Notes under the pieces: generated by a model | Seen by the model: only the letters and a program-made list of their open reading frames with translations | Database searches by the model: none | What the model was told of the DNA's origin: nothing | DNA from: Giardia intestinalis | Taxonomy: Eukaryota | Direction: 5' to 3' (one strand) | Assembly: GCA_000002435.2 (NCBI GenBank) | Contig: CM018790.1 | Length of the DNA: 64,000 nucleotides | Program-made: the position numbers and the translations under genes | In this document: positions 1 through 64,000 of the stretch, in pieces | Layout: each line of letters starts with the position of its first letter | How positions within the stretch are numbered: position 1 is the first letter of the stretch

Positions 1-9
1 GACATAGCC

Positions 10-1461
10 ATGCACCTTCTGTGTGAAGCCAATTTACTAAGAAAAGGCGGCCTTACTGCACTCATGACAGGGGCCATGCAAGATCTTGACGAAGTCGTCG
101 AGTTTCTTGCTCCATATCTACGAGACAAACGATCTCATGAGGGATATACTGCTCTCATGCTGGCCGCTCGACATGGCAACGCGAAAAGCGTAAAGATCTT
201 AATTAAAAAGACTGGCGAGTTGGGACTACAGGACAAACAGGGTAGATCAGCGCTAATGCTAGCCGCACACCACGGATCCAAGGACTGTGTAGAGCTCCTC
301 CTTAAGGGGGAAGGCCACCTCGTTGACTATAAAAATCGCAGAGCCTCAGCCTATACCACGAATGATGATCTGAGGCTTCTGTTGGGACTATTCAACAGGG
401 GGGATGTAGATACAGAGGGCCTAACGACTCTCATGCATGCAGCCAGGCTTACGCGCCCTGAGGTAGTTGAGCAGCTCATCAGCACACAACTAAAAGCACA
501 GGATTCCATTGGACGCACAGCTCTTATGTACGCATGCCTTTGTGGGCATGAGAGTTCGGCAGAAATGGTCCCCGTAGTCTCTATGCTGTCTGCAGAAGCA
601 GGATTATGTGACTCTCGTGGGCGTTCTGCGCTCTTCTACCTTATAGATAACCCCCACGTGCACGGCCTTACTGGAGAAGCAAGAGCCAATATCTCAAGCA
701 TACTACTGCTCCTAAGCTCTGAGCTCTCGTTGGTTGGGCCAAAGGGATTAAGGCCTCTCGATTATGCAATCACGCAGGAGAAGTATGGGGTAGGGGCTCT
801 CATCTATAACTCAGCTATGGCACTTCATACTGGAAATCTTGTCTCAATCCGGGCAATAATAGTATCAATGTTAAACACCCTTGCTTGCGGGGTAGATGAA
901 GAATACGAGGATAGCCCTATGAGGGAAGACGCAAGGGCACTGACAGACTTTATATCTTCTTCCTTTTGTGACGACGGGCCCTTTCTTGCAGAAGAGCTTG
1001 CCGATCAGATGGAGAGCATATGCAGAGATACAGAGCTGCCAGGATGTTGCATATGCCTGGAGCAAGAAGCTGAGGAGGTTATGGTGCCTTGCGGACACTT
1101 GACCTGTTGTAAGAGCTGCTTATCGAAGGTTCATAAGGTATGTCCAGTTTGTAGAGCCCCTGTTCAAACTACAATTGCTCCTCTCTTTCGGGAAGAAACA
1201 CAGCATAGTAAGGATTTGGGTGAATCTAGGCGCATGCCGCCGCGGTCTACAGTCATGTCAACATTGTCGCTTATTGCCCAAGAACCTCACCTTCAGGGCT
1301 CAGAACCACTTTCTCGGACATCTTCCCCATCCAGCGTCAGTAGTACGCGCTATAACTTAACCACAGGCTCACAGAGTCTACGCCTAGAAGTGGACTCCGA
1401 GATGGAACTGTCCGACTCCACTACTCGTTCTGAGTCGCCCTCAGTCGGCTGGCCTGCGTGA
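10..1461 (+). CDS. Ankyrin-repeat protein (Protein 21.1-like) with a C-terminal C3HC4 RING finger; possibly 5'-truncated by the window edge
   Basis: Repeated ...GxTALMxAA... ankyrin units. The C-terminus reads CCICLEQEAEEVMVPCGHLTCCKSCLSKVHKVCPVCR, which fits C-x2-C-x11-C-x-H-x3-C-x2-C-x7-C-x2-C (an IAP/MIB-type RING), followed by a Ser-rich tail. The frame is open back to nt 1, so the true start may lie upstream. Confidence 0.6.
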   Translation: MHLLCEANLLRKGGLTALMTGAMQDLDEVVEFLAPYLRDKRSHEGYTALMLAARHGNAKSVKILIKKTGELGLQDKQGRSALMLAAHHGSKDCVELLLKGEGHLVDYKNRRASAYTTNDDLRLLLGLFNRGDVDTEGLTTLMHAARLTRPEVVEQLISTQLKAQDSIGRTALMYACLCGHESSAEMVPVVSMLSAEAGLCDSRGRSALFYLIDNPHVHGLTGEARANISSILLLLSSELSLVGPKGLRPLDYAITQEKYGVGALIYNSAMALHTGNLVSIRAIIVSMLNTLACGVDEEYEDSPMREDARALTDFISSSFCDDGPFLAEELADQMESICRDTELPGCCICLEQEAEEVMVPCGHLTCCKSCLSKVHKVCPVCRAPVQTTIAPLFREETQHSKDLGESRRMPPRSTVMSTLSLIAQEPHLQGSEPLSRTSSPSSVSSTRYNLTTGSQSLRLEVDSEMELSDSTTRSESPSVGWPA

Positions 1462-1570
1462 CTACAAGGTTTCAACTGACATTGCGTTTAAGATTATAGG
1501 TAAGCAGCAAAATTTGAGAAAGGCGCAAAATTTTCATTTTTTGGGAAGATTAAAATCAAATTGGCACGAG

Positions 1571-3691
1571 ATGTCGAGCATCGAGCTTCCCGAAGGCTAC
1601 CGCTTCCAGACGACTTTGGCGGCAGGAGAGTACAGCATGCTCTTCCTGGCCATGGGAAACGACTACCAGGAGGTCGCTATCAAGAGCTTTGATTGCACGC
1701 AGATGGACGATGCACAAGTCTCGGAAATTCACCGCCAGGCCCTACTCCTGAAGTCCGTTAACCATCCGCTGGTACTCAAGGTATATGACGTCCAGATGAA
1801 CATTACGCGCACGCGCCTGCACGTGATCATGGAGCCCTTCTTCAAGACGCTTCAGAACCTCATCGACGAGTGTGAGAAGGCAGATCGCTCGCTCCTCAAC
1901 AACATCGTCTGCCAGGTGGCCTACCAGGTCATCAAGGGGCTCCACTATCTCTCCACCACCAACCATGTCGCGGTCAACGAGCAGGGACAGGAGTTCTCGC
2001 AGGACAAGATCTTCCACTCGTTTATCACACCGAACGACATTGTGTTCAACACCTCCGGAGTTGTGAAGCTTATGAACATCTTCCCCCTGGAGCATAGGAT
2101 GCTCTATGAAAAGGGCGACGCCAGCTTCCCGGGGCTCGCCTATGCGTCGCCTGAGTTTCTCAACAGGGAATACACCGAGTGCCCTGCCGATGTGTGGTCT
2201 GCGGGCGCGTGCATTTTCGCCATGGCTATGCGCAGGCCCCCGTTCAACTCTACCAACGTGGAGTCCCTAAGGGTGGAGGTCGAAGAAGGAAAGAAGGATG
2301 GCCTCGATATCAGCTTCAGCCGCGAGCTTGATGACATGCTCCAGCGCATGATGACGCCGGACCAGGGCTACAGGCCCACTGCCGGCGATCTCCTCAACGA
2401 CCCCTCAATCACCGAGGCGGCGTACGAGATCGAAGCGGGCGGCCTGCAAAACCCGTGGATGGCAATCGGCTTCTCCAGGCCGATCTCTCAGGCAGTGGCC
2501 CCTGTGTCCAACGACTCCCCGGTCCTCGCCCTGGATCCGAACAATGTGTACCCGATTGCCTTCGATGACAACAACCCATGGGAGAGGTACTGGCTTAACG
2601 CTCCTCGTCCAGATGCGACAGTCGACGCAGCCTCCTACACCAGGGGCACTATCGGCGAGGAAGTGGTTGCAAGGGTCCCGACACCACCGCCCGAGATGGA
2701 TATGTATGCCACGATGGATGATGCCTACAAGGGTGCCAACGATGAGTCCGCCTACTACGCCCCTGATAGCTATTATGGCAGTGCCCCTGCAGAGAGCGTC
2801 ATGGACGTCGCGCAAGTTGTGCGGGTGGAGACGCCTCCTCCAGAGCCTGATGCCTATGCTGACGCGGGCGCTCAGGGCAATGACTATAAGGTGGACGATG
2901 AGGCAGCGGCCTACGCACTCACCAGCTACTACGGTGATGCGCCTGCGGACAGCATCATGCTTACCGATGATGAGGTAGTCCACAGGATTCCCACACCACT
3001 GCCAGAAGGGGTGGCAGAGGTAGTTGTAAAGAGGAGCGCACCAGCCCCGGTCCCAACCCCAGCCCCGCTCATGGAAACGGCACCTGAGTCCAAGACTGTC
3101 ACTGCTCTTATGAACGCGGTTCGAACGGGCAAAAACGATGTTGTGCAGAGGCTCGTCGGAGAGCACTCCGGAGACATCGGATGGAAGACGCCCAACGAGA
3201 AGAAGACCGCCCTCATGGTCGCTGCGGATCTTGGGAACGCCGAGGCTGTCGAGTTGCTGGCGCCATGTGAGTGTGGTGAGGTAGACTCGGATGGCTGGCG
3301 AGCGATCGATTACGCCGCCCAAAACGGTAATGTCAGGGCCGTCAACGCTCTTCTTCAGTACGAGGGAGACATGCCTATCGTGCGCAAGGACGGATGCACG
3401 CCGCTCTTCCAGGCGGTGTTCTGGAACAAGCCGGACTGTGTGAGGGCACTCGCTCCTAAGTACGCCGGCGCAACGACGACAAGCCACTACTGGCAGGGGG
3501 AGGGCTTTACGGCCCTCATGGAGGCGGCTAAGTGCTGCCGCGTCGAGTGCGTTGAGATTCTGGCGCCCTATGAAGCGAAGATGACGGACAAAAAGGGTCA
3601 TACAGCACTCTACCACTGTGAGCACGCGTGGGACCATATTCTCGATGACGCCAAGAAGGAGGAATGCATCAGGATCCTCGAGAGGGCCTAG
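1571..3691 (+). CDS. NEK-like protein kinase-fold (predicted pseudokinase) fused to C-terminal ankyrin repeats
   Basis: The track ORF begins at TTG 1514; the first ATG is 1571 (MSSIELPEGYRF...) and has an A/T-rich leader. Kinase fold markers VAIK, ASPEF and DVWSAG are present. The catalytic loop reads HSFITPND rather than HRDLKPxN, and there is no DFG (LMNIFP). A Pro/Ala/Tyr-rich linker follows, then about 5 ankyrin repeats. Confidence 0.7.
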   Translation: MSSIELPEGYRFQTTLAAGEYSMLFLAMGNDYQEVAIKSFDCTQMDDAQVSEIHRQALLLKSVNHPLVLKVYDVQMNITRTRLHVIMEPFFKTLQNLIDECEKADRSLLNNIVCQVAYQVIKGLHYLSTTNHVAVNEQGQEFSQDKIFHSFITPNDIVFNTSGVVKLMNIFPLEHRMLYEKGDASFPGLAYASPEFLNREYTECPADVWSAGACIFAMAMRRPPFNSTNVESLRVEVEEGKKDGLDISFSRELDDMLQRMMTPDQGYRPTAGDLLNDPSITEAAYEIEAGGLQNPWMAIGFSRPISQAVAPVSNDSPVLALDPNNVYPIAFDDNNPWERYWLNAPRPDATVDAASYTRGTIGEEVVARVPTPPPEMDMYATMDDAYKGANDESAYYAPDSYYGSAPAESVMDVAQVVRVETPPPEPDAYADAGAQGNDYKVDDEAAAYALTSYYGDAPADSIMLTDDEVVHRIPTPLPEGVAEVVVKRSAPAPVPTPAPLMETAPESKTVTALMNAVRTGKNDVVQRLVGEHSGDIGWKTPNEKKTALMVAADLGNAEAVELLAPCECGEVDSDGWRAIDYAAQNGNVRAVNALLQYEGDMPIVRKDGCTPLFQAVFWNKPDCVRALAPKYAGATTTSHYWQGEGFTALMEAAKCCRVECVEILAPYEAKMTDKKGHTALYHCEHAWDHILDDAKKEECIRILERA

Positions 3692-3765
3692 GAGCTCTAG
3701 ACTCCCGGAGAGTAAAGCGCCTGCGTGGCTTTGTTAAAATTCACAAATTACAGAAAAAAGTGAGG

Positions 3766-4521
3766 ATGGACCCCATGGAGGTTGAGGTTATCCGTACGCC
3801 GTCCGACTCAGACATAGCTGGTTCCGGGGGGCCCGCGACTGCGGTGCCCATGAGCAGGGCCGCTCCAGCGCCCCAGGCCACAGGGGAAGATCCTCAGACG
3901 CTCCCGAGGCTGACCACGCTTGTCAACCCTGACGAAGGGGTGACGGAGCTCATGGTTGCTGCTCGCCGCGGAGACGAAGAGACCGTCATGGCACTCTTGG
4001 ACGAGCAGGCATGCCAGGTCGATGCACGAGGGCGTACAGCACTCATGTATGCCGCCGAGATGGGCAGATCATCCATTGTGGAGCTGCTTAAGGACCGCGA
4101 GGCAGGCATCCAGGACTCGTTTCTGTGGACGGCGCTCTTCTATGCGGCGCAAAACGGGCACCTCGTCTGCGTCTCCATGCTTGCACCTCTTGAAGCAAAG
4201 ATACAGCGCAAAGATGGCTGCACTGCCCTCTTCCTAGCAGTCTTTTGGAACCACATCGAGTGCGCCCGCATCCTCGCTCCTCTAGAGGCGGGGATCACAA
4301 CAAACTACAAACACTGGCAGGGCGGAGAGTACACGGCCCTCATGGAAGCAGCGAGGTGGGCCCGTTTGGAATGCATTGAACTTCTTGTCGAGCAGGAGCA
4401 CGGTATGAAGGACGCGTCTGGAAATAGGGCAATTGACTACGCCCGTGCTCCCTACGCACACGTCCCGGAAGATCGCAAAGAGCAGTCCATACAGCTTCTT
4501 GAGCAGTATGAGCGCGACTAG
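3766..4521 (+). CDS. Short ankyrin-repeat protein (Protein 21.1-like), a kinase-less paralogue of its neighbours
   Basis: ATG 3664 would overlap the upstream gene, so I chose ATG 3766 (MDPMEVEV...), which follows an A/T-rich tract. The ankyrin repeats and C-terminal module (FWN...HWQGGEYTALMEAARW...) are near-identical in pattern to the C-termini of genes 1571-3691, 4642-6189 and 6266-8599. Confidence 0.6.
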   Translation: MDPMEVEVIRTPSDSDIAGSGGPATAVPMSRAAPAPQATGEDPQTLPRLTTLVNPDEGVTELMVAARRGDEETVMALLDEQACQVDARGRTALMYAAEMGRSSIVELLKDREAGIQDSFLWTALFYAAQNGHLVCVSMLAPLEAKIQRKDGCTALFLAVFWNHIECARILAPLEAGITTNYKHWQGGEYTALMEAARWARLECIELLVEQEHGMKDASGNRAIDYARAPYAHVPEDRKEQSIQLLEQYERD

Positions 4522-4641
4522 ATCGCTGCCGGCGCATTCTCTAGCATCCCCTGCCGCTGAGTGAACATCTGTGACCACAGTAAAGCGAATTTAAAATGGA
4601 ATTTGGGGTTTTTGGTCAAACCGCTTAAAGCGGGCAATAAA

Positions 4642-6189
4642 ATGGACGGCCAGGCCTTTGCCATGGACTACCAGCCCGTTGCGGACATCTACTCCACCGG
4701 CGTGCACGAGATTGCCTCTGCACGCTCGACCAGGGATCCTAGCTCGAACATCGCTCTCTTCACCTGCTCCTATGGCGGGTTTGACGAGTCGGACCGAGCT
4801 ACCCTCAGGAGGCGCACGGGCGAGTACTGCGAGTTCAACAACTCGTCGACCGCTGTCCAGCCGGATCTTCTTAGCCCTTATCTGGCGCGTCTGTCCCACT
4901 ACTTCAACGACGATGCGTCTGCCCTCCTGACCATGGGTCTTCCTTACGGAGTTAACACCCTCTACGACGTGATGATGGCGAAGGCTCAGTCATACAGCAA
5001 CTTCACCGAGGAGGAGGTCTGGCGCGTGGTTGCGGCCCTCTGTGATGCCGCGCGCTTCATGCACAGCGAGGAGAAACCCGACACAGAACTGGAGGAGTTT
5101 GCGCACCTTGGCATCCACCCTGCCAACATCTTCCTGTACGCTGACGGCGCCCGTATCAGGCTTGGGTACCCGTACATCTGCCCCACAATGAGTTTCAAGA
5201 ACCCAGGCAATTACAGGGCCTTCCAGCAGCTCGGCGAGGCGCACTTCATGGCGCCGGAGTTCATCGAGGCTGGCGCCAAGGGCTCGTGTCCTTGTGACAT
5301 ATTCTCTATCGGTATGGTTGGGTATGCCATGATGACAAACTCGACTGCCTGGAGCGCGAGCAATATCAACGATCTGCAGGGAGAGGTGTACACTCGCGGG
5401 GCCATCAGCCTGCCATACGACGGCCGATACAGCCAGGACCTCGTTGATCTCATCAACTCTATGCTTTCCTTCGACTCGTCTGCCCGCCCCAAGGCAGAGC
5501 AGCTCTGTGCAAGCGGAAAGATTGCGCAGTGCATCGCGGAGAACGGAGACGCTCCCACGATGGCTCCTCCGAAGATGACCCGCGATATCGTCCAGCCACC
5601 CAGCGGGCTCACAGACCTCATGATCGCTGCCAGAGACGGCGACCTCAGTGGCGTCAGGAACAACCTCCACCAGGCAGGGTCCACAGACCAGTGCGGCCGC
5701 ACCGCTCTCATGTACGCGGCAGAGCACGGGTACGCCGATTGTGTCCGCGCGATCGTCTCTGACGCAATGGGCCACGGCGAGGTTCGCCTCCAGGACAAGT
5801 ACATGTGGACTGCAACCATGTATGCTGCCCAGAACGGACACGCCGATTGCGTCTCGCTTCTCCACGAGGAGTTCGGGATGCAGCGTCGCGACGGTGCCAC
5901 GGCGCTCTTCACTGCCGTCTTCTGGAACCGTTGCGAGTGCGTCAAGGTGCTCGCCCCGACTGAGGCCATCATCTCCACCAACGACAGGTACTGGCAGGGC
6001 GAGCGCTACACGGCTGCAATGGAGGCCGCAAGGTGGGGACGTCCCGAGTGTCTCCAGGAGCTTCTTGGGTACATCGACAAGTACACTACCGATAATAATG
6101 GGAACGATGTGGCGTACTATGCCATGCACCCATGGGAGCACGTGTCTGCAGATAAGAGCAGCAGAGTGCGTGAGGTCCTGAACCTGTAA
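4642..6189 (+). CDS. NEK-like degenerate kinase domain (pseudokinase) plus C-terminal ankyrin repeats
   Basis: The track start 4561 is GTG; the first ATG is 4642, preceded by an A/T-rich leader. Kinase-like remnants are HLGIHPANIF (catalytic loop with D replaced by G), FMAPEF (APE) and DIFSIGMVGY (DxWSxG). There is no VAIK lysine and no DFG. The C-terminal ankyrin module matches those of the neighbouring genes. Confidence 0.65.
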   Translation: MDGQAFAMDYQPVADIYSTGVHEIASARSTRDPSSNIALFTCSYGGFDESDRATLRRRTGEYCEFNNSSTAVQPDLLSPYLARLSHYFNDDASALLTMGLPYGVNTLYDVMMAKAQSYSNFTEEEVWRVVAALCDAARFMHSEEKPDTELEEFAHLGIHPANIFLYADGARIRLGYPYICPTMSFKNPGNYRAFQQLGEAHFMAPEFIEAGAKGSCPCDIFSIGMVGYAMMTNSTAWSASNINDLQGEVYTRGAISLPYDGRYSQDLVDLINSMLSFDSSARPKAEQLCASGKIAQCIAENGDAPTMAPPKMTRDIVQPPSGLTDLMIAARDGDLSGVRNNLHQAGSTDQCGRTALMYAAEHGYADCVRAIVSDAMGHGEVRLQDKYMWTATMYAAQNGHADCVSLLHEEFGMQRRDGATALFTAVFWNRCECVKVLAPTEAIISTNDRYWQGERYTAAMEAARWGRPECLQELLGYIDKYTTDNNGNDVAYYAMHPWEHVSADKSSRVREVLNL

Positions 6190-6203
6190 CGTGTCGACTC
6201 GTT

Positions 6204-6210
6204 AGTAAAT
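6204..6210 (+). promoter_or_regulatory. AGTAAAT polyadenylation signal (AGTRAAY) for gene 4642-6189
   Basis: 15 nt after the TAA stop. Confidence 0.45.
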
Positions 6211-6265
6211 CAATCTAAGCTTTACTGCGCAGTTAAAAAAGGCGGACTTTTTTAAAAAGAAATTA

Positions 6266-8599
6266 ATGGCTGCGGTTCAACTCCCTGCCCCCTACGTCTG
6301 GACAGCAGATATATGTAGGACGACCCTTGGATGCATTTGTCAGGCAATGGACACGAGTAACAACACCGAGGTGACGGTCAAGGTTGTGAATTACTCACAA
6401 CTCTCCCAGGAGGAGGCGAACGCCCTGGCCCACGAGGCGCGCGCCCTTTTATACCTCAATCACGATCACGTTGTCAAGACATATAACACAATCATAGCTC
6501 CCGAGACTTACACAATATACATTATCATGGAGCCGTGTCTAGGAACTTTGGGGACGGCAATACAGGTCATGAGCGCATACGGCCAGCAGATTCCCGAGGA
6601 GCACATCTGGTACATCGCTGCCGAGGTCGGGTCTGCTCTTAAGTATCTCCACGAGCCACATGAGAAGATGATGATTGACTGGTACTCTGCTGAAATCCCT
6701 ATAGGGCCTGTCGTTCATGGGTATCTCACGCCTTCCGACATCTTTATTTCTCGCGATGGAAAGTGCAAGGTTGGTGGAATAAGCCCGACGCAGTCGGCAT
6801 GGGAGATCCGCTCGGGCAACGCTGACCTGGGCAGACTTTTCCTCCAAGCCCCAGAGATCTTAGATATGCAGCCGAATATCACAGAGAAGGTCGATATCTG
6901 GTCGTTGGGGACGACTCTCTTCTTTATCGCTGCCTTTCAATCAGTTTGGATCTCCAGTGACTACGCTAGTATAGTCGCTGAGATAAAACACGGGAAGATC
7001 CAGCGCCTCCCCGATAGGTATTCCTGCGAGCTTGACGGCTTTATAGCTCGGTGTTTGCAGGTGGATCCGATGTACCGTCCATCCATTTTGGAGCTGCTTT
7101 TGGAGCCCCAGATCAACGACGTCATGCGTTCAGTGTGCGAGGGGTCTGTTCCGTCTATGCGCTATCTCCTTGGGCTATCTGAGGAGTCCGAGTCTCAGCC
7201 GCCCTCTATGCAGCCTGAGGAGCCAGCGGCACCTGCTGCGCCAATCCAAGAGCAGCCCGAAGAGCAACCTCAGAGAGACCCGATGCAGGTGGAGCGCATC
7301 TCTACACCCATGTCTGGGTCGCTCACCGCTGAGCCCAGGGCCCCTGAAAATCTTGAGCTGCCTCCTTTGCCGACAGACACTCCGACAGTTTCTACTCTTG
7401 AACCTTCCGAAATGGCTGTTTATGCACCTTCCGAGACTCGTACATTTGCCACTGAGCCGGCGACGTCTGACTTTGTAGATGCCGCTGAAAAGATTGTTAG
7501 CCTCATCGCTAAAGAGGCGTGTGCTCCCTCTGTTCCTGCGGAGGACATACGCGAGCCCGTCGACATGAATATCCTCCCAGCAAGCGTCACAGCGTCTATC
7601 CAGCCCGTTCCCGACCCCACTCCAGATGTTATAGCAGAGAAGATTGTCTCTGAAATCATTACTGCCGCCGATGATGATCTTTACAATAACACTGTGAGCG
7701 TTGTTGAAAGGCTGGAGGAGCCGGAGGACTCTGACGTGGGTGTAGTCTGTACAGCACTGCAGGATCCATCTCTCGTTGAGTCTGTGAAGAGACTTGAAGA
7801 GCCTGCTGTTGAGTACGATGTTCCTGTTGAGCCGGTCTACGCCACCGCTCCAAGCGCCTTTGCCAAGCCAGACACAGGCGTGGCCGAGGTCCTGAAGGAG
7901 GAGGAACCTGCCGTTGAAGCCAACACGTATGAGGCAGAGCCCGTTCTTGCTGCACCCATCCAGCCTGACGTGTATGCCAATAAGACCTTTGACTCCTCAG
8001 TTGTGCGCCCTGTAGAGGGTGTAACCCAGCTAATGCTTTGCGTTGAGAGAGGCGATCTTGAGGGTGCCAAGTATTATATCAATGAGGCAAGGTCCTCTGA
8101 CTCCTTCGGAAAGACTGCTCTGATGCGTGCCGCTGAACTTGGCAATTCGGAGCTAGTCGAGCTTCTTGTCGGATACGAGGCTTGCCTGCAGGACATTGAC
8201 GGATGGACTGCGCTCATGTTTGCCGTCCACAGCCGTAATACAGAGTGTGTTCGTCTCCTTGAGCCTCGTGAGCACGGGATGAGGCTCGCCAACGGACAAA
8301 CTGCACTGATGATGGCCTCCTTCTGGAACAATTCCGATGCCGTCTCCATACTAGCTTCGAGGGAATCGCGCGCGAGAACGACGGAGAGGTACTTTGAAGG
8401 CGAGGGATTCACAGCGCTCATGGAGGCTGCAAGGTGGGGACGCCACGATATTGTGAAGCTGCTTCTTCCGCACGAGGGCGACATGCGTGATTCCAGCGGG
8501 AAGACCGCACTTGATCACGCCCGCATTTCTGCCCATTCAGTTAGTCAGGTTGACAGAGACGAGTGCATTGCCATTCTCAGTGGTTCATCCGCCTGTTGA
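6266..8599 (+). CDS. NEK-like pseudokinase, then an acidic Pro/Glu-rich linker, then C-terminal ankyrin repeats
   Basis: ATG 6266 follows ttttttaaaaagaaattaATG. The kinase fold shows VTVKVV (β3 Lys), APEIL and DIWSLG. The catalytic loop is VHGYLTPSD with no Asp, and DFG is replaced by KVGGIS. A long acidic, low-complexity linker leads into ankyrin repeats. An AGTGAAT polyA signal lies 3 nt after the stop. Confidence 0.7.
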   Translation: MAAVQLPAPYVWTADICRTTLGCICQAMDTSNNTEVTVKVVNYSQLSQEEANALAHEARALLYLNHDHVVKTYNTIIAPETYTIYIIMEPCLGTLGTAIQVMSAYGQQIPEEHIWYIAAEVGSALKYLHEPHEKMMIDWYSAEIPIGPVVHGYLTPSDIFISRDGKCKVGGISPTQSAWEIRSGNADLGRLFLQAPEILDMQPNITEKVDIWSLGTTLFFIAAFQSVWISSDYASIVAEIKHGKIQRLPDRYSCELDGFIARCLQVDPMYRPSILELLLEPQINDVMRSVCEGSVPSMRYLLGLSEESESQPPSMQPEEPAAPAAPIQEQPEEQPQRDPMQVERISTPMSGSLTAEPRAPENLELPPLPTDTPTVSTLEPSEMAVYAPSETRTFATEPATSDFVDAAEKIVSLIAKEACAPSVPAEDIREPVDMNILPASVTASIQPVPDPTPDVIAEKIVSEIITAADDDLYNNTVSVVERLEEPEDSDVGVVCTALQDPSLVESVKRLEEPAVEYDVPVEPVYATAPSAFAKPDTGVAEVLKEEEPAVEANTYEAEPVLAAPIQPDVYANKTFDSSVVRPVEGVTQLMLCVERGDLEGAKYYINEARSSDSFGKTALMRAAELGNSELVELLVGYEACLQDIDGWTALMFAVHSRNTECVRLLEPREHGMRLANGQTALMMASFWNNSDAVSILASRESRARTTERYFEGEGFTALMEAARWGRHDIVKLLLPHEGDMRDSSGKTALDHARISAHSVSQVDRDECIAILSGSSAC

Positions 8600-8601
8600 T
8601 T

Positions 8602-8608
8602 AGTGAAT
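8602..8608 (+). promoter_or_regulatory. AGTGAAT polyadenylation signal for gene 6266-8599
   Basis: 3 nt after the TGA stop. Confidence 0.45.
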
Positions 8609-8644
8609 TTGCGCTGAACTGTACTTGAACTAAACCTTTTAAAA

Positions 8645-11335
8645 ATGGCGGCAGGGTTGAACGGCGAGGAGCGCGGCGACACCGCTCTGATTAGAGCAGC
8701 AAAGGCTAACAATCTCAGAGCAGTCATGGCCACCTTTCCAGAGGATGCGTGTAAAACTGACCACACAGGCCGCACGGCCCTCAGCTGGGCTACCGAGCGG
8801 GGATATGTTAATATTGTCCGGTACTTGATACACAAGGAGGCGAGGATTGTTGACAGGAAGGGTGTCACTGCGCTAATGATCGCCGTAAAGCGCCAGAACA
8901 TCTCCTGCGTCATGTCTCTTTACGCATACGAGTCCGGGTTCCAGGATAACCACGGCTGGTCTGCGCTTCACTGGGCAGTTTTCTATGGCTGCGCAAACAT
9001 TGTCCAGTACTTGGCTCCGTTGGAGGCTGGGCTCATCACTAACAATGGAACCACCGCCTTGATGTGCGCTGCCCAAAAGGGGTATGCAAACATCATCCCC
9101 TATCTTCTAGCCGCTGGAAGGGAGCTTAGAATGGTTGATAATTTGAAGAAGAGCGCACTCATCTATGCAGTAGAAGCAGGGCACGAGGATATAGTGCAGC
9201 TCTTAGCTGAGAAGGAGGCGGGAATAACTGACATGCTCGGACGATCGGCTCTCATGTATGCTGTGATAAATAAGAGGCCGGCGTGTGTCTCTATTCTTGC
9301 TCCGTATGAAGCGGGCATAGTTAGTAGTGAGGGGATGACTGCGCTTATGTATGCCGTGCAACAGCATGAGTGGCACATTGCGATGATTTTGGCCAAGCAA
9401 AAGGCAGAGCTAGGGAAGCAGGCTGCAAAGGAAGTTACTGCGCTTATGCTCCTGATGGACGCGAAGGATCCTCCGTCCGAAGTCGTGCTGGCACTTGGAG
9501 ACCGTCTGATCCCTTATGAAGCTAAGCTATCCGACTCTGCGGGCAATACAGCCCTTATGCGCGCAGCAATGCGGGGGGACATTAAGATGGTTGAAAGACT
9601 TGTCACCCACGAGGCGGGAATGCAGTCGTTGGCGGGGAAGACAGCTATGATGCTAGCCAGCCACGCTGGGCATGATGAGATTGTAAGATTACTTTCACCC
9701 ATAGAGAAGGGTCTCGTTGACGCCATGGGGCGGACTGCATTAATGTACGCCACAAGGGCAAACAATGATAACGTGATACGATACCTCATTCCGTTTGAAA
9801 GCAGAATGACTGATTTCTATGGCAAGACGGCGTTGATGTGCGCTGCAAAGAATAATTATATGCCGATTCTTAAGTTTCTTGCGTCAAAGGAGTGCAAGAT
9901 TAAAGATCACAAGGGCCGGACGGCTCTGATGCGGGCAGCCGCTAGCGGGCACATAGAGTCAGTAGCATTCTTGGCTCGGTATGAATCGCAACTTCAGTCG
10001 GAGAGTGGTTTAACTGCCTTGATGTTTGCTGCCGTCAATGGCCATTCAACCGTGGCGCGAGTTCTCGCCAAAACAGAGGCCGGGATGCGCGATTCTACAG
10101 GACGGACTGCCCTTCTCCTTTCGCTGGTTAACAATCATGAAAATGTCGCCCGTGCGCTTCTTGTATTCGAGCATCAACTTGCTGACGATCAAAAGCGGAC
10201 CGCCCTGATGTATTCTGCCCAAACAGCATTCGACTCGGTGACTCGGTCACTTATAGCCCTGGATAATCTGGCTAAAAGACAAGATGATGTAGGTCGCACG
10301 GCACTAATGTATGCTGTCACTTCTTCGCAGAGAAATGCTATCAGAGCGCTGCTTCCCAAGGAAAATTGCATGGTTGACAAGAACGGACGGACTGCACTCA
10401 TGTATGCCGCGCGTGCGTGCCTGTCTCCGGGGGTCCCGGGGCTCATCGAGAGTGAAGCAGGAATACACGATAACGACGGTCTAACGGCCCTCATGTATTG
10501 CTGTCTCAGCAAAAACTACTCGCTAGCGGATCTTTTGTTATCAACGGAGGTCTGCATGCGTGACAAGCGGGGACAGACAGCGCTCATGTATGCTGCCAAG
10601 GAGGGTTGCAAGGAGCTCGTCAATAAGTTGCTTCCACACGAAGCGGACATGCGTGACCATAGCGGGAAGACCTCATTGATCTATGCTGTTGAAAACGGGC
10701 ACTCTCATCTGGTATCGTCCCTGGCGTCGGAGAACAGGCTTTCCGATAAGCATCTTCAAACGCCATATGACTACGCAATGCGTCTGCGCTGCACAAAGTC
10801 TGTACAGTCTCTTGTCAGCATCTTAACAGATACGTCCACTCTCGTGCTAAGTGCCAGTGTTTGTTTACAATTCATCCGAAACCTTTCTCCGATTGTTTCG
10901 TATATGCTCTGGAAGAGTAAGAACACTCTCTATGCGATTCACGCACACACCTTATTGGATACCCTGATGTCATTTTTGTTTGATGATCTAGACATTAGTC
11001 TTCTGCGTTCTGAGGAAGAACAACGATGTGGTGAGAGCCTCATGCATCTCTGCACCATCAACGATAGTTTCATGGCCTCGTCGTCTTCGTTCTGGCTCCG
11101 CGGAGAAGCTCGGCGTCGGTACATGCACCGGACGCGGACTATGGAGATCTCTGATGCTTCACATGACTCCGTCTGCGCAGTGTGCTTAGACAACCATCCC
11201 AATGTCGTCTTTCTGCCATGCAGACACATGGTTGTCTGCAGTGCTTGCTTGACGTCTATGGAGCGTCACTGTCCTTATTGTCGAAAATATGTCTGTCGTC
11301 ACTTCACTATAAACGAAGAAGACATACTCTGCTAG
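8645..11335 (+). CDS. Large ankyrin-repeat protein (about 24 repeats, Protein 21.1-like) with a C-terminal C3HC4 RING finger
   Basis: Long array of GxTALMxAA ankyrin units. C-terminal CAVCLDNHPNVVFLPCRHMVVCSACLTSMERHCPYCRKYV fits C-x2-C-x11-C-x-H-x3-C-x2-C-x6-C-x2-C, the same RING type as gene 10-1461. Start context is ccttttaaaaATG. Confidence 0.75.
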   Translation: MAAGLNGEERGDTALIRAAKANNLRAVMATFPEDACKTDHTGRTALSWATERGYVNIVRYLIHKEARIVDRKGVTALMIAVKRQNISCVMSLYAYESGFQDNHGWSALHWAVFYGCANIVQYLAPLEAGLITNNGTTALMCAAQKGYANIIPYLLAAGRELRMVDNLKKSALIYAVEAGHEDIVQLLAEKEAGITDMLGRSALMYAVINKRPACVSILAPYEAGIVSSEGMTALMYAVQQHEWHIAMILAKQKAELGKQAAKEVTALMLLMDAKDPPSEVVLALGDRLIPYEAKLSDSAGNTALMRAAMRGDIKMVERLVTHEAGMQSLAGKTAMMLASHAGHDEIVRLLSPIEKGLVDAMGRTALMYATRANNDNVIRYLIPFESRMTDFYGKTALMCAAKNNYMPILKFLASKECKIKDHKGRTALMRAAASGHIESVAFLARYESQLQSESGLTALMFAAVNGHSTVARVLAKTEAGMRDSTGRTALLLSLVNNHENVARALLVFEHQLADDQKRTALMYSAQTAFDSVTRSLIALDNLAKRQDDVGRTALMYAVTSSQRNAIRALLPKENCMVDKNGRTALMYAARACLSPGVPGLIESEAGIHDNDGLTALMYCCLSKNYSLADLLLSTEVCMRDKRGQTALMYAAKEGCKELVNKLLPHEADMRDHSGKTSLIYAVENGHSHLVSSLASENRLSDKHLQTPYDYAMRLRCTKSVQSLVSILTDTSTLVLSASVCLQFIRNLSPIVSYMLWKSKNTLYAIHAHTLLDTLMSFLFDDLDISLLRSEEEQRCGESLMHLCTINDSFMASSSSFWLRGEARRRYMHRTRTMEISDASHDSVCAVCLDNHPNVVFLPCRHMVVCSACLTSMERHCPYCRKYVCRHFTINEEDILC

Positions 11336-11424
11336 TGGGTATCCTATTATTCGATTTTGTTCTTCGGACAGGCATGCTATGATGTCGCAAATATTGGGTC
11401 CCCAACGGTAATGAACGGTCTTCT

Positions 11425-11450
11425 CTGCTGGTCAATCCTGCTGGTCAATC
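11425..11450. repeat. Tandem duplication of the 13-mer CTGCTGGTCAATC
   Basis: Copies at 11425-11437 and 11438-11450, about 90 nt downstream of the stop of gene 8645-11335. Confidence 0.7.
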
Positions 11451-11984
11451 AATTCTATAAATGTTGAGTGACAGATTGACACAAGCTATAATTTGTTTTA
11501 GTTTGTTGAATACACACAAACACTTATAAAGAGTAAATCGCTCTTAGGCTTTTTCCTTCTCTTTGCTACACCCCTGATGCAGCAACGGAGTCTATCGAAT
11601 ATGTTAGTTAATTTTTATAACTTAGTTGATTGAGTAACCTAAGCCGTCACTGTCCGGACTTCTTCTGTGCACAAGTAAATAAGGTGTGCAGACTCACTAT
11701 TTCAGGAGACACATGCAGATGACTAGTTTCTCGAAAGGCCCTGCAATAAGCCATAAAATCAAAGCGTTTCATTACTCTAAGAGCAATCTGCCCTCTCTCG
11801 GACATATCTACAGGGACAGGTACTGTCACTTATGTCACTATACTAGTAAGCAGGTGGCACCCGGAACCAGGAAGCACCGGTAGGCAAGCAAGTAAAGAGA
11901 TGATCTTCTTTTCTTCCGAAGCAAAAAGACATTGGGGCAAATAATTGTTATCGGTTGTTCTAGTCACATTCTGAGTCCTGCTCG

Positions 11985-14684
11985 ATGCTCAAGGCTATCG
12001 ATGCACTGGTCCTCACCCTTTCAGAGACTGGTGGAGTGACGCCCGAGCCCCCAAGGCCAAGCCCCTATGTTCCGCTCCAAGAAGTATACACCCACTGGCA
12101 TCCCGTTTTTCAACAGACACCCCACGATGCTGACATCTTCAGTCAGGAGTGCTTCACAGGCATGCATGAGTATGTACAGAAACTGCTCGCACGTGAAACT
12201 GAGTTACGTGAAGATGATGAGACCAAGGACACTGCAGCACCTATGCCCTTGTCTCTAGAGCAGACGACCTTCGGTCTCCCCTCAGGGGTTATTGCAAATC
12301 TGCAAGTCAAAGATTTGTTGCCATGGCAAAGCGAGCTCCTATTGAAAACAGTGCCCCTAGAGACTCAGAAAGATGAGTACGTTCCCCCGTGTTACCGCCA
12401 CATCCTCATATCAGCGCCAACGTCGGCTGGAAAAAGCCTGGTGGCATTCATCTATATTCTACGATGTCTATCTCTGTGCAAGAAGTCTGCCATCATTGCT
12501 GTTCCCTTTGTTGCATTGGCTGATGAGCTTGTTGGGAAACTGAGGGACATCATTCCTCCGGGTTGTGGAGTAGTCGGGATCACTGGGATGAAGCAAGTGC
12601 CACGGGTCTCGGGATCTAGACCCATAATATATGTGTGTACATTTGAGAAAGCTATTCTTGTCTTCAGCAAGTTTCTTCAGAAAGGGTTGGTGGCACATCT
12701 AGGGCTACTTGTGTTCGACGAAATCCATCTCATAGGGGACGGGTCTACTCGAGCATGCAAGTTGGAGCTCTTCATTAGCCAGCTTATCCTATTGGAAAAA
12801 ACTGCACGCATCCCAATTTGTTATCGGATCGTGGGCATGTCTGCAACCCTCAGTAATATTTCCGATCTTCAGCGGTGGCTTGGTTGCTACGTGTATGAGT
12901 GCAACTTCCGACCGATTTCTCTTCAAGAGTATGTTCTTGTAGACAGAAACCTATACCTTTTCAATGCCCAGACCAAGAAGCTCGAGCCAAGAGGTCAAAT
13001 CCTCGTTAACTCTCCAATTACAAAAGTCAAGCTCAACATATCTCCTTTAAATACTATTTCTTTGATTGCACTGAAACCGCTGATCATATTTGTGACTACT
13101 AAGCATGAGACCGTCGATGTGGCAAACTCCCTAGCCGAGATAATACGCACAAGCTTCCCTAGCCCGCCCGCTGAACTCATAGCAAAGCGCACTCAGCTGA
13201 TCACCGAGCTGAAGCAGCTGGGCGATGTCTCCTGGGCACCCCTCATCTCAGCAGGGGTCATGTACCACAATTCATCACTGGCGTCTTTGGAGCGTACACT
13301 TATCGAAGAGGCATTTTCAAACTCAGTTATTCACACCCTTGTTGCAACCACTACGATCTCTGCAGGAGTCAATCTGCCTGCACGGTCAGTAATCATTCGA
13401 TATCAGAAGATTGGGTCTATAGAACTGGACGGAGCTAAATATCGACAGATGATAGGGCGTGCGGGTCGCATGGGCCTCGCCACCAGCGGCCATTCATTTC
13501 TATTGCTCACCGAGCGGGACAAGAAGGAGGTCTTGGCAAAGTTGAGTGCCGAATCTGACGTAGTCACCGCCACAGAACAGTTGCTTTCGGAGCTGCACAC
13601 GATTCGTCCGATATTATCTAGTCTCTCTAAATCAAGCATCAGCGCAGAAGTGATTCTGAACAGCTGCATCTACGATGTTTCCGTCAGGGAGTTCATAGAG
13701 TCAACACTTGCCCATGTTCAAGGGTCGCTTAAGCACGAAAACGTCGTTCGAGCTTTGGAGGTATTGCAGAGCCTTGGTCTTGTGTCATTCTCAAACGGTA
13801 TTGTGCGCCTTACACCTCGGGGAAGGGCGTGCGTTGATGCAGGAACAGACATTTATAATTCTCTGGTGATCTATACGTATCTTCAGACCTTCCAAACTGA
13901 AGGGCTACTGGTTGGAAACGACTATCATATATGCTGCACAACTATACCAATATATGCATCGATAGTAGCATCTCTCAGTGACCCAACGTCCGGAGAAAGC
14001 GAGTCTACGAAAGATATACCCCCCAATCAGCTCTTTACCCTTCCGTTTCATTTCAGAGAAACCCCCCTTCTGGCACCGAAATATGAGATTTTCTATAATG
14101 TTGCATCTCAAATGGATCCGGCAATCCTTCATCCGACGCTTGCGAAGCTTCATCTAAATATGGACATGATAGAGGCTAAGATGCTAAATAGCAGCGGTCC
14201 CTGCAGCGTGGGCATGGCTGCCGCATACAACGGGCTAGTTACATACACGTTCCTCACCAGGGTGGAAGGGCTTCATGCGGCAGCGGGTCTTGAACGAATC
14301 TTTACGGAAGTGCGTACGCTGTTTGGGATTGATGGAGGGTCACTTGAGGCATTGCTGAAGCACTCAATTCAGCAAAGCAATGCAATGGCACAGTTTTCGG
14401 ACAGCCTTGGACGTACAACCACCGCACAGGTTTATCGACTTCTCGCAGATAGGCTACGAAGGATTACCCTAGATGATCTCTCTGACCTGCTGGCAATCCC
14501 AGGCGTGGGAGAAAAGCGGGCACGGGCGTTGCGTGATGCAGGCTACCGCAGCGCATGGGATATCATAGAGGCAGGTCTAGATCGGTTAAAGCAAACAGTT
14601 GATTTCGGTCCAGCCACGGAAGCCGCGTGCGTGGTTATTTATCGCGGAGCAGAAAAGTTATGGGACACGACAGCAAATGGATAG
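11985..14684 (+). CDS. Superfamily-2 DNA helicase of the Hel308/HELQ (Mus308) family
   Basis: Motif I APTSAGKS, motif II VFDEIHLIGD, motif III GMSATLSNISDLQRWLG...FRPISLQEY, motif IV/V HNSSLASLERTLIEEAF...VATTTISAGVNLPARSVII, and motif VI QMIGRAGR. These are close to the HELQ/Hel308 consensus (GMSATL.N, AGVNLPARRVI, QMIGRAGR). There is a C-terminal helix-hairpin-helix (LLAIPGVGEKRARALRDAGY). No polymerase domain is present, so this is not POLQ. Confidence 0.7.
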   Translation: MLKAIDALVLTLSETGGVTPEPPRPSPYVPLQEVYTHWHPVFQQTPHDADIFSQECFTGMHEYVQKLLARETELREDDETKDTAAPMPLSLEQTTFGLPSGVIANLQVKDLLPWQSELLLKTVPLETQKDEYVPPCYRHILISAPTSAGKSLVAFIYILRCLSLCKKSAIIAVPFVALADELVGKLRDIIPPGCGVVGITGMKQVPRVSGSRPIIYVCTFEKAILVFSKFLQKGLVAHLGLLVFDEIHLIGDGSTRACKLELFISQLILLEKTARIPICYRIVGMSATLSNISDLQRWLGCYVYECNFRPISLQEYVLVDRNLYLFNAQTKKLEPRGQILVNSPITKVKLNISPLNTISLIALKPLIIFVTTKHETVDVANSLAEIIRTSFPSPPAELIAKRTQLITELKQLGDVSWAPLISAGVMYHNSSLASLERTLIEEAFSNSVIHTLVATTTISAGVNLPARSVIIRYQKIGSIELDGAKYRQMIGRAGRMGLATSGHSFLLLTERDKKEVLAKLSAESDVVTATEQLLSELHTIRPILSSLSKSSISAEVILNSCIYDVSVREFIESTLAHVQGSLKHENVVRALEVLQSLGLVSFSNGIVRLTPRGRACVDAGTDIYNSLVIYTYLQTFQTEGLLVGNDYHICCTTIPIYASIVASLSDPTSGESESTKDIPPNQLFTLPFHFRETPLLAPKYEIFYNVASQMDPAILHPTLAKLHLNMDMIEAKMLNSSGPCSVGMAAAYNGLVTYTFLTRVEGLHAAAGLERIFTEVRTLFGIDGGSLEALLKHSIQQSNAMAQFSDSLGRTTTAQVYRLLADRLRRITLDDLSDLLAIPGVGEKRARALRDAGYRSAWDIIEAGLDRLKQTVDFGPATEAACVVIYRGAEKLWDTTANG

Positions 14685-14698
14685 AGGAAATTTAAAAA

Positions 14699-15463
14699 AT
14701 GTCGGAAAGAGAGGGGTTTTTGGCTTCTATAACCCTCAACATACGCGCAGTCATGTACGAAGCCGGGGCACTCCAACAAGTGGAGCTTGAAAGCGAAGTT
14801 CTGCGCCGCCTCGGGCTTTATGAAGATACTGCCAAACACGCGACGGTCAAGCGGCGCATATACGATGCACTCTCCACGTTCATAGCGCTGGAGATCATTC
14901 AGAAGGTTAATAAGATGCTTTATTGGAACGGATTTCCTCACTATGGGCCCAAGCCAGATCTACCCGGCTCAGGCAGTGCTGAGGTTCAGTCAAAGTTAGA
15001 TTCTTCCGCCATTGTCACCGAGGATTCCTCTCGCACACTAAACTCGGAGACGAATGAGCATGACCCCGTTGCTGCAGGCATGGATGCTATCGTCCCTACT
15101 GCCGCCGAGGAAGGAGATGACAATGCCTCTGTCGAGGAGCTAGAAGCACAGATTGCAGAGCTGGAAGGACGGATAAGTGTGCTGAGCCAGCAACATGCAT
15201 ACTACACATTTTTCAACAGCCAGGCGCTGCTGTCACCGCAATGGGACCAAGGGGCTCCGCCAGTGCCTCCACCAGTTGCACTGCCCTTCACCGTTATCGC
15301 GGTTCCGTCAGAAGCAGACGCCGTGATCTTTAGCAACCAAAATCACACGCGCATCTCCATTGACGCCAGTATGCAGAACATTACGATCTTATCAGATGAT
15401 CAGATCGTGCAAGCCTTAATACAAAACACAGACAAAAGCATGAAGCCTCCATCTCCTTTCTGA
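14699..15463 (+). CDS. DP/E2F-family winged-helix transcription factor-like protein
   Basis: VKRRIYDALSTFIALEIIQKVNKMLYWNGFP matches the DP-1 DNA-binding core ([30 protein letters not shown]). A heptad/coiled-coil segment (LEAQIAELEGRISVLSQQ) follows, as in DP dimerisation domains. Start context is gaaatttaaaaaATG. Confidence 0.5.
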   Translation: MSEREGFLASITLNIRAVMYEAGALQQVELESEVLRRLGLYEDTAKHATVKRRIYDALSTFIALEIIQKVNKMLYWNGFPHYGPKPDLPGSGSAEVQSKLDSSAIVTEDSSRTLNSETNEHDPVAAGMDAIVPTAAEEGDDNASVEELEAQIAELEGRISVLSQQHAYYTFFNSQALLSPQWDQGAPPVPPPVALPFTVIAVPSEADAVIFSNQNHTRISIDASMQNITILSDDQIVQALIQNTDKSMKPPSPF

Positions 15464-15552
15464 ACCCTCTCCTTAGTTTACAGGATGTGTGGGCTGTGTG
15501 ATGGAGTGAGGAATCATCGTCAAAAAAAAGAGAAAAGGAGAAAAATGAAAAA

Positions 15553-15915
15553 ATGCCTGAAGCGGTCGCAACATCCACCCCTTGCCTTGGACCGTACAGC
15601 CCGGCTGTGAAGACCGGGAACCTTGTCTTCGTGTCAGGGCAGCTCGGCATAAAGGACGGCGAGCTTGCCGACGGTGTTCAGGCCCAGACACGCCTCTGCC
15701 TCGAGAATCTGAAGGGCGTTCTCGAGGCTGCCGGCACAACCATGAAGAACGTCGTCAAGTGCCAAGTGTACTTGAAGAACATGGATGACTTCGCCAAGGT
15801 CAACGAGGTCTACGCCGAGTTCTTCACCGAGTCAAAACCTGCGCGGATCTGCGTTGAGGTGGCCCGCCTTCCCAAGGACGCTTTAGTGGAAATCGACGCG
15901 ATAGCCGAACAGTGA
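15553..15915 (+). CDS. RidA/YjgF/L-PSP family protein (reactive-intermediate imine deaminase)
   Basis: The 120-aa sequence carries the hallmark [19 protein letters not shown]...[20 protein letters not shown]. The leader is A-rich, and an AGTGAAT polyA signal lies 13 nt after the stop. Confidence 0.85.
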
Positions 15916-15927
15916 GACTGTGAGATT

Positions 15928-15934
15928 AGTGAAT
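15928..15934 (+). promoter_or_regulatory. AGTGAAT polyadenylation signal for the RidA gene
   Basis: 13 nt after the TGA stop. Confidence 0.45.
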
Positions 15935-15970
15935 AAAACTGGGATTTGTGTTCCTTTAGCTTGCGCCACG

Positions 15971-16002
15971 AAGTCGTGAAGTCACAAAGTCGTGAAGTCA
16001 CA
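15971..16002. repeat. Perfect tandem duplication of the 16-mer AAGTCGTGAAGTCACA
   Basis: Unit 1 spans 15971-15986 and unit 2 spans 15987-16002. Each unit contains the near-palindrome GTGAagTCAC. The repeat lies in a convergent 3' intergenic region. Confidence 0.8.
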
Positions 16003-16003
16003 G

Positions 16004-16036
16004 ACTGCAGGCCAACTGCAGACACGGAGCCGTGTC
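16004..16036. repeat. Two adjacent palindromes: CTGCAGgccaaCTGCAG, then GACACGGagCCGTGTC
   Basis: The second has perfect 7-bp inverted arms and overlaps the stop codon (16035-16037) of the minus-strand gene. Confidence 0.75.
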
Positions 16037-17357
16037 AGGGCTGTTTGGGATTAGCTTGGTTTGTGGGGGGAAGTGGCCGAGAGTCCTTCAGCAACGGCTC
16101 TACACACGTGTGATAAAAGTCTGCGTAGTCCGGCATCTGGGCCAGCACCTTAAGCGGCGGCAACTGGGTCTTTGCACATGCCTGCTGAAAGTCTATTACA
16201 AAGTCCAGAAATTGGGAAGTTACGCTACTGCGAACCGTTACGTATCCCAGTGACCGGGGAACAGCGAAGTCATTGAAATTGGAAATAAATTTGATGTGGT
16301 CGTTGTCCTGGATTGTAGAGTTTTTTAACTTGTACAGGTTGTTCTTGTTGTTCTGCATTAGCACGTCATCGTACAATCTAAAGTCACCGCGCAGCCATTC
16401 ACCCATGTAGCGCCCAGTTTCTGTCGTGCTGCGGGTGTGCGTGCGTTTCTTGGACATGGCCTCCAGGTAATATTTGTGCTCTACCGAGTCCTTTTCAATT
16501 CCCAGATTCTGAGCTTGGGTCTTGGTAAACCTCACCACAGCTAATCGCAGTCGCGAGGGATTGCTTGAATTCCGTGCTTGTGGGTCCAGCTCCCCGCACG
16601 GAATCCTCGTGCAGAAATCAGTAGACCCGGGGACAATGAGTCGGCTAAGATCATTGGACTTCGACTGTTTTAGGCTCAGCTGTTCTAAATAGTACTTCTG
16701 CAAGGCCTGGTGCAGAGAGTCATCGTCAACGATCCATTTGATCTGCGTCATGATACTCTTATGCGTGGTCTCTTGCTCAGGCTTAGCCAGCCGCGACAGA
16801 ACGATATTATTTATAGGTGCTTTGTATTGCTCTATCTCAGAGAGGAGACAAACCCTGAAAAACTGGGTCTTTAAATAGCCAGCTTGTGTCTTGTAGCGCA
16901 GTACGTTGCGAAAGTCGGTATAGGATAGCAAATCCTTGCTGCTAAACTCTATGTTGTGGTCGATGTCGAGACGGAACAGCTCTTTGTCTGTGGTCTGCTC
17001 CTTAACCAAGGTGAAGACCTGCATGTGTGCGAGGATTTTCCCGTCAGCATCCGGTAGCATGGACGCAAGGGTGGGGGGTGAAGAAACAGAGACAGCAGGG
17101 TCTTGTGTGAGCTGGAGAGACGGAGGCATGATGGCGTAGTGGACGATGAAGTTATTATCGTGTTGATTGAAGGAGTTGAAGTGGTAAGACCCTTCAGTCG
17201 GGTACGGATTATGGGCGTCATCACACTCGCCTTTGTACTCCTTGTAATCCTCAGCGTGCGCCGCAGTTACAGCGCCTCCTTGGATCATGTCCATACAGAG
17301 AGACGAATCCTCAAAAGCATGACCGTCGAGTGTACCAGAGGAATGCTGGTAGGTCAT
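16035..17357 (-). CDS. Hypothetical protein (440 aa), no recognisable domain
   Basis: Long ATG-initiated ORF with an A/T-rich leader on the minus strand and typical amino-acid composition. Its stop codon sits inside a palindrome in the convergent intergenic region. Confidence 0.5.
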   Translation of the reverse strand: MTYQHSSGTLDGHAFEDSSLCMDMIQGGAVTAAHAEDYKEYKGECDDAHNPYPTEGSYHFNSFNQHDNNFIVHYAIMPPSLQLTQDPAVSVSSPPTLASMLPDADGKILAHMQVFTLVKEQTTDKELFRLDIDHNIEFSSKDLLSYTDFRNVLRYKTQAGYLKTQFFRVCLLSEIEQYKAPINNIVLSRLAKPEQETTHKSIMTQIKWIVDDDSLHQALQKYYLEQLSLKQSKSNDLSRLIVPGSTDFCTRIPCGELDPQARNSSNPSRLRLAVVRFTKTQAQNLGIEKDSVEHKYYLEAMSKKRTHTRSTTETGRYMGEWLRGDFRLYDDVLMQNNKNNLYKLKNSTIQDNDHIKFISNFNDFAVPRSLGYVTVRSSVTSQFLDFVIDFQQACAKTQLPPLKVLAQMPDYADFYHTCVEPLLKDSRPLPPTNQANPKQP

Positions 17358-17529
17358 TCGGGCGTTTTACTGCTCCACAAAACTAAAAAACGCAAAAATG
17401 TATAAAATGTTGTAAGGAAAATTATATACCCCATTAAAAAATTTACAACGGGTAAACATTTTAACATCAATAATCAGTAATGCAATCTGGCAAAAGGAAA
17501 TACAGTTTGCGTAAAATCGGCAAGGAGCA

Positions 17530-19011
17530 TCAATCGGACGACGAGGTATCCGAGTCAATGGGCCCGAGAATCTTCTTATTGATAAAGAACGCTCCTGCAG
17601 GCTTAATGTCCGAGGTAGGCTTGGAAGCGTCCGCTGCAGTCGTGGGGGTTGCCGGCGCCGGTGGCTTTGAGGGAGACACAACCGCTGGAGGTGGCGGTGG
17701 TGGTGGCGACGTCGTCTTGAGCTGTGGCGGCGACGTTGCAGAAGATGCCGCTGCTGGTGCACTCGCTGCCTCTGACGCCGGCTTCAGTGATGCCGATGTC
17801 TGGTCCTCAACCTGAGTGCTCGGAGTAGTGTCTGGTTTGCTTACACTCCCCGAGGTTGATGCCTCGTGAGCCGATTCCTTGTGTTTGTCCTTTCCCTTGC
17901 CTTTGCCCTTAAACAGAGCAGCAAACTTGCCTATGCCCTGTTTGCTCCTGCTCACGCCTGCAGTGCCACACATGTTGCCGGTGATGAGATTAACCAAGAC
18001 GTATCTGAGGGTCTGGTCCCACTTATAGCCTTGAACAGCGACGGGAACCTGCAGAACAACAACGCTTCCTGCTTCGGAGGTAAACATGTGGTGCTCGGGT
18101 ATAGACGCGTTAATGTCTACGTTGCTGATGGAGAGATCCAGGCCGGTGAGACCGGGATACTTCTTGGTTATGGAATCGACCACCTCTGCTTCTGTGGCTC
18201 CTATTACAGCCCCTGCTGATTCAATGAGAGAGGCCGTCAGATCCATAACTGCGTCATCGGTAAACGCGTCTTTCAAAGCACTCGAAGTAATCTGCTGGGA
18301 GTCTTTAACTTCGATCTTCTTGGGAATGCTGGTTCCCGTGGAGCATCGCAGGAAGCCTGCAAGAGGAGCCAGCTGTTCTACCGCGGTATCAGAGATGTCA
18401 CTAATAGAGCTTTTGAACACGTCTGCCCTTGTCTGCGAGGAGCCAAGAAGAATGGCGTTTCCAGCAGAGGTAGCGACCTTCTCGAGGCGCATTGTTTCAA
18501 TTGATAGAGCCGTCTGATTTGCTTTATAAAAGTGGGCCGTAATGGATATAGTTAGCCTGGCAGTAATTGTGACGCTTGCATACGAGAGAAAGCCGCGCAG
18601 AATGGTGGGATCAAACCACTTGGCCTTGTTGATCGACGAGAAGCCGACGGGCCCCTGTACCACAGTCTTTGCCCAAATCCTCCAGTAGTTAGTACGGGCA
18701 TTATCATCTGTCCAGCTTATCTGAGGTTCAGCAACAATAACCTTGGCCGAAACAGGGTCTTTCGAGAGATCAGAGATGAGCTTCGAGACCTGATGGTAGA
18801 TGGACCGGCGTGTGGAGCTGCAAATACATGCATAGGAGAGACGCCTAAGAAGGATGGTTCGCACAACCGCGTCACGTTCCTCCGGGGTTGCATGCTCGGA
18901 AACGGGGAGCTTGCGAGACGAGTGGTAGGTGCTGTCAATAAGGTTGTCATCCTCACACCCGACAGGAACGCCAAGAGTCTTGTATGCGTGCACTGGAAGT
19001 GAGTCACTCAT
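17530..19011 (-). CDS. Hypothetical protein (493 aa) with a disordered Pro/Ser/Thr/Ala-rich C-terminal tail
   Basis: ATG-initiated ORF. A globular N-terminal region of about 370 aa is followed by GKGKGKDKHK and then a PPPPPPP-containing low-complexity tail. Confidence 0.5.
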   Translation of the reverse strand: MSDSLPVHAYKTLGVPVGCEDDNLIDSTYHSSRKLPVSEHATPEERDAVVRTILLRRLSYACICSSTRRSIYHQVSKLISDLSKDPVSAKVIVAEPQISWTDDNARTNYWRIWAKTVVQGPVGFSSINKAKWFDPTILRGFLSYASVTITARLTISITAHFYKANQTALSIETMRLEKVATSAGNAILLGSSQTRADVFKSSISDISDTAVEQLAPLAGFLRCSTGTSIPKKIEVKDSQQITSSALKDAFTDDAVMDLTASLIESAGAVIGATEAEVVDSITKKYPGLTGLDLSISNVDINASIPEHHMFTSEAGSVVVLQVPVAVQGYKWDQTLRYVLVNLITGNMCGTAGVSRSKQGIGKFAALFKGKGKGKDKHKESAHEASTSGSVSKPDTTPSTQVEDQTSASLKPASEAASAPAAASSATSPPQLKTTSPPPPPPPAVVSPSKPPAPATPTTAADASKPTSDIKPAGAFFINKKILGPIDSDTSSSD

Positions 19012-19188
19012 AGATTATAGGGTTTTTTGCAGTTTTTTCAAATGTCCAAACCACAGAGCTATGTCCGCATGCTCTTCGCCCTCCTTTCTCCCTCACGGCA
19101 GCCTTAGCCCTTGATTCGCACAGCTGTTGCCTGCACTCCCTTAATTTACTGGTTCCGCCCCTCTGTGTGCCCCAGAGCGTGACAGAGA

Positions 19189-20007
19189 TCAGTTTAGAAT
19201 GACCCAAGTAACATTACAAAGAGTAAATACCCTGCTATCGTCCTCTGTCGTGACAATAGTATTTTTCTCCACCACAATCCATACCGTATTAGACGAATAG
19301 TACGCCTTTTTGAATGACGATCCAATTGCACCGCTCCAATACTTGGTCATCTCCTTCATCAGAGGCTTAGTTATCTCGACTGTCTCGCCGCCGTATGGCT
19401 TTATTTTGTAAGTCGATATGCGGGAGGTGCCGCCCAGATCTTTGCTTGCAAAGGAGAACGACGACATCAGACTGCTGGCCACTGACAGGCAGCTAGAGTC
19501 CTCTAGCATGCTGCTACTACAAAGCGAAGAAGTACCGTTTGAAGCGCTCTCAAGAAAATCTATGAATTTGCTTTTGGAGGTATCAATCTGCAGTATAACG
19601 CGATAAATAAGAGAAGGGGCAAAGCTAGTCACATATTTGACGTAATTAGACACATATACATGCCCAACGACAAGGATATCGTGGGGCAGCCGGGTCCTAC
19701 ACGGACTCTCTATGGGGCTAGAGGCGTTTGTGGGACCAACTCGATACATGAACGACACCATAGCGTCCTTGGGGGACTCCAACTTGTTTATCGCTATAGA
19801 ATCAATTCCAAGAGAATCCAAGTCTAGATGTGTTTCGGACGGCATATGTTTGTCGGAGAGACAGCAGTTGCAGTCTGGAAAGGATAGTAGTATAGCCGGT
19901 TTGGACTTCTTTAAAGAATTTCTGCCCTTCAGAATCTTTATCAAGTTATGAGTCGAAAAGATATGGTCAACGACTCCCTGAATGGACGCTCTCACCTTGG
20001 CGGACAT
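19189..20007 (-). CDS. Hypothetical protein (272 aa)
   Basis: ATG-initiated ORF in a tail-to-head arrangement with its neighbours. I recognise no motifs. Confidence 0.45.
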   Translation of the reverse strand: MSAKVRASIQGVVDHIFSTHNLIKILKGRNSLKKSKPAILLSFPDCNCCLSDKHMPSETHLDLDSLGIDSIAINKLESPKDAMVSFMYRVGPTNASSPIESPCRTRLPHDILVVGHVYVSNYVKYVTSFAPSLIYRVILQIDTSKSKFIDFLESASNGTSSLCSSSMLEDSSCLSVASSLMSSFSFASKDLGGTSRISTYKIKPYGGETVEITKPLMKEMTKYWSGAIGSSFKKAYYSSNTVWIVVEKNTIVTTEDDSRVFTLCNVTWVILN

Positions 20008-20073
20008 AGATTCGCAGCCAAAATTTTTAGTTTAAGATTTTCCCTGCTAAGCCCTATTACGGCTTCCTTTCGT

Positions 20074-20781
20074 TTAATTCAGGGGACTATCGGGAGAGAG
20101 ACCGTGCCGCAGAATAGCAATATTGGTCATAAGCGTTTGCAGCTGAGCATTGAGCTCGGCTAACTCTGCTTCAAGGAAGTCGCGCTTGGAGACCGCGGCG
20201 TCCATTTCCCTTTGCAGCTCTAGAAGATTATTGTAAGCCTGCTGTCCAGGGTCATTTGCGCTCGAAGCTATAAATTTGATGATTTGAGCACTTTCCTGTT
20301 CCCTGCGCTTTTGGACCTTTTGAAGTTCTTCGTAGAAGAACCGGGCTTGGCTTTCCATTTGATCGGCTTTTGTGTTCTGCGCAGCCAGAATTGCCTCTGC
20401 TTCAGCCCGAGATTCGTTTGCGACTGTCTCTGCTTCTGTGATCTGCTTCTGTAGATTTTCTTTTATCATTTTTGCTTCCCTGCTTAGACCTTGCCGCTGT
20501 AGTTTATATTCTGCTGTCTTCTTGGCGGTGGTTGCGATAGCATCATCAACAGATGCCTCCAAATCTTCTATGGCAGATAATTTTGCCGCATACTCTTCTC
20601 GTAGAGCAGCAGAGCGGGCGCTGAACTCGTCTCTTATCGCCTGAAACCGCTCCTGCTGTAGTTTTTTGAGCTCAGCTTCGAATCGTGCCGTCTCGGCGCT
20701 CTTCCAAAGATTGAACTCCCAAGCAATGGCCACATCTCTCTCGTCCTGATAGTCTATAAGGCCTTCGGGGGCTGATTGCAT
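20074..20781 (-). CDS. Coiled-coil protein (235 aa)
   Basis: Heptad-rich, E/K/Q/A-rich sequence throughout (…ELKKLQQERFQAIRDEF…AELAELNAQLQTL…). Confidence 0.5.
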   Translation of the reverse strand: MQSAPEGLIDYQDERDVAIAWEFNLWKSAETARFEAELKKLQQERFQAIRDEFSARSAALREEYAAKLSAIEDLEASVDDAIATTAKKTAEYKLQRQGLSREAKMIKENLQKQITEAETVANESRAEAEAILAAQNTKADQMESQARFFYEELQKVQKRREQESAQIIKFIASSANDPGQQAYNNLLELQREMDAAVSKRDFLEAELAELNAQLQTLMTNIAILRHGLSPDSPLN

Positions 20782-20962
20782 GGGCTACCACGGGTCCAGA
20801 GGTGCTCAAGTAGAACTAAGACAAATTTTGGATTTTGGCGTCTGAGTGTTGCGAGTGGGATTTACTGCGCTCGTTAGCTGCTACAAGACTTTGTTGCGCT
20901 GAGATTAGAGTAGATTACTGTCTGGAGAGTAATGTTGAGCTGGTAGTCGCTGGAGATGAGCT

Positions 20963-21382
20963 TTAGTAGTTGGTCGGCCATGACTCGACCCGCTCGACAA
21001 TGAATCTACCGTCACGTCCGCTTGTTACATTTGTACATGGAGGAACGACACCAGTCCTCGTGGCTCCCAAGTGCCAATCCAAACACTCCACCGGACTGAG
21101 GGAGATGTTGAAGCGGGAGTCGTGTTTGACAACGAAGTGCGAAGCCTGGCCACTATTGCCATCCGTATGTACTTCTCCGTTTGGGTCCACACGCAGCCAA
21201 TATTTAGTGCTTTCTGCGGAGTTGAGCTTAATGTGGTTGGCATCTATGCGATGAACTATAAAAACTGCGTCAGGTCCCTTTCCACCGGTTGCATTGACCT
21301 CTCCTGTCCTCATTATTCTTAGATATTTGCCTGTGTTGCAAGAACGTAGGCGGATCAGCGCTCTGTTAGCCAACTCTATCAT
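20963..21382 (-). CDS. Single beta-trefoil protein of the fascin/hisactophilin-like type
   Basis: The 139-aa sequence shows the pattern GKYLRI...G.V.A...G..AVF.V......IKL.S......YWLRV...G.V......G..S.F.V, which is typical of fascin-domain beta-trefoils. Confidence 0.5.
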   Translation of the reverse strand: MIELANRALIRLRSCNTGKYLRIMRTGEVNATGGKGPDAVFIVHRIDANHIKLNSAESTKYWLRVDPNGEVHTDGNSGQASHFVVKHDSRFNISLSPVECLDWHLGATRTGVVPPCTNVTSGRDGRFIVERVESWPTNY

Positions 21383-21458
21383 TATTTTTTCCCTGCTTCG
21401 TCACTAACCCTCGCTCCGCATCAGGCAAACGTTGCTTGTGCTAATCTTAGAAATAAAG

Positions 21459-22562
21459 TTATGCTTCCTTTTGAAAGCCCTTTATTTGCCTAATGAGAAG
21501 CCGAACGCACTTGGAGAGGGCATGGCTTTCGAGGTCCTTCAAGCCATATGAAATTTCGGCCGAATATACTATGAACCCGCCGATTAGAGACAATAATCTA
21601 TCGTTGTAGGTGCCTTCCTTGACTGCTGTATGAAGGCAATCAATATGAACTACCATTATAGCACTAGGTGTGAAGGGTTGTATCTCCTGAGGTGGATCTA
21701 AAGCTGCATCTGGGTGGGCCATTGCATACAGCTGCTCGATTAACTTTGTGAGCTGGTGTTTCCGGTTAGTATCTATAAAGGAGTACCTCGCCAGAAAGAG
21801 CACGTATAAGAGTGCAAAGCTCTCAATGCACTTGGCATCATGCACTATCCCCGCTTTAAAGTAGAAGTCCCAGCAACGCGTTGCTTCTCTGACGTCTCCA
21901 CCAAGAATGCCAGCAATAATACTAACTCTTGCAGCACACGTGGCCTCCTTTCCTTCTACACCTTGTACGCGATAGTCATACCGTATGGCATATATCCGCG
22001 CCTGAAACAAAAGGTAGTTAGGGTCGTACGGCGGGTCTAGGAGTTCAGGAGTTGGATCCGGCCGTGGCACAATGTTAGACTCAAAGAACTCTCTGCTGAA
22101 GACGTCTAGAGCTTTAGCTAGGGTGTCCGGCGTTCTCACTTCACTGGCTAAAGGTATATCAGCAGAACGTGTCATCCTCTTATCTATCTGAGTGGACTTG
22201 CCAATCACTGTGGAAGCTGAGATGAACTCTTGCTTTTCCTGGTTATACTTTTTGACAGAGTTACTTAGCTCAGTGCTCAACCGCTGGTCCTTGGCAGCTT
22301 GCTCTGCAGCCTTACTTGCTTGGATGTCTGTGTAATTAGCGCGGAACTCTGCGAGGCTTTTCTTATCTTTTACGAGGCAGTTATACAAATCAGTGATCCA
22401 CTTGTCGTGATCCTTTTGCTTAAGGATTCCAAGTATCTTTGGGTATTCAAACTTGCAGGTGGACTGGAGCCTCCTTAGGATTTTCAACCGTCCAGAGACC
22501 CGTGCAGCATCAGCCAATCCGATGTTCTGACGAGCACTCTTTTCAAAAGTATCGAAGTCCAT
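21459..22562 (-). CDS. Hypothetical alpha-helical protein (367 aa)
   Basis: ATG-initiated ORF transcribed divergently from the GCN1-like gene across a 36-bp A/T-rich promoter. No confident domain match. Confidence 0.5.
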   Translation of the reverse strand: MDFDTFEKSARQNIGLADAARVSGRLKILRRLQSTCKFEYPKILGILKQKDHDKWITDLYNCLVKDKKSLAEFRANYTDIQASKAAEQAAKDQRLSTELSNSVKKYNQEKQEFISASTVIGKSTQIDKRMTRSADIPLASEVRTPDTLAKALDVFSREFFESNIVPRPDPTPELLDPPYDPNYLLFQARIYAIRYDYRVQGVEGKEATCAARVSIIAGILGGDVREATRCWDFYFKAGIVHDAKCIESFALLYVLFLARYSFIDTNRKHQLTKLIEQLYAMAHPDAALDPPQEIQPFTPSAIMVVHIDCLHTAVKEGTYNDRLLSLIGGFIVYSAEISYGLKDLESHALSKCVRLLIRQIKGFQKEA

Positions 22563-22598
22563 AGACGCAGCCCTCGAGTTAGACTGACCAAATTAAAA
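22563..22598. promoter_or_regulatory. 36-bp bidirectional A/T-rich promoter region
   Basis: This is the entire interval between the divergent start codons at 22562 (-) and 22599 (+). It ends ...ccaaattaaaaATG. Confidence 0.5.
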
Positions 22599-25500
22599 AT
22601 GTCCGGCCGCCACTCTTCGGAGCAGGAGATTGAAAAGTTAACGAAGCAGGCCGAAGAGACTTTAGTCTTAGACCACCTGCCAGCGATCGCTAAGTATGGG
22701 TCGACCGAACAGATCCTTCGCCTCTGGCCGATAATGCTTACAGATGCGCGGCGGCTCACTGGCCGCTACATTCGTTCTTACGAGTACGTTCTCCGTTATG
22801 CGCTTAAGCACGTCGATGACTCTCTGCCCGCCGAGGTTGAGCGCCTCCTGGGCTGCTTGACTTCTCTAATGCAGAGACAACCAACAGCGTTTTTGACATT
22901 TCTCGTTGAGTCGCTGAGTCATTGGCACACTTACGTGATAGCTAGTGTCAAATTGCGGGACTATCTCCTGTCTCTTCTCTTTGACGCATATCTGGAAGAC
23001 AAGCCAAGAGTGGATAGCACTAAGCTGCGAGCTGCGATACTAAACTGCAGGGATAGTAGCTTTACGATCTGCCGGATCATTTCGGGAGATTTGTCTATGC
23101 AGAAAAAGACATCTTTAACTATTCGTAACATTGATTCATTGTTAAGCCTTTTAACGCAGTCCCGAGATAGCCATATATCTAACGAATATGACCTCCTTAT
23201 TAATAAGCTTGGCGAAGTGCTTAATGCAAAAGCGTCGACTCGCTTGCAGGGCACGCTACTGTTTCTTTTAAATACGACGCAAAATCCTGCAACTACCTTG
23301 GCCAATCTGGCTGACACATTTAAGCTATACTTAGGTGAAGACGTCTTTTTACACTTACTAAGAATTTATGGATCCTCAGTTGCTGTAACTGAGCCGTTCG
23401 TAGATGAGATACCCATAGATTCTGACTACTTTGATCAAAAACTGGCTGTGATAGAGGCAAGCTATCTTAAGTCACCATTAGTAACACTTGATACTATCTT
23501 TACGGTGCTTCACGAATATTGCAGACAGGCCTCCACAGATACATTGCTTGCTAGCTTTTCCCTTTTCTGGAGTAGATTGTACAAACTATTGTTGCATACT
23601 GATACCATTCACTCTACCTACACCCCAGTTGTGGGCCTTTTGCTCACGTGCCTTGCGTCTATTTTCGCATCGTCTCTTCACAGGGAGGAAAGAATACGAA
23701 CTTGGGAGGAGATTCTTTATCAAGGACTTATTGCACGTGCATTTAACGACGTTGATCATCTAGCTCTTCTGAATGCCTCCTTTCGCGCCATTGGGCCACT
23801 GCCGGCAGATCATGGGAAGCTTTGGCTATGCTTGGCTTACATGCACTTCTCGGTTCGCACTAACTTGATTCGGGGATACTCTTGGTCTGCACCCACTAGA
23901 GTATCTATATCCAGCTTCGATTCATGTTCACAGCTCCTTTATAAGCTCATTTGCAGTGTAGATCTTCAGGTATTCTTCAGGCAGACACGCCATCTTCTCA
24001 CACACTCTTCGATTTCATGTCTTGTTACTAGTCTGTGCCAGTCTATGCGGTTAGATCCTAGCATTGCTGAGCTTCTAAGCCTCACTGATAAGGACAGGTC
24101 GATTTTGTGTGCATCATCTCAAACTGTATCTGATCTCCACTCTCCACGTCTTCAGCCGCCCGAGATGCCTAAGCTAGATCCGGATGATCTAAAGGGGGAG
24201 CAACAGTACAAACAGAGTCTTGCCAAGTACAACGAAGTGCGAGCTCAGGTTCTCGCATTTGAAGATACCCGGCGGAAGCATATCCTTGGTCTTCTGGACT
24301 CTCTGGAGCAGCGTATTTGGACATATGTGACAGCGTGGGCGTCATTCCCATCACAATTTGTCGCCTCCACACTTAAGCAGGCTACTGCGCTTGCGCTAGA
24401 GCTTGCTTCTGCCGTTGACGGGCTCTCTTCATCCAGTGCATCGGCACTTGTCAAGATACTCGTGGCCTTACTGAACTATGGGCTCTCTCTTTGTATTGAG
24501 AAAGCTCTCAATAAGTGCTCTTCAGATACTCATGAAGATACCGGACCCGGGGGTAAGTTCAGGTACTCTTTCATCCCGTGTTATATACATAACCCGGCGT
24601 TTCTTATTATGGCCATTATACTCTTGATAAAGAGGACAGGTGAGCAGTCCAATCGGCAGCTTTATGACCACTTTCTTTCAATACTATCTTCGAACGATGT
24701 ACAGGCCCGCATCAGACAACAGAACCGTCTCTACATGCAAATTGCGTTCACAAACTGCTTGGCAAATAATGTGCTTGTCGGTGGAGAATCTTTCCAATCG
24801 TTGGCCTACCTATCAAATGTCGCTTGTTACACGCTTTCTTCTCAATCTACGGTGGGGCATGGTTCATACTTTATGCTTCAAGCTGCTATGCCGTTATTCC
24901 ACGCATTTCTTGATGTCGAAGACAAGACCGTTGTTACACTAAGCGCAAAACAGTTAATCTTTGAATATATGAATGCCGTATTGGTCGTCACTCCTGAAGC
25001 CGTTCAACAATCGATGCCTAGGCAGTTCTATCGGGACTTTCTAGAGCAGCTCCTGAAGCTTCTGGACTATGGGGAGTCATCTAGATTGGGACGCACGATT
25101 CTAAAGATCTTCTGTGAAAACATACCATTTAGCTGCGTAGACTCATCTATAATTCAGCCTCTACTGAAGAATATGTCCCATCCAACTCAGAGATCGAACA
25201 GACACATGGCTATCGACGGGCTAATGGCCTTAAAGTTCACTACTCAAGATCTTCAGCACAGGCCATCTTTGATTAACACCCCAGAGCTTTGCTGTCAGTT
25301 CTTTATTGCTAGAACAGAGTTCCCCTTGGACAATTTTGACCGATTCATTGCCTCCCATCTCCACACGCCCCTACTTGTGGAGCAGCCAGTAGGGCTTCTC
25401 AGAGCGTTTTTAACATATGTTCTAACGACTAACTGCTCACTATATGTCTTAGGTCTTTTCCCAAAAACCCTGGAGAACCTTCTTGGGCGGCTTTTACAAT

Positions 25501-28500
25501 ATGAGCAGCGTACCATTTATCTTGCTTATATCATCCTTATTAACAAGCTTGTGTGCTCCTATACAACTGTTGAGGACTCGCCTGTGGACGTTGGGACTCC
25601 CGCTGCGTTTTTGCGACGTCAGCTGTGGACAGCCATCTCTATTGTCACTCAGCTATTGACGGCCAATAACATCACTGTTTTTCAGTGCCAGCAAGCAGTT
25701 ACCGTTCTAGGCGCCCCAGAGCTTCTTCTAGCAGGGTCTCTTTCAATGCTCCCGTCACACTCGTTTCCAATAGCATGTAATATAACGCTCAATGAGCATT
25801 CTTCGGAGAAGCACAGAAGGATCCAGAAACTGAGGGAAGAGTGCTTATTTGTACGCTGTAATACTTCGGCTCCAGAAGACCTTAAGGTTAACCCGCATCT
25901 TGTTGTGGTGCCGAACTATTTCAGTGAGGACATAGTACTGGATACTTTACGGGCAAGTCCTTATATTTTTGTCCATCAGGATCCCGCAGAGCTGTCGTGT
26001 TTAGAACTGCTTGTTAGGTTTGCCTTGGTCGTGGGCTTTTTGGACTTCGACGAGAGCTGTCGGCGCAGCTGTGTAGACGCTATTTCGTCCATTTTCATGT
26101 CTTACGGAGTCAAATATAAAAACCAAATTTGCTTCATCAAAAGCTCGACAAGGAATGATTACATGGCCTCTGTAGTAATCCCCGAGTCTGCCATTTATCT
26201 CGCACAGTCTGCTGTAGATTATGGAACACTCTTATTGAAGCATGGCAATTTCTACAAGTATTTACTGCACCAGGAGTCCCTCATCCACTATCTGGATATA
26301 AATGGGATCTCCTCGATCATCACTGTCCTGACAGATGTATGCTCCTGGCTTCCATGCTCTCACTCCTTCCGAGATCAATTCTTTGACTTCCTCACGGAAG
26401 CATTGAAGCTTCAGGACAATACAGACAGCCGTGTTCTTTACCATGCTATTGTGAGGAATGTCTCTCGTGCGTTTCCTCCAGATGCTCCAGAAGCCCTGGA
26501 ATATGCCATCAAGGTGCTGATACCTCGCTTTGGGGATACATGCATTAAGCATCTTGACACGTATCCAGGGGCTCCTTTCGCTCTGGCCGGTATCTCTGCA
26601 TATTATGGCCTGGAGTGCTTAATTGGGGATCAGGGGGTAATTTCAACATACCTCCTCCCTCTCTTTGGGCCAGCAGATCATATCAGTACTCTTGGAAAGG
26701 CTAGCACCACTGAGGTGCGCCAAATACTAGTTGCGTTGGCTCTCCTGGAAGGACTCTACATCGGATTTGGACAGCTATTTGAGCCTTGCTTGGTCCTTGT
26801 TTTGCCATACATATTGAAGCTCTCTGGATCGCCTAACAAAACTATTGCTCAGAGGCTTGATGAAATACATGAAAAGCTTCTCGGCAACTTGTCTCCCTTT
26901 GGCATGCAGTATATCCTGTCAACTCTTCTAAAGGCGCTAGATGCATCATCCGATTGGAACGAACGTTACGGTGCCCTCACGCTCATGTATTGCATCTGCA
27001 CATTCAATAGTGCCGTCATCTCGCATTCCCTACTTAAGAGCATTATCTTCAGCATGCTTCCTCGCGTGATTCCCGTTGTTCTAGACATCATCGTGTCTGA
27101 AGTTAATGCTAAGGTCAAAGAAGCTGCGCAGAAAACCATGGACATCATTACCCTATCAGTGCAATCACCAGACATACGCCCATATGTTTCGCGGATACTA
27201 GCTGCATTCACAGACCCGTCGCTACTTCGAGACATTCTCTGCGACGTGTCAGACATAAAGTTTAAGACCAAGCTTGACGGCGCATCTTTGACTCTGCTAG
27301 TTCCTCTTTGCAGAAAGGCTATAACGATGCCCACGGCAACTATATACAGCATTGGGAGAAACAGGATGGACGGTGTACATACAAAGGTGCTTGCTTGCGA
27401 ATGTTTGGCTCTTTGCTGCAAGATTAGCAACACTATGGATCTCAAGGAGCACGCAGCCTTGATTAAACAGTCTCTGAAGTCTACCTTGATAGAGACAAGG
27501 CCTGAGATACGCTCTGCTGGTGCAAAATCGCTTGCCATTCTTGCGACTGCCATTCCAGCTGACGCTAACGGCATTGTTAATGAGCTCTGGTCGAGCATCT
27601 TCCTTAAGAGTAAGGTCCCGTACGCGGAAGCACACGGATTAGCAGAGGCTATTAGCACAGTTCTGGTTGATCTAGATCGGGCTGACGAACTTTACCAGCA
27701 CCTACGTTTATTCTACTACTTCCGTTGCAATTGGACGTTTGGGAAGCAATCGCTGGAGATCTCCGACACCATGGCAGATCATCTTTGTCGGCAGTATCAA
27801 TCTGCTAACGCCGTTACCTTCCTTTTAATATTGCAATATATGACCAAGCGCATTGTGGAGCGTAAGGACCTTGACCAAGAAGCGGAATTTATCAAGCTTT
27901 TCTTCAGAGAGGCGTTCTCGATGATCTTTATATCGGCTATGGATAACGTTCAGGATGCAAGTTATTTCCTTGATGTGCGTTCTCAAATTGCTCGTATCTT
28001 GGCAACGTCCTTCCTCGGTACAGACAACTCTCAAATAGAATCTATTCTGCAGACGATAAAGATCTTTGCCTTTTCTGAGGATCATTCAACAAGGGCGCTT
28101 TGTGCATCTCTTACGGCAGATATTATCAGCGACTTGGGGTCAGAGACTATGTCCACTATCCTAGAGTCCCAGCCAGATGACAAGAGCAAGAAGGCTAAGG
28201 CTCTACTCAATGAAGCTTACTATTCTCTGGGAGAAAGAAGTGAGAAAACAAAGATCTTCATTCCAGACAATGCTGTTAAGCATGCCATTACACGTCTTGG
28301 GAAGAGCAACTTCGAACTGCTTATGTCCATCATCTTTGTGCTGCGACTAGATCCTGTCTCAGAGGTGCGAACTCAGGCGATGACCACGTGGAAGGCCATC
28401 GTCCAAAAGCCTCTGGAGATGACACGGGAGTGTATGCCCAATATCAACAAGCTTCTTTTCGAAATGAGCAACTGTATTGACCCCACAGAGGTAGTCGAGC

Positions 28501-31097
28501 CAGACGTATTCAGCTATCCGCTAATCGTAGACCTAACTATTCAGGACCTTGTCCGCATGTCTAAGACCTATGCCTCTGAGTACTTCTACCCTATGCTTGT
28601 AGCTATCGTTCTGGACGCTGATATGAGCTCTAGCGATATGGACACCGACGTGTCTTCTGCCCTTTACATACTCTCTGTTCTTTTGAAGCATCTGCCGCCT
28701 CCTGCCGACACTGTTAGTGAGCAGCTGATTGGTAAGGTGTCCCTCTGTCTATCTAGCTCCAATGTGCTGATTTCGTACAGCGCTGCTAATCTCTTTTCGT
28801 CATTCGGTGCTGGTGGCGAAGCTTCTATAGATGTTACGTCTATAGTCGTCGACCCGCTACTTACCGACGTTCTTGAGTCTAGTAGCTCTGCTGACAAATC
28901 CATTGTCACTTTGGTGTCTCTTTGTCACAAGAAGAGGGCCACCATGGTGACTGTGATAGATAGACTGTTGACTATACTTGAGGAGGACTTGCTGGGAACT
29001 TGTGAAAAGAACCAGAGAGTCGCACGATTTATGGAAGAGTGCTTGACAGGTCTCCCGAGACCGTTCTACTCTGCCGTAAAGGATATCTTCCAGAGAGTGT
29101 CTAGATCCCTTTCATCACTAAGCGAAGAAGCTCTCTCAGATACCGATCTCCTCGTCAACTTTAAGACACATCCAGTCGGTTGCATCCTGAAGGCAATCGT
29201 TCTATGTATTGGAGATGATAAAGACTCGTTACTGATGCTCGAACGGTATTGCAGAGATAACTTTGAGTCTCCGTTCTTTGGTCAGCTTGTTTGTGCGTTT
29301 TATGTACTCCAGCTTCTCCTGGATCCGTCTAGCTCCGATGATCTGTACGTAAGCATCATCAATGATTCTGATTATATCAAGGCTATTCTGCGTGCAGTGT
29401 GCTTAGCTATGAGCCGTAGGGGTTTAGCAGGAAGCATACTGGCTACGATGAATGTGCTGCACAGCCTAACTAAGTCTGCTGGGGCGAGCAACTACGATTT
29501 TCTAACAGCATTTGCATATGGTCTGTATATGGGGCTGCGCTCAGCATTGGCGTTGAACTCAGGCCATCTCGTGGTGGCCACCCAGGTAGATCTCTCTCCC
29601 CTTTTGGATATCCTGATGTCTCTACTGTCAAACAAGCTGACGACAAACGAGTCTGTTCAGAATGCTGTATTTACTAGCAGTCTCTTTCTCTTGCACACTG
29701 CTGGGAGCGTGCCCCATGGGCAAAAATCAAGCCCTGGAGTTGCGACGGTGATCATTGATGAGGTGCCTATTTTCGTCAACACAGAAGAGGCAACAAAGCC
29801 TTTGAAGCCCTATGTTACACGCCTTGTTGGGCGAACTTTGAATATACTGAATGACCAGCTTCCTCTGGACATTAGATCAAAACTTCTTGACATGCTGAGC
29901 ACCATTCTTGCTCTATCGCCAGCCAATTGCAGGATCTTTGAAGGATCTATTCGCATAACTATTATGACTAAGAAAGGACTCACCTCCGCAGCCAAAGATG
30001 TTCGCACAGCGGCTGCAAGAGTAATTAGAACGTTAACTAAGATAACCACAAAACCAGAGCAGTTAGCATATATTCTACTGTCCCTGGCTGTATCGTACAG
30101 CTCTGCGACGCACCAAGTTGCAATCTCTTCTGAGAGCGTGGACATTAATGTCTCTGTACTATCGTGTCTTGCAGATCTTTTGCAGACTGTGACTCTTAAC
30201 CAGTCAGCACCTTTGAGCAAGATTGCTACCTTGCCATTGACGCAATCAATTCTGGACTCAATTATATCTTACATATATCGCTGTTACGTTTTTGATGCTA
30301 TTCCTGCCTATAAGGGCCCTGCAGCTGAATGTGTCGCTTCGGCCGTTCTGCAGCTTCCAGCTGACAAAGCAATAGAGTGTATTATGAACTATGTCTTTGA
30401 AAAGAGTCCAGATAATCTGATAACTGCCGAACAAAATCGCATAGCCCTTAAGCTCATAACAGCAACTCCGGTGAAGCTTTCAGCAGAGACAGCCCAACCG
30501 TCTGGAATAGAACTTCTGCTGCTAGCCCATGAGGCATACAATAGGCTTAATGGAATCAGTGAGCTAATCGACTGTTGGCTCAAGCAGCGCATAGACAAGG
30601 CATCAGAGTCGCACGACCACCTTGTTCTTCTGGAGTTATACGCTGAGGTGTTCCATGTGGCAGGATCGTTTGTTTCTACCGCTGGCACCTCTTCGCCTCT
30701 GTGCGCTAAGATCACTGAGCTTATTGCTCCTAGTATTAACTGTCTTGAGACTGTTCTTAGAGTGCTCGTCAACCCAGCCCAAAAGGGAACCACCGATCAC
30801 AAATTGGCGACTATTGCTATCCTCAGCCGTTGCGTCTCCAGTGGCGAGCTTTCGGAGGCTCACCTCAAGCTTCTAGCAATATACATTGCCGTAGAGCTGA
30901 AGATTCTTCTTTGTGACAAGAGTCAGCCGGTAATGACAGCGGCAGAGGAGCTATTTGTGTCCCTATTCCGCTTGCAGTATGGTATGGACTTTGCAATGTC
31001 GATATTTACTCAGCTAAAAGAATCGAACGAGGGCTTCGCCAAGGAGCTCCAGGCTTACTCCGAGATGCTCAGGAAGAGGCTCAGAGCGCACAGCTAG
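22599..31097 (+). CDS. GCN1: GCN1-like giant HEAT-repeat protein (2832 aa)
   Basis: Alpha-solenoid throughout. The central segment SEVNAKVKEAAQKTMDIITLSVQSPDIRPYVSRILAAFTDPS aligns with the conserved eEF3-like GCN1 core (VKVQKAGQQALRQIGSVIRNPEI...LLDALTDPS). The preceding WNERYGALTLMYCIC resembles GCN1 W..KKGSVQLLGAMAYC. The size also matches GCN1 (about 2600-2900 aa). Confidence 0.55.
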   Translation: MSGRHSSEQEIEKLTKQAEETLVLDHLPAIAKYGSTEQILRLWPIMLTDARRLTGRYIRSYEYVLRYALKHVDDSLPAEVERLLGCLTSLMQRQPTAFLTFLVESLSHWHTYVIASVKLRDYLLSLLFDAYLEDKPRVDSTKLRAAILNCRDSSFTICRIISGDLSMQKKTSLTIRNIDSLLSLLTQSRDSHISNEYDLLINKLGEVLNAKASTRLQGTLLFLLNTTQNPATTLANLADTFKLYLGEDVFLHLLRIYGSSVAVTEPFVDEIPIDSDYFDQKLAVIEASYLKSPLVTLDTIFTVLHEYCRQASTDTLLASFSLFWSRLYKLLLHTDTIHSTYTPVVGLLLTCLASIFASSLHREERIRTWEEILYQGLIARAFNDVDHLALLNASFRAIGPLPADHGKLWLCLAYMHFSVRTNLIRGYSWSAPTRVSISSFDSCSQLLYKLICSVDLQVFFRQTRHLLTHSSISCLVTSLCQSMRLDPSIAELLSLTDKDRSILCASSQTVSDLHSPRLQPPEMPKLDPDDLKGEQQYKQSLAKYNEVRAQVLAFEDTRRKHILGLLDSLEQRIWTYVTAWASFPSQFVASTLKQATALALELASAVDGLSSSSASALVKILVALLNYGLSLCIEKALNKCSSDTHEDTGPGGKFRYSFIPCYIHNPAFLIMAIILLIKRTGEQSNRQLYDHFLSILSSNDVQARIRQQNRLYMQIAFTNCLANNVLVGGESFQSLAYLSNVACYTLSSQSTVGHGSYFMLQAAMPLFHAFLDVEDKTVVTLSAKQLIFEYMNAVLVVTPEAVQQSMPRQFYRDFLEQLLKLLDYGESSRLGRTILKIFCENIPFSCVDSSIIQPLLKNMSHPTQRSNRHMAIDGLMALKFTTQDLQHRPSLINTPELCCQFFIARTEFPLDNFDRFIASHLHTPLLVEQPVGLLRAFLTYVLTTNCSLYVLGLFPKTLENLLGRLLQYEQRTIYLAYIILINKLVCSYTTVEDSPVDVGTPAAFLRRQLWTAISIVTQLLTANNITVFQCQQAVTVLGAPELLLAGSLSMLPSHSFPIACNITLNEHSSEKHRRIQKLREECLFVRCNTSAPEDLKVNPHLVVVPNYFSEDIVLDTLRASPYIFVHQDPAELSCLELLVRFALVVGFLDFDESCRRSCVDAISSIFMSYGVKYKNQICFIKSSTRNDYMASVVIPESAIYLAQSAVDYGTLLLKHGNFYKYLLHQESLIHYLDINGISSIITVLTDVCSWLPCSHSFRDQFFDFLTEALKLQDNTDSRVLYHAIVRNVSRAFPPDAPEALEYAIKVLIPRFGDTCIKHLDTYPGAPFALAGISAYYGLECLIGDQGVISTYLLPLFGPADHISTLGKASTTEVRQILVALALLEGLYIGFGQLFEPCLVLVLPYILKLSGSPNKTIAQRLDEIHEKLLGNLSPFGMQYILSTLLKALDASSDWNERYGALTLMYCICTFNSAVISHSLLKSIIFSMLPRVIPVVLDIIVSEVNAKVKEAAQKTMDIITLSVQSPDIRPYVSRILAAFTDPSLLRDILCDVSDIKFKTKLDGASLTLLVPLCRKAITMPTATIYSIGRNRMDGVHTKVLACECLALCCKISNTMDLKEHAALIKQSLKSTLIETRPEIRSAGAKSLAILATAIPADANGIVNELWSSIFLKSKVPYAEAHGLAEAISTVLVDLDRADELYQHLRLFYYFRCNWTFGKQSLEISDTMADHLCRQYQSANAVTFLLILQYMTKRIVERKDLDQEAEFIKLFFREAFSMIFISAMDNVQDASYFLDVRSQIARILATSFLGTDNSQIESILQTIKIFAFSEDHSTRALCASLTADIISDLGSETMSTILESQPDDKSKKAKALLNEAYYSLGERSEKTKIFIPDNAVKHAITRLGKSNFELLMSIIFVLRLDPVSEVRTQAMTTWKAIVQKPLEMTRECMPNINKLLFEMSNCIDPTEVVEPDVFSYPLIVDLTIQDLVRMSKTYASEYFYPMLVAIVLDADMSSSDMDTDVSSALYILSVLLKHLPPPADTVSEQLIGKVSLCLSSSNVLISYSAANLFSSFGAGGEASIDVTSIVVDPLLTDVLESSSSADKSIVTLVSLCHKKRATMVTVIDRLLTILEEDLLGTCEKNQRVARFMEECLTGLPRPFYSAVKDIFQRVSRSLSSLSEEALSDTDLLVNFKTHPVGCILKAIVLCIGDDKDSLLMLERYCRDNFESPFFGQLVCAFYVLQLLLDPSSSDDLYVSIINDSDYIKAILRAVCLAMSRRGLAGSILATMNVLHSLTKSAGASNYDFLTAFAYGLYMGLRSALALNSGHLVVATQVDLSPLLDILMSLLSNKLTTNESVQNAVFTSSLFLLHTAGSVPHGQKSSPGVATVIIDEVPIFVNTEEATKPLKPYVTRLVGRTLNILNDQLPLDIRSKLLDMLSTILALSPANCRIFEGSIRITIMTKKGLTSAAKDVRTAAARVIRTLTKITTKPEQLAYILLSLAVSYSSATHQVAISSESVDINVSVLSCLADLLQTVTLNQSAPLSKIATLPLTQSILDSIISYIYRCYVFDAIPAYKGPAAECVASAVLQLPADKAIECIMNYVFEKSPDNLITAEQNRIALKLITATPVKLSAETAQPSGIELLLLAHEAYNRLNGISELIDCWLKQRIDKASESHDHLVLLELYAEVFHVAGSFVSTAGTSSPLCAKITELIAPSINCLETVLRVLVNPAQKGTTDHKLATIAILSRCVSSGELSEAHLKLLAIYIAVELKILLCDKSQPVMTAAEELFVSLFRLQYGMDFAMSIFTQLKESNEGFAKELQAYSEMLRKRLRAHS

Positions 31098-31125
31098 TAA
31101 ACTTAGAATCGCTTTCTTTTCAAAA

Positions 31126-34100
31126 ATGGAGGCTCTCCTGGATTTCTCTCAGCCATTCAACTATTCACTTTTCGTACAAGTTGTAGAAGCCTACCAGCAA
31201 ACAGTAGACTACTCCTTGAAGCAGAGGGCCGCTGATGTGCTGCGACAGTTTCAGGATTCTCCCCAATCAAGCCAATTGTGTATGAACATTTTGTCTCAGG
31301 ACCGCTCCACCCAGACCCCAATGGTTCGCTTTTTTGGTTTTTCTCTATTAGAAACGTTTATTAGGCGGAGCTGGTACGTTATCCCCACGGAGCAGCAACA
31401 AGAATTGTGTTCCTATATAATGAGCTTCGCAGCCCAAACATTAAGTGTTGATGACGTTGTCAGACGTAAGTATCTGACCATTTTCACCTTGATTGCCCTC
31501 TACACGTACCCATCGTCTTACAGTACCTTCCTCAGTGATGTCCTGTCCATGCGCAGCACTCCACTGGACAGGATAAATTCTGTCACAATTCTGACGTCCT
31601 TTTTCGAAGACTTTCGAGTACGTGATGAGCTGCTGAGTGGCCAGAAGCAGGCTATCCAGAGACAGCTATCTTCTGAGATCTCGAACATCCTATTGTATCT
31701 CATGGATTTGTTACGTGATGCATGTGCACAGAGAGATATCTTTCTGCTTTCCTTGCTTCTCAAGCTGTTGGTGGCAGTTGTTTCTTTTTGTGACAATACA
31801 ATCAAGATAGATCAACTGCTACCTTTTATTGATTCTCTCCTTGAATATTGTCATCAGATACTGTCCTTTGGGAACCAGGAGATCTACCACCTTTCTCTGC
31901 AGGCCCTCGGCCATATTTATGCAACCCTAAAGTCTCAGCCAGACGCGCTTATGCTGAAGCTTTCAACGTTCTTTTATAGCACTTGGGACGTGGTATCGCA
32001 GAGCTATAAGGCAAAAGTAGAGGCATGTGCTACAGGCAGCTCTCATGCGCCGCCTGGAGTCGATCCAGGGCTGTCCCCTCTATCTTATAACATAATTACG
32101 TTACCGCCGGCAAACACCGCTCATGCATGCTCGGGGCAGCAGCCAGTGCTTACAGGAGAGGCCCTTTTTTCTCTCTCGTTCTTTCTTCGCAGCGTCTTCA
32201 CTAGCTGTCTGGACCAAGTGGAGAAGATCGCCAGCAGTTCTATACCACCAGACAGTATTGATGTCACGATATGCCTCCGTCAGGTTGCGTCCAAGCGCAT
32301 TGGAAGCGAAAAGCTTCTGGAGCTTGCCCTACTCAAGTACCGATCAGCCCTTCAGCTTCTCGTAGCAATCCTTGTCTTCCAGAAGGTAAGCTTTGATGTC
32401 GTTGACATTCAGTTAATAGAGTTTTTTTCCTTTTTGGCTAAAAGGGCACAATCCTGCAATACTTCCAATCCCGCATTCAAAAGAATGGAGCTCTACACAG
32501 ATATCTTCACTGCCGTTCAGCGTTTTACCATTGGTAACATACCCCCTCCAATAGAAGTACTCGTCTATGTCGATGAATATGGCAATTTGATGAAGAGAGA
32601 GCTTGAAGACAGTGAAAAGCTGAACACGTTTGCTGTCATGAGCAAGACCATTGAGGCAACCACACGTGCAATCAAAACATCTGTTGCCATCAAGGATCTA
32701 CTATCCGATCTGTCGAAGCAATTCTCGGTTCCTGCTGTGAACTCCATTGCATGGTCCCTCCCTGCTGTTGCTCGCAGCATCAAGTCCTCAGACTCCCTTA
32801 TCATCACGACAATCAATCACCTTGTTGATCTATCATCCATTCTTGTGTCAATTGAACACAAAATATGCATAGCGAGTGGCATTGTATATATTTGCAGCCA
32901 AATGCCCCTCTTTGTTGACACAAAGGAAAGCATATTCCTTGTCATATTGAACAAGATGCTCTTCTTCACTAGTTTTCCTAACGAGCACCTCCAAGAGATG
33001 TCGGTCCGGTGCTTTGCCCTTCTGATGAATAATATCAAGGGCAGTGCCTTTTTTGAGTCTGCCGGCTTTCGAAGTTTCCTCCGGAACATTCCACAGATAG
33101 CAATGCAGATCCCGTCGTCACTTATCATCATCCTCTATGAAAGCATCTCACGACGCATAAGTGACAGCTCCAGCACCTTCATGGACTACGTGGGGCCTCT
33201 GTTTGAAATGCTCGATGGAGTGCTCTCGCAGTACCCTCCAGTGAGCATAGAAACGTTGAGCACCATAAGCACACTATACTCCATCTTCAGCGGTATATGT
33301 GAGGGCGTCGCAGGCAAAACTAACGGAGAGATATTTGCTTCCTCATACTCCCACTTCATGGGGAGGACTCTCAAGCTATACACCTTTATTCATGAGCACA
33401 TTATATCATCATCTAATGACCCCAATCTGCATAATATTTTCTGCACTGTGAGAAGGGCAATCTCGAACTTCCTGGAAATGCTAATGCGAGCAAGCGCCTA
33501 CAACCACATACGTGTTTGGTTTTTGAACACATCTGTGGGTACCAATATTGCTCTCCCAGACAGCAACTCGGTGCGTCCCGATATGCTTGCGCTTCTTGGA
33601 GCCTACAAGCAATTTTTAGACCCGATCAATGCAACACAACAAAGCAAGATTGATGTGCAATTTGCTCGGTTTGCTCACGCTCTATTTGAACGAATTTCCC
33701 TACTGTCGAGCGATGCTGACAAGGACGATCTAATAGGTATATACTTCAATGAGGTGCTGGCACCAATCCTAAAGTTCTTGGCAACAACTGGCTTTGCCGC
33801 ACACGCAGATTTAGCAGACGTCTTTATCGAGAGTATTTGCCAAACGCTCACCACTTGTAATGCGTATCTTAGACGACAAGGAAGCGAGTTTCTGCATGTG
33901 TTTCTGGAATTCATCCCGCCAATCATCCGGGCTGTAAGCGAGAGCAATCTTTTCTACAAACACTATGCGCTATGCTTTAAAGCTCTCACAACTCTTGCTG
34001 ATATGCTTATGATGCGAGAGCCGTTGGCGGTCAGCGTCTTGTCTGTTTTGTTTGTCGACACAATTAGATTGCTGAATAAAAGCATCATTCCGAGTGAGTA

Positions 34101-34293
34101 TGCACTGCTCAGTGCATGGTGGGAGCTTCTTCAAAGAACGAATGAGCCTGACATGGAGGCCAAGGTGTTCTACTGCATATCCCCATCTATAACGGTTAAC
34201 ATGATAAGCTACTTTAGGAACGGCCTTATAGAGCGCAACGAGGCAATTACCAGAGATCTCTTTGTGGTTTTGCGCACGCTTCTATGGTTTTGA
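31126..34293 (+). CDS. Exportin of the importin-beta superfamily, CRM1/exportin-1-like
   Basis: N-terminus MEALLDFSQPFNYSLFVQVVEAYQQ...RAADVLRQFQDSPQSSQLCMNILSQ...FGFSLLETFIRRSWYVIP matches the CRM1 importin-beta N-terminal domain (LLDFSQKLDINLLDNVVNCLY...ILENVIKTRWKILP). It is a 1055-aa all-helical repeat protein. Confidence 0.6.
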   Translation: MEALLDFSQPFNYSLFVQVVEAYQQTVDYSLKQRAADVLRQFQDSPQSSQLCMNILSQDRSTQTPMVRFFGFSLLETFIRRSWYVIPTEQQQELCSYIMSFAAQTLSVDDVVRRKYLTIFTLIALYTYPSSYSTFLSDVLSMRSTPLDRINSVTILTSFFEDFRVRDELLSGQKQAIQRQLSSEISNILLYLMDLLRDACAQRDIFLLSLLLKLLVAVVSFCDNTIKIDQLLPFIDSLLEYCHQILSFGNQEIYHLSLQALGHIYATLKSQPDALMLKLSTFFYSTWDVVSQSYKAKVEACATGSSHAPPGVDPGLSPLSYNIITLPPANTAHACSGQQPVLTGEALFSLSFFLRSVFTSCLDQVEKIASSSIPPDSIDVTICLRQVASKRIGSEKLLELALLKYRSALQLLVAILVFQKVSFDVVDIQLIEFFSFLAKRAQSCNTSNPAFKRMELYTDIFTAVQRFTIGNIPPPIEVLVYVDEYGNLMKRELEDSEKLNTFAVMSKTIEATTRAIKTSVAIKDLLSDLSKQFSVPAVNSIAWSLPAVARSIKSSDSLIITTINHLVDLSSILVSIEHKICIASGIVYICSQMPLFVDTKESIFLVILNKMLFFTSFPNEHLQEMSVRCFALLMNNIKGSAFFESAGFRSFLRNIPQIAMQIPSSLIIILYESISRRISDSSSTFMDYVGPLFEMLDGVLSQYPPVSIETLSTISTLYSIFSGICEGVAGKTNGEIFASSYSHFMGRTLKLYTFIHEHIISSSNDPNLHNIFCTVRRAISNFLEMLMRASAYNHIRVWFLNTSVGTNIALPDSNSVRPDMLALLGAYKQFLDPINATQQSKIDVQFARFAHALFERISLLSSDADKDDLIGIYFNEVLAPILKFLATTGFAAHADLADVFIESICQTLTTCNAYLRRQGSEFLHVFLEFIPPIIRAVSESNLFYKHYALCFKALTTLADMLMMREPLAVSVLSVLFVDTIRLLNKSIIPSEYALLSAWWELLQRTNEPDMEAKVFYCISPSITVNMISYFRNGLIERNEAITRDLFVVLRTLLWF

Positions 34294-34372
34294 ACCTCCG
34301 TACTGCTATCGAGTTGTTTGAACTATAAAATAAAAAACGACAAATCCAAGAAATATCTTGCGCCGATAGACC

Positions 34373-35509
34373 ATGATTTTAGAATACAGAGGCCCTATCC
34401 AAGATGGTTGCATGCACGGTAGAGGTGAGGCTATGTATAGTAATGGAGAGACGTACGTGGGCGATTGGTACAAGGGAAAGAGGCACGGTCAGGGCAGGTA
34501 CACGAATGCAGACGGAAGTTACTATGAGGGATCCTGGGAAGACGATGTTATCCACGGTAAGGGAACCTTCGTTTTCAGCAACGGAAATGTGTACCAAGGT
34601 GACTGGAACCACGGCGAGACCCATGGCATGGGTATCATAACGTACGCGTGCGGAGACGCCTACGAAGGCCAGTGGGAGAACGGGAAGATGTGCGGACACG
34701 GAAAGTTTGTGTACCGCGAGGGCGATATCTACGAGGGCGAGTTTCTCGACGACGAGCGGCATGGAGTGGGATCGATGACCTACGTTGATCCCCAGAACAC
34801 GTCTAGGGTCATAGAGAAGTACGAGGGCCAATGGGTTAGAGGAGTGATGCATGGACAGGGGATTTTGCGCCTTCAAGACGGCTCTGTCTACGAAGGAACG
34901 TTCGAGAATGACACCATGGGTGGGACTGACCCCATGGACCAGACACGGGGCAAGCATGGCGTGTTGGTGTACTCTGGAGAGGACCCCATCTACATGAAGT
35001 ACACAGGAGAATTCAAGGACGACAAGAGGCATGGCGAGGGCGTCCTTGAGTACAAGAATGGACAGGTGTACAAGGGGCGTTTCTACCAAGATTTGTTTGA
35101 TGGTACTGGAGAGATGCAGTATGCGAACGGAGATGTGTATAGTGGAGAGTGGGTCCGGGGACTCAAGGAGGGCACGGGGACTATGCTATACAGGACAGGT
35201 GACACCTACAGTGGCACATGGTTCAACGATCTTCCCCACGGAAAGGGCGAGTTCCAGTACAACCATAAGACCGGCAGATGCAGGTATGTCGGCGAGTGGC
35301 GTGAAGGTCTCAGACACGGTCCGGGGACCTTTGCCGATGCACATGGAAATTCCTACACGGGGGACTGGGCCAAAGGAAAGAAGCACGGCAACGGGACCCT
35401 TGAGCTCAATGGGCACGTGCTTGTGGGGATTTGGGAAAACGGAGAGCCGAAGCAGATCATGAAGTACACCATTAACAGGGACTCCCCATGGGCCGATCCT
35501 AACTTTTGA
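34373..35509 (+). CDS. MORN-repeat protein
   Basis: At least 12 tandem MORN units (YEGSWEDDVIHGKGTFVFSNGNVYQGDWNHGETHGMG ...). Confidence 0.8.
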   Translation: MILEYRGPIQDGCMHGRGEAMYSNGETYVGDWYKGKRHGQGRYTNADGSYYEGSWEDDVIHGKGTFVFSNGNVYQGDWNHGETHGMGIITYACGDAYEGQWENGKMCGHGKFVYREGDIYEGEFLDDERHGVGSMTYVDPQNTSRVIEKYEGQWVRGVMHGQGILRLQDGSVYEGTFENDTMGGTDPMDQTRGKHGVLVYSGEDPIYMKYTGEFKDDKRHGEGVLEYKNGQVYKGRFYQDLFDGTGEMQYANGDVYSGEWVRGLKEGTGTMLYRTGDTYSGTWFNDLPHGKGEFQYNHKTGRCRYVGEWREGLRHGPGTFADAHGNSYTGDWAKGKKHGNGTLELNGHVLVGIWENGEPKQIMKYTINRDSPWADPNF

Positions 35510-35518
35510 CACGGGTTC

Positions 35519-35560
35519 TTTTACTAGATTTACTAGTTTACTTGATAGTTTACTAGATGC
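35519..35560. repeat. Degenerate tandem repeat of TTTACTAG(A) immediately 3' of the MORN gene
   Basis: TTTACTAG occurs at 35520, 35529 and 35549, with a variant TTTACTTGATAG at 35537. The repeat begins 11 nt after the stop codon. Confidence 0.6.
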
Positions 35561-35674
35561 TCTCTAGCATGAGCTTACGGCCATTGCCGCTCACGTCGTC
35601 ATTATGTGCCTTTTGTAAATGAGCATTCTCCATAAGCTGTAAACAGTGGTACAGATTCAGATCTAAGAAATTAA

Positions 35675-36616
35675 ATGCAATATCCTCCTCGCTTGGGCTT
35701 TGGAACGTGGCAGGCGCCTCCAGAGGCCGTGCAGACCGCTGTTGAGACAGCGCTCATGACTGGGTACAGGCACATCGACTGCGCCTATGTCTACCAGAAT
35801 GAGGAGGCCATTGGTCGTGCTTTTGGAAAGATCTTCAAGGATGCGTCTTCAGGAATCAAGCGCGAAGATGTCTGGATCACCTCAAAGCTATGGAACTATA
35901 ACCATCGCCCAGAACTGGTCCGTGAGCAGTGCAAGAAAACCATGTCTGACTTACAGGTGGATTACCTAGATCTCTTCCTTGTCCACTGGCCGCTTGCCTT
36001 TGTTCGTAATGACGTCGGGGATCTCTTCCCGAAGGATGCCGAAGGCCGTGCGATGCTCGAGAAGGTCCCCCTGGCCGACACATGGAGGGCAATGGAACAG
36101 CTGGTCGAGGAGGGCCTTGTGAAGCACATCGGGGTCTCGAATTACACGGTCCCTCTTTTGGCCGATCTACTAAACTACGCCAAGATCAAGCCTCTTGTGA
36201 ATCAGATCGAGATACACCCGTGGCACCCCAACGACGCTACCGTAAAGTTCTGCCTTGACAACGGAATAGGTGTGACAGCCTACTCTCCCATGGGTGGATC
36301 ATATGCAGATCCCAGGGATCCCTCTGGCACACAGAAGAACGTGATCCTTGAGTGCAAGACGCTGAAAGCAATAGCCGATGCCAAAGGGACAAGCCCGCAC
36401 TGTGTGGCGCTCGCTTGGCACGTGAAGAAGTGGAACACCTCGATGTACAGTGTCATTCCTAAGAGCCAGACGCCCGCGCGCATTGAGGCCAACTTCAAGT
36501 GCACCGAAGTACAGCTGAGCGATGATGACATGGATGCAATCAACAATATTCACTTGAACAAGAGAATCCGCTTTTGCGATCCCGCTATCTTTTGGAAGGT
36601 ACCACTGTTTGACTAG
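35675..36616 (+). CDS. Aldo-keto reductase (aldose/aldehyde reductase family)
   Basis: GFGTWQ...YRHIDCAYVYQNE...ITSKLWN...LDLFLVHWP...IGVSNY... shows canonical AKR motifs, including the catalytic Y, K, H and D positions. Confidence 0.85.
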   Translation: MQYPPRLGFGTWQAPPEAVQTAVETALMTGYRHIDCAYVYQNEEAIGRAFGKIFKDASSGIKREDVWITSKLWNYNHRPELVREQCKKTMSDLQVDYLDLFLVHWPLAFVRNDVGDLFPKDAEGRAMLEKVPLADTWRAMEQLVEEGLVKHIGVSNYTVPLLADLLNYAKIKPLVNQIEIHPWHPNDATVKFCLDNGIGVTAYSPMGGSYADPRDPSGTQKNVILECKTLKAIADAKGTSPHCVALAWHVKKWNTSMYSVIPKSQTPARIEANFKCTEVQLSDDDMDAINNIHLNKRIRFCDPAIFWKVPLFD

Positions 36617-36688
36617 ACATTTTCCATGTGGGTTCCTTCAGTTGCGAGTAAATTTTACCAAAGTATGGTTAATCTTCAATACTTCAGG

Positions 36689-37519
36689 ATGAAGGGGCTC
36701 CGCAGGCTGGTGAAGCAGATACCAAACATCCTCTCACTCTCGCGCATACCGTTGCTCTTCTCCATCACAGCGTGTCTCTTCGCCAAGTTTCCGAGCCGCT
36801 ATGCGGTGTCTTTTACTCTCTGTGTTGTGGCATCCATAACAGACTACTTAGACGGTGCTACAGCGCGCAAATTCAACGCGACGTCCGACTTTGGCAAGCT
36901 CTTTGACGCCCTCTGTGATAAGATTCTAACGGTCGGCATTTTCATCAGCTTCATAGCCACTGGGATCTACCCTCCGCTGTTCGTGTTCCCAACGCTAATA
37001 GTCCTCAGCCGAGAATTTCTGGTAACGGGCTTGCGGATGATAGCTGCATCCCGTGGGGTAGTCATGGCAGCCGAAAGAGGCGGGAAAGTGAAGACGGCAG
37101 CGCAGATGTTTGCCATCTGTGCCATCCTTTTCTCCTACACGCTGGAAGAAGCTAATATGAGTGATGGAGGGCTTCTTAACACTATCCTATACATGCTTAT
37201 CAAACCCATCCGCTTGGCCTCCCTGGTGATGTTTCTGTTCAGTTCTGTCTTGGCACTCATGAGCGGTTATACATATCTCCGGAAATATAGCTACCTGATC
37301 TCTGATCCCTCCATCAACTGCACTACAAGTCGCTCTGCTGCTCCCAATCCAGCAGTGGGTCGAGCAGCCTCACCAGCCTCTAAGCCCTATGACATCATCA
37401 GCTCGAGCAAAGCAAGTTCGAGACCAAGCAGGGCTTCCGCCGTCTCCATAAAGCCAGAAGCGTCTGACCCCATCTGCAGTCCTGCTCTTCCGGCCCCACC
37501 TCCACCAAAATTTGATTAA
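36689..37519 (+). CDS. Bacterial-type PgsA (CDP-diacylglycerol--glycerol-3-phosphate 3-phosphatidyltransferase, PGP synthase)
   Basis: CDP-alcohol phosphatidyltransferase signature DYLDGATARKFNATSDFGKLFDALCDK (DGx2ARx8Gx3Dx3D). It is collinear with E. coli PgsA (NIPTLLTLFRV..., [42 protein letters not shown]). The open frame extends to ATG 36626, only 9 nt after the upstream stop; I prefer ATG 36689 because of its A/T-rich leader and its alignment with PgsA N-termini. The C-terminus is Ser/Pro-rich. Confidence 0.7.
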   Translation: MKGLRRLVKQIPNILSLSRIPLLFSITACLFAKFPSRYAVSFTLCVVASITDYLDGATARKFNATSDFGKLFDALCDKILTVGIFISFIATGIYPPLFVFPTLIVLSREFLVTGLRMIAASRGVVMAAERGGKVKTAAQMFAICAILFSYTLEEANMSDGGLLNTILYMLIKPIRLASLVMFLFSSVLALMSGYTYLRKYSYLISDPSINCTTSRSAAPNPAVGRAASPASKPYDIISSSKASSRPSRASAVSIKPEASDPICSPALPAPPPPKFD

Positions 37520-37677
37520 CAATGTCAGCCAATGAAGTACCTGACTAGTGGCCTCAAGGTGCAGAGGCATGGAGCACGGGAACGAAAGAACAAAAGCAAT
37601 CATACAATGTCTAAAAATTATGAACAGGTAAACCTCCATTTACGTTTAACTTTGATAGCACATCAGGAGGCCCAGCT

Positions 37678-38835
37678 TTACTGCGGATGCATGACGCTGT
37701 CATACTCCACTATAATAGACTTGGGGTACAGCTTCCTTCCTAGACCCAAGACGATGGTGACATTGTCTTCAGAGCCTAGACACAGAGCTAATCTCAATAA
37801 GTAGGAGGCCACGGCTTCTGGAGATATCTTTTGTCCGACGGTCTTGTAAGAGCGATCACACTCTTTGTACTCACCGCATTCCAGTGAAGAAAGGCCAGGC
37901 ATCTCTGGAAACACAGTGGCCAGCTCCTGGATGGAGGTCTGCCGCTGGCTAAGGTACTCACCGATACGAGTGGCTATCTTTACCAGCTGGTCATCAGGCC
38001 CCGAGCTGGCGACGAGGCATGCTATTGCGTGCTGAAGGAGCTCCTTCCGAGTTGCTGTGTGGTCGGGCCCGGAGAGTTTTGACTTGATAAGCTGAGTCGC
38101 AAAAACAGGGTCTGTGGACTTCCCCGCAACTGTGAATACATGTCTGATCAAACTGTCAACATCCTCGTTAGAGAGGACGTCCCAAAGTCCGTCACACGCC
38201 AGAACGACGTAGTCGGCGTCGGCCTCCCGGAGTGCAAAAATGTCTGGGTCTGCAATAACGCCGCAGTTCTTGAACGGCGAATCGCCTATTGCTCTAGACA
38301 CGGCAAGCATGCCTGCCACCCGGGGACAATCCCCATCGTCCATAACAACGCAGCTTCCTGCGCGCTCTATTCGTGTCTTTTCCGCAGGAAGGTTAGGTTT
38401 ATGGTCCACTGTGATTTGGCGTACACCGCGGTCGCGCAGTCCAACGATTGCACGAGAGTCTCCTGCGTTAGCAAAGTACAACATGCCCTTGTGATGAATA
38501 CACACCACCGCCGTGGTTCCAGCAGACGAGTAGATGTCTGACGTGCCCTCCTCGCGTAAATAGAGCTTATCTGTATTTAGATAGGCCTGTCTAAGGCTTT
38601 CTTTCAGGTCCATCGGGAAGATACGCGCCTTCGAAAGCTGTAAGTGGAGCTTGTCCCTTACGAACTTAGAGGCGCGGTCGCCGCCGTGACCATCGAAAAC
38701 ACCTACAAACGTGATACTGTCTATTAGATCCTGGCGGAGGCCCTTCAAATCCCTGATTATGTGTGCATCCTCATTTGATGGCCTTCGCCCGGAAACGGAC
38801 CCATGACCCCAAACATATAGTGACGATAAAAACAT
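37678..38835 (-). CDS. PP2C-family Ser/Thr protein phosphatase
   Basis: Motifs EDAH, FVGVFDGHGG, the LACDGLWDV region and GSEDNVTIV. The track start 38850 is TTG; the first ATG is at 38835 and has an A/T-rich leader. Confidence 0.8.
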   Translation of the reverse strand: MFLSSLYVWGHGSVSGRRPSNEDAHIIRDLKGLRQDLIDSITFVGVFDGHGGDRASKFVRDKLHLQLSKARIFPMDLKESLRQAYLNTDKLYLREEGTSDIYSSAGTTAVVCIHHKGMLYFANAGDSRAIVGLRDRGVRQITVDHKPNLPAEKTRIERAGSCVVMDDGDCPRVAGMLAVSRAIGDSPFKNCGVIADPDIFALREADADYVVLACDGLWDVLSNEDVDSLIRHVFTVAGKSTDPVFATQLIKSKLSGPDHTATRKELLQHAIACLVASSGPDDQLVKIATRIGEYLSQRQTSIQELATVFPEMPGLSSLECGEYKECDRSYKTVGQKISPEAVASYLLRLALCLGSEDNVTIVLGLGRKLYPKSIIVEYDSVMHPQ

Positions 38836-38962
38836 GTGCGCCTGTTTCAAATTCCCTTAGTTTACAAGTGCCATATATGCTGTAAATATTTCAATTTCAA
38901 ATTTAAATGCACGTGTCAATTGTGTAAGATCTGGGGACTCCGCCCGTTTTTTGTTTGGCCTT

Positions 38963-40264
38963 ATGGAGGATCAGGAGAAATTAGACGCTGAGAGCGAGTT
39001 GCTCAGCCAGCCTCTGTCGGATGACTCTGAGTATAAGAGCACCCAGTCTCCCATCGCCGTAGATACCCACACGATGTCAAGCGCCCTGATGCTTGCCTTG
39101 GAGCCGTACCAATATGGGACAGACTTTATTCTGAATAGGAATAGCATCCCGCGCCTTCAGAAGGAGCTGGACAAACTCATTGGCCGGACAGCTTCAAAGC
39201 CGCGACTTAGCCTTCGCATGGGTCAGAAGAAGTACATGGACTTGGAGCTTATGAGCTCTCTGGTTTTGGACTCGGTTCAGGCTGTCGCGTCTGACAGCTT
39301 CTGGGAGTGCTTCGAACGACCATACTCGCGGCCGTGGAATTGGACTTTCCCTCTTTGGGTTACCTGGGCAACTGGCTGCATCATCCGCTATTGTATTCTT
39401 TTACCTATCCGGGCTTTTCTCTTTCTGTTTATGCTTGTATTCTGCCTCTTCGGGACTCTTATGACGTCTGTTTTGGTTCCATCGAAGCGTTTGCAGACAC
39501 ATATTCAACGGCGCATACTTAAGATAGGCTATCACCTTACCCTCTTGTCTATAGGCGCTGTTGTTCTCATCCATGGATCTATCCCGCACACCCAATCAGG
39601 GAGAATCTACGTTGCTAATCACACGACTATAATGGATGCAATAATCTTGAGCTCAATCAAGCAGTTTGCCATTGTCGGACAAAAGTATAGTGGCCTCCTG
39701 GGCATTATTGAAGAACGTATCCTAGGATGCTTGGACCCTGTATGGTTCAATAGGTCTGACAGAACCGAGAGAACTGAGGCAGCGACAAAGATCAAGAATC
39801 GCATTTACGACGAAGGAGCTAAGGCGCCTCTGCTTTTGTTCCCAGAGGGAGTACTTGTCAATAACCGCTTCATAATTATGTTCAAAAAGGGAGCGTTCGA
39901 GCTTGGTGCAGAGATTTGCCCAATAGCAATCAAGTATAACGAGACACTGAGCTCTCATGCATACTGGTCTTCTCGGGATGTTTCTTTCTATAGATATCTG
40001 TTTGACTTAATGACGAATTGGATATTGATTGTTGATGTTTGGTTTCTTCCCCCTACGTCTATTCAGGACGGAGAGACGCCAGAAGAATTTGCGGAAAGAG
40101 TCAAACTGAGTATTGCTCGAGCAGCCCGACTGATACCGCGACCGTGGGATGGATATCTGAAATATACGAAAGCCACAAAGTCTATGCACAGAAACAGAAA
40201 GACAGAGCTTTTGCACCAAATCGGATTTTCTCCAAAGGAGATTGATGAAATGGTTTCTAGTTAA
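38963..40264 (+). CDS. GPAT3/4 (AGPAT6)-like glycerol-3-phosphate/lysophospholipid acyltransferase
   Basis: Acyltransferase motif I HTTIMDAI (HxxxxD) and motif III LLLFPEGVLVNNRFIIMFKKGAFELG, which is close to GPAT4 IFPEGTCINNTSVMMFKKGSFEIG. There are N-terminal hydrophobic segments. The track start 38951 is TTG; the first ATG is 38963. Confidence 0.75.
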   Translation: MEDQEKLDAESELLSQPLSDDSEYKSTQSPIAVDTHTMSSALMLALEPYQYGTDFILNRNSIPRLQKELDKLIGRTASKPRLSLRMGQKKYMDLELMSSLVLDSVQAVASDSFWECFERPYSRPWNWTFPLWVTWATGCIIRYCILLPIRAFLFLFMLVFCLFGTLMTSVLVPSKRLQTHIQRRILKIGYHLTLLSIGAVVLIHGSIPHTQSGRIYVANHTTIMDAIILSSIKQFAIVGQKYSGLLGIIEERILGCLDPVWFNRSDRTERTEAATKIKNRIYDEGAKAPLLLFPEGVLVNNRFIIMFKKGAFELGAEICPIAIKYNETLSSHAYWSSRDVSFYRYLFDLMTNWILIVDVWFLPPTSIQDGETPEEFAERVKLSIARAARLIPRPWDGYLKYTKATKSMHRNRKTELLHQIGFSPKEIDEMVSS

Positions 40265-40559
40265 TGATTGATGCTATGCTCCATCTTCTCCTCAGGACGA
40301 AGACGAGACAGGGACGTCTGTACCTGAGAACTCGCTATCTGCGCCACCAGAGTCTGTTGCTTGCAGCATTGTCGAGCCAAGGAACCTACCATCCAGCCTT
40401 TCCTTGGTTCCGCCCTTCGCGCCCACTCCTAGCGCTGCTCCGAATGTTTATCCGATCCAGAGCATCTATCCAGCCCCTGGTGCCGTCCCTTATCTCCAGG
40501 CGTCGGGGGTGCTCAGTCTACAGCCGACGCCCTACCCCTTCGGCTTCGGGGTGCCGCTG

Positions 40560-41620
40560 ACATACGTCCCTGTTCTGATACAATCGCCAGGACATACTGG
40601 CGGATGGCCCGTGGGCACGGGTGACGGTCCGCTCGGAAGGCCGACCAGGCAGCCCTGAGCCCCTGCTGCACCGCCTCGCACCAGAGGAGGAATCACGGTC
40701 TACAGCCAGAAGGGCAAAAGAGGCGCGTGGGTGGAGGCGCTCTCCCGATTTTCTTTTCGAGCTCGAACAGAACAGCCGTAGAGACTGTACGAAAACATCC
40801 TACAGTACCATCGAGGCCTCGCACGGAGGGGTTCTGAATGGACGAACGCCTAGGCTGGGAGTCATTCTAGAGCCGATTCTGGCCGAGGAAGGGGCTCCCC
40901 GCTTACGGGGGCATGGCGGCTCCGCTGGCCACGTACGGCGACAGTTGCCGGGTCAGCGGCCCAGCCAAACCAGCGATGCCGCTGCGGAAGCCACCCCCGG
41001 CCCTGTCCCACACAGTCGATGCCCTTGGCAGCCGCCTGCTCCAGTCCAGATCCACCCCACCGGCTGCGTGCCAGGGCCAGACATCTAGCAACCACAGAGA
41101 CACGTCCACCGAGGCCGACACTGGCTGCACACACCGACCGGCGCGTCGATTCGAGGCACAGACGCGCATTTTTTCTTTTGTCCGGCGAGATTCCGGGCTG
41201 CACTGGCTGCACGGACGCACGCAGCTGTTCCGCGCCGGCCGGGGCCTTCCGAGGCAGGCCTTGCACGAGAACGCGACGTCTCGCGCAGGTCCACCGGCCC
41301 TCTGGCGGGCGCACGGCCGCGGAGTGTCCGTCCCTGTTGCGATGCAGTGCACACGGCTTTGTAGCACGTGCAGAGACCCAGTTGCCCTGCCCTGGCTGTG
41401 GCTCCTGCGCGCTGCGGCCAGCCACTGAGACCAGCCCCCATTGGAGCAGGCCACGGCAGGGCCCGCCGGACAAGCTCTCTACATGAGCACATGCTGCACA
41501 GCTTAGAGGCGAACGCTGCACAGCCCGGCTAGTGCTCGCTGCCCCTATCGCTGCGTGGTACCTCTTCGTGAGACGACTGCGCAAGGCCACCCGATCGAGG
41601 GCTACGGCAGGACGCAAAGA
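40560..41620. other. GC-rich (about 70% GC) CpG-rich island with no coherent ORF
   Basis: Sampled 60-nt lines here give 72-73% GC, against about 49% for the rest of the window. At least six overlapping stop-free frames run on both strands. All of them translate to Arg/Pro/Ala-rich nonsense with no domain. Confidence 0.5.
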
Positions 41621-42429
41621 GTGGACTAGTTCAGGGCGTTGTGCATCTAGTAGGCCTGTGAGTACGCCTAGGTCGTGTATAGCTATTACATCAACATACT
41701 CATGTAGGTGGATACAACTGATTGCTCCGAATGGACTGGTTCTTGATGGCGTGGGCTGATGGGGAAGGACGCATTTGTATTACAGGTCCAAGCATAGAGG
41801 GTGGCAGCAGGAAACGAAAAGTTGCTTGATTGCTGGTGTGCAGGTAAATGCAGCTATTTGCACTTGACTTGCCTAGTGTGCCGGATAGACTGCACGCAGG
41901 GAGCCACTAGGGTCGCCAGCTATGAAGCGAGGGAGGATGTCGTGAGAAAGGCTGTATGCCACTTGGAAGATAGTGTTCTCCAGCGCGTTATGCAGCACGC
42001 GGCAGATGCTGTACAAGAATGGGACAAGGATGCCACATATCCATTGTTGTGACAGAGGTGACAGGGCATCTAGCAGGCCCTATGTTGGGGTCACGCCTGC
42101 ACCACCACAGCAGCGCATACTAGGGACGATGGTATCCTGTCCAGGTGGGCATCGCCTATACATCTATGTTGCAAATGAATCGTTATCAAAGCCAGAGTTG
42201 ATCGTACCATGAGCCCATTTGTCATACACTGAAGCTTTTTTGGTCTCCATTCCCAAAGGACTGAGCAAACTAAGGCACGGCTTAAGCGTCTATCTCTTCT
42301 TCTCTATAATCAGAAGCAGAATGCGAAGTGTGTCTACGTTATTCGTATTCCTTCCATGATAATAGTATAACGCTCAGGAATACAATCAGGAAACTTTCTC
42401 AATACAAGTCTCTATGCACTGCCGGCGCA

Positions 42430-43689
42430 ATGTTTGCTAAGCTTATCTTCACAAGCCTCGTTCTGCAGCTGGCAGAGGCGACACGGCCAGCGGTCAAAGA
42501 GCAATCCGGCGCCTGCACCTCTCCAGAGAACGCCGGGTGTGCCGCGTGCAACCCGAATAACGGAGATGAGCTCTGCCTCTCGTGCACAAACGCGCAGGAG
42601 TTCATCCAGCTCAACAAGAAGGGGTGCACGGCCGCCTGCGCCGGGGATGGAGTGATTGGAGACGCTGCTGTCGACCCGAAGGTCTGCAAGTGTGACGGAG
42701 ACAATGGCTACACGCTCCAGGGCGACGCGTGCGTCAAGAGACAGGCCAACGAGTGCCAGACAGAGAACTGCCAGGAATGCACTGGCAAAGGCACAGCCAA
42801 CGAGGTCTGTACAAAGTGTACTTCTACTCATTACTTGACACCAACAAACCAGTGCGTACCTGACTGCACAGTTATCAAGGGCTACTACGGAGATACTAAC
42901 GAAGGGAAGTGTAAGCCATGTAGCCCTGAGTGCGCTGAGTGCGTTGGGCCGGCCAACAATCAGTGCAGTGCCTGTCCTGCTGGCAAGAAACTGACATATA
43001 CAGATGACAGCTATCCTAATAACGGAGGCGCCTGCGGGGATGCGTGCAAAGTGTCTGCAGACGGCGCTGGCTGTGAGACATGCGGGGCTCAGATAGGAGG
43101 AACTGCATACTGCTCAAAGTGCAAGACCTCCACTCAGGCCCCCTTGAACGGCGACTGTGCGGCCAATACGCGAACACAATTTTGCACTACAGTGAGCAAT
43201 GGAGTGTGCACTCAATGCGCTGCTAACTACTTCCTCAAGGACGGCGGCTGCTATCAAACAGATAGACAGCCTGGTAAACAAGTGTGTAGTAGTGCACAGG
43301 GAGGAACATGTACAAAATGTGCCAACGGACTACAGGTACAAAGTGGAGCCTGTGGAAACTGTCATTCTACTTGTGCTACGTGCAGTGCTCCCAGTATTGC
43401 AAGCTCGTGTAAGACCTGTGCCACTGGGTATTACAAGGAAAACGGTGACGATACCACTGATGGGTTATGCAAGAAGTGCTCAGAGAAGATCTCTGGATGC
43501 AAGCAATGTGTGTCATCATCTGGCAGTTCAGTCATATGTTTAGAATCAGAAGTAGGCACTGGTGGAAGCGTCAACAAGAGCGGTCTCTCCACTGGCGCCA
43601 TAGCGGGCATTGCTGTGGCTGCTGTTATTGTCATTGGTGGTCTCGTCGGCTTCCTCTGCTGGTGGTTCCTCTGCCGCGGGAAGGCGTAG
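42430..43689 (+). CDS. Variant-specific surface protein (VSP)
   Basis: An N-terminal signal peptide (MFAKLIFTSLVLQLAEA) is followed by many CXXC motifs and a GGCY motif (KDGGCYQ). The C-terminus has a TM helix and the invariant ...FLCRGKA tail. The track start 42328 is GTG and I reject it. Confidence 0.85.
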   Translation: MFAKLIFTSLVLQLAEATRPAVKEQSGACTSPENAGCAACNPNNGDELCLSCTNAQEFIQLNKKGCTAACAGDGVIGDAAVDPKVCKCDGDNGYTLQGDACVKRQANECQTENCQECTGKGTANEVCTKCTSTHYLTPTNQCVPDCTVIKGYYGDTNEGKCKPCSPECAECVGPANNQCSACPAGKKLTYTDDSYPNNGGACGDACKVSADGAGCETCGAQIGGTAYCSKCKTSTQAPLNGDCAANTRTQFCTTVSNGVCTQCAANYFLKDGGCYQTDRQPGKQVCSSAQGGTCTKCANGLQVQSGACGNCHSTCATCSAPSIASSCKTCATGYYKENGDDTTDGLCKKCSEKISGCKQCVSSSGSSVICLESEVGTGGSVNKSGLSTGAIAGIAVAAVIVIGGLVGFLCWWFLCRGKA

Positions 43690-43701
43690 ATTTAGCTGTG
43701 T

Positions 43702-43716
43702 ACTTAGGTAGTAAAT
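43702..43716 (+). promoter_or_regulatory. VSP-type extended polyadenylation signal ACTTAGGTAGTAAAT
   Basis: Matches the VSP-conserved 3' motif ACTYAGRTAGTRAAY 13 nt after the VSP stop, and contains the core AGTRAAY. Confidence 0.6.
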
Positions 43717-44070
43717 GGTTATAGATGGATCCTGTGCTTGGTGGTGGCCTAAGTCTTAACTCCTTAATGTGCAGAGGATCCCACACAGCTATTACGAGGG
43801 CACCCATGTGCTCGACGACTCCTTGCTTTCTAGGTATCCGGGGAGCATCTTCGCTCTGCTCGACGCCAATGGAACTGAGAGCTTCACAATTACGCGCACA
43901 ATAACTGGAGTTCTGAAGTGTTCTATGCCGTATGCGAAGCTACACTCTTCGGTTATTTTTCCCAATGCGGCTTATCATCTCACCTCAATACAGATCTTCC
44001 CAATCAAGTCCCCAGCAAATGTATCAAACGAAGGTCGTAGGTGAATTCACTTATCCCACATACGTAACCC

Positions 44071-45300
44071 CTACTTCTTGTCAGACAGTCTGATGACTCC
44101 AGGAAGCGGGTCGCCCTGAAGAAGCTCGAGAGACGCGCCACCTCCGGTACTAACGTGGGAGATCTTGTTCGTTGCTTTGGCCTTTTTGGCTGCAGTTGCA
44201 GAGTCTCCGCCACCGATAATGGTGATGGCGCCTGCCTCAGTAGCCTTAACCACTGCATCTACCATGGCCATGGTTCCACGGCAGAAGCTGTTCATCTCAA
44301 AGACGCCCGGTGGACCATTCCAGATGACTGTCTTTGAAGACATGATGGCCTTCGCAAAGAGCTCGTTGGAGGCAGGGCCACAATCAAGGCCCATCCAACC
44401 TTCAGGAATACCCTCCTCGCATGTAACAACCTTCGTCTTGGCGTTGTCGTCAAACTCCGAGGCCGCGATGCAATCGACAGGAAGAATCACTTCCACATTG
44501 TGAGCCTTGGCGATGTCCATCAATGTGTCAACAGTCTCTGCACCCTCTTTGTCGTAAAGCGAGTTCGCGATGTTCATCCCCTTGAGCTTCTTGAGGAAGG
44601 TAAACGACATGCCACCGCAGATGATAATCTTGTCGACCTTCGGAAGTAGGTTCTTGATGAGCTTGATTTTGTCTGCTACCTTAGCGCCTCCAAGAATAGC
44701 CAAGTATGGCTTCTTGGGCTCAGAAAGGGCGATACGGAAGTAGTCGATCTCCTTCTGCATCAGGAAGCCAGCGCAACGGATCGAATACCCTTCTCCGACC
44801 ATAGAAGAGTGAGGGCGGTGCGCGGTTCCGAATGCATCATTACAGTAGATGTCAGCGAGCTTCGCGAGAGACGCTCTGAAAGCCTTTACTTCAGAATTGT
44901 CCTCATTCTCGTTGGTCTCCTCCTTATGAAAGCGCAGATTCTCCAAGAGGAAAATGGAACCAGGCGCAGGGTTGGCACAGGCACTCTCAACCTCGGGTCC
45001 ACAGCAATCCTTAAGAAGGGTGACAGGCTTTCCCAGAAGGCTTTCGAGAGCCTTGGCGACTGGAGCCAGAGTGAATGCCGCTTCTGGTCCGGTGCCCTTT
45101 GGGCGGCCAAGATGGGAGGCCAAGACAAGGGACTTACAGCCCTTCTCAAGACAGTGCCTCAAGGTCGGCAAAGAAGCCTCGATTCTCGCCAAATTGGTGA
45201 TGTTACCCTCCTTGTCCTGGGGGACATTGTAATCCGTGCGCACGAAAACACGCTTTCCAGAGAGATCTACGTCGGCAATGGAGAGCTTCGCTAAGGACAT
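44071..45300 (-). CDS. PGK: Phosphoglycerate kinase
   Basis: MSLAKLSIADVDLSGKRVFVRTDYNVP..., a full-length PGK with ATP/3-PG binding motifs (…GGGASLELL…). Confidence 0.9.
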   Translation of the reverse strand: MSLAKLSIADVDLSGKRVFVRTDYNVPQDKEGNITNLARIEASLPTLRHCLEKGCKSLVLASHLGRPKGTGPEAAFTLAPVAKALESLLGKPVTLLKDCCGPEVESACANPAPGSIFLLENLRFHKEETNENEDNSEVKAFRASLAKLADIYCNDAFGTAHRPHSSMVGEGYSIRCAGFLMQKEIDYFRIALSEPKKPYLAILGGAKVADKIKLIKNLLPKVDKIIICGGMSFTFLKKLKGMNIANSLYDKEGAETVDTLMDIAKAHNVEVILPVDCIAASEFDDNAKTKVVTCEEGIPEGWMGLDCGPASNELFAKAIMSSKTVIWNGPPGVFEMNSFCRGTMAMVDAVVKATEAGAITIIGGGDSATAAKKAKATNKISHVSTGGGASLELLQGDPLPGVIRLSDKK

Positions 45301-45407
45301 TTTTTGCTAAAATCTAATTGAAAAGTTCGGAGCGTAGGATTAGCCCCAGAGTAAAGTAAAAGGAGATCTGTGATTTACAAGTAGACGTGGATATTGAGTG
45401 ATGTACT

Positions 45408-46703
45408 TCAAAACTCTATGTTGTCGGGGTCCAGTTCCTCGCCACCAATGTCACTGTACTCATATGAATACTCCTCATTGTCCGCATTCTCATTCGACTT
45501 ATGGGATAGCTCATCCAGTCCTCGGTGTTTCTCTCCATTAGAATGTGTCTCTGGTGCACGCGCTTGTTGCATAGGATTGGCGGAGCTGATGACCTGCTCT
45601 TCTTCCTCTTCCTCCTCATAGCTATACGAATAGGATTCATCATCAGGGATCTCTGCATTCGTGTTAATGGGCGCTGCCTTAGAAGGGACGAAGTCCTGCA
45701 CTGGTTTAGGCTGGTGCATATCCATGACATGGGGCATGGGAGTCTCTACAAACTCATCGTCCAGGTGCGACGTCGATGAGCGTGCATCCACGCCCCCGTA
45801 CATGTTATTTAGCTCCTCCTTCAGAGCGTTCTCTTGCAGGGCCCGAAGATTCTTCTCCCGCTCAATTACACGCTGCTGCTCGCGCACATCATTGGCACGT
45901 AGCTGGCCTTCGAGAAACAGAAGAGACCGAAATTTGCGAGCATACTCTAGATGAAGTTTAGACAGGTCTGCCTCCAGAGCCTCCAGCTCTGCAAGGAATG
46001 GGGGCTTTGTGGAACGAATGGCATCAAGTCGATCCATCGTGTGTGTGATGCTCTGCTTCTTCTGGGTTATCTGCTCCTCGAGCTTAGCTTTTTCGCGCTT
46101 GTTGGTCGTCACCTCCTCCTGGAGGGTGTTGCACTCGGCCGCAAGATTCTTTATACGTTGCTGGACGGCAGCAGAGAGAGAGGCTGCGTCTGGCTGACTG
46201 CTCATCGCCTGCTGCATGCGCTGATAAAGATCATCGACGTGGAGGCGTAGCTGCGTAAGAAGCTTGGTGGATGCTTCAACTATCTTCGAGGAGGCCACGC
46301 ACAACGCATTCGAGTGGAGAGTCAAGTCAACACTGGCTGCAGAAGACGTCCCCTTATCTGTGGATGTAGCTGCCGCGCCTATATACGTGGCTACCTCCTG
46401 CACTATTTTTCTGAGTTCTCGCACTGCCTCTGGGCCCGCAGCATAAATCTTCTTGGAGTCCAGCTTGAGGTGCAGTGTGGTCTGGAGCACGTTTACCACA
46501 GTTGTGATAAAATAAACCCTATCCTCCTGAGTAGCGATGTCCATGGCAATAGCATTACTTGGTGCAACTACGGTGGTTATATAGTGGAGAATTTCGGCGA
46601 CAAGAAAGAAATCTGGCTTCCGGAACGTATCAATGGATATGGGCCGTGGAAACCCTATCTGAGTCATTAACAATGTAAAATGCTGAAGTTCGTGGTATGA
46701 CAT
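45408..46703 (-). CDS. CLUAP1: Clusterin-associated protein 1 / IFT38 (intraflagellar transport complex B)
   Basis: N-terminus MSYHELQHFTLLMTQIGFPRPISIDTFRKPDFFLVAEILHYI...EDRVYFI matches CLUAP1 ([39 protein letters not shown]...EQDRVFFI). A central coiled-coil and an acidic C-terminal tail follow. Confidence 0.75.
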   Translation of the reverse strand: MSYHELQHFTLLMTQIGFPRPISIDTFRKPDFFLVAEILHYITTVVAPSNAIAMDIATQEDRVYFITTVVNVLQTTLHLKLDSKKIYAAGPEAVRELRKIVQEVATYIGAAATSTDKGTSSAASVDLTLHSNALCVASSKIVEASTKLLTQLRLHVDDLYQRMQQAMSSQPDAASLSAAVQQRIKNLAAECNTLQEEVTTNKREKAKLEEQITQKKQSITHTMDRLDAIRSTKPPFLAELEALEADLSKLHLEYARKFRSLLFLEGQLRANDVREQQRVIEREKNLRALQENALKEELNNMYGGVDARSSTSHLDDEFVETPMPHVMDMHQPKPVQDFVPSKAAPINTNAEIPDDESYSYSYEEEEEEEQVISSANPMQQARAPETHSNGEKHRGLDELSHKSNENADNEEYSYEYSDIGGEELDPDNIEF

Positions 46704-46986
46704 TTCGGTGAGAGATTTTTTTGTTAATTGAGGCTGCTATGGCTGCCAAAGCCGTACCAACAAGTTGCTCATCCCACAGAGCTTATCACTTTCTAGATCA
46801 CTTCGTACTTCAGTAACATTTCTGATTGGACTCTCCAACCTGAGATCGTCAACAAAAGATATTAAAGGCATTGATAGATAAATGCAGATAGAGAACAATG
46901 ATGCTATGGCAACTGCTCCAGCGTATAGTTGCAGCTGCCAAGTGACACGACAAGAGACATCAGTTCAACCAGGTGGCTTGGTTTAC

Positions 46987-47805
46987 TTAAGTCAGCTTGG
47001 TCTGCTCTTGAATGTCTGTTGATTGCTCCTTTGTATATACTACAGTACCTGTGTCGGAGATAAAAGCAAAGCGGAGGGTAAACTCCGGATCGTTGATGTG
47101 ATCGTGGCACGCCCAGATAACTTTTGCGGTTGCCAGGATTGCCTCACTCTCACTCATCCCAGTCAACAGCCCCCCTGAGTTGTGCACACGCTTTAGATGA
47201 TTAAATCTATCGTTAGTGTCTTTCTCGGCAGGCCCCATGTGGTTTTCGAGCTCCACCTTAGCTTGAGAGGTATGTCTACCTGCTGCTGTGGCAAAACAAT
47301 TGGTGATATCGCCCGACGGCTGCAACAAGTAAAGTGAGTACTTGGTTTTCAATGTGGTGGGCTCGTCTGCAGACGCAATTGAGTCGTACCCAGCTATCAA
47401 CAGGGAGCAGCCAAAGGGACGCACCTCGCCGTAGTGAGTGTAAAGCTGCATATAGCCGGAGATGCTGTTGGCGAGAACACCCGTTGGCACGATGCGGCTA
47501 TAGTTTTCTCTGTAAGATTCTGCCACCTCTCGGGCCTTGGACACTAAAACCATGCCATCCGGTTGAAGCCCCGCAACCGCTATCACGATGCTATCCTCTA
47601 TTTGGTAGAAGCACGGAGCAGAGTCGATCTCCAGTATGTCGTGAATGTTCTTCTGAACAGCCAGGGCTACCCCCCCTGAGGTTCGAATGCCAACACAGAG
47701 CCCGTGCTGTTCGACGGCTTTCAGTGCATAGTCCACCTGGAAGATCTTCCCATCGGGAGAGTAGGATCCACAGGAAACGTCGTATCCAGAGCCGACAGCA
47801 GTCAT
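46987..47805 (-). CDS. Proteasome alpha-type subunit (alpha7/PSMA3-like)
   Basis: MTAVGSGYDVSCGSYSPDGKIFQVDYALKAVE...VRPFGCSLLIAGYD matches PSMA3 ([28 protein letters not shown]...VRPFGCSF). I chose ATG 47805, which has an A/T-rich leader. The upstream in-frame ATG 47865 adds 20 non-conserved residues. Confidence 0.8.
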   Translation of the reverse strand: MTAVGSGYDVSCGSYSPDGKIFQVDYALKAVEQHGLCVGIRTSGGVALAVQKNIHDILEIDSAPCFYQIEDSIVIAVAGLQPDGMVLVSKAREVAESYRENYSRIVPTGVLANSISGYMQLYTHYGEVRPFGCSLLIAGYDSIASADEPTTLKTKYSLYLLQPSGDITNCFATAAGRHTSQAKVELENHMGPAEKDTNDRFNHLKRVHNSGGLLTGMSESEAILATAKVIWACHDHINDPEFTLRFAFISDTGTVVYTKEQSTDIQEQTKLT

Positions 47806-47903
47806 GAATAATTTATGTTTTCGGGCCGGCCTTGTCCCAGGGGATCTATTCGCCGGCTCTATCATACGTAAAGCCAGAGCAGCCGTTTACTAATACAAGG
47901 ACC

Positions 47904-49619
47904 CTACCATATCTTCTGCAGACTCAAGTACCCGCTCACGCAACTTTTGTCGTGATCGCTGGTTACTATCAGCTGCAGCTTGCTGTTCTCGCTCAAGTAA
48001 ATATAGTCCGTCAGGCTCTGGCCCACATAAGTGTTCTGCGCCTGGTTCTTAGGCTTTATGTACATATAGGGGGCAACATCTCCGCTCATGGCACATATAA
48101 TGGGCTCCCCGTTTACGTGCAGCTGCACCGTGGGACGCTGTTTGCCAAATATTACGAAGTCCACCCGGTAGCAGCCTGCTAGACACACTAAGATTGTTGG
48201 TTTTCCGGTGTCCCAAATGAAGTTGCTCTGTAATGTGTTGCATACCTCAGTACTCCACACTATGCCTCCTACACTGGAGTACCGCTTCCCTTTCCATAGC
48301 CACCGCGCAGTGGGCAGCGAAAGCACTGCATCACTGGAATGAATGATGGAGTCCAATGTGTTAAGCTTGGATATCAGTTTCAAGTTACTTTCTTCCATAT
48401 AGTCAGACAACGCTACCAGCTCCTCCTTTAGCTGAGACTGGAACCATAACCGCGTGTCAACAAGGAGCTTCTCAAGGTCTATGAACCGCTCTTCAAACTC
48501 CATCTGTGACTTGGCTCCTTCCTTCACAATGGTCTTCGCAACTGACTTTGCAAGCTTATCCTTGACATGGGCCGTGTTCTCCTTAAGAGTATTATCAAAC
48601 TGTGCGTGATACTGGTTAAATTCGTGCTTAATAAGCCTTGATATTGTTTTGTCTAACTGGGTATCTATACTGGCCTTCACTAAGGCGTCAAATCGGTCCT
48701 GTTTGAAGTTCTGTGACAGGTTCTCAATAGAAGCCAGCCGCTCTTGAAGCTCCTCTACGTGCTGCGTGATGTGCGGGAATTTTGCATAGACTCGGTTCTC
48801 GGTATCTAGAAGCTTGGCATGAAGTGCATTGAGATCATCGGTAATAGCTGCCCGTACATTCGCAAGCTTATCTGCATGGCTATTTAATTTCAGGGTGAAG
48901 TCTCCGCAGTGTTCGGCCACATTATCAATCGAGAGCTCGAGGCTGCGTTTTGTAGTTTGAAGTGCCTCACTTTGAATTTGTAGTGCTGTTTGCAGCTGTT
49001 CAGGTGTCACAGAGGTTGTTGCAATCTCTTTGAGACGATCATTCATAAGGGTAGTGACAATCTCGAACTGTGGATGCTGCGTCCTCAGAGAAGAAACTAT
49101 TGAGTCAAAATTGCTCTGCGACACGTAGTCTGCCAGTCTTTCATCTATGTCTCTACGAAGAGAGGAAGCCAGTGCATCTGCTTGGCGCCGAACTTCGTCG
49201 AACTCTGTGTCTAGCCGACGGGCTATCAAGTCGAGTAGATCCCTCGTTGCAAACTTTGCCGATGCGCCATTGTACTCTTCCACATCCAGCTTTGTGCTGA
49301 GCATATGTATAATGTGTGTAAGCTGGCTTTCGGCCTTGGCCTTGACCATTTCAGAACACTCCGTCTTGATGCTTAAAATCTCTGCCCGAGCTTCGCGAAT
49401 CTTAGCGTCAAGATCATCAAAACGGGGATCGCGCCGCTCAGCGGCTTCGATTGCCCTTTCTGCTGCCCTTTCCTGTTGCGCTAACCGAGTCTTCAGTTCG
49501 TGCAGTTCAGTGGATTGCTTCTCTACAAGCCCATAAAGCTCAATAAAGGCCGACCTTACGACCGGCTGGATATTCTTCCAATCTCCTACGCCGGCTTTGG
49601 CCTCATTCAAGCTGAGCAT
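47904..49619 (-). CDS. Long coiled-coil protein with a compact beta-rich C-terminal domain
   Basis: About 430 aa of heptad-rich sequence, then about 140 aa reading ...ILVCLAGCYRVDFVIFGKQRPTVQLHVNGEPI...GYLSLQKIW. The leader is A/T-rich. Confidence 0.5.
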   Translation of the reverse strand: MLSLNEAKAGVGDWKNIQPVVRSAFIELYGLVEKQSTELHELKTRLAQQERAAERAIEAAERRDPRFDDLDAKIREARAEILSIKTECSEMVKAKAESQLTHIIHMLSTKLDVEEYNGASAKFATRDLLDLIARRLDTEFDEVRRQADALASSLRRDIDERLADYVSQSNFDSIVSSLRTQHPQFEIVTTLMNDRLKEIATTSVTPEQLQTALQIQSEALQTTKRSLELSIDNVAEHCGDFTLKLNSHADKLANVRAAITDDLNALHAKLLDTENRVYAKFPHITQHVEELQERLASIENLSQNFKQDRFDALVKASIDTQLDKTISRLIKHEFNQYHAQFDNTLKENTAHVKDKLAKSVAKTIVKEGAKSQMEFEERFIDLEKLLVDTRLWFQSQLKEELVALSDYMEESNLKLISKLNTLDSIIHSSDAVLSLPTARWLWKGKRYSSVGGIVWSTEVCNTLQSNFIWDTGKPTILVCLAGCYRVDFVIFGKQRPTVQLHVNGEPIICAMSGDVAPYMYIKPKNQAQNTYVGQSLTDYIYLSENSKLQLIVTSDHDKSCVSGYLSLQKIW

Positions 49620-49691
49620 CTACAATGTGAAAATAAAAAACCCGGGAACGCCGGAAGAAGCCGAGAGAGCCGGAAGCTCAGATTTTAAATC
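49620..49691. promoter_or_regulatory. 72-bp bidirectional promoter region
   Basis: Lies between the divergent start codons at 49619 (-) and 49692 (+). It contains gaaaataaaaaaccc and gattttaaatcATG. Confidence 0.45.
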
Positions 49692-51251
49692 ATGGAACGC
49701 CTGAAAGTGTATTACGTTTCAGACAGTCATGCGACACGGGAGCCGTATTATGACACCCCCTTTTCTGAGCGGTCCAACAAGTTAGCCATCACCGTGCCCC
49801 AGGATGATATCGGGGGGCCTGTCTATCTCATGCAGCAGATCTTGACACCAGGTGGCGATCAGGCACACTATATCTATCTTTTTCAGCTGCTCCGCCAGTA
49901 TGCAGCGAGAAGCCAGACAAGTTGTGAGCTTTTGATAAAGCCCCTTGTGCAGATTGTACTTTATTCGCTAGCTCGTTTAGGCTGTCTCGAGATGTTTGGA
50001 AACACCGCATCTTCTGGAGCTCAACCGAGTGCGTTAGATATTCTGGCTCGTGACGACTGTGCTGAGGCACGTGTTCTTTGTCTTTCAATTCTTAAAGATA
50101 TTGCAGCATCCCCATCGTTCATTCAGCAAGGCCTTGGATACGTAAACCATGGAACCTCATGGATTGATATGGGCCCGGTGGCAGAGCAGTTTACAGACTA
50201 TGCATCTTACATTGGAAAGGAAGAAAAAGCATGCTTGCACTTATTAAATAACATATACACCCTTGTAGAGAAGGACAAGCATACGGTGGAGGACTTTTTA
50301 TCCAAGGAGGTGCACGACTACATCAATAGCAACACAGCAAACATCTATGGGATTGCCTCCTACAACAATTACTACGTATATACACCCCAGCAGGGCATGG
50401 ACATACTCATGTCTTTCACGTTAGACCCATGCGTTGATGTTGCCAAGGCCGCTATGTCCCTCTTGAGTTCTCTCCTAGCGCTTCACGGGGACGACTTTCT
50501 GAGGCCTCTTGTAGATTGTAACACATGCAACAAGCTTATCAACGCAATCTTCTACGTCCTAGGAGCGCACACAGAGCGTTCCCGGACAGTGCAGCTAGTT
50601 GCCGACTGGGGCCTTACCTCCAATAACGTTTATCTTATGCAGAGATCATACTTTGAAGGATACTGTGCTATAGTCACTGCAATGGCGCACCACCTCAGTA
50701 CGTTATCCAATGCAACCGAGAGCGGTTTGCTTTCCACCGCCATCGTCATGTGTTACTTTAGCAGCACATTTGAGTCCGCCATTGCTCTATTGGACAGTAT
50801 CTTACTCACAGACTATGGCCTTACTGGTGTGGTCTACAACAAAACCCTCGAATTTCTCCACTTAGACGGCGGGCACTCATTTGCGTATTCGATTCTGCAT
50901 AATGTAACAGGCTTACTGAGCTCTAAAGCGAAAAAGGACGCCATCAGCTTCTCCCTCTCCATGCTGAAACACAAGGAATGCGTGCAGGACTTCAGCCGCG
51001 ATCTACCAGGGCTATTCACCCTCGTGTCCCAGCAGGAGTTTAGCACCATGGAAGCTGCGCGTCTCTTCTCAGCGGCGTCCCAGTATGGGCAAAATCAAAG
51101 ATTGATACGAGAGTTTCTAGACAGCGATGATGAGGTGGCTCACGAAATACTCAATCTAATGAACGTAAGTACATCATCTAGATTGCAGCCTGTGGAGCAA
51201 ATGGGATACAAATTCCAAGAGCTCGATTTGGGATGGACCAGGCCTTCATGA
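49692..51251 (+). CDS. Hypothetical protein (519 aa)
   Basis: ATG with an A/T-rich leader and ordinary composition. No recognised motif. Confidence 0.5.
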   Translation: MERLKVYYVSDSHATREPYYDTPFSERSNKLAITVPQDDIGGPVYLMQQILTPGGDQAHYIYLFQLLRQYAARSQTSCELLIKPLVQIVLYSLARLGCLEMFGNTASSGAQPSALDILARDDCAEARVLCLSILKDIAASPSFIQQGLGYVNHGTSWIDMGPVAEQFTDYASYIGKEEKACLHLLNNIYTLVEKDKHTVEDFLSKEVHDYINSNTANIYGIASYNNYYVYTPQQGMDILMSFTLDPCVDVAKAAMSLLSSLLALHGDDFLRPLVDCNTCNKLINAIFYVLGAHTERSRTVQLVADWGLTSNNVYLMQRSYFEGYCAIVTAMAHHLSTLSNATESGLLSTAIVMCYFSSTFESAIALLDSILLTDYGLTGVVYNKTLEFLHLDGGHSFAYSILHNVTGLLSSKAKKDAISFSLSMLKHKECVQDFSRDLPGLFTLVSQQEFSTMEAARLFSAASQYGQNQRLIREFLDSDDEVAHEILNLMNVSTSSRLQPVEQMGYKFQELDLGWTRPS

Positions 51252-51258
51252 GCCTTGC

Positions 51259-51294
51259 AGACTTTGCAATAGACTTTGTGATAGACTTTGATCC
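51259..51294. repeat. Three tandem copies of a 12-nt unit, AGACTTTG(c/t)(a/g)AT
   Basis: AGACTTTG recurs at 51259, 51271 and 51283. The repeat starts 8 nt after the stop of gene 49692-51251, in a convergent intergenic region. Confidence 0.65.
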
Positions 51295-51395
51295 CAGTGT
51301 GAAGGGTTGAGAGCATAAGCAGTCTGGGGCATGGTGTTGAGTACATCAATAGGACATCAATAGTACTGATAAGTGAACTGAGGTGGCGATAGCAA

Positions 51396-53282
51396 CTAAG
51401 CAAGAGTCTCTAACTCACCAGCCATCTTCTCGAACAGCGGCTGGTCTAGGTTATCGGTGACGAAGCTCTCTCCACCAACTGCTAGGAAGAACTCCGTTGT
51501 GTCCGGATACGTTTCAAGCAACTTGGTGACAAAGCCCACCAGGACATCCTTGAACTTCTTCTTTGTGTTTCCAAAGCGGCAGAAATAGATCAGCATATCG
51601 TATATGTGTTTCCAAGTGTCTGGGAGATAGATAGCTTCTTTAGAAACAAGGGCCTCCGTCAAGGAGTACAGAGCTGTGGAAATCTTGTTGAGAGGCATGC
51701 TCTTGAGAACCCTTATATATTGGTTGAACAGGTGCTCGTTAGGGGAGATTGCTTCTAGAAAGTTGTTGACTACATAAACCAAAAGTGAGCTCATGTTGGA
51801 AGAGATCTGGATAGTGAAGCTCGTAGACAATGGAGCCATTTGTGTGAAAGTCTTTTCGATGAGAAGCACAAGAGAAGGGGAATTCGGCGGCCCACCAACA
51901 TCATATATAGATGCCCCCGCAGACAGAGACGGCATCCCCGGCACTTGTGCAGAGATGAAGGGGTCCTCACACGTCGCAGTCAGCCGCTCCTTCAGCTGCA
52001 GCTCTTGATATGAAGACCTTGACTGTACAATCTTATTTATTGCAGAGACAACGAGAGATGTCAGGTTCTTTTTGCGAAAAGACATGAGGGAGAAGAGCTT
52101 GTTCATAAACTCCACGTTATACGCTACAGAAAGCTCAACACAAGACCAGAAGGACGTTATGTGCGCCTCCAGTAGAGCTATGAGCATATAAAGTATGCGG
52201 TTCATAAAGGACACATTAGTTGGTGGGACCAACATAAAGATAGACACGCCGAGTTCGAAGATGTGAGAGAACGCGCGGAAGATAAAGACTACTTGCTGGA
52301 CGAACGACTGAGACACAAAGTCCTCCTCTATTTGAATCTCTTCCTCTCTTGAAATGCGGACTACCCCCGCCACGAAGGTCGGACAGAGATATGGGTGATG
52401 TAGTCTTCCCTCATAGTAACAAGTTGATATGATGTCCCCCTCGTCAGTGAAATCGAATTCGTGGTAGTCGTCGTCTGTCCCCGCTTGTAAATAGCTCAAA
52501 GGAAAGTGTGTCTCGTAGTAAGATATCATTGCGTACACAAGATTGCCTATTATATACATTGCATACTTTGAGATGAAGCTCACGTTGAGCCTCTCTTGTG
52601 GTATTTGACTCTGCTTGAGTGCCTCTGCCTGGCAGAACAGGTCTGGATATTCCATGAGGAGATGCTTGTAAAAGAACCGCAAGATGATAGTACACTCTAA
52701 AGGCGTGAGGCGTATTTGCTTGCTCGAGGTAATGTTGAGAATGATAATGCACAAGGTTTCGGATGCTGGTGTATGCTTAATATCTGAGAGAATCCCCAAC
52801 AAAGTTTCATGCTTTTGATACAGTATACGTTCTGCAGTGCTGGAGTAGTAAGAAAGACTGCTAAGAAGCCAAGTTATTTCATATATGGCGTTGAGGAAAG
52901 GGTCAGCACTGCTGTTCCCTTGGAGCGCAGCTCTGTAGTGAGAATATTCCAGTTCTAGATATGCGATGATAGCACGGATTACAGCCTCGTTCGACGCTAG
53001 GTGCAGCGTGTATTTATCCTGCATGTTAATCCAGTATCTGAGGTGTCTTACGCAGTACTCCAGCCTGTCTAGCGGGTAGGTGCTGGGGTCCCCAGTCTGT
53101 AGCTCGGCAGCAATGAGCGCAGCCTCGTCGTGGGACACAGGAGGATAGGATGCAAGGCGCTTCTTGGATTCTTCTTCATCAGAAGAGATATCGTCCTCTA
53201 GAATCTGCTGCATTTCTCTGCGGCGAATCTGCGCCAACGACCTCTGGTCATTAAGAAAGATGCGGCGCTCCCTCGACATCAA
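51396..53282 (-). CDS. Hypothetical alpha-helical protein (628 aa)
   Basis: ATG-initiated ORF. The N-terminus is acidic and Ser-rich, and the body is helical (possibly ARM-like). Confidence 0.5.
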   Translation of the reverse strand: MMSRERRIFLNDQRSLAQIRRREMQQILEDDISSDEEESKKRLASYPPVSHDEAALIAAELQTGDPSTYPLDRLEYCVRHLRYWINMQDKYTLHLASNEAVIRAIIAYLELEYSHYRAALQGNSSADPFLNAIYEITWLLSSLSYYSSTAERILYQKHETLLGILSDIKHTPASETLCIIILNITSSKQIRLTPLECTIILRFFYKHLLMEYPDLFCQAEALKQSQIPQERLNVSFISKYAMYIIGNLVYAMISYYETHFPLSYLQAGTDDDYHEFDFTDEGDIISTCYYEGRLHHPYLCPTFVAGVVRISREEEIQIEEDFVSQSFVQQVVFIFRAFSHIFELGVSIFMLVPPTNVSFMNRILYMLIALLEAHITSFWSCVELSVAYNVEFMNKLFSLMSFRKKNLTSLVVSAINKIVQSRSSYQELQLKERLTATCEDPFISAQVPGMPSLSAGASIYDVGGPPNSPSLVLLIEKTFTQMAPLSTSFTIQISSNMSSLLVYVVNNFLEAISPNEHLFNQYIRVLKSMPLNKISTALYSLTEALVSKEAIYLPDTWKHIYDMLIYFCRFGNTKKKFKDVLVGFVTKLLETYPDTTEFFLAVGGESFVTDNLDQPLFEKMAGELETLA

Positions 53283-53412
53283 ACGTTCTCTTTTTTAGTG
53301 GAAATTTTTAATGGAAAATGCTTATCAAAATAAATTAAATCTATAAGCCGAGCCTTAAGCTAAAGTACTAACATATTTCAATTCCCGAGGCTGACCATAG
53401 GTGCCTATGAAA

Positions 53413-56400
53413 CTATGAGGTGCCTGAGACTTTGGAAGATTCAGTGAGAAAGTATGCAGAAATGGCGTCTTTTGTCTCACGGCTTACGCGAGAGCTGCAG
53501 TTTTTTGCATAGTGCAAGTATGACCGGCCGTCAGCGTCGAGGATGTGATGCTCTTTGGGATACAAAAGCTTCACCAGGTCATAGTGGCCATAGTATACAG
53601 ACAGGTGGAGTGCGGTATACCCTTTCCCCACGTTTGTAAGCCTGTTTCCGTGATGGCCGGTCTCCAGTGGGAGTAGAAGTTGTGCAATATCAATGTGCTG
53701 GTTGATGACGGCTATCATAAGGGCTGTGTCCCCCGTTACCGTACTCATTCCAGCTTCAAAGGCGGCTAAAATGCGGCATATGTCGAAGTTTCCCGCGTCT
53801 GCAGCATACATTAAGGCGGTCCGCTTGCCGTCGTCTTGTAGCCGCTTCTGGTAGCCTAGGAGTGCCCACACCATGCTGATATTGTTGTTCTTGGCCGCCT
53901 TCATGAGTTCGGTGAAGCGGTCATTTGCCAGATTGACCCTAGAAAGTTTTACACCTTCGTATGGTGTCAGAATCTCTGCTGCCTCAATACGCCCTGCCCG
54001 CAGAGCCATGGTGAGCGCAGTCTCATTGTTTGGCGCATATATGCCCGATTCCAACGGTGCAAGAACCTTTACTGCCTCTAGAAAATTCCTCTCGACTGCA
54101 AACATGAGTGCTGTCATGCCGGTCGAGGTTGCCACCTTTCCGTACTGGAGATTACTCGAGATACCGGCAAGGTCTTTTTGTTGGACAGCAACCATCAGGG
54201 GTGTAAGCTGCAGAGCATCATGTTTATCTTCTTGTCCATCTCTTGCCTTCTGTTGCTTGTTCCCTTTGTTATCTTTACTGTCCTTTGAGTTGATGATTCT
54301 TCTGGATCGTGCTCGCGTGGAGTGCTGGCCAGAAGGCAGTGGCGGGGGTGGAACGTCAATCGCCTCCTTGAGCAGATTAGAAAGCTTTTGTGTAAGCGCG
54401 CTAGATGGGCTCTTAGGCTTCTTGGAGAGGCCTAATTTTTCATCAAGTCTCTCCTCTGAGCATGTGTCCAGATCCTTCAGAGCTTCTGCAGACGCTCCAT
54501 GAAAAACGGACGAGGACTGCAGCGGGTTGTGTAAAATTGTTGCATCTACACACTGCGTGGGTTGCTCTGTGTTGGTAGTATTTAGATAGAGGATAGTTGT
54601 ATTCTGTGGAGGCGGAGATGTGGAAGATATTAAATGGTCAATATCACCGAGCATAGGGGTGGATTCTGACTGTGTTATATTTGGGAGGAGTTTATAAGTG
54701 GGAGAGATTAGTGGCACATTGTAAGATAGCTCATCTTCAAGGGGAACAGAGAGGTTAAATGTCTGCGTCCACATATCGGTAACGTGTCGCTTGGCGTGAG
54801 CTGTATCTCCATCAGTTGGCTCGCGTAAAAGCTTACTAGTTATGGGCTGCTCCATACGGACTGATAGTGGGGGGTTCTCCAAAGTTAATGATTTGATCTT
54901 TTTCTTTATGGCCTCTATCTCTTGGGGCGTATCTTCTGAGGGCCCGGATGCGGACAGCTTTCCTTTGGCGTATATCCGCTTCACATTGAGTACTGGATCC
55001 AGCTCGTGCACGATAGTCTCTAGGTCTTTAACAAGTAACTCATTCTTATGTGTAAGCCCCTCGTTAATATTCTTTATTCTTTTTAGCTCTGCTTTTAGTT
55101 GCGAAAGCTCCTTATTTAACTCAATGCAGCCTTCACAGACGTCTCCCATGGACATCTCAGTGATTCCTTCTAGCCCAGAGGGAAGATCTCCTGGACGGCC
55201 GTTACTTTGATCATTTGCAACAGGATTTGGAGACTGCCGCTCTTTATTTTGGCAGACTAACCCTTGGGGGTCTATACTATTGATGGTGTCAGCGTTATGG
55301 TTGGGGTGTTGGGAGGATAGCCTCTCTACCTCTGTCTGGGCTATGTGTGCATCCCGTCTGAGAACGAGTATGTCGTTTTCTAATTTAATGTTCTTTTGTT
55401 GCTCATCATAATAGAGTTGCAGGTATCTATTACCAGCCTCTTCAAATGCTTTTAGCTCTTTCTTTTCACTGAGCAATGAAGCTGATAGCATCCTGATTTC
55501 GCTGTGCATCTCCTCAATTAAGGCTTTAAACCGCGATACCTCCAGTTCTCCGTTGGAAACGTTATACTTTTCCAGCAAATCCTTAATATCTATGTGTAGT
55601 AAGGTTCGCTTGTGTTTCCACAAAGCCGCTTGAAGCTTTATGTTTCGACGCACAGTATCTGCGTGTTCGCTCAGCAACGACTGAAAAGCTAAGTCCTTTT
55701 CTTGCACCAGACTTATAGCACGGTCCATTCCAGCAGTGCGCAAAGACAAAAGGCTTCTTAGATTAGTGATAATACGATCATTGTCGTTTGGTGACGACGA
55801 GCTTGTAATACCTAGGTCTTCAATACCTAGGCTTTCAACACCTAGGCTTAGTTGTTGCTTAAAAATATTCTGATAATAGGCCAGAAGCTCTGTAGTATAT
55901 TTTATTTGAGCTTTATATTCATTGAGAAGTGGTATAAAGCAGGATTGAGTAAGCTGTGACCCTGGTCGCTGACTAGAGTGGCTGTCAGTATGGGAAGGAT
56001 CAACAATGGTTTCGGGAGCAGCTAAATCTTTTAGATCGCTCATCCTAATGGAGCTATCTATTTGACCTACACTGGGGGTGACAGAAATCTTGCTCCTGTC
56101 CGAAGTAGCCATGGATATACACGAAGACCTGTTACTCTGTAACGTCTTTGGGGGGCCTGTGTTTGCCTTCTCATCTGCCTCATTAGATCTGGAGGTAAGC
56201 CGCAAAAGCTTCTCATCTAGGTCCTTCATAAACCAGTTTGTCTCCACTAGTCGCCGAAGGATTGCTATTTCTTGGTCTTTCTTTTGTATGGTATGTTTGT
56301 GCTCCTCTAGCTCCTTCTCTAAACCCTCTAGATTCCTTGGATTAGGAGGAATATCCGAAGCTGAGGCTGACCGGGCTGCGATGGCCACAGACTCTGCATC

Positions 56401-57291
56401 GTGCAGTTTTTGCGAATACTCCTTCAGCTGATTCTCCAGGGACTCTTTTTCTTTCTTCTTTTCCATTGTTAAGGAGGAGATTGCATTTTTCAATCTAGCA
56501 TTCTCAGTCTGCAGCCTCTCAATTTCAATTTTCTCCATTACTTGGTCTAGGGTCTTAGATGAGTCAACTGATAATCGTGAACCAGAGACGGCGCCTATCG
56601 ATGATGCCCTGGTAATGCCCTTGTTAAACAATGGCCCTATGTCCGACTCTGCTTTGCTAATATCACGTGAATCCTTTAACCTCTGTAGAATGATCGTAGG
56701 CGGCACTGAATTATAGGATATGTGGTTGGAAGCTTTACCGCCAGAGGAAATGGATCTTAGTCCTATGCTAGAAGGCGCGACTGAATCAAGGTTGCTTTCT
56801 TTCTTTGTATTATTTGTAGACCCTTGAATCAAGAACTCTTCAATCTGGCGTTTCTCTTCGGGCCTCCTGCACTCCTTTCTCAAAAACTTCAAAGCTCTCT
56901 CGTAGTCAACGTCTCTCAGGTGACAGTGTTCAGCGAGGAGCTTGCACATTGAAAGATCTCCTGCTTGTGCTGCGTGCGAAAGCGCGCACAGCCCAGACGA
57001 ATCCTGTATGTACGAGCAGCGTCGCGCTAAAACAGGGATAACGTAATTTGCCCCCGCCTCCGCGGCCAAAATCAGTGCATTTTTTCCATCGCTAGTAAGA
57101 AAGTAATGCTCCCTATCTATTAAGAGTTGACAAAAGTAACGATTATTCATCTCTGCCGCAATCATCAACGCCGTTTTTCCAGCGGTGTCTCTGCTGCCAA
57201 ACTGAGTATTCCTTGGCAAGATTACCTCAAGAAGCCTCTTGTCTGATCGTTTGACGGCCCGTATGAGGGTGCTTTCTGGTGCAGGTATCAT
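53413..57291 (-). CDS. Head-stalk protein: N-terminal ankyrin repeats, a long coiled-coil, then C-terminal ankyrin repeats (GASP-180 / Protein 21.1-like family)
   Basis: The track start 57417 is GTG. In-frame ATGs lie at 57381 and 57291; 57291 has the A/T-rich leader (ttttagagttttttctaaaaccATG). Ankyrin units are present at both ends, with about 700 aa of heptad repeats between them. Confidence 0.65.
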   Translation of the reverse strand: MIPAPESTLIRAVKRSDKRLLEVILPRNTQFGSRDTAGKTALMIAAEMNNRYFCQLLIDREHYFLTSDGKNALILAAEAGANYVIPVLARRCSYIQDSSGLCALSHAAQAGDLSMCKLLAEHCHLRDVDYERALKFLRKECRRPEEKRQIEEFLIQGSTNNTKKESNLDSVAPSSIGLRSISSGGKASNHISYNSVPPTIILQRLKDSRDISKAESDIGPLFNKGITRASSIGAVSGSRLSVDSSKTLDQVMEKIEIERLQTENARLKNAISSLTMEKKKEKESLENQLKEYSQKLHDAESVAIAARSASASDIPPNPRNLEGLEKELEEHKHTIQKKDQEIAILRRLVETNWFMKDLDEKLLRLTSRSNEADEKANTGPPKTLQSNRSSCISMATSDRSKISVTPSVGQIDSSIRMSDLKDLAAPETIVDPSHTDSHSSQRPGSQLTQSCFIPLLNEYKAQIKYTTELLAYYQNIFKQQLSLGVESLGIEDLGITSSSSPNDNDRIITNLRSLLSLRTAGMDRAISLVQEKDLAFQSLLSEHADTVRRNIKLQAALWKHKRTLLHIDIKDLLEKYNVSNGELEVSRFKALIEEMHSEIRMLSASLLSEKKELKAFEEAGNRYLQLYYDEQQKNIKLENDILVLRRDAHIAQTEVERLSSQHPNHNADTINSIDPQGLVCQNKERQSPNPVANDQSNGRPGDLPSGLEGITEMSMGDVCEGCIELNKELSQLKAELKRIKNINEGLTHKNELLVKDLETIVHELDPVLNVKRIYAKGKLSASGPSEDTPQEIEAIKKKIKSLTLENPPLSVRMEQPITSKLLREPTDGDTAHAKRHVTDMWTQTFNLSVPLEDELSYNVPLISPTYKLLPNITQSESTPMLGDIDHLISSTSPPPQNTTILYLNTTNTEQPTQCVDATILHNPLQSSSVFHGASAEALKDLDTCSEERLDEKLGLSKKPKSPSSALTQKLSNLLKEAIDVPPPPLPSGQHSTRARSRRIINSKDSKDNKGNKQQKARDGQEDKHDALQLTPLMVAVQQKDLAGISSNLQYGKVATSTGMTALMFAVERNFLEAVKVLAPLESGIYAPNNETALTMALRAGRIEAAEILTPYEGVKLSRVNLANDRFTELMKAAKNNNISMVWALLGYQKRLQDDGKRTALMYAADAGNFDICRILAAFEAGMSTVTGDTALMIAVINQHIDIAQLLLPLETGHHGNRLTNVGKGYTALHLSVYYGHYDLVKLLYPKEHHILDADGRSYLHYAKNCSSRVSRETKDAISAYFLTESSKVSGTS

Positions 57292-57428
57292 GGTTTTAGA
57301 AAAAACTCTAAAAGCATGGGCTCCAACCCCGCAAACACAGCGCAAGTGTGATGTGTGCCAGTACCAAGCAAGGATGACCATAGGAGCCTGAGCAATCCCT
57401 TTGATAGATGCATTCACTCACAAAACTA

Positions 57429-58844
57429 TCACGCATCCTCCACTGTGGGAGCCTGACGCTTCACAATGGTAGTGAGATCTAGAGTCTCTCCTGTAATGCG
57501 TTGATACATGTCTATTGCATCAGCTACTGTGCTCTCGAAGTGGGACGTAGCGTCGTAAGACTTGCTGATAAAGATATTTCTCCTCTGAGCCTCCTCCTTT
57601 GGTTCTAATAGGTCATACTCTTTGTAAAAGGTCTTACTGATTCCTGCTCTCTTGAGAATATCAAATCCTGCCTTGAGCTCATCGCGGTTGTCACTCCTAC
57701 TTCCATAGACAAGGCCTGAGACATAGCCCAGCACACAGTTGCGTGGCGTAGTTCGATGGTTGTATCCCTGCGTCGAGACATAGATATCTGATTTGCGTTG
57801 TATCTGAGAGGCTGGAAGAATGACTTGGTGGGCGGTTTGCACGATTCTATTTCCAGCGCCATCCTTCTCCACGTCGGACTGCTGGTCACATTCCGGAATA
57901 GGGCCTTTTAATATGCATATCGCCCGGCCCACGCGTCCCTTGCTCACAACAAGGTCAGGAAAATAGCTGGGATCTCCCACGACGATTGGGGCAGAAACTT
58001 CATGGTCTCCGAATCGTACTCCACGAACCTTCTTGTCATCGTTGTACAAAATTTCAGAAACAGGGGTATTGAGCATGTATATTCCTCCCCACACGGCTGC
58101 AACCCTGCTGAACGCCTGCGGGAGGTCTCCCAGGCCGTAGAGAGGATAGATGAAGGGAGACTGGCCAAAGCGGCTGAGGCTCTGCGTGTAGAGATCGATG
58201 CGGCGGAAGGTCTCCAAAGCTGGCTTGTTCAAATACTCATCATCCAGCTCTAAAGCCATTGCATGTCCAATGAACTCCTTAGTCGAATCCGAAAGCTTAT
58301 ATGCATCAAAGTATTCGTTACAAGTAGCAGTTGCAGGTGTCTTTCCCTGGCTAGATAAATTGGAGGTAGCAGATGGATTCTCTTCAAAGCTAGTAATATA
58401 CTCGAAAAGGTTTGCCATACGCTTTTTCTCAAACAGACCCATAAGTTTTGAGTCCAGAGCTTGCTTGGTTGTGGCGGGCACACGATGAATGACACCGTTA
58501 TTGTAAACAAACGCACCTGCGACACGCCCAAACTCCAGATAGTGAAGACAATCAACATGACGAAGCATGTAGAATAAGTCTCCGCTGGAGAGTATGAACT
58601 TAGGTATAAGGTCTATGCTCCATTCGTTGTCCTTTCCGAACTCTGCGGGGATTGACGACAGACTTTCACCAAAAAAAGAGTAAAGTTGCGAGAGTTTCAA
58701 TGACGCACAATCTCCTCCGTAGAAGTCATTTCGATCAATGTGAAGGACCTTACGCCCGTGGACAGACAGGAGAGCAGAGACAATCCCCTCTTTCAGACCT
58801 GTGCCCAAAACTATGGCATCGAACTCCTTGGGAAGGGTGTCCAT
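57429..58844 (-). CDS. GDI: Rab GDP-dissociation inhibitor
   Basis: MDTLPKEFDAIVLGTGLKEGIVSALLSVHGRKVLHIDRNDFYGGDCASL matches the GDI N-terminus ([41 protein letters not shown]), and the match is collinear over the full length. Confidence 0.9.
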   Translation of the reverse strand: MDTLPKEFDAIVLGTGLKEGIVSALLSVHGRKVLHIDRNDFYGGDCASLKLSQLYSFFGESLSSIPAEFGKDNEWSIDLIPKFILSSGDLFYMLRHVDCLHYLEFGRVAGAFVYNNGVIHRVPATTKQALDSKLMGLFEKKRMANLFEYITSFEENPSATSNLSSQGKTPATATCNEYFDAYKLSDSTKEFIGHAMALELDDEYLNKPALETFRRIDLYTQSLSRFGQSPFIYPLYGLGDLPQAFSRVAAVWGGIYMLNTPVSEILYNDDKKVRGVRFGDHEVSAPIVVGDPSYFPDLVVSKGRVGRAICILKGPIPECDQQSDVEKDGAGNRIVQTAHQVILPASQIQRKSDIYVSTQGYNHRTTPRNCVLGYVSGLVYGSRSDNRDELKAGFDILKRAGISKTFYKEYDLLEPKEEAQRRNIFISKSYDATSHFESTVADAIDMYQRITGETLDLTTIVKRQAPTVEDA

Positions 58845-59198
58845 CCAATTTTTATAATTATGTTTCCCTTTACAAAAACATGTGCTCTATCGCAAGATCC
58901 TAGCAATCTACTTTTATAACTAAAGAGACGTGCAAGCAACCTGAGCCGAAAAGGTCTACGTCGATCACTCTTTCTGCTTTTGACTTTCGACAGATTTACA
59001 GTTCCATATATCATGCGTTGGAAAAGAAATCAGACCGTGAAAGCCTTCGTAAACTCTCGCACTCTGCACCCAATTACATCTCTCAGGTCAGCAGCAACAG
59101 CAAACCAACTGATAAAAAGAGTCTCTGCACCATTGTACTTTTATCACAAAAATGGAATTTTTGTGAATTTAGTCTAGATTGTTGTACAAAATACAACC

Positions 59199-62018
59199 AT
59201 GTCCAGCGATGAGTCCCGGCTCTCCATTATTCAGAAGCTATGCATCAGCACAATAAAGGAGGGTGCCATCACAGCTTTCATCGATATCTTCCGGCTTACA
59301 CACATGGAGCAGCCAATGGGGAAGAACCAACCGAACAACCTTAATGATCTAGTGTCAACATCGGGCCCAACAGTCGCAGAGATCCTTCATCAGTTTTCGT
59401 TCGACAACCCCCTGAATTTCAACCAGACTAAATTATTGACTGTTCAGGCCCTGCTGTTGGCTGCAGATACGCATCAGATGAACGAAGACTATTTCAGCCG
59501 CTTTGATGCACTCTCAAAGCTAGCAGACATCTTCTTTGAGACGCAACTCGCACGCACCCAATTCCGCATGATGCCCTTGGTGACACCGCATCCCACCATC
59601 ACGTCTCTCACCGACGAGAATGACACCATAGGCTGTGCAGACATTTTAATCCACATCACTTCTCCCGTTTTTAATAGACAAACAGAGCTTAAGGACCCAC
59701 TGATGGCTGCGGTGGCACACATAAGATCTATAGAAGACACGACGCAAATATACTGTCCTCTGGATGTATACTATGCTATTCTGGCACGCAACACACTCTA
59801 TAATATGGTGAAGTCTGTGGAAGATGCAAACTCGATTGCAGGCCTCCTAGGTAATATTCTCCCCCGGTTGAAAACTGGCACTCCGGAAGACTTCACTCCA
59901 TCCGACCCCATAACTATTCCCAAGAACATGAAGACACGTATGCTTTTGTATACCATTGTCTGCTATCTGCGGTTAGGAAAGAGCTTGCACTTTTTTCAGC
60001 TCCACCGCGCAGCCCACGGAGTTCTTGATGTCTGCTTGGTTGCTATCGCAGCTATTGAGCAGCACCTAGATGTTGACTTTAGTGCGGTCTTCGAGCCCAC
60101 GGTTGACAATGGGTACAAGGTGCTCATACCAGATGATGTTACTCGAGAAGCACAGACGGAAACAGCCTTAATTGACAAGCAGGATGGAGACCATTCAAAA
60201 CACACTAGCTTTGCTGGAGCACGGCTCGATGTGGAGTCGGTTCCATACATGCCATTCACAAGGTTAGAGGAAGAGGCGCTGCCGACTTTTATCAGCGACG
60301 ATCCTAACGAGAACTATGCCTCGTACATTGACACTCTTGCAGAGCTGGCTTTCATAGCAAGAATGATGATGGTTCATAACTTAATGTTCATCGCATGCAC
60401 GGCCTTCAGCAACGCCATAAGTGAAAGCGACCTTATGTTTGTACGCGCCGATGTCTTAGCGTTACATGCACGAATATCTCAATTAAATAATACTCCACGG
60501 ACCAATACTAGTACCAATAACGCAGGTCTGAGCGGTTCACATATGTTATCTGATGACTTCAAGCAGAAAACCGTTGATGAGACGCTTTCCGTATCCTCTC
60601 TGGCCGACCCCATTTCTCTGCCAAATAAAATATTACATAACATGCCATGCAGCTACGTTTGCGCCCTATCAGGGTGTGTCCTGCTCATGAACGCTGCAGA
60701 CATAGCATTCGGGTTTAATATCTATCCCCTCATAATGCCTATCTGTAGACGTCTGTTTGAAATCACAACTCGCCTCAACTGCGTCGATATAGTTACTCCA
60801 TACATTGATAAACTTCTAGCCGGAGACACTGAGTTTGCAATTTTGGGCCATTCTTGGGCTGCAAATTGGGCTGCAGCAAGGGGTGACAGCGACGACTTGG
60901 TACAGCATCTAATGGCTCGATGGAAGCTAGCAAATCAGGAGCTTAGCAGCACAGCCGAAGCTCTTGCAGAGACTAATTGCAATTCTGGCGCTGATCTCCT
61001 GACAATCTTGAACAATATGAACTATGAAGAGAGGCCTCCCTCAGAGCAAGCAGCCCTGCAGCCTCAAAAGTCTAGGGTGCGCTTTGATGTAGCCTCGGCC
61101 CTTAGCTCTGTGAGGTCTACGTCTGGCTCAGTAGATCCCGCAAAGCTGGCCACCAATCTAGATTCGATAGATGACTCCGGCGGTCCTCCCGGGCCTTCAC
61201 ATCTGGAGACCTGCGTTGATATGCTCGATGATTTGAACGCTTCATTACTCAATCCGGAAGAAATGCTTTTGACGGACAATAACCTTCGGAGTGGATTGAG
61301 AGAAGCAATTGCTGTCCCCATTCAGATTGAAGACGTCCCCAGTACCCCGGACTCACAGCAGATTATTCAATCTGATAGTGAGCTTCGCGCATACAGATCA
61401 GCCCAGAAGTTTCTCACAGATGCGGGAGTCCCCTCTGTTGGGAGAGATATGGGATCAAGCGGGCTTCTGGATGCCACTCGCACCAAGCCGACCTTGAAGG
61501 TCTCGGAGTCAGACATGATACGCTGGAATATAGCCCGTGCCAGAGCCATGGTTGGCGCACGTGAAGCTGTTGCTGCTGCGTCTGCGTTGTCGTGTGCTGG
61601 AAACACCAAGAAAAAGTCTACTCCAGGGACTGTGGACGATCTTGAGCTTATGACTGGAGCGTGGAATACTATTGCAGGAATATATGCGAGCAATCGCGAC
61701 GCGCACATAGCGGGCCATGAACACCTGGCTGAGCAGAATGATCCAAGCCTGATGGACATGACTGTGAGTGTAGGAGGGACACTAGGAACATCTTCTGCTG
61801 GCGCTGGTCTTGGAAAGCGTAGCAATGCAGAAACTATGGAAAGGATCATTGCAGAAGAGCGTAGAGGGGTCTCTACTTCTGTTGTTGAGGCGCGAGTACG
61901 GCTGGGCGCCGTAAAGGGTCAGTTGTTGGTTCAGCAAGTACTCGGGAACCTGCACCACCAGGTGCTTGAGGATGCCAACGAGGGTGATCTAGATAGTTGT
62001 CTGCAGGAGGGTGAATGA
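59199..62018 (+). CDS. Hypothetical protein (939 aa)
   Basis: ATG with leader caaaatacaaccATG. It is transcribed divergently from the GDI gene across a roughly 350-bp region. No recognised domain. Confidence 0.5.
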   Translation: MSSDESRLSIIQKLCISTIKEGAITAFIDIFRLTHMEQPMGKNQPNNLNDLVSTSGPTVAEILHQFSFDNPLNFNQTKLLTVQALLLAADTHQMNEDYFSRFDALSKLADIFFETQLARTQFRMMPLVTPHPTITSLTDENDTIGCADILIHITSPVFNRQTELKDPLMAAVAHIRSIEDTTQIYCPLDVYYAILARNTLYNMVKSVEDANSIAGLLGNILPRLKTGTPEDFTPSDPITIPKNMKTRMLLYTIVCYLRLGKSLHFFQLHRAAHGVLDVCLVAIAAIEQHLDVDFSAVFEPTVDNGYKVLIPDDVTREAQTETALIDKQDGDHSKHTSFAGARLDVESVPYMPFTRLEEEALPTFISDDPNENYASYIDTLAELAFIARMMMVHNLMFIACTAFSNAISESDLMFVRADVLALHARISQLNNTPRTNTSTNNAGLSGSHMLSDDFKQKTVDETLSVSSLADPISLPNKILHNMPCSYVCALSGCVLLMNAADIAFGFNIYPLIMPICRRLFEITTRLNCVDIVTPYIDKLLAGDTEFAILGHSWAANWAAARGDSDDLVQHLMARWKLANQELSSTAEALAETNCNSGADLLTILNNMNYEERPPSEQAALQPQKSRVRFDVASALSSVRSTSGSVDPAKLATNLDSIDDSGGPPGPSHLETCVDMLDDLNASLLNPEEMLLTDNNLRSGLREAIAVPIQIEDVPSTPDSQQIIQSDSELRAYRSAQKFLTDAGVPSVGRDMGSSGLLDATRTKPTLKVSESDMIRWNIARARAMVGAREAVAAASALSCAGNTKKKSTPGTVDDLELMTGAWNTIAGIYASNRDAHIAGHEHLAEQNDPSLMDMTVSVGGTLGTSSAGAGLGKRSNAETMERIIAEERRGVSTSVVEARVRLGAVKGQLLVQQVLGNLHHQVLEDANEGDLDSCLQEGE

Positions 62019-62311
62019 GCAGAAGCTTCTGAGCTCTGCTAAGTTCTCTATAATTAGCGTAAAAGGGTATATGTAAGATTGAAAAGAGAATGTAAAGAGC
62101 CAAAAGTAAAGAACGTTTGTAATTTGCACATACGTCGCATAACCGATATGGCAGCTTGGTCCTTGGCACTCAGCGGAGGAGCACACCCATTTGCTTTTGA
62201 AGCATTGGTTTTAGTTCACGGCAAATTGTTTAGAACTAAAGTGGAAAAGAACTGGGTATATGTTTTGCAATGATAATTGGGGTGTCTATGGCCCAATAAA
62301 GGAACGTAACC

Positions 62312-63166
62312 ATGCACAAGCGCTTCTATGAATACCAAAAAATGGTGATCCTGCAATCAGCCAAGATAGGAGAGCTGACCCCGCTGATGGAGGCGGTTAT
62401 AAATCCAACTGTTCAGCTGACAGATGACTTGATAGCCACATATGCTGGCATGGCAATGGACGGAATCCATAGGTACGGTAGGTGGAATATCTTTAACCCC
62501 ACAGCTTTGATGTTAGCCGCAGCCTACAACAATGTGGATGGTGTCAGGAAGCTTATCGATACTACGGAAGTCCGTATGCAAAACGCTCACGGATGGACGG
62601 CGCTGATGTACGCATCCGTGAATGGTCACACGGAGTGTGTAAAGCTTCTTAGAGATGTCGAGGCAGGCCTTCAGTGCTTAGATGGTATGACTGCCCTAAT
62701 AGAGGCGGCGCAGCACGGCAAGACAGAGGTGGTACAGCTTCTGCTTGAGAAGGAGGGGGGTCTCTCCACGAATGAGTGCTTTGAGCACGGGAGCGGCTTC
62801 ACGGCCCTCATGGCTGCGTGTCGCTCAAATCATTATGATGCAGCAAAGCTGTTATATGACTGCGAAAAAGGGATGACCCAAGCAGACGGCTGGACTGCTC
62901 TAATGTGGGCAGCAAGCGAGGGGCAGTATAGGTGCGTACGCCTCATGATGCCTGCAGAGGCTGGCATGGTCATCAACGAAAGCTCAGAGGAATTCCGTGG
63001 GTGGACCGCGATGACCTGGGCTGTGAGCAATGGAAATATTGACTGTGCTGAGCTCCTGGCTAAAGACGAGTTAGATAAATCAAGGAACGACATCCTTCGT
63101 ATCATCCAAACTTCGGATGATCTGAGTCCCGACCAGATCCGGCAGTGCAAGGATCTGCTGATGTAG
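62312..63166 (+). CDS. Ankyrin-repeat protein (Protein 21.1-like)
   Basis: Eight or more ankyrin units (GWTALMYASVNGH..., GMTALIEAAQHGK...). Confidence 0.65.
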   Translation: MHKRFYEYQKMVILQSAKIGELTPLMEAVINPTVQLTDDLIATYAGMAMDGIHRYGRWNIFNPTALMLAAAYNNVDGVRKLIDTTEVRMQNAHGWTALMYASVNGHTECVKLLRDVEAGLQCLDGMTALIEAAQHGKTEVVQLLLEKEGGLSTNECFEHGSGFTALMAACRSNHYDAAKLLYDCEKGMTQADGWTALMWAASEGQYRCVRLMMPAEAGMVINESSEEFRGWTAMTWAVSNGNIDCAELLAKDELDKSRNDILRIIQTSDDLSPDQIRQCKDLLM

Positions 63167-63242
63167 GTGTAGATGTTTCCTGTAAATAGAAGGGAAGAAC
63201 GTTTCTCTTTACTGTTATGAGAAGACTGCTGGTGGATTATCT

Positions 63243-63989
63243 CTAGTTCTCCTGATCTTGCCACAGCCTTGTCCACTGCTCATAACGACGCTGGGCAAGC
63301 TGGCCATTCTCGTAAATAAGGAGAGGCTTGACTGAGTATTCATCCAAGTCCGGAAATCCATTGGTCATCCGTTCGAATGTATCTTCGGTGATAATTACTG
63401 GTTGCTCTATGTTAATCTTGGCACCACACATGAGACAAACACACTGACCATTCTTTATCTCCTCCTCCTTATAAACATCATAGAATCCCAGTTTTGAGCA
63501 TGTCCACAAACAAGTGGGACATTCGCAATAGTCTGCAAGCGTGATCTGGGCTCCTGTTGCGCTATCCAATGGTAGAACGGCCATACAATTTTCACAACTG
63601 AGTGACCCTAAGAGTACGTTTTCTCCACAGGAGCAGCATGAGCGATATTCAGCGTCAACAGGCTCCCCTTTCTTGTGCTTACGCACCACTTGCTCTACAG
63701 GTTTCTTATACTTCTCAGGTATCTTGTCTCCGTACTCTTTAAGCAAGATGCACGCACATTCATATGCTTCATTTGCATAGCGTGGACCTGCACGACTACA
63801 TTCCACGGTAGCCGGAAGAAGCACATTGACAGCAGCGTCTCCAAACCTACTTGCAAGCCTACTTGTACGATACAGACACATAGCAGCTTGCGCATGAAGG
63901 CCTGCCTTTGAGAAAACCTTGCCTGCTTCAAGCCCGTGCAGAAGAATAAGCAAGTCCCGAAATTTTGTGGGCATATGCTTGGCCTGCAT
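63243..63989 (-). CDS. C-terminal part of a larger gene (its 5' end lies beyond the window): an alpha-helical/TPR-like region plus tandem Cys-rich zinc-ribbon motifs, possibly an IFT-A subunit (IFT121/122-type)
   Basis: The frame stays open to nt 64000. Cys clusters are CSCGEN...CENC, CECPTC...C and CVCLMCG, forming two zinc-ribbon-like modules after helical repeats. IFT121/122/144 are known to have this layout, but I have not verified it by alignment. Confidence 0.35.
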   Translation of the reverse strand: MQAKHMPTKFRDLLILLHGLEAGKVFSKAGLHAQAAMCLYRTSRLASRFGDAAVNVLLPATVECSRAGPRYANEAYECACILLKEYGDKIPEKYKKPVEQVVRKHKKGEPVDAEYRSCCSCGENVLLGSLSCENCMAVLPLDSATGAQITLADYCECPTCLWTCSKLGFYDVYKEEEIKNGQCVCLMCGAKINIEQPVIITEDTFERMTNGFPDLDEYSVKPLLIYENGQLAQRRYEQWTRLWQDQEN

Positions 63990-64000
63990 TCTGAGCTTAC

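What the first reader, a model, noticed from the sequence alone, without database searches (positions are those of the whole stretch)
10..11335. Tandem same-strand array of six ankyrin-repeat paralogues: two Ank-RING genes bracketing three pseudokinase-Ank genes and one Ank-only copy
All six genes lie on the + strand with 45-80 bp spacers. Genes 2-5 share a near-identical C-terminal module (…(L/A)F.AVFWN...C(V/A)..LAP.E......(Y/H)WQGE(G/R)(F/Y)TA(L/A)MEAA(R/K)W…). This points to recent local duplication followed by domain shuffling. The genes at the two ends have the same Ank-plus-C-terminal-RING architecture. Such a cluster is a natural unit for lineage-specific expansion of the NEK/21.1 families and for tracing how the kinase domain was gained or lost. 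The ends of the array might work as E3 ligases and the internal genes as inactive scaffolds for one shared process, but that is speculation.
Basis: partly seen in the sequence, partly recalled or inferred. Interest (0 to 1): 0.55.

Follow-up and report, generated by a model that had tools for sequence, protein, structure and literature searches.

The report
Ancient Giardia pseudokinase-ankyrin gene array
Six neighbouring ankyrin-repeat genes of the gut parasite Giardia are an old, conserved product of local gene duplication; the inner ones are already published as inactive-kinase scaffolds at the parasite's endocytic organelles, so the finding is real but largely already described.

Summary
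The window is Giardia intestinalis WB. The six + strand genes exist with the stated architectures. Corrections:
- Gene 1 is cut by the window edge. The full protein is 665 aa.
- Spacers are 45-120 bp, not 45-80 bp.
- The shared C-terminal module of genes 2-5 is 38-49% identical, not near-identical.

The module is a six-repeat ankyrin domain with an extended loop. Genes 2, 3, 4 and 5 are GL50803_15411, 15410, 15409 and 11390. The three kinases are listed as 'Dead Nek' in Manning 2011.

The four modules form one clade (91% bootstrap) against unlinked Giardia NEK/21.1 proteins, so local duplication is supported. It is not recent:
- Genes 1-5 are collinear in G. muris, with one-to-one reciprocal best hits.
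- All six genes are collinear in two divergent G. intestinalis-complex lineages.
- No long DNA repeats remain.
- dN/dS is 0.02-0.3.

Gene 6 is absent from the G. muris array. Its RING is not sister to that of gene 1.

Published work places 15411, 15409 and 11390 together at peripheral endocytic compartments, in clathrin/AP2/alpha-giardin interactomes. 15410 is found with them in an extracellular-vesicle proteome. This supports the 'shared process' idea for the inner genes. E3 activity of the end genes is untested. The genes are already known; the only increment is linking their adjacency, shared domain and co-localisation.

The parts
1..1461 (+). Gene 1, 3' part (C-terminal 486 codons): TALM-ankyrin + C-terminal RING protein, annotated 'Ankyrin repeat protein 2' (XP_001707034.1). 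The full gene is 665 aa and starts 537 nt upstream of window position 1.
   Evidence: Its G. muris positional orthologue is m1 (603 aa, reciprocal best hit).
1045..1152 (+). Gene 1 RING finger (C3HC4, all eight zinc ligands present; residues 528-563 of the full protein). It is followed by a Ser/Thr-rich tail of about 100 aa.
   Evidence: Pfam zf-C3HC4_3 scores 43.3 bits against a cutoff of 27. Ligand pattern. Best PDB matches are cIAP2, cIAP1, XIAP and MYLIP RINGs.
1571..3691 (+). Gene 2 = GL50803_15411, 'Kinase, NEK', 706 aa. Pseudokinase domain at 1571-2470, disordered acidic/Pro-rich linker at 2471-3049, shared six-ANK module at 3050-3691.
   Evidence: 'Dead Nek - missing D166, D184'. HRD is replaced by HSF and DFG by NIF; the VAIK lysine is kept. 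Literature.
2531..2593 (+). Conserved island in the gene 2 linker, LDPNNVYPIAFDDNNPWERYW. The core DPxx(V/I)YPIxFDxxNPW is invariant from WB to G. muris. It is a candidate short linear binding motif.
   Evidence: Four-way alignment. Its function is inferred only.
3766..4521 (+). Gene 3 = GL50803_15410, 'Ankyrin repeat protein 1', 251 aa (formerly annotated as a 285-aa 'Ser/Thr protein kinase' starting at 3664). Disordered N-terminus of 54 aa, then the shared six-ANK module (3928-4521). No kinase domain.
   Evidence: The AF2 model has pLDDT above 90 over residues 55-250, six helix-turn-helix repeats, and an extended loop at 175-190. The module is 94-95% identical in divergent lineages, with dN/dS about 0.02.
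4642..6189 (+). Gene 4 = GL50803_15409, 'Kinase, NEK', 515 aa. Highly degenerate pseudokinase domain at 4642-5550, joined directly to the shared module at 5551-6189.
   Evidence: 'Dead Nek - missing K72, D166, D184'. The G. muris orthologue is P0345 (41% identity in the kinase domain, 46% in the module). Localisation.
5692..5799 (+). Residues 351-386 of gene 4, which form ANK repeat 2 of the shared module. Manning et al. 2011 deleted this segment and it altered the localisation of Orf_15409.
   Evidence: Coordinates counted from the sequence. Experiment quoted.
6266..8599 (+). Gene 5 = GL50803_11390, 'Kinase, NEK', 777 aa. Pseudokinase domain at 6266-7165, long fast-evolving acidic/Pro-rich linker at 7166-7975, shared module at 7976-8599 (the most divergent copy).
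   Evidence: 'Dead Nek - missing D166, D184'. HRD is replaced by HGY and DFG by GIS. Literature.
8645..11335 (+). Gene 6: an 896-aa protein with about 20 TALM-ankyrin repeats and a C-terminal RING. It is adjacent in all G. intestinalis-complex loci examined but absent from the G. muris array. It is not a bearer of the shared module.
   Evidence: Its best match to the modules is 105 bits or less.
11174..11281 (+). Gene 6 RING finger (C3HC4, eight ligands; residues 844-879), 17 residues from the C-terminus, as in IAP-type RINGs.
   Evidence: One search gives cIAP1 RING at E = 3e-10, plus XIAP, MUL1 and MIB1 RING3.

Best explanation
This is an ancient tandem-duplication array in Giardia intestinalis WB, already annotated and held under purifying selection. 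Its core is four adjacent paralogues: GL50803_15411, 15410, 15409 and 11390. They share one specific C-terminal six-repeat ankyrin domain.

Shown here:
- The four domains descend from one ancestor. The (15410, 15409) pair and, less firmly, the (15411, 11390) pair are sisters.
- The duplications, the loss of catalytic residues and the kinase-less state of 15410 all predate the split between G. muris and G. intestinalis.
- An Ank-RING gene (gene 1) has travelled with the array since then. The second Ank-RING gene (gene 6) is a later or independent neighbour.

From published experiments:
- The three pseudokinases localise to the peripheral vacuoles / peripheral endocytic compartments (PV/PECs).
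- They co-purify there with clathrin-AP2-PXD3 assemblies, alpha-giardins and unconventionally secreted proteins.

Inferred mechanism: the shared ankyrin domain is the common docking unit that places all four proteins at the same cortical assemblies. Its conserved aromatic residues and extended T..WQGE loop would contribute to this. The variable N-terminal parts (dead kinase domain, with or without a disordered linker carrying conserved short motifs) would recruit different clients. The kinase-less 15410 would occupy the same docking site without a client arm. The RING proteins are probably E3 ligases, but their connection to the inner four is unknown.
For: Identity and annotation.

Architecture.

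Pseudokinase status. The same substitutions are visible in the G. muris orthologues.

Common origin of the modules:
- Mutual best hits.
- 91% bootstrap clade against nine unlinked Giardia TA-ankyrin segments, with (g2,m2) 100%, (g4,m4) 81% and (g3,g4,m3,m4) 86%.
- The comparators were verified as Giardia NEK/21.1 proteins.
- Two other ankyrin genes in the same window score only 47-89 bits.

Kinase domains: the g2 and g5 domains, with their orthologues, cluster at 76%.

Age: G. muris synteny and reciprocal best hits; six-gene collinearity in two divergent lineages; no long or high-identity DNA repeats.

Selection: dN/dS is 0.02-0.17 for pseudokinase domains and 0.02-0.16 for modules.

Shared place and process:
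- Balmer 2023 (PMC9928461): 15411, 15409 and 11390 were all pulled down with PV/PEC-associated secretion substrates and all localise to PV/PECs.
- Zumthor 2016 (PMC4954726): 15411 lies in the clathrin interactome through the AP2 large subunits.
- Cernikova 2020 (PMC7058353): reciprocal strong interaction between 15411 and PXD3.
- Cross-link between alpha-1 giardin and 15411.
- EV proteome peptide scores are 4638, 4107, 2425 and 1142 for 15410, 15409, 15411 and 11390, against 163 or less for the other listed NEKs.
- All three pseudokinases are among the 31 non-core kinases differentially expressed between trophozoite and cyst.

The module matters for placement: Manning's deletion of residues 351-386 of 15409, which is repeat 2 of the module, changed its localisation.
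Against: - Sampling limit. The comparison with unlinked paralogues used a sample, not the full Giardia proteome. That sample was the top 150 of an exhaustive search ranked by summed score, plus two length-limited searches. An unlinked gene of 500-800 aa carrying the same module could have been missed.
- One exception to the mutual-best-hit pattern: the g4 module scores 111 bits to an unlinked P15 NEK and 107 bits to g2.
- The kinase domain of gene 4 cannot be placed with those of genes 2 and 5 (14-38% support). Whole-gene duplication is therefore not shown for it.
- dS is saturated, so the dN/dS values are rough.
- No experiment shows that the module alone targets a protein to PV/PECs, that the four proteins bind one partner, or that 15410 is at PV/PECs.
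- Manning saw mostly cytoplasmic signal for 15409, and the repeat deletion increased rather than abolished membrane association.
- Abundant ankyrin proteins can be sticky in co-IPs.
- The papers I read do not report interactions among the four proteins. The relevant tables were not available.
Confidence: 0.6

Rival explanations
1. The array would be a recent, lineage-specific local expansion of the NEK/21.1 families, with ongoing domain shuffling. It would resemble the fast-turnover Nek-GL4 clusters described by Manning et al.
For: The genes are adjacent, share a strand and share a module. Giardia does have rapidly turning-over NEK clusters. One draft assemblage contig carries a truncated gene 4-like copy fused to foreign sequence.
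Against: Module identity is only 38-49% and kinase identity 24-27%. No high-identity DNA repeats remain. There is one-to-one collinear orthology in G. muris and in two divergent lineages. The genes are classed Nek-Unclassified, and 15411 and 11390 are 1:1:1 orthologues, not GL4. Purifying selection is strong.
Confidence: 0.03
2. The array is only a relic of ancient duplication, with no present functional coupling. The four proteins have diverged to separate roles. Adjacency persists because nothing has broken it. Their joint appearance in PV/PEC interactomes and EV proteomes reflects abundance and the general stickiness of ankyrin proteins.
For: The paralogues are very divergent. Each spacer has its own A/T-rich stretch before the ATG, and four of five have an AGT(A/G)AA polyadenylation-like signal after the stop. 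This fits independent monocistronic expression (the Giardia signal consensus is from my own knowledge). Manning saw diffuse cytoplasmic signal for 15409. Same-strand runs are common here: the + strand run continues through five more unrelated genes.
Against: Three of the four NEKs chosen independently from PV/PEC-substrate pull-downs are exactly the array members. The fourth, unlinked one (16824) was cytosolic. All four array proteins far outscore the other NEKs in the EV proteome. All three pseudokinases are stage-regulated. The module is highly conserved.
Confidence: 0.25
3. All six genes form one functional unit. The flanking Ank-RING proteins are E3 ubiquitin ligases that recognise the inner scaffolds or their clients through ankyrin-ankyrin or shared-partner contacts. 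They would control the turnover of these proteins at PV/PECs.
For: Both RINGs have all eight zinc ligands and match IAP/XIAP/MYLIP/MIB1-type active RINGs at E around 1e-10. Gene 1 has stayed next to the array since before the G. muris split. Both genes are under purifying selection.
Against: Gene 6 is not in the G. muris array. Genes 1 and 6 are not each other's closest Ank-RING relatives. Ank + C-terminal RING is a common Giardia architecture. I found no report of either protein in PV/PEC interactomes, but I could not map their GL50803 identifiers, so this was not really tested.
Confidence: 0.1

Closest known systems
Giardia NEK pseudokinase / Protein 21.1 TALM-ankyrin superfamily (Manning et al. 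2011, PMC3218828; re-annotated as 'Int-ncPsK' in PMC12538575)
   Same: Genes 2, 4 and 5 are listed there by sequence as Nek-Unclassified 'Dead Nek'. They have an N-terminal kinase-like domain followed by TALM-type ankyrin repeats. Genes 1, 3 and 6 are the kinase-less, 21.1-like form, two of them with the C-terminal RING the paper also mentions.
   Different: Nothing differs in kind. What the papers I read do not state is that 15411, 15410, 15409 and 11390 are adjacent, that they share one monophyletic six-repeat domain, and that they are collinear in G. muris.
Gl15411 and the PV/PEC clathrin-AP2-PXD3 / alpha-giardin / unconventional-secretion interactome (PMC4954726, PMC7058353, PMC9928461)
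   Same: Gene 2 is Gl15411 itself. Genes 4 and 5 are the other two PV/PEC-localised NEKs of Balmer 2023. All are treated there as catalytically inactive scaffolds.
   Different: Those studies treat them as separate NEKs. The words adjacent, tandem, chromosome and synteny do not occur in Balmer 2023. Gene 3 (15410) and the RING genes were not studied there.
Integrin-linked kinase (ILK): ankyrin repeats plus a pseudokinase domain acting as a membrane-proximal scaffold (from my own knowledge)
   Same: It works alike in principle. A dead kinase fold and an ankyrin domain in one chain serve as an adaptor at a cortical assembly.
   Different: The domain order is reversed (ANK is N-terminal in ILK). 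No specific sequence relationship was tested or is expected. The partners are different.
Ankyrin-RING E3 ligases with IAP-type C-terminal RINGs, e.g. Mind bomb (MIB1) and plant XBAT proteins. The XBAT comparison is from my own knowledge.
   Same: Ankyrin repeats followed by a C-terminal zf-C3HC4_3 RING. The RINGs of genes 1 and 6 match cIAP1/2, XIAP and MYLIP; gene 6 also matches MIB1 RING3.
   Different: The ankyrin repeats are Giardia TALM type. There are no MIB/HERC2 or ZZ domains. Gene 1 carries a tail of about 100 aa after the RING. E3 activity has not been tested.

Membership tests
Giardia NEK family (Nek-Unclassified, pseudokinase) | Protein-kinase fold with closest similarity to NEK kinases | tested here: met
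   Pfam Pkinase scores 76.8, 60.4 and 85.6 bits against a cutoff of 31.7. The best PDB hit is NEK2 for genes 2 and 5. Gene 4 is weaker: CDPK1 then NEK7, at E around 1e-7.
Giardia NEK family (Nek-Unclassified, pseudokinase) | Listed in the curated Giardia kinome | tested here: met
   There are exact N-terminal sequence matches to GL50803_15411, 15409 and 11390 in Manning Table S1.
Active protein kinase | Catalytic triad K72 / D166 / D184 (VAIK Lys, HRD Asp, DFG Asp) | tested here: not met
   Gene 2: K kept, HRD replaced by HSF, DFG replaced by NIF. Gene 5: K kept, HGY, GIS. Gene 4: no VAIK Lys, HLG, no DFG. This agrees with the 'Dead Nek' labels.
Protein 21.1 / TALM-ankyrin proteins | Arrays of ankyrin repeats that start with the TALM motif, with no kinase domain | tested here: met
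   Genes 1, 3 and 6 hit Ank families only, with 4 to 17 TALM-like motifs. Gene 3 is modelled as six ANK repeats.
RING-type E3 ubiquitin ligase (zf-C3HC4_3, IAP-like) | Complete C3HC4 zinc-ligand set and a family-level match | tested here: met
   Eight ligands are present in both genes. Pfam scores 43.3 bits against a cutoff of 27. cIAP/XIAP RINGs match at E of 1e-10 to 1e-7.
RING-type E3 ubiquitin ligase (zf-C3HC4_3, IAP-like) | E2 binding and ubiquitin-transfer activity | not testable with these tools
   This needs an in vitro ubiquitination assay.
Local tandem-duplication array | Members are adjacent, share a strand, and are closer to each other than to unlinked family members | tested here: met
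   Met for genes 2-5, with the sampling caveat. Not met for the pair gene 1 / gene 6.
Recent / lineage-specific expansion (Nek-GL4-like turnover) | High identity between copies, and presence/absence differences between strains or species | tested here: not met
   Identity is 38-49% at the protein level. No long DNA repeats remain. The array is collinear in G. muris and in two divergent lineages.
PV/PEC-associated scaffold set | Localisation at peripheral endocytic compartments and co-purification with clathrin/AP2/alpha-giardins | not testable with these tools
   Literature only. It is reported for 15411, 15409 and 11390. For 15410 there is only EV proteome co-detection. I found no data for genes 1 and 6.

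The most novel reading that the evidence does not exclude
The shared six-repeat ankyrin domain would be a dedicated, Giardia-wide docking domain for the cortical clathrin/AP2/annexin assemblies of the peripheral endocytic compartments. Its features are the conserved W121/F160-W161-N162/W184-Q185-G186/W198 set (gene 3 numbering) and the extended loop between repeats 4 and 5.

Under this reading the four-gene array is an ancient co-functional 'PEC scaffold' cluster. Three members deliver different dead-kinase or linker client arms. The kinase-less member (15410) acts as a competitor or regulator for the same site. The syntenic Ank-RING neighbour (gene 1) may control their turnover.
Probability: 0.22. 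Interest if true: 0.5.

Novelty: already known. Interest (0 to 1): 0.25.

Why it matters
The genes, their pseudokinase status and the PV/PEC association of three of them are already published, so the finding opens no new category.

The modest added value is a synthesis that the papers I read do not make. The three PV/PEC pseudokinases and one ankyrin-only protein are neighbouring paralogues. They share one specific ankyrin domain. That arrangement has been kept since before G. muris and G. intestinalis diverged.

This gives Giardia cell biologists a direct, testable hypothesis: the shared domain is the targeting or docking unit. It also suggests genetic redundancy that should be considered in knock-down experiments on endocytosis and unconventional secretion of virulence factors.

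Tried and rejected
1. The exhaustive representative search with the gene 3 module ranked hits by summed score. Its top 150 were long multi-repeat ankyrin proteins, and the array members themselves did not appear. It served only as a pool of unlinked comparators: 102 of 149 have at least 5 TALM motifs, and 10 of 10 checked are Giardia proteins.

2. The search for homologous proteins returned only hits up to about 1.75 times the query length and scored a capped candidate set. could not list genes 2, 4 and 5. still missed the clusters of genes 2 and 5. These searches are therefore not an exhaustive paralogue census.

3. A search of Manning's Table S1 for the module signature gave nothing, because the stored sequences are truncated. 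The supplement tables of Balmer 2023 are not held, so interactions among the four proteins could not be read.

4. The first G. muris hit (P0070, locus L007) is a different same-strand ankyrin array, not the syntenic locus. The true orthologous locus is L008.

5. P0343 and P0344 looked like evidence of domain shuffling: a gene 4 kinase domain joined to a non-ankyrin C-terminus. In locus L009 the CCT gene abuts mid-gene 3, and gene 4 breaks off after its first repeat into 29-35% GC DNA with bacterial-type genes. I treat this as a probable chimeric contig, or as an insertion into a partial second copy. I do not count it as evidence about the array.

6. Tandem and direct DNA repeat searches found no recent duplication or gene conversion.

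7. I could not find the GL50803 identifiers of genes 1 and 6. Their presence in published interactomes therefore remains unchecked.

Full report
**What the sequence is.** The first 18.6 kb of the window are base-for-base identical to a Giardia assembly contig. Five of the six proteins are exact matches to Giardia intestinalis WB reference proteins:
- XP_001707034, 'Ankyrin repeat protein 2'
- XP_001707032, 'Kinase, NEK'
- XP_001707031, 'Ankyrin repeat protein 1'
- XP_001707030, 'Kinase, NEK'
- XP_001707029, 'Kinase, NEK'

By exact sequence match in Manning et al. 2011 Table S1, gene 2 is GL50803_15411, gene 4 is GL50803_15409 and gene 5 is GL50803_11390. Gene 3 is GL50803_15410, matched by its former name and its former length of 285 aa.

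**Check of the observation.** Six consecutive + strand ORFs are present. Pfam confirms the stated architectures:
- Genes 1 and 6: Ank + zf-C3HC4_3.
- Genes 2, 4 and 5: Pkinase + Ank.
- Gene 3: Ank only.

Three details need correction:
- Gene 1 is cut by the window edge. No stop precedes position 10. On the longer contig the gene starts 537 nt upstream of window position 1 and encodes 665 aa.
- With the annotated ATG starts, the spacers are 109, 74, 120, 76 and 45 bp.
- The shared C-terminal module of genes 2-5 is real and collinear, but it is 37.6-49.0% identical over about 205 aa, with 42 invariant columns. That is not near-identical. Gene 5 departs from the quoted pattern.

The kinase domains are only 24-27% identical to one another.

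All three are pseudokinases:
- Gene 2 keeps the VAIK lysine but has HSF for HRD and NIF for DFG.
- Gene 5 keeps the lysine but has HGY and GIS.
- Gene 4 lacks all three catalytic residues.

These are exactly the 'Dead Nek' calls of Manning et al..

**What the module is.** An AlphaFold2 model of gene 3, built on ten related sequences, has a disordered N-terminus (residues 1-54). It is followed by six helix-turn-helix ankyrin repeats at pLDDT above 90. The loop between repeats 4 and 5 (residues 175-190) is unusually long and carries the conserved T..(Y/H)WQGE signature. Several conserved positions are not ordinary ankyrin framework residues: W121, F160-W161-N162, W184-Q185-G186 and W198 in gene 3 numbering.

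I compared each module with 391 other proteins gathered by three database searches. Most of them are Giardia-type proteins:
- 102 of the 149 proteins from the exhaustive search have five or more exact TALM motifs.
- All ten that I looked up are G. intestinalis or G. muris NEK, 21.1 or 'ankyrin repeat' proteins on other contigs.

Each module's best non-orthologous hits are the other three array members, at 107-175 bits. Unlinked proteins reach 118 bits at most. There is one exception: the gene 4 module scores 111 bits to a P15 NEK and 107 bits to gene 2. Only array members and their orthologues carry the FWN / WQG / EAARW / YAAQNG signature. Two other ankyrin genes 40-50 kb away in the same window score 47-89 bits and lack the signature.

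In a neighbour-joining tree, the four modules and their four G. muris orthologues form a clade with 91% bootstrap against nine unlinked Giardia segments. Inside it, (g2,m2) has 100% support, (g4,m4) 81%, and (g3,g4,m3,m4) 86%.

For the kinase domains, genes 2 and 5 with their orthologues cluster at 76% among 18 unlinked NEK domains. The very degenerate domain of gene 4 cannot be placed.

Local duplication is therefore supported for genes 2-5. The ankyrin-only gene 3 is sister to the gene 4 lineage, which means either loss of the kinase part or duplication of the module alone. The caveat is that the comparison set is a sample, not the full proteome.

**Is it recent? No.** In G. muris the locus reads as follows, all on one strand:
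- Rer1
- Ank-RING (603 aa)
- NEK-Ank (708 aa)
- a 216-aa ankyrin protein
- NEK-Ank (478 aa)
- NEK-Ank (811 aa)

Each of these five array genes is the reciprocal best hit of genes 1-5 in order. The G. muris proteins show the same substitutions at the catalytic motifs (HSL, HLA, HNY; sequences). The pseudokinase state and the kinase-less gene 3 are therefore ancestral.

Gene 6 has no counterpart there; a SET-domain gene follows instead. Two divergent lineages of the G. intestinalis complex, whose gene 4 proteins are 83% and 74% identical to WB, have all six genes in the same order between Rer1 and the DEAD-box helicase.

No tandem or long direct DNA repeats remain. The longest are 84-106 nt at 60-71% identity, one family being exactly the WQGE...MEAARW stretch of the four genes.

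Nei-Gojobori estimates against the two divergent lineages give dN/dS of:
- 0.02-0.17 for the pseudokinase domains
- 0.02-0.16 for the modules
- 0.10-0.30 for the linkers

Synonymous sites are saturated, so these values are only rough. The gene 3 module is 94-95% identical across these lineages.

**The two ends.** Both RINGs have all eight zinc ligands. Their best matches among solved structures are active IAP-type RINGs: cIAP1/2, XIAP and MYLIP for both, plus MUL1 and MIB1 RING3 for gene 6. However, the two RING tails resemble each other at only 42 bits. Each scores higher to several unlinked Giardia Ank-RING proteins: up to 63 bits for gene 6 and 50 bits for gene 1. Ankyrin plus C-terminal RING is a recurrent Giardia architecture. 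The bracketing symmetry is therefore architectural, not genealogical. Only gene 1 belongs to the unit conserved with G. muris.

**What is known about function (literature).**
- Zumthor et al. 2016 found Gl15411 in the clathrin heavy-chain interactome at the peripheral vacuole-plasma membrane interface. It was linked through the two large AP2 subunits and localised in the cell cortex (PMC4954726).
- Cernikova et al. 2020 found a reciprocal strong interaction between Gl15411 and the PX-domain protein GlPXD3 (PMC7058353).
- Balmer et al. 2023 selected four catalytically inactive NEKs from pull-downs of PV/PEC-associated, unconventionally secreted proteins. The NEKs were 15411, 15409, 11390 and 16824. 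The three array members localised to PV/PECs, and the unlinked 16824 was cytosolic (PMC9928461). The words adjacent, tandem, chromosome and synteny do not occur in that paper.
- A 2026 preprint reports cross-links between alpha-1 giardin and 15411.
- In an extracellular-vesicle proteome, 15410, 15409, 15411 and 11390 have peptide scores of 4638, 4107, 2425 and 1142. The other listed NEKs score 163 or less (PMC13257884).
- A 2025 kinome re-annotation lists A8BH24, A8BH19 and A8BH18 (genes 2, 4 and 5) among the 31 non-core kinases that are differentially expressed between trophozoite and cyst (PMC12538575).
- Manning et al. deleted residues 351-386 of Orf_15409 and saw a changed localisation. 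By my count this segment is repeat 2 of the shared module (window 5692-5799).

**Most likely mechanism.**
- Shown: four adjacent, anciently duplicated genes share one conserved six-repeat ankyrin domain. Three of them have dead kinase domains, and two of those have long disordered linkers.
- From the literature: the three pseudokinases sit at the same organelle and in overlapping interactomes.
- Inferred: the shared ankyrin domain is the common docking unit for the cortical clathrin/AP2/alpha-giardin assemblies, and the N-terminal parts differ in what they bring. Gene 3, which has only the domain, would occupy the same site without a client arm.

One further inference concerns the gene 2 linker. 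It contains an island, DPxx(V/I)YPIxFDxxNPW, that is invariant from WB to G. muris within otherwise fast-evolving sequence. From my own knowledge it resembles the aromatic-acidic motifs that bind adaptor appendage domains. That would fit the reported AP2 link, but it is untested.

I put 0.6 on this overall picture. The evolutionary part is near certain; the docking-domain part is roughly even odds.

**Rivals.**
- A recent lineage-specific expansion is refuted (0.03).
- A mere relic array with no present coupling remains possible (0.25). Each gene appears to have its own A/T-rich start region and polyadenylation-like signal. Ankyrin proteins can also be sticky in pull-downs.
- A six-gene unit with the RING proteins acting on the scaffolds has no direct support (0.1).

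**Novelty and score.** The genes are annotated, and their family, pseudokinase status and the localisation of three of them are published. The array itself is ordinary for a Giardia NEK/21.1 locus; a second same-strand ankyrin array turned up by accident in G. muris. The only increment is the link between adjacency, a shared monophyletic domain, deep synteny and co-localisation. That link yields a clean experimental hypothesis. I rate the finding as already known, with interest 0.25.

Noticed in passing
L009:1-7000 (GCA_000498735.1 AHHH01000176.1); proteins P0343 and P0344: A gene 4-like pseudokinase (81% identical to WB; 88% to the intact copy in L010) breaks off after its first ankyrin repeat. 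It continues into a PDDEXK_2-type ORF in 29-35% GC DNA flanked by bacterial-type genes (SLT, guanylate kinase, ExoVII small subunit). Upstream, the CCT gene abuts mid-gene 3. Two sequences from different sources share the same junction peptide but are only about 73% identical overall. This is either a chimeric assembly or a real insertion into a partial second copy. Manning lists 15409 as 1:0:2.
   Followed up: partly
L007:1-16870 (G. muris CM016925.1): This is a different same-strand run of ankyrin genes in G. muris: a 1195-aa Ank-RING protein, then 658, 1095, 389 (Ank-RING), 682 and 807 aa. It is not syntenic with the window. It shows that such arrays with interspersed RING members recur in Giardia genomes.
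   Followed up: no
window 2471-3049 (gene 2 linker), 7166-7975 (gene 5 linker), 3766-3830 (gene 3 N-terminus): A short motif, V-x-R-(V/I/L)-x-T-P, recurs three times in the gene 2 linker (VARVPTPPPE, VVRVETPPPE, VHRIPTPLPE) and three times in its G. muris orthologue. It also occurs once in the gene 5 linker (VERISTP) and once at the gene 3 N-terminus (VIRTPS). It may be a proline-directed phosphosite or a binding motif.
   Followed up: partly
window 3664-3765 and L002/L003 7400-8256: The older 285-aa model of gene 3 starts at 3664 and overlaps the end of gene 2 by 28 nt. The current model starts at 3766. In two other isolates the gene callers split this region into 62-aa and 223-aa ORFs, which points to an indel in the poorly conserved, disordered N-terminus.
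   Followed up: no
window 1-16000 and upstream (L001:2475-19650): The + strand run is longer than the array. Rer1, the six ankyrin genes, a 54-aa ORF, a DEAD-box/HHH helicase, an E2F/DP-like gene and an L-PSP gene all lie on the + strand, making eleven in a row.
   Followed up: no
window 2405-3637 (-), 4990-6141 (-), 5211-5981 (-): Long antisense ORFs of 410, 383 and 256 aa lie opposite genes 2 and 4. They coincide with the GC-rich stretch (0.59 GC at 2-6 kb, against 0.45-0.53 over most of the rest of the window). They are most likely stop-poor antisense frames, not genes.
   Followed up: no
window 53413-57381 (-) and 62312-63166 (+): Two further TALM-ankyrin genes lie in the window (1322 aa and 284 aa). 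They lack the FWN / WQGE / MEAARW signature and match the modules at only 47-89 bits. They served as nearby negative controls.
   Followed up: partly
window 8645-11335: The exact 896-aa gene 6 protein was reported as not in the protein collection. However, the identical DNA is present on contig L001, with an 896-aa gene called there. This is probably a gap in the index rather than biology.
   Followed up: no
L008:5358-13902 (G. muris): The intergenic spacers in the G. muris copy of the array are only 8-29 bp, against 45-120 bp in WB. This fits the more compact G. muris genome.
   Followed up: no

Follow-up and report, generated by a model that had tools for sequence, protein, structure and literature searches.

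Within a 64-kb window of Giardia intestinalis WB DNA (64,000 nucleotides, the whole stretch analyzed here), three neighboring genes encode kinase domains resembling those of NIMA-related kinases (NEKs), all of which the first-pass annotation, made from the DNA letters, had taken to be catalytically dead. This raises the question of whether the canonical catalytic residues are indeed gone and, if so, whether the domains are maintained in a noncatalytic role or are in decay.

The locus and its published annotation

All three genes lie on the plus strand and match known proteins exactly. Gene 1 (GL50803_15411; positions 1571 to 3691; XP_001707032.1, A8BH24) encodes 706 aa, composed of a pseudokinase domain (~aa 1-290), a disordered linker (~aa 291-510), and a C-terminal TALM-ankyrin module (~aa 511-706). 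Gene 2 (GL50803_15409; 4642 to 6189; XP_001707030.1, A8BH19; 515 aa) combines a degenerate pseudokinase domain (~aa 1-300) with a C-terminal ankyrin module (~aa 323-515), and gene 3 (GL50803_11390; 6266 to 8599; XP_001707029.1, A8BH18; 777 aa) has a pseudokinase domain (~aa 1-290), a long acidic/proline-rich linker, and a C-terminal ankyrin module (~aa 586-777). Their annotated name in G. intestinalis WB is “Kinase, NEK.” The kinase genes had been described as lying three in a row; an ankyrin-only gene (3766 to 4521, plus strand; 251 aa; Pfam Ank alone, without a kinase domain) sits between genes 1 and 2. The array therefore comprises four same-strand genes with one common C-terminal ankyrin module, the kinase-less gene included. 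On the same strand, Pfam assigns an ankyrin-RING gene to either side, one upstream (10 to 1461; zf-C3HC4_3; truncated by the window start) and one downstream (8645 to 11335; 896 aa). Among the open reading frames (ORFs) of at least 300 aa in the rest of the window, no further kinase gene was found. Long antisense ORFs (2405 to 3637, 4990 to 6141, and 5211 to 5981) were taken as by-products of high G+C in the linker and ankyrin regions.

The dead status of genes 1, 2, and 3 is already published for each of them individually. Manning et al. (2011, Genome Biol 12:R66) list them as GK292, GK175, and GK209, respectively, with Additional file 1 labeling 15411 and 11390 as “Dead Nek - missing D166, D184” and 15409 as “Dead Nek - missing K72, D166, D184.” Table 1 of Lam et al. 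(2025) places A8BH24, A8BH19, and A8BH18 among the pseudokinases with interaction domains (“Int-ncPsKs,” interacting non-core pseudokinases). Their arrangement of an N-terminal kinase domain plus TALM-ankyrin repeats is the majority Nek type, found in 133 of 198 Neks. The first-pass annotation had rightly pointed out that Giardia is known for a high share of inactive NEKs: 139 of the 195 WB Neks (71%) are dead (PMC3218828). At that proportion, three Neks would all be dead with a probability of 0.36, so that finding them together is unsurprising.

Kinase fold and catalytic residues

The kinase fold is retained. Pfam Pkinase (PF00069) scores 76.8, 60.4, and 85.6 bits for genes 1, 2, and 3 at a gathering cut-off of 31.7, the match in gene 2, with its very divergent N-lobe, starting only at profile position 57. 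Ankyrin repeats (Pfam Ank families) lie C-terminal to Pkinase in all three genes, and the alignment shows repeats that start with TALM or T.LM, an architecture as in Manning 2011. AlphaFold2 models of genes 1 and 2 adopt the kinase fold (pLDDT 93.9 and 83.7, respectively), and their best structural neighbors in the PDB are human NEK2 and NEK7, with TM-scores of 0.72-0.87 (normalized to the target) for the top matches. By sequence search of the PDB, NEK2 came out best for genes 1 and 3 (E=8e-24 for gene 3), and for gene 2 the CDPKs ranked on top with NEK7 close behind. This preference for NEKs in the PDB comparisons has small margins over MARK/MST/CDPK, and Lam 2025 doubts that this expansion in Giardia should be labeled Nek, calling its members “ncPKs.”

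Key positions were read from HMMER alignments to solved kinases and from a MAFFT alignment that included orthologues as well as active Neks. Gene 1 carries HSFITPND (2015 to 2038, plus strand) in place of HRDLKPxN, with D166 changed to F, K168 to T, and N171 to D, and KLMNIF (2066 to 2083, plus strand) in place of KLGDFG, with D184 changed to N, F to I, and G to F; K72 is present (VAIK), and the alphaC Glu is a Q. The corresponding segments of gene 2, likewise on the plus strand, are HLGIHPAN (5104-5127; D166 to G) and LGYPY (5161-5175; D184 to Y). Its K72 equivalent is an F in IALFTC (4750-4767, plus strand), and its alignment contains no Asp between beta8 and APE. Gene 3, again on the plus strand, reads VHGYLTPSD (6713-6739; D166 to Y, N171 to D) and KVGGIS (6767-6784; aligned KVG-GIS; D184 to G), with both K72 and the alphaC Glu present. 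The Gly-rich loops are degenerate throughout (AAGEYS, STGVHE, and CRTTLG). By definition, a pseudokinase is missing one or more of K72, D166, and D184; all three domains lack D166 and D184, and K72 is lost in gene 2 alone, where it is F in WB and L in G. muris.

Every alignment thus agrees with the first-pass annotation, and with the published one, in that all three NEK-like domains are dead by canonical criteria. The structural comparison it had called for was carried out on solved-kinase alignments, MAFFT, and AlphaFold models, all giving one and the same residue losses. Its readings of gene 1 (HSFITPND, no DFG) and gene 2 (HLGIHPAN, no DFG, no beta3 Lys) stand. For gene 3, the loop VHGYLTPSD and the loss of DFG were read correctly, whereas the replacement is not GGI, the equivalent being G-I-S. 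Retention of APE and DxWSxG in each domain was claimed too broadly, since gene 2 has DIFSIG, without the Trp, and the APE site of gene 1 reads SPE. The term “dead” rests on sequence criteria, the literature searched having contained no biochemical assay of phosphotransfer or nucleotide binding for any of the three proteins. WNK, CASK, and Haspin exemplify kinases that are active through other routes although canonical residues are missing.

Selection, synteny, and age of the array

Strong purifying selection, above the genome average, acts on the pseudokinase domains. Comparing WB with P15, kinase-domain dN/dS is 0.005, 0.097, and 0.036 for genes 1, 2, and 3 (dS 0.43-0.60), the genome-wide mean being 0.15 (PMC3091692). 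In gene 1, this corresponds to 2 amino-acid changes versus 73 synonymous-only codons in a domain of 290. The linkers gave a dN/dS of 0.10-0.23, and the 166 ankyrin codons of the ankyrin-only gene are 100% identical in amino acids at a dS of 0.46. In addition, the ORFs are unbroken in WB, P15, other Giardia assemblies, and G. muris, and the proteins have been detected experimentally (MS, tagging). The proposal that these domains are maintained rather than decaying is therefore well founded, the suggested dN/dS analysis of the kinase fold having revealed purifying selection in all three.

The shared C-terminal module is recognized by the signature [FL]W[ND]...[YH][WFP][QE]G..[FY]TA.MEAA, which occurs four times in the window, once per array gene, and another four times across the syntenic genes of G. 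muris. The module of the ankyrin-only gene bears this signature and shares 44-48% identity with genes 1 and 2 and 39% with gene 3; a homology search with this gene returned nine matches and no array paralogues, using a word index that is non-exhaustive for these sequences. At the G. muris locus (L002), order and orientation are conserved as Rer1, Ank-RING, gene 1, Ank-only, gene 2, and gene 3. The upstream Ank-RING gene has a syntenic counterpart in P15 as well as in G. muris. Its downstream counterpart in the window is devoid of the array's C-terminal signature, and its place after gene 3 is taken in G. muris by a SET-domain gene.

The G. muris orthologues read HSL..D/NLF (gene 1), HLA/GFP with K72 changed to L (gene 2), and HNY..D/GIC (gene 3), and each gene forms a clade of its own with its G. 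muris orthologue (bootstrap 0.97-1.0). Because all orthologues lack the same residues and the clades are gene-wise, duplication and loss predate the Giardia species split; the array and the loss of its catalytic residues are older than the divergence of G. intestinalis and G. muris. Of the two histories put forward at first, duplication after loss or independent losses, either would accordingly lie before that split. A neighbor-joining tree of the kinase domains makes genes 1 and 3 sisters with a bootstrap of 0.55 and gene 2 outside; with only five other Giardia Neks included, it does not resolve the order of duplication. The kinase domains of the array members are 24-27% identical to one another, and a search of 1.84 billion representatives with the kinase domain of gene 1 gave the family of gene 3 as its best Giardia paralogue match. 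Genes 1 and 3 also have a derived loop, H-x-[FY]-[IL]-T-P-x-D, in common, so the statement that each gene carries a different catalytic-loop substitution was overstated for these two.

Conservation toward G. muris further extends to short motifs in the gene 1 linker (2549 to 2998, plus strand), the remaining linker not being conserved in the orthologue. They consist of YPIAFDDNNPW (2549-2581) and three copies of V-x-R-x-x-T-P (2663-2686, 2816-2836, and 2975-2998), all on the plus strand, with a putative function at most.

Probable scaffold role and competing explanations

The three genes very probably encode noncatalytic pseudokinase-ankyrin scaffold or adaptor proteins of the Giardia-specific “Nek / Protein 21.1” expansion. 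Each keeps a folded NEK-like domain that has lost D166, the catalytic base, and D184, the DFG Asp that binds metal, and in gene 2 also K72, the ATP-anchoring Lys; judged by these losses and the degenerate Gly-rich loops, phosphotransfer by the canonical mechanism should not be possible. Purifying selection would maintain the domains as rigid interaction surfaces, and pseudokinase domain, TALM-ankyrin module, and short linker motifs together would place partners at particular cell sites. Gl15411 localizes to the periphery of clathrin/AP2 assemblies at peripheral vacuoles, and Gl15409 to the cytoplasm and plasma-membrane region in an ankyrin-repeat-dependent manner. The array would then represent an old four-gene tandem family with one C-terminal ankyrin module in common, its kinase-less member included. 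Localization, partners, and expression come from published work, whereas the scaffold mechanism itself, like any remaining nucleotide binding, is an inference.

Gl15411 was studied by Zumthor et al. (2016) as an inactive NEK associated with clathrin/AP2, and it was linked to AP2 alpha/beta and PXD3 (Zumthor 2016; Cernikova 2020). Its co-IP with AP2, an association called peripheral by the authors, is the sole direct support for a scaffold role among the three. The localization of Orf_15409 was altered by deletion of one ankyrin repeat (Manning 2011), and 15409 is a SUMO substrate according to MS and HA-tagging. 11390-GFP was seen at a distinct structure. All three proteins (A8BH24, A8BH19, and A8BH18) are differentially expressed between trophozoite and cyst (Lam 2025). 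SAGE values from Additional file 1 of Manning 2011 were not used, as columns and rows are out of step in this file; the values beside 11390 are those of ORF 95593 in the main-text table.

A catalytic or nucleotide-dependent role would require either a cryptic, non-canonical enzyme with relocated residues, performing Mg-ATP phosphotransfer or another nucleotide-dependent reaction, or a nucleotide-binding conformational switch. Candidate residues are the Asp for N171 in genes 1 and 3 and the Asn for D184 in gene 1, all of them conserved in G. muris, and the reciprocal N171 to D and D184 to N exchange of gene 1 could in principle hold a metal-nucleotide. Retention of K72 in genes 1 and 3 and of the alphaC Glu in gene 3 points in the same direction, the omega of 0.005 for the gene 1 domain would also fit a constrained pocket, and according to Manning 2011 there are divergent pseudokinases that “might have cryptic active sites.” We nevertheless consider such a role unlikely: position 166 is never acidic, being F or L in gene 1, Y in gene 3, and variable among the gene 2 orthologues (G in WB, S in P15, A in G. 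muris), each of the three domains has a degenerate Gly-rich loop, gene 2 has neither Lys 72 nor any Asp from beta8 to APE, and no experimental activity is reported. Even less credit can be given to an alignment artefact, in which an insertion would shift the register and conceal a true catalytic Asp, a possibility raised by the first-pass annotation itself. Although inserts of ~15-25 residues precede the catalytic loop in genes 1 and 3 and another interrupts the alphaC region of gene 2, four independent routes (HMMER against NEK2/CDPK, MAFFT, the curated alignment of Manning, and AF2 superposition on NEK2) agree in placing no Asp at the catalytic-loop or DFG sites. The register is fixed by the His of HRD, the loop Pro, and the APE, DxWSxG, and R280 landmarks; the active Giardia Nek P0060, with the same pre-loop insert, reads HRDIKPAN and KLADF; and from beta8 to APE, Asp occurs solely at sites 13-17 residues beyond the DFG position, that of gene 3 not being conserved in G. 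muris.

Decay of the tandem copies toward pseudogenes, with the motifs as mere leftovers, would be in line with the rampant duplication and pseudogenization of the Giardia Nek subfamily GL4 (PMC3218828) and with the very divergent N-lobe of gene 2. It is hardly conceivable in view of ORFs that stay unbroken as far as G. muris, confident fold predictions, and proteins detected by MS and tagging, and it is already refuted by the synteny results and by dN/dS values of 0.005-0.10, far below 1 and below the genome mean. Beyond the scaffold reading that we prefer, all four genes could be regarded as one ancient co-conserved module of noncatalytic endocytic or cortical adaptors with docking-cap, linker-motif, and switch parts, a proposal that is doubtful as a whole. 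Here, the C-terminal ankyrin cap may be the common docking unit, YPIxFD[DE]xNPW and the three VxRxxTP copies of 15411 may be putative AP2-appendage or phospho-regulated binding sites, and the N171 to D and D184 to N exchange of 15411 may keep a metal-nucleotide pocket as a switch.

Compared with the Giardia “dead Neks” (Manning 2011) and “Int-ncPsKs” (Lam 2025), there is no difference in kind, as these are the very same genes with the same missing residues. Active human NIMA-related kinases such as NEK2 and NEK7 likewise have an N-terminal kinase domain, with only 20-24% identity; in contrast to them, the Giardia genes lack the HRD Asp, the DFG Asp, and the Gly-rich loop, carry C-terminal ankyrin repeats in place of the coiled-coil/RCC1 regions, and show no evidence of a mitotic or ciliary kinase function. 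Scaffolding pseudokinases elsewhere in eukaryotes, such as ILK, STRAD, KSR, and Trib, offer a platform for interactions in the form of a kinase domain that is folded but has no catalytic residues; ILK, too, is composed of ankyrin repeats and a pseudokinase. Homology of the Giardia genes to these proteins is limited to the ePK fold, and the domain order of ILK is the opposite. Protein 21.1 and other Giardia ankyrin-repeat proteins (ARP-1, ARP-2) have TALM-ankyrin repeats in common with the array, the 21.1 proteins being without a kinase-like domain; the ankyrin-only gene and both flanking Ank-RING genes belong to this type. Neks and 21.1 proteins have been proposed to make up a single family (Manning 2011), and a kinase-less gene carrying the specific C-terminal module of its neighbors is a concrete local case of this link.

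Since 2010-2011 the majority of Giardia Neks have been known to be pseudokinases, giving the locus little weight as a discovery. It provides useful background on the roles of Giardia pseudokinases, e.g., Gl15411 at clathrin/AP2 assemblies, and opens no new question. New are the domain-resolved dN/dS, the four-gene array with its shared module, the G. muris synteny with the same losses, and a P15 orthologue of 15409, which is absent from the table of Manning 2011 (orthology 1:0:2).

Genomic setting of the array

The window derives from Giardia intestinalis WB (ATCC 50803), and three of its plus-strand genes are exact translation matches of proteins named "Kinase, NEK": gene 1 at 1571-3691 (XP_001707032.1/A8BH24, 706 aa), gene 2 at 4642-6189 (XP_001707030.1/A8BH19, 515 aa) and gene 3 at 6266-8599 (XP_001707029.1/A8BH18, 777 aa). 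Peptide searches of the Manning et al. 2011 supplement (PMC3218828) assigned them to GL50803_15411 (GK292), GL50803_15409 (GK175) and GL50803_11390 (GK209), respectively. According to Pfam, each encodes a Pkinase domain that exceeds the gathering score, with ankyrin repeats after it, and no further kinase domain was found among the other window ORFs of at least 300 aa. The first-pass annotation had described the genes as three in a row; strictly they are not, because an ankyrin-only gene without a kinase domain (3766-4521, +, 251 aa) separates genes 1 and 2. Together with two flanking genes combining ankyrin repeats and a C3HC4 RING (10-1461 and 8645-11335, both +), the array comprises six consecutive TALM-ankyrin genes on one strand. 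The upstream flank is syntenic in P15 (assemblage E) and G. muris. At the position of the downstream flank, G. muris instead has a SET-domain gene next to gene 3.

G+C content reaches 0.59 across the linker and ankyrin portions of genes 1-2 (2000-6000) compared with 0.46-0.51 in most of the window, giving rise to spurious long antisense ORFs at 2405-3637, 4990-6141 and 5211-5981. A second G+C peak is located at 40001-42000, just upstream of a VSP gene (42328-43689).

Catalytic residues and kinase fold

All three domains had been proposed to be catalytically dead, and HMMER and MAFFT, joined for genes 1 and 2 by AlphaFold2 models with their PDB neighbours, agree that catalytic residues are lost in each of them. 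In HMMER alignments against solved kinases, the NEK2 segments HRDLKPAN and KLGDFG pair with HSFITPND and KLMNIF in gene 1 and with HGYLTPSD and KVGGIS in gene 3; in gene 2, HLGIHPAN falls opposite the HRDLKPEN segment of a CDPK. The register was identical in a MAFFT alignment that combined active Neks, among them a Giardia Nek with the same pre-loop insert, with orthologues drawn from three other Giardia sources. The HRD aspartate (D166) is replaced by F, G and Y in genes 1, 2 and 3, and the DFG aspartate (D184) by N, Y and G, the DFG equivalent of gene 3 actually being G-I-S rather than G-G-I as initially read. The beta3 lysine (K72) is kept in genes 1 and 3 and replaced by F in gene 2, the alphaC glutamate is kept in gene 3, Q in gene 1 and not retained in gene 2, and the Gly-rich loop is degenerate in all three. 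A different catalytic-loop substitution in each gene is thereby seen at D166, while the loops of genes 1 and 3 as a whole are very alike (H-x-[FY]-[IL]-T-P-x-D).

Landmarks of the fold are kept, namely APE/SPE, R280 and the aspartate of DxWSxG (DIFSIG in gene 2). AlphaFold2 models, calculated with a 64-sequence alignment as input, reached pLDDT 93.9 and pTM 0.92 for gene 1 and pLDDT 83.7 and pTM 0.86 for gene 2, with human NEK2 and NEK7 as closest PDB neighbours. Comparison of these two models with the NEK structures gave the same register as the sequence alignments, with Asp missing at D166 and D184.

In gene 1, the change of the catalytic-loop asparagine (N171) to D along with D184 to N (2015-2083) looks like a reciprocal exchange of two metal-binding residues; the G. 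muris orthologue has it too (SPQD / ITNLF; 10001-12127 of the syntenic locus), and K72 is kept. A metal-nucleotide pocket might persist here even though the catalytic base is gone.

Age and constraint of the domains

An exhaustive HMMER search with the gene 1 kinase domain returned only two matches below E=1e-30, an 88%-identical Giardia sequence and G. muris TNJ29101.1 (34% identical). Order and orientation are preserved at the syntenic G. muris locus (L002), which runs Rer1, Ank-RING, gene 1, an ankyrin gene of 216 aa (12136-12786, counterpart of the ankyrin-only gene), gene 2, gene 3. Since the G. muris orthologues lack the same residues (gene 1, HSLLSPQD / ITNLF; gene 2, HLAVHPKN / LGFPY with K72 to L; gene 3, HNYLTVSD / IGGIC), the losses predate the split of both species. 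The neighbour-joining tree groups every gene with its own G. muris counterpart (bootstrap 0.97-1.0), with genes 1 and 3 as sisters at a support of only 0.55 and gene 2 outside. Of the two scenarios initially offered, duplication after loss of activity or independent losses, the derived loop that genes 1 and 3 have in common favours, for this pair, a loss before they diverged.

Pairwise identity is 24-27% among the three kinase domains, and the four array genes are 39-48% identical in their C-terminal ankyrin modules. Within an atypical ankyrin repeat, the signature FWN...YWQGE.FTALMEAA, in the form [FL]W[ND]-x(20-32)-[YH][WFP][QE]G-x2-[FY]TA-x-MEAA, has exactly four matches across the 64-kb window (3419, 4243, 5920 and 8321, +), one per array gene, and another four in the syntenic genes of G. 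muris (L002 11840, 12499, 13977 and 16439). This shared module supports an old tandem family with one member devoid of a kinase domain.

Selection was evaluated per domain by Nei-Gojobori dN/dS with bootstrap intervals between WB and the syntenic P15 contig (L001). Kinase-domain values were 0.005 (95% interval 0-0.014) for gene 1, with 2 amino-acid changes versus 73 synonymous-only codons in 290 codons, 0.097 (0.054-0.151) for gene 2 and 0.036 (0.015-0.063) for gene 3, at a dS of 0.43-0.60. With a genome-wide WB-P15 dN/dS of 0.15 (dS 0.44; PMC3091692), the dead domains are under stronger than average constraint, bearing out the view that they are maintained and not decaying. Linkers showed 0.10-0.23 and the ankyrin modules of genes 1 and 2 0.09; in genes 1 and 3, the kinase domain is the most constrained portion of the protein. 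Constraint is tighter still in the ankyrin-only gene, without any amino-acid change over 166 ankyrin codons (100% identical, dS 0.46).

P15 carries a GL50803_15409 orthologue, EFO65199.1 (92% identical; L001 13060-14607, ACVC01000037.1), whereas Manning et al. 2011 gave the orthology of GK175 as 1:0:2, without a P15 row. Position 166 is Ser in P15 (HLS) versus Gly in WB (HLG).

Prior knowledge and probable function

Among the WB Neks, 139/195 are without one or more of K72, D166 and D184 (Manning et al., PMC3218828), from which a probability of 0.36 follows for three of three being dead; their co-occurrence does not exceed chance. Both the residue losses and their interpretation, correct and essentially right in the first-pass annotation, were already published gene by gene: in Additional file 1 of Manning et al., the entry for both 15411 and 11390 is "Dead Nek - missing D166, D184" and that for 15409 is "Dead Nek - missing K72, D166, D184", and their alignment has these loops in strains GS and P15 as well (PMC3218828). 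Lam et al. 2025 (PMC12538575) classified A8BH24, A8BH19 and A8BH18 as "Int-ncPsKs", pseudokinases with co-occurring interaction domains, all among the 31 non-core kinases whose expression differs between trophozoites and cysts.

The products of genes 1-3 are very probably non-catalytic scaffold or adaptor proteins, in which a folded, constrained pseudokinase surface would work with the ankyrin module and linker motifs, so that protein-protein interaction would place them at specific cell sites. The main alternative, a cryptic nucleotide-dependent function, to which the kept K72 and conserved N171 to D of genes 1 and 3 and the additional D184 to N of gene 1 could point, appears improbable: position 166 is not acidic in any of them and varies between orthologues of gene 2 (G, S, A), and the Gly-rich loops are degenerate. 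Decay of gene copies is hardly credible given the measured constraint. As alignments and models are concordant, mis-registration, named at the outset as a refutation, is excluded as far as computation can do so, leaving an alignment artefact just as implausible.

Gl15411, a predicted inactive NEK kinase, is peripherally associated with clathrin assemblies via the two large AP2 subunits (Zumthor et al. 2016) and belongs to the PXD3 interactome (Cernikova et al. 2020). Orf_15409, the sole inactive Nek localised by Manning et al., is cytoplasmic and moves partially to the plasma membrane upon ankyrin-repeat deletion (PMC3218828). It is further induced early in encystation and was recovered as SUMO substrate, and 11390-GFP is found at a distinct trophozoite structure.

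The disordered linker of gene 1 contains, at 2549-2998 (+), YPIxFD[DE]xNPW and three V-x-R-[IVL]-x-T-P copies, which are shared with G. muris within an otherwise divergent linker. A single copy of the second motif is present in gene 3 (7289-7309), and a variant of it, V-E-V-I-R-T-P, at the N-terminus of the ankyrin-only gene (3781-3801). These motifs may represent docking or phosphorylation sites; binding to AP2 alpha/beta has been reported for Gl15411.

Follow-up and report, generated by a model that had tools for sequence, protein, structure and literature searches.

Partial duplication of the GL50803_00117191/00117192 locus as the probable origin of a GC-rich island beside a Giardia intestinalis surface-protein gene

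Relationship to the GL50803_00117191/00117192 locus

In the window, the 64-kb stretch of a Giardia intestinalis chromosome analysed here, positions 40280–41876 (+ strand) probably represent a ~1.6-kb partial segmental duplicate of the GL50803_00117191/00117192 locus, a reading that holds with a probability of about 0.78 on the basis of sequence comparison. The duplicate includes the whole GC island. It lies in a gap of 2165 nt (40265–42429) that extends from the stop codon of a lysophosphatidic acid/glycerol-3-phosphate acyltransferase gene (38963–40264, + strand, KAE8301968.1) to the ATG of a 419-residue cysteine-rich surface protein with a CRGKA end (42430–43689, + strand). The latter is an exact match to KAE8301969.1 ('High cysteine membrane protein') and is located outside the duplicate. 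The PP2C, acyltransferase, CRGKA-protein and PGK genes of this region match the WB proteins KAE8301967 to KAE8301970 exactly and, since KAE8301968.1 and KAE8301969.1 are consecutive NCBI accessions, the gap contains no annotated protein. The 2.1-kb gap that the first-pass annotation had placed upstream of the VSP gene is thus confirmed.

The duplicated segment is recognised through its match to Logan contig SRR12825854_679 (L028/L029), which is 98.6% identical to 40281–41876 over 1596 nt with one gap and whose flanks display no similarity to the window past either end of the duplicate, the junctions being read directly. The right edge, placed by the end of the L029 similarity, would lie at ~41876. 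A further contig (L027, SRR18693203) matches 40368–41876 at 97.3% identity without gaps. L028/L029 encodes the exact 317-residue WB protein (P0149) of GL50803_00117191 and GL50803_00117192 (KAE8302022.1 and KAE8302025.1), two identical genes that are both located on the window's own 1.54-Mb WB chromosome (1,539,535 bp), and its intact 317-residue gene is preceded by tRNA-Ala. At least two copies of the segment exist, and a third is probable. The coexistence of an L028-type copy and the window copy in one genome is suggested by the exact WB protein match together with a short-read contig break at position 40337. The copies are distinguished by the base at 40307 (G in the window, A in L028), with the next difference at 40459. 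About 20 SNPs are specific to one copy or the other (40307, 40459–40472, 40736, 40862, 41202–41311, 41761–41871). When k=31 is assumed, contig ends at 40337 (40307 + 30) are expected because the repeat copies differ at 40307. More than 20 contigs were read and, among the matches listed, all ten Logan contigs carrying the acyltransferase end at 40337, which is 73 nt past the acyltransferase gene. In most assemblies the island ORFs are found on contigs of 1510–1580 nt, as a collapsed repeat would give, and the assemblies of several assemblages break at the point where the acyltransferase meets the island. Downstream of 86%-identical acyltransferases in other assemblages the DNA is AT-rich and unrelated and, therefore, the island is not ancestral at its present site. 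The differences between the copies are clustered (CV^2 P = 0.0015), a patchy distribution that suggests occasional gene conversion between them. No Giardia copy of the segment was found in JGI metagenomes, and the GL50803_00117191/00117192 identifiers returned no match in a literature search. Overall, the clean repeat match that the first-pass annotation had named as refuting its reading, the island then being an inserted fragment, is provided by the GL50803_00117191/2 locus. Its suggestion of a GC-rich fragment relocated into a VSP-associated region was essentially right, although the source is the 3' end of GL50803_00117191/2 with its downstream DNA and not rDNA.

The left portion of the duplicate (40280–40658, + strand) is a pseudogene fragment that comprises the last ~125 codons and the stop codon of a GL50803_117191-type gene, with its Pro-rich tail, and corresponds to the C-terminus of the 317-residue ORF in L028/L029. 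The frame at 40272–40655 reproduces the last ~125 residues of the 317-residue parent bar a few substitutions; it contains no ATG and is preceded by a stop at 40269–40271. The N-terminal ~190 codons (the 5' two-thirds) and the tRNA-Ala-bearing upstream region are missing. As the copy begins mid-gene, it has no start codon, no folded N-terminal domain and no parental upstream region. Five changes specific to the window copy are concentrated within 14 nt (40459–40472, giving IQSIY vs IPGVY) and create neither a stop nor a frameshift. Among the copies, 8 synonymous changes vs 4.4 expected were counted in the fragment frame, which provided the positive control for the selection test. In the AlphaFold model of the parent, pLDDT is below 50 at residues 155–206 and 208–317, and the Pro-rich tail is predicted to be disordered. 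The parent is a Giardia-specific hypothetical gene, and searches bearing on the function of its family found neither a Pfam domain nor a related PDB sequence, and no fold that matched significantly.

Past the parental stop codon the duplicate continues through the GC-rich core (40830–41620) to a distal tail of ordinary GC (~50%, 41621–41876), delimited by composition and by the L029 match. The DNA between the duplicate and the surface-protein gene (41877–42429), where similarity to L029 has stopped, is absent from the second locus and displays no coding-like frame. The copy of the GL50803_00117191/00117192 locus thus starts mid-gene, with 16 nt separating the acyltransferase stop codon from the left junction. 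The GC island is simply part of the ~1.2 kb of DNA downstream of the parent gene, carried along as a passenger, and at its present position the segment would have no specific effect on the neighbouring VSP.

Composition of the island and comparison with assemblage B

The G+C content of 40560–41620 is 65.4% and that of 40800–41600 is 67.0%, with a peak of 70.5% among 200-nt windows. The 64-kb window has a mean of 49.7% and a standard deviation of 4.0% among 1-kb windows, which places the island at about +4 sd and gives it the top 1-kb values of the entire 64 kb. The GC-rich island of the first-pass annotation is therefore real, while the ~70–72% given there applies to short sub-stretches only. 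The same annotation described the island as CpG-rich. The observed/expected CpG ratio is 0.89, compared with 0.80 for the whole window, so there is no enrichment beyond base composition: CpG is frequent because G+C is frequent. A CpG island was rejected on the same grounds, the ratio being not clearly above that of the surroundings. The recurring short motifs noted earlier were found again as local micro-repeats, GGCTGCAC occurring three times (41123–41212) and GCTGCACAG twice (41493–41523). No tandem array or longer internal repeat was detected in the island by Tandem Repeats Finder or by self-comparison within the 64-kb window.

In assemblage B (GS), too, a tRNA-Ala is followed by the orthologue and then by GC-rich DNA. 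Further orthologues are GLP15_4271 in P15 and DHA2_151571 in DH, the latter apparently two genes away from PGK. The first ~150–170 nt past the parental stop (40659–40830, + strand), which include the T-rich motif CCCGATTTTCTTTTCGAG, align locally with GS contig L030 (z=19 against shuffles) and constitute the only non-coding stretch of the segment with an alignable counterpart in assemblage B. Beyond ~150 nt past the stop the core is unalignable with the 381 nt of assemblage B DNA (z=1.2), and tblastx gave no match to assemblage B more than ~100 nt past the stop. The GC-richness found at the same place in assemblage B, despite the lost alignability, hints that the composition itself may be maintained. 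As the tests drew on just 25 substitutions and 381 nt of assemblage B DNA, a short functional element may have escaped them. A 94-nt block located 5' of the parent gene, in which assemblages A and B show 95% conservation, was also considered and is simply the tRNA-Ala.

Open frames and alternative readings of the island

The core, at 64–70% GC, is depleted in stop codons and displays a weak periodicity of constant phase. Stop-free frames of 305, 210, 191, 185, 169 and 147 codons are distributed over both strands of the island, where 1.4 frames of at least 140 codons are expected from 2000 dinucleotide-preserving shuffles (P=0.0005). The six or more long overlapping frames of the first-pass annotation thus stand, with a count of six that exceeds chance. 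Counted over both strands, there are 28 stop trinucleotides where 47 ± 5 are expected, mainly through a deficit of TGA/TCA, and this 40% depletion compares with about 23% for the acyltransferase gene. The period-3 signal in GC over 40650–41880 is weak (p=0.004) and constant in phase, and its signal-to-noise of 5.7 exceeds that of the VSP (2.6) but stays below that of the acyltransferase (7.9). Taken together, these features would suit an unannotated, fast-evolving GC-rich protein gene that the island is or recently was, an unlikely reading for which there are two candidate frames. The longest frame, of 305 codons (40865–41779, − strand), is a direct antisense partner of a 171-residue ORF (40913–41428, + strand), as is the case for the real GC-rich genes of the window, and both are open in every Logan haplotype found. 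The 171-residue ORF starts with an ATG and was called automatically on Logan contigs, but is not annotated by NCBI, and its GC1/2/3 values are 0.66/0.65/0.75. In contrast, the 305-codon frame has no ATG, displays no sign of purifying selection and varies in its stop among haplotypes (ESALE* vs ESALEWLPA*). Synonymous changes number 5 vs 8.3 expected in the plus frame and 8 vs 7.6 in the minus frame, and no island frame has a synonymous excess of more than 2 sd, within the limited power of 25 natural substitutions. GC2 is at least 0.60 in each island frame (0.60–0.65), beyond the range of 0.35–0.56 of real genes in the window. The codon-usage scan of 40850–41600 gave strongly negative scores in all six frames (−9 to −34 bits per 50 codons), against a mean of +15 per 100 codons for the correct frames of real genes. 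No island frame produced a Pfam hit above threshold. An exhaustive HMMER search of 1.84 billion representatives, made with the minus-strand 305-codon frame only, recovered its own Logan ORF cluster and a spurious repeat protein and no other homologue. The lack of tblastx matches to assemblage B more than ~100 nt past the stop and the RNA-seq-guided WB re-annotation, which shows nothing in the region, also speak against a gene. The earlier judgement that this is unlikely to be a normal protein gene is upheld by the codon usage, the missing ATG of the longest frame, the lack of Pfam hits and the lack of synonymous excess, and the decayed high-GC gene proposed alongside it draws weak support from the 3-periodicity and stop depletion. 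Under the preferred reading as a partial duplicate, the GC-rich kilobase in its parental context would be a fast-evolving spacer, probably eroded old coding sequence, an origin that would explain the weak constant-phase 3-periodicity and stop depletion in DNA no longer under purifying selection. The stop deficit is, however, stronger than in real genes, and a long-dead ORF should not retain it; part of the deficit may stem from a bias, in mutation or in composition, that affects the TGA/TCA trinucleotides.

Several other origins were considered and rejected. A long minus-strand pseudogene (42165–40865) with a coding-like frame at 41650–41950 gave no signal in a codon-usage scan with strand-complemented background. 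Descent from a VSP or pseudo-VSP, suggested by CxxC-like strings in the +2 frame, was dismissed because Pfam detected no VSP domain and the neighbouring VSP shares no nucleotide similarity with the island. Similarly, a retrotransposon remnant was discarded because no reverse transcriptase or other domain occurs in any frame, and a bacterial origin because the plus frame has no relative among 185,579 prokaryotic genomes.

Giardia rDNA has a very high G+C content, and its intergenic spacer falls outside Rfam coverage. Fragments of rDNA have been found in gaps and at the ends of chromosomes (PMC7000408). The island could on these grounds be a relocated piece of the rDNA unit, such as the spacer, but this has scarcely any probability. 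No SSU, LSU, 5.8S or 5S match was obtained across the window with the gathering score as cut-off, nor within 40200–42400 when the cut-off was relaxed to E≤10, and the rDNA fragment proposed in the first-pass annotation is left without any matching rRNA model. In addition, short reads of the segment give simple contigs of 1.5 kb that end exactly at the bounds of the duplication, untangled from any high-copy repeat, and the GC-rich DNA that is also present 3' of the assemblage B orthologue indicates an old feature of the parent locus and no recent rDNA insert. A long or structured non-coding RNA, perhaps the source of antisense or small RNAs directed at the adjacent VSP, is as improbable as a protein gene. 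It would fit a non-coding region in a gene-poor area beside a VSP, the conservation between assemblages A and B of the first ~150 nt past the parental stop and the transcription from both strands of VSP-related non-coding repeats (Gireps) in Giardia (PMC2817412). Minus-strand A-rich tracts at 40751–40759 and 41171–41179, judged by their sequence, also resemble the Giardia initiator-like element. Against such an RNA, no Rfam family was matched at gathering score in the 64-kb window or at E≤10 in 40200–42400, and in the related loci Rfam detected tRNA-Ala alone. Minimum-free-energy z-scores ranged from −1.9 to +1.3 on both strands over 40500–41700, revealing no excess folding. RNAalifold on 40659–40830, where sequence diversity is low, returned an unfavourable covariation term (+0.94) and no support for a conserved structure. 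Moreover, the core is unalignable with assemblage B, there are no tandem 222–228-nt units as in Gireps, and the island has no similarity to the adjacent VSP or to other window DNA that would offer a base-pairing target. These results go against the structured RNA put forward in the first-pass annotation. They are matched, for its VSP-linked regulatory or antisense role, by the presence of the segment at a second locus with different flanks, where the sequenced 587-nt flank has no similarity to the upstream region of the present VSP.

It is also very improbable that the GC content is actively maintained through GC-biased gene conversion within a repeat prone to recombination and that the segment marks a rearrangement hotspot around VSPs. 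Such a process would be compatible with the number of copies, with their significantly clustered differences, which resemble conversion tracts, with the GC-richness of assemblage B in the absence of sequence conservation and with the assembly breaks in several assemblages. The polarisable substitutions, however, comprise 12 GC-to-AT vs 7 AT-to-GC changes (small numbers), and their equilibrium therefore lies near the genome average and not at 65%. The GC-rich kilobase itself combines ~65% GC with a strong deficit of TGA/TCA and with openness in several frames in assemblage A, and its composition is shared with assemblage B while its sequence turns over. This leaves a slight chance that the DNA following GL50803_117191-type genes is not inert. 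It would then be either a fast-evolving locus of an unconventional kind, coding or lncRNA, or a conversion-prone element from which duplications near surface-antigen genes are seeded.

Significance and relation to known systems

The segment is probably an ordinary duplication with a pseudogene fragment beside a VSP; the first-pass observation was real but overstated. The partial duplication accounts for both the composition spike and the seemingly empty 2.1 kb next to a surface-antigen gene, and for the break that short-read assemblies of many isolates show 73 nt past the acyltransferase gene. It reveals a pseudogene fragment that lacks annotation in the WB reference. It also cautions against taking GC-rich multi-ORF DNA near VSPs for regulatory RNA. 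A minor puzzle is left over, in that GC-rich, stop-poor DNA persists downstream of the parent family while its sequence diverges.

The island resembles the GC-rich Giardia genes with antisense shadow ORFs found at 1388–3688 and 4561–6186 of the window in its overlapping stop-free frames, its antisense longest pair and its period-3. Those real genes differ in having GC2 of 0.42–0.45, GC3 of 0.71–0.75, positive codon scores and homologues, whereas in the island GC2 never falls below 0.60, the codon scores are negative and no homologues were found. With Giardia rDNA it shares the high G+C content, but it matches no rRNA model, is low-copy and belongs with the locus of a protein gene. Girep RNAs and pseudo-VSP arrays (PMC2817412, PMC7000408) are likewise non-coding DNA near VSPs. 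Gireps consist of tandem 222–228-nt units similar to VSP genes (PMC2817412), in contrast to the island, which has no tandem units, no similarity to the adjacent VSP and no Pfam match in the tested frames. Duplications make up 6.9% of the WB genome, mainly as short one-gene stretches, and the surroundings of VSPs are gene-poor (Xu et al. 2020, PMC7000408). Like these short segmental duplications, the present copy is of kilobase scale, has ~98.6% identity to a copy that is probably on the same chromosome and lies beside a cysteine-rich surface-protein gene in a variable region, at a synteny break between assemblages. It differs from them in retaining only the 3' third of the gene, without promoter or start codon, and no protein annotation was found for it. 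Finally, in common with unprocessed (duplicative) pseudogene fragments, the segment includes non-coding flank, is broken off inside the parent ORF and has changes of its own (five within 40459–40472). Unlike them, it is still stop-free in the parental frame; the fragment is too young, or too often converted, for clear decay.

The probable duplicated segment and its parent gene

The island of GC-rich DNA (40560-41620) is positioned between an acyltransferase gene (38963-40264, plus strand, KAE8301968.1) and a VSP gene (42430-43689, plus strand, KAE8301969.1) whose cysteine-rich product terminates in CRGKA; next comes phosphoglycerate kinase (PGK; 44071-45300, minus strand, KAE8301970.1). Exact sequence matches established the order PP2C (KAE8301967.1), acyltransferase, CRGKA protein and PGK on a Giardia intestinalis WB chromosome, which measures 1,539,535 bp in the 2020 WB C6 assembly, and because the accessions of the neighbours run consecutively no annotated protein lies within 40265-42429. 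The 419-residue product of 42430-43689 is VSP-like with its CRGKA end and is named 'High cysteine membrane protein' by NCBI. Its RefSeq entry consists solely of a new-style accession (XP_037901674.1), in which it differs from its neighbours, and a diverged allele of the 3' end of its gene is present in A2-type isolates.

Alignment identifies 1.6 kb of the sequence separating acyltransferase and VSP as a piece of the GL50803_117191/2 locus and, as the key result of the comparison, the island appears to lie inside this duplicated segment. Window positions 40281-41876 are 98.6% identical to a 4247-nt contig (L028/L029) with unrelated flanks on either side. The proposal of a relocated GC-rich fragment made in the first-pass annotation holds. 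Contig L027 is collinear with 40368-41876 at 97.3% identity (41 mismatches, no gaps). The Pro-rich frame, open in the window only over 40272-40655, is the C-terminus of a complete 317-residue ORF in L028/L029 (L029 1491-2444), identical to a WB protein for which the annotation has two genes, GL50803_00117191 and GL50803_00117192 (KAE8302022.1 and KAE8302025.1), on the window's own chromosome. On the left the junction falls at 40279/40280, 16 nt past the acyltransferase stop codon; on the right, as read from L029 alone, it falls at about 41876, 553 nt ahead of the VSP ATG. The segment comprises the last ~125 codons of a GL50803_117191/2-type gene and ~1.2 kb of downstream DNA. Missing from it are the parent's upstream region, its start codon and the N-terminal part that forms the folded domain. 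An exhaustive HMMER search with the longest island frame (305 codons) returned one cluster of automatic ORF calls, on contigs mostly of 1510-1580 nt, L027 among them.

The parent family (family proteins P0130-P0147) is Giardia-specific, with several paralogue groups per genome, and is predicted to combine a confident all-helical N-terminal domain of ~150 residues, in which RIYHWYRETH and ELRMTYNN are invariant, with a disordered Pro-rich tail; the window carries just this tail. The family has no match in Pfam, PDB sequences or Foldseek. Its weak, non-significant fold matches are mostly to helix-turn-helix DNA binders.

Logan short-read contigs containing the acyltransferase (10 among the matches listed, more than 20 contigs read) all stop at 40337, 73 nt past its stop codon, and contigs that enter from the PGK side break off in the VSP, within repetitive sequence at its 3' end. 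Between the window and L028 copies there is a difference at 40307 and no further one until 40459; therefore, if k = 31, contigs from the acyltransferase side must end at 40307 + 30 = 40337, as observed. Differences between these two WB-type copies are clustered (CV^2 P = 0.0015), consistent with patchy gene conversion, and resemble conversion tracts. Dense clusters occur at 40459-40472 (five), 41202-41311 (seven) and 41823-41871 (five), and difference-free runs span 40863-41201 (339 nt) and 41312-41760 (449 nt); L027 is likewise free of differences over 40954-41137.

Ancestral locus and arrival at the VSP flank

Upstream of the assemblage B orthologue GL50581_1998 (GS contig ACGJ01002258.1, L030) lies the tRNA-Ala(AGC) also found in L029, and the DNA downstream of it is GC-rich (61-75%). 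This shared order of tRNA, gene and spacer indicates an old arrangement. The tRNA genes (L029 718-791, L030 9207-9280) lie ~700 nt upstream of the parent gene in both contigs, within a 94-nt block that is 95% identical between them, against 73% for the adjacent coding sequence; the block is not in the window copy. Past the parent stop codon the comparison with assemblage B rests on 381 nt, with significant alignment for the first ~150 nt only (z = 19), while the following 230 nt, up to the end of the GS contig, are unalignable (z = 1.2) yet still GC-rich. In isolates with an 86%-identical acyltransferase the gene is followed by AT-rich DNA unrelated to the island, which is thus a secondary arrival at the window site. 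In DH (A2) the full-length orthologue, ESU39360.1 (321 residues), and PGK, ESU39358.1, lie two accession numbers apart on a 288-kb contig; judged purely by this numbering, A2 may possess an intact gene at the site where WB carries just the 3' fragment.

In several assemblages, contigs from short reads and from the Sanger era all end within 80-380 nt of these genes, after the acyltransferase at the 86%-identical loci (L021-L026) and after the 316-residue orthologue in GS. Assemblies or synteny thus seem to break repeatedly at the two sites in different Giardia lineages.

Composition, coding and folding of the island

The GC content of the island is 65.4% (67.0% for 40800-41600), the highest of all 64 kb, against a window mean of 49.7% (s.d. 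of 1-kb windows, 4.0%). The GC jump seen initially was real, although the 70-72% then quoted is reached only in single 200-nt windows (peak 70.5%). The observed/expected CpG ratio is 0.89 against 0.80 window-wide, which is no enrichment beyond base composition, and the island is not a CpG island. The two recurring short motifs are genuine yet local, with neither tandem nor longer internal repeats in the island nor a second island copy inside the window. The long overlapping stop-free frames on both strands were borne out (305, 210, 191, 185, 169 and 147 codons), six of at least 140 codons against 1.4 expected from dinucleotide-preserving shuffles (P = 0.0005). Stop triplets on both strands number 28 against 47 ± 5 expected, a deficit that persists under block-wise shuffling and chiefly involves TGA/TCA (10 against 25), a reverse-complement-symmetric bias. 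Over 40560-41620 there are seven TGA and three TCA against ~25 expected from dinucleotide content, and TAG and CTA are not depleted.

A functioning protein gene was rejected. By codon usage all six frames of the GC-rich DNA score below zero, the correct frames of real genes averaging +15 per 100 codons, and no island frame has a GC2 under 0.60, compared with 0.35-0.56 for genes of the window. The 305-codon frame lacks an ATG and ends at different stops among haplotypes, no frame contains a Pfam domain, and no bacterial relative of the plus-strand frame was found. The window, L027 and L028 are separated by 25 substitutions, and in this set none of the island frames displays a synonymous excess; the parental frame of the pseudogene fragment (40280-40658, plus strand), as positive control, has 8 synonymous changes against 4.4 expected. 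The earlier candidate of a decayed gene possibly holds. GC follows a period of three in a single constant phase over ~40650-41880 (0.69/0.59/0.59, p = 0.004; signal-to-noise 5.7, against 2.6 for the VSP and 7.9 for the acyltransferase), and the two longest island frames form a direct-antisense pair, an arrangement also seen in the window's real GC-rich genes. Together with the stop depletion, these features read best as the eroded imprint of old coding sequence, and part of the residual signal could also reflect a trinucleotide bias. Two GC-rich genes of the window (1388-3688 and 4561-6186; 57-59% GC, GC3 0.71-0.75), with direct-antisense shadow ORFs of 442 and 403 codons, provide a handy internal reference for the appearance of GC-rich coding DNA in this genome. 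Polarisable substitutions, small in number, comprise 12 GC-to-AT and 7 AT-to-GC changes, and in these counts the high GC shows no sign of current reinforcement. It is improbable that genes of the GL50803_117191 family are followed by a stop-poor element whose high GC is maintained, or by a hidden locus that evolves fast.

A known or structured RNA was likewise rejected, and with it the ncRNA candidate and, as far as rRNA genes are concerned, the rDNA candidate. No Rfam family matched the window at gathering score, or 40200-42400 at E<=10. In a sliding scan of the island the minimum-free-energy z-scores are ordinary on both strands (-1.9 to +1.3), and the RNAalifold covariation term is unfavourable in the only stretch that can be aligned from assemblage A to assemblage B. 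The sole folding outlier (z about -3), 40300-40499, lies within the gene fragment. It is the only stretch clearly below its shuffles (z = -3.1 on the plus and -2.4 on the minus strand) and is bracketed by a 14-nt inverted repeat (40308-40321/40560-40573).

Relation to the VSP and to known elements

The idea of a VSP regulator found no support. Island and VSP have no sequence in common, and the sequenced 587-nt flank of the second copy has no similarity to the upstream region of this VSP; we therefore infer that the link is positional and that the segment has no dedicated role for its neighbour. It would have arisen via duplication or rearrangement of a kind common in WB, where duplications, mostly short one-gene stretches, make up 6.9% of the genome and VSP surroundings are gene-poor and variable (Xu et al., PMC7000408). 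The island belongs neither to Girep nor to the pseudo-VSPs, is a member of no Rfam family and, by comparison with the rRNA genes, is not a fragment of one. The segment is of a kind already known, a partial segmental duplicate, or unprocessed pseudogene fragment, at a VSP-associated synteny break.
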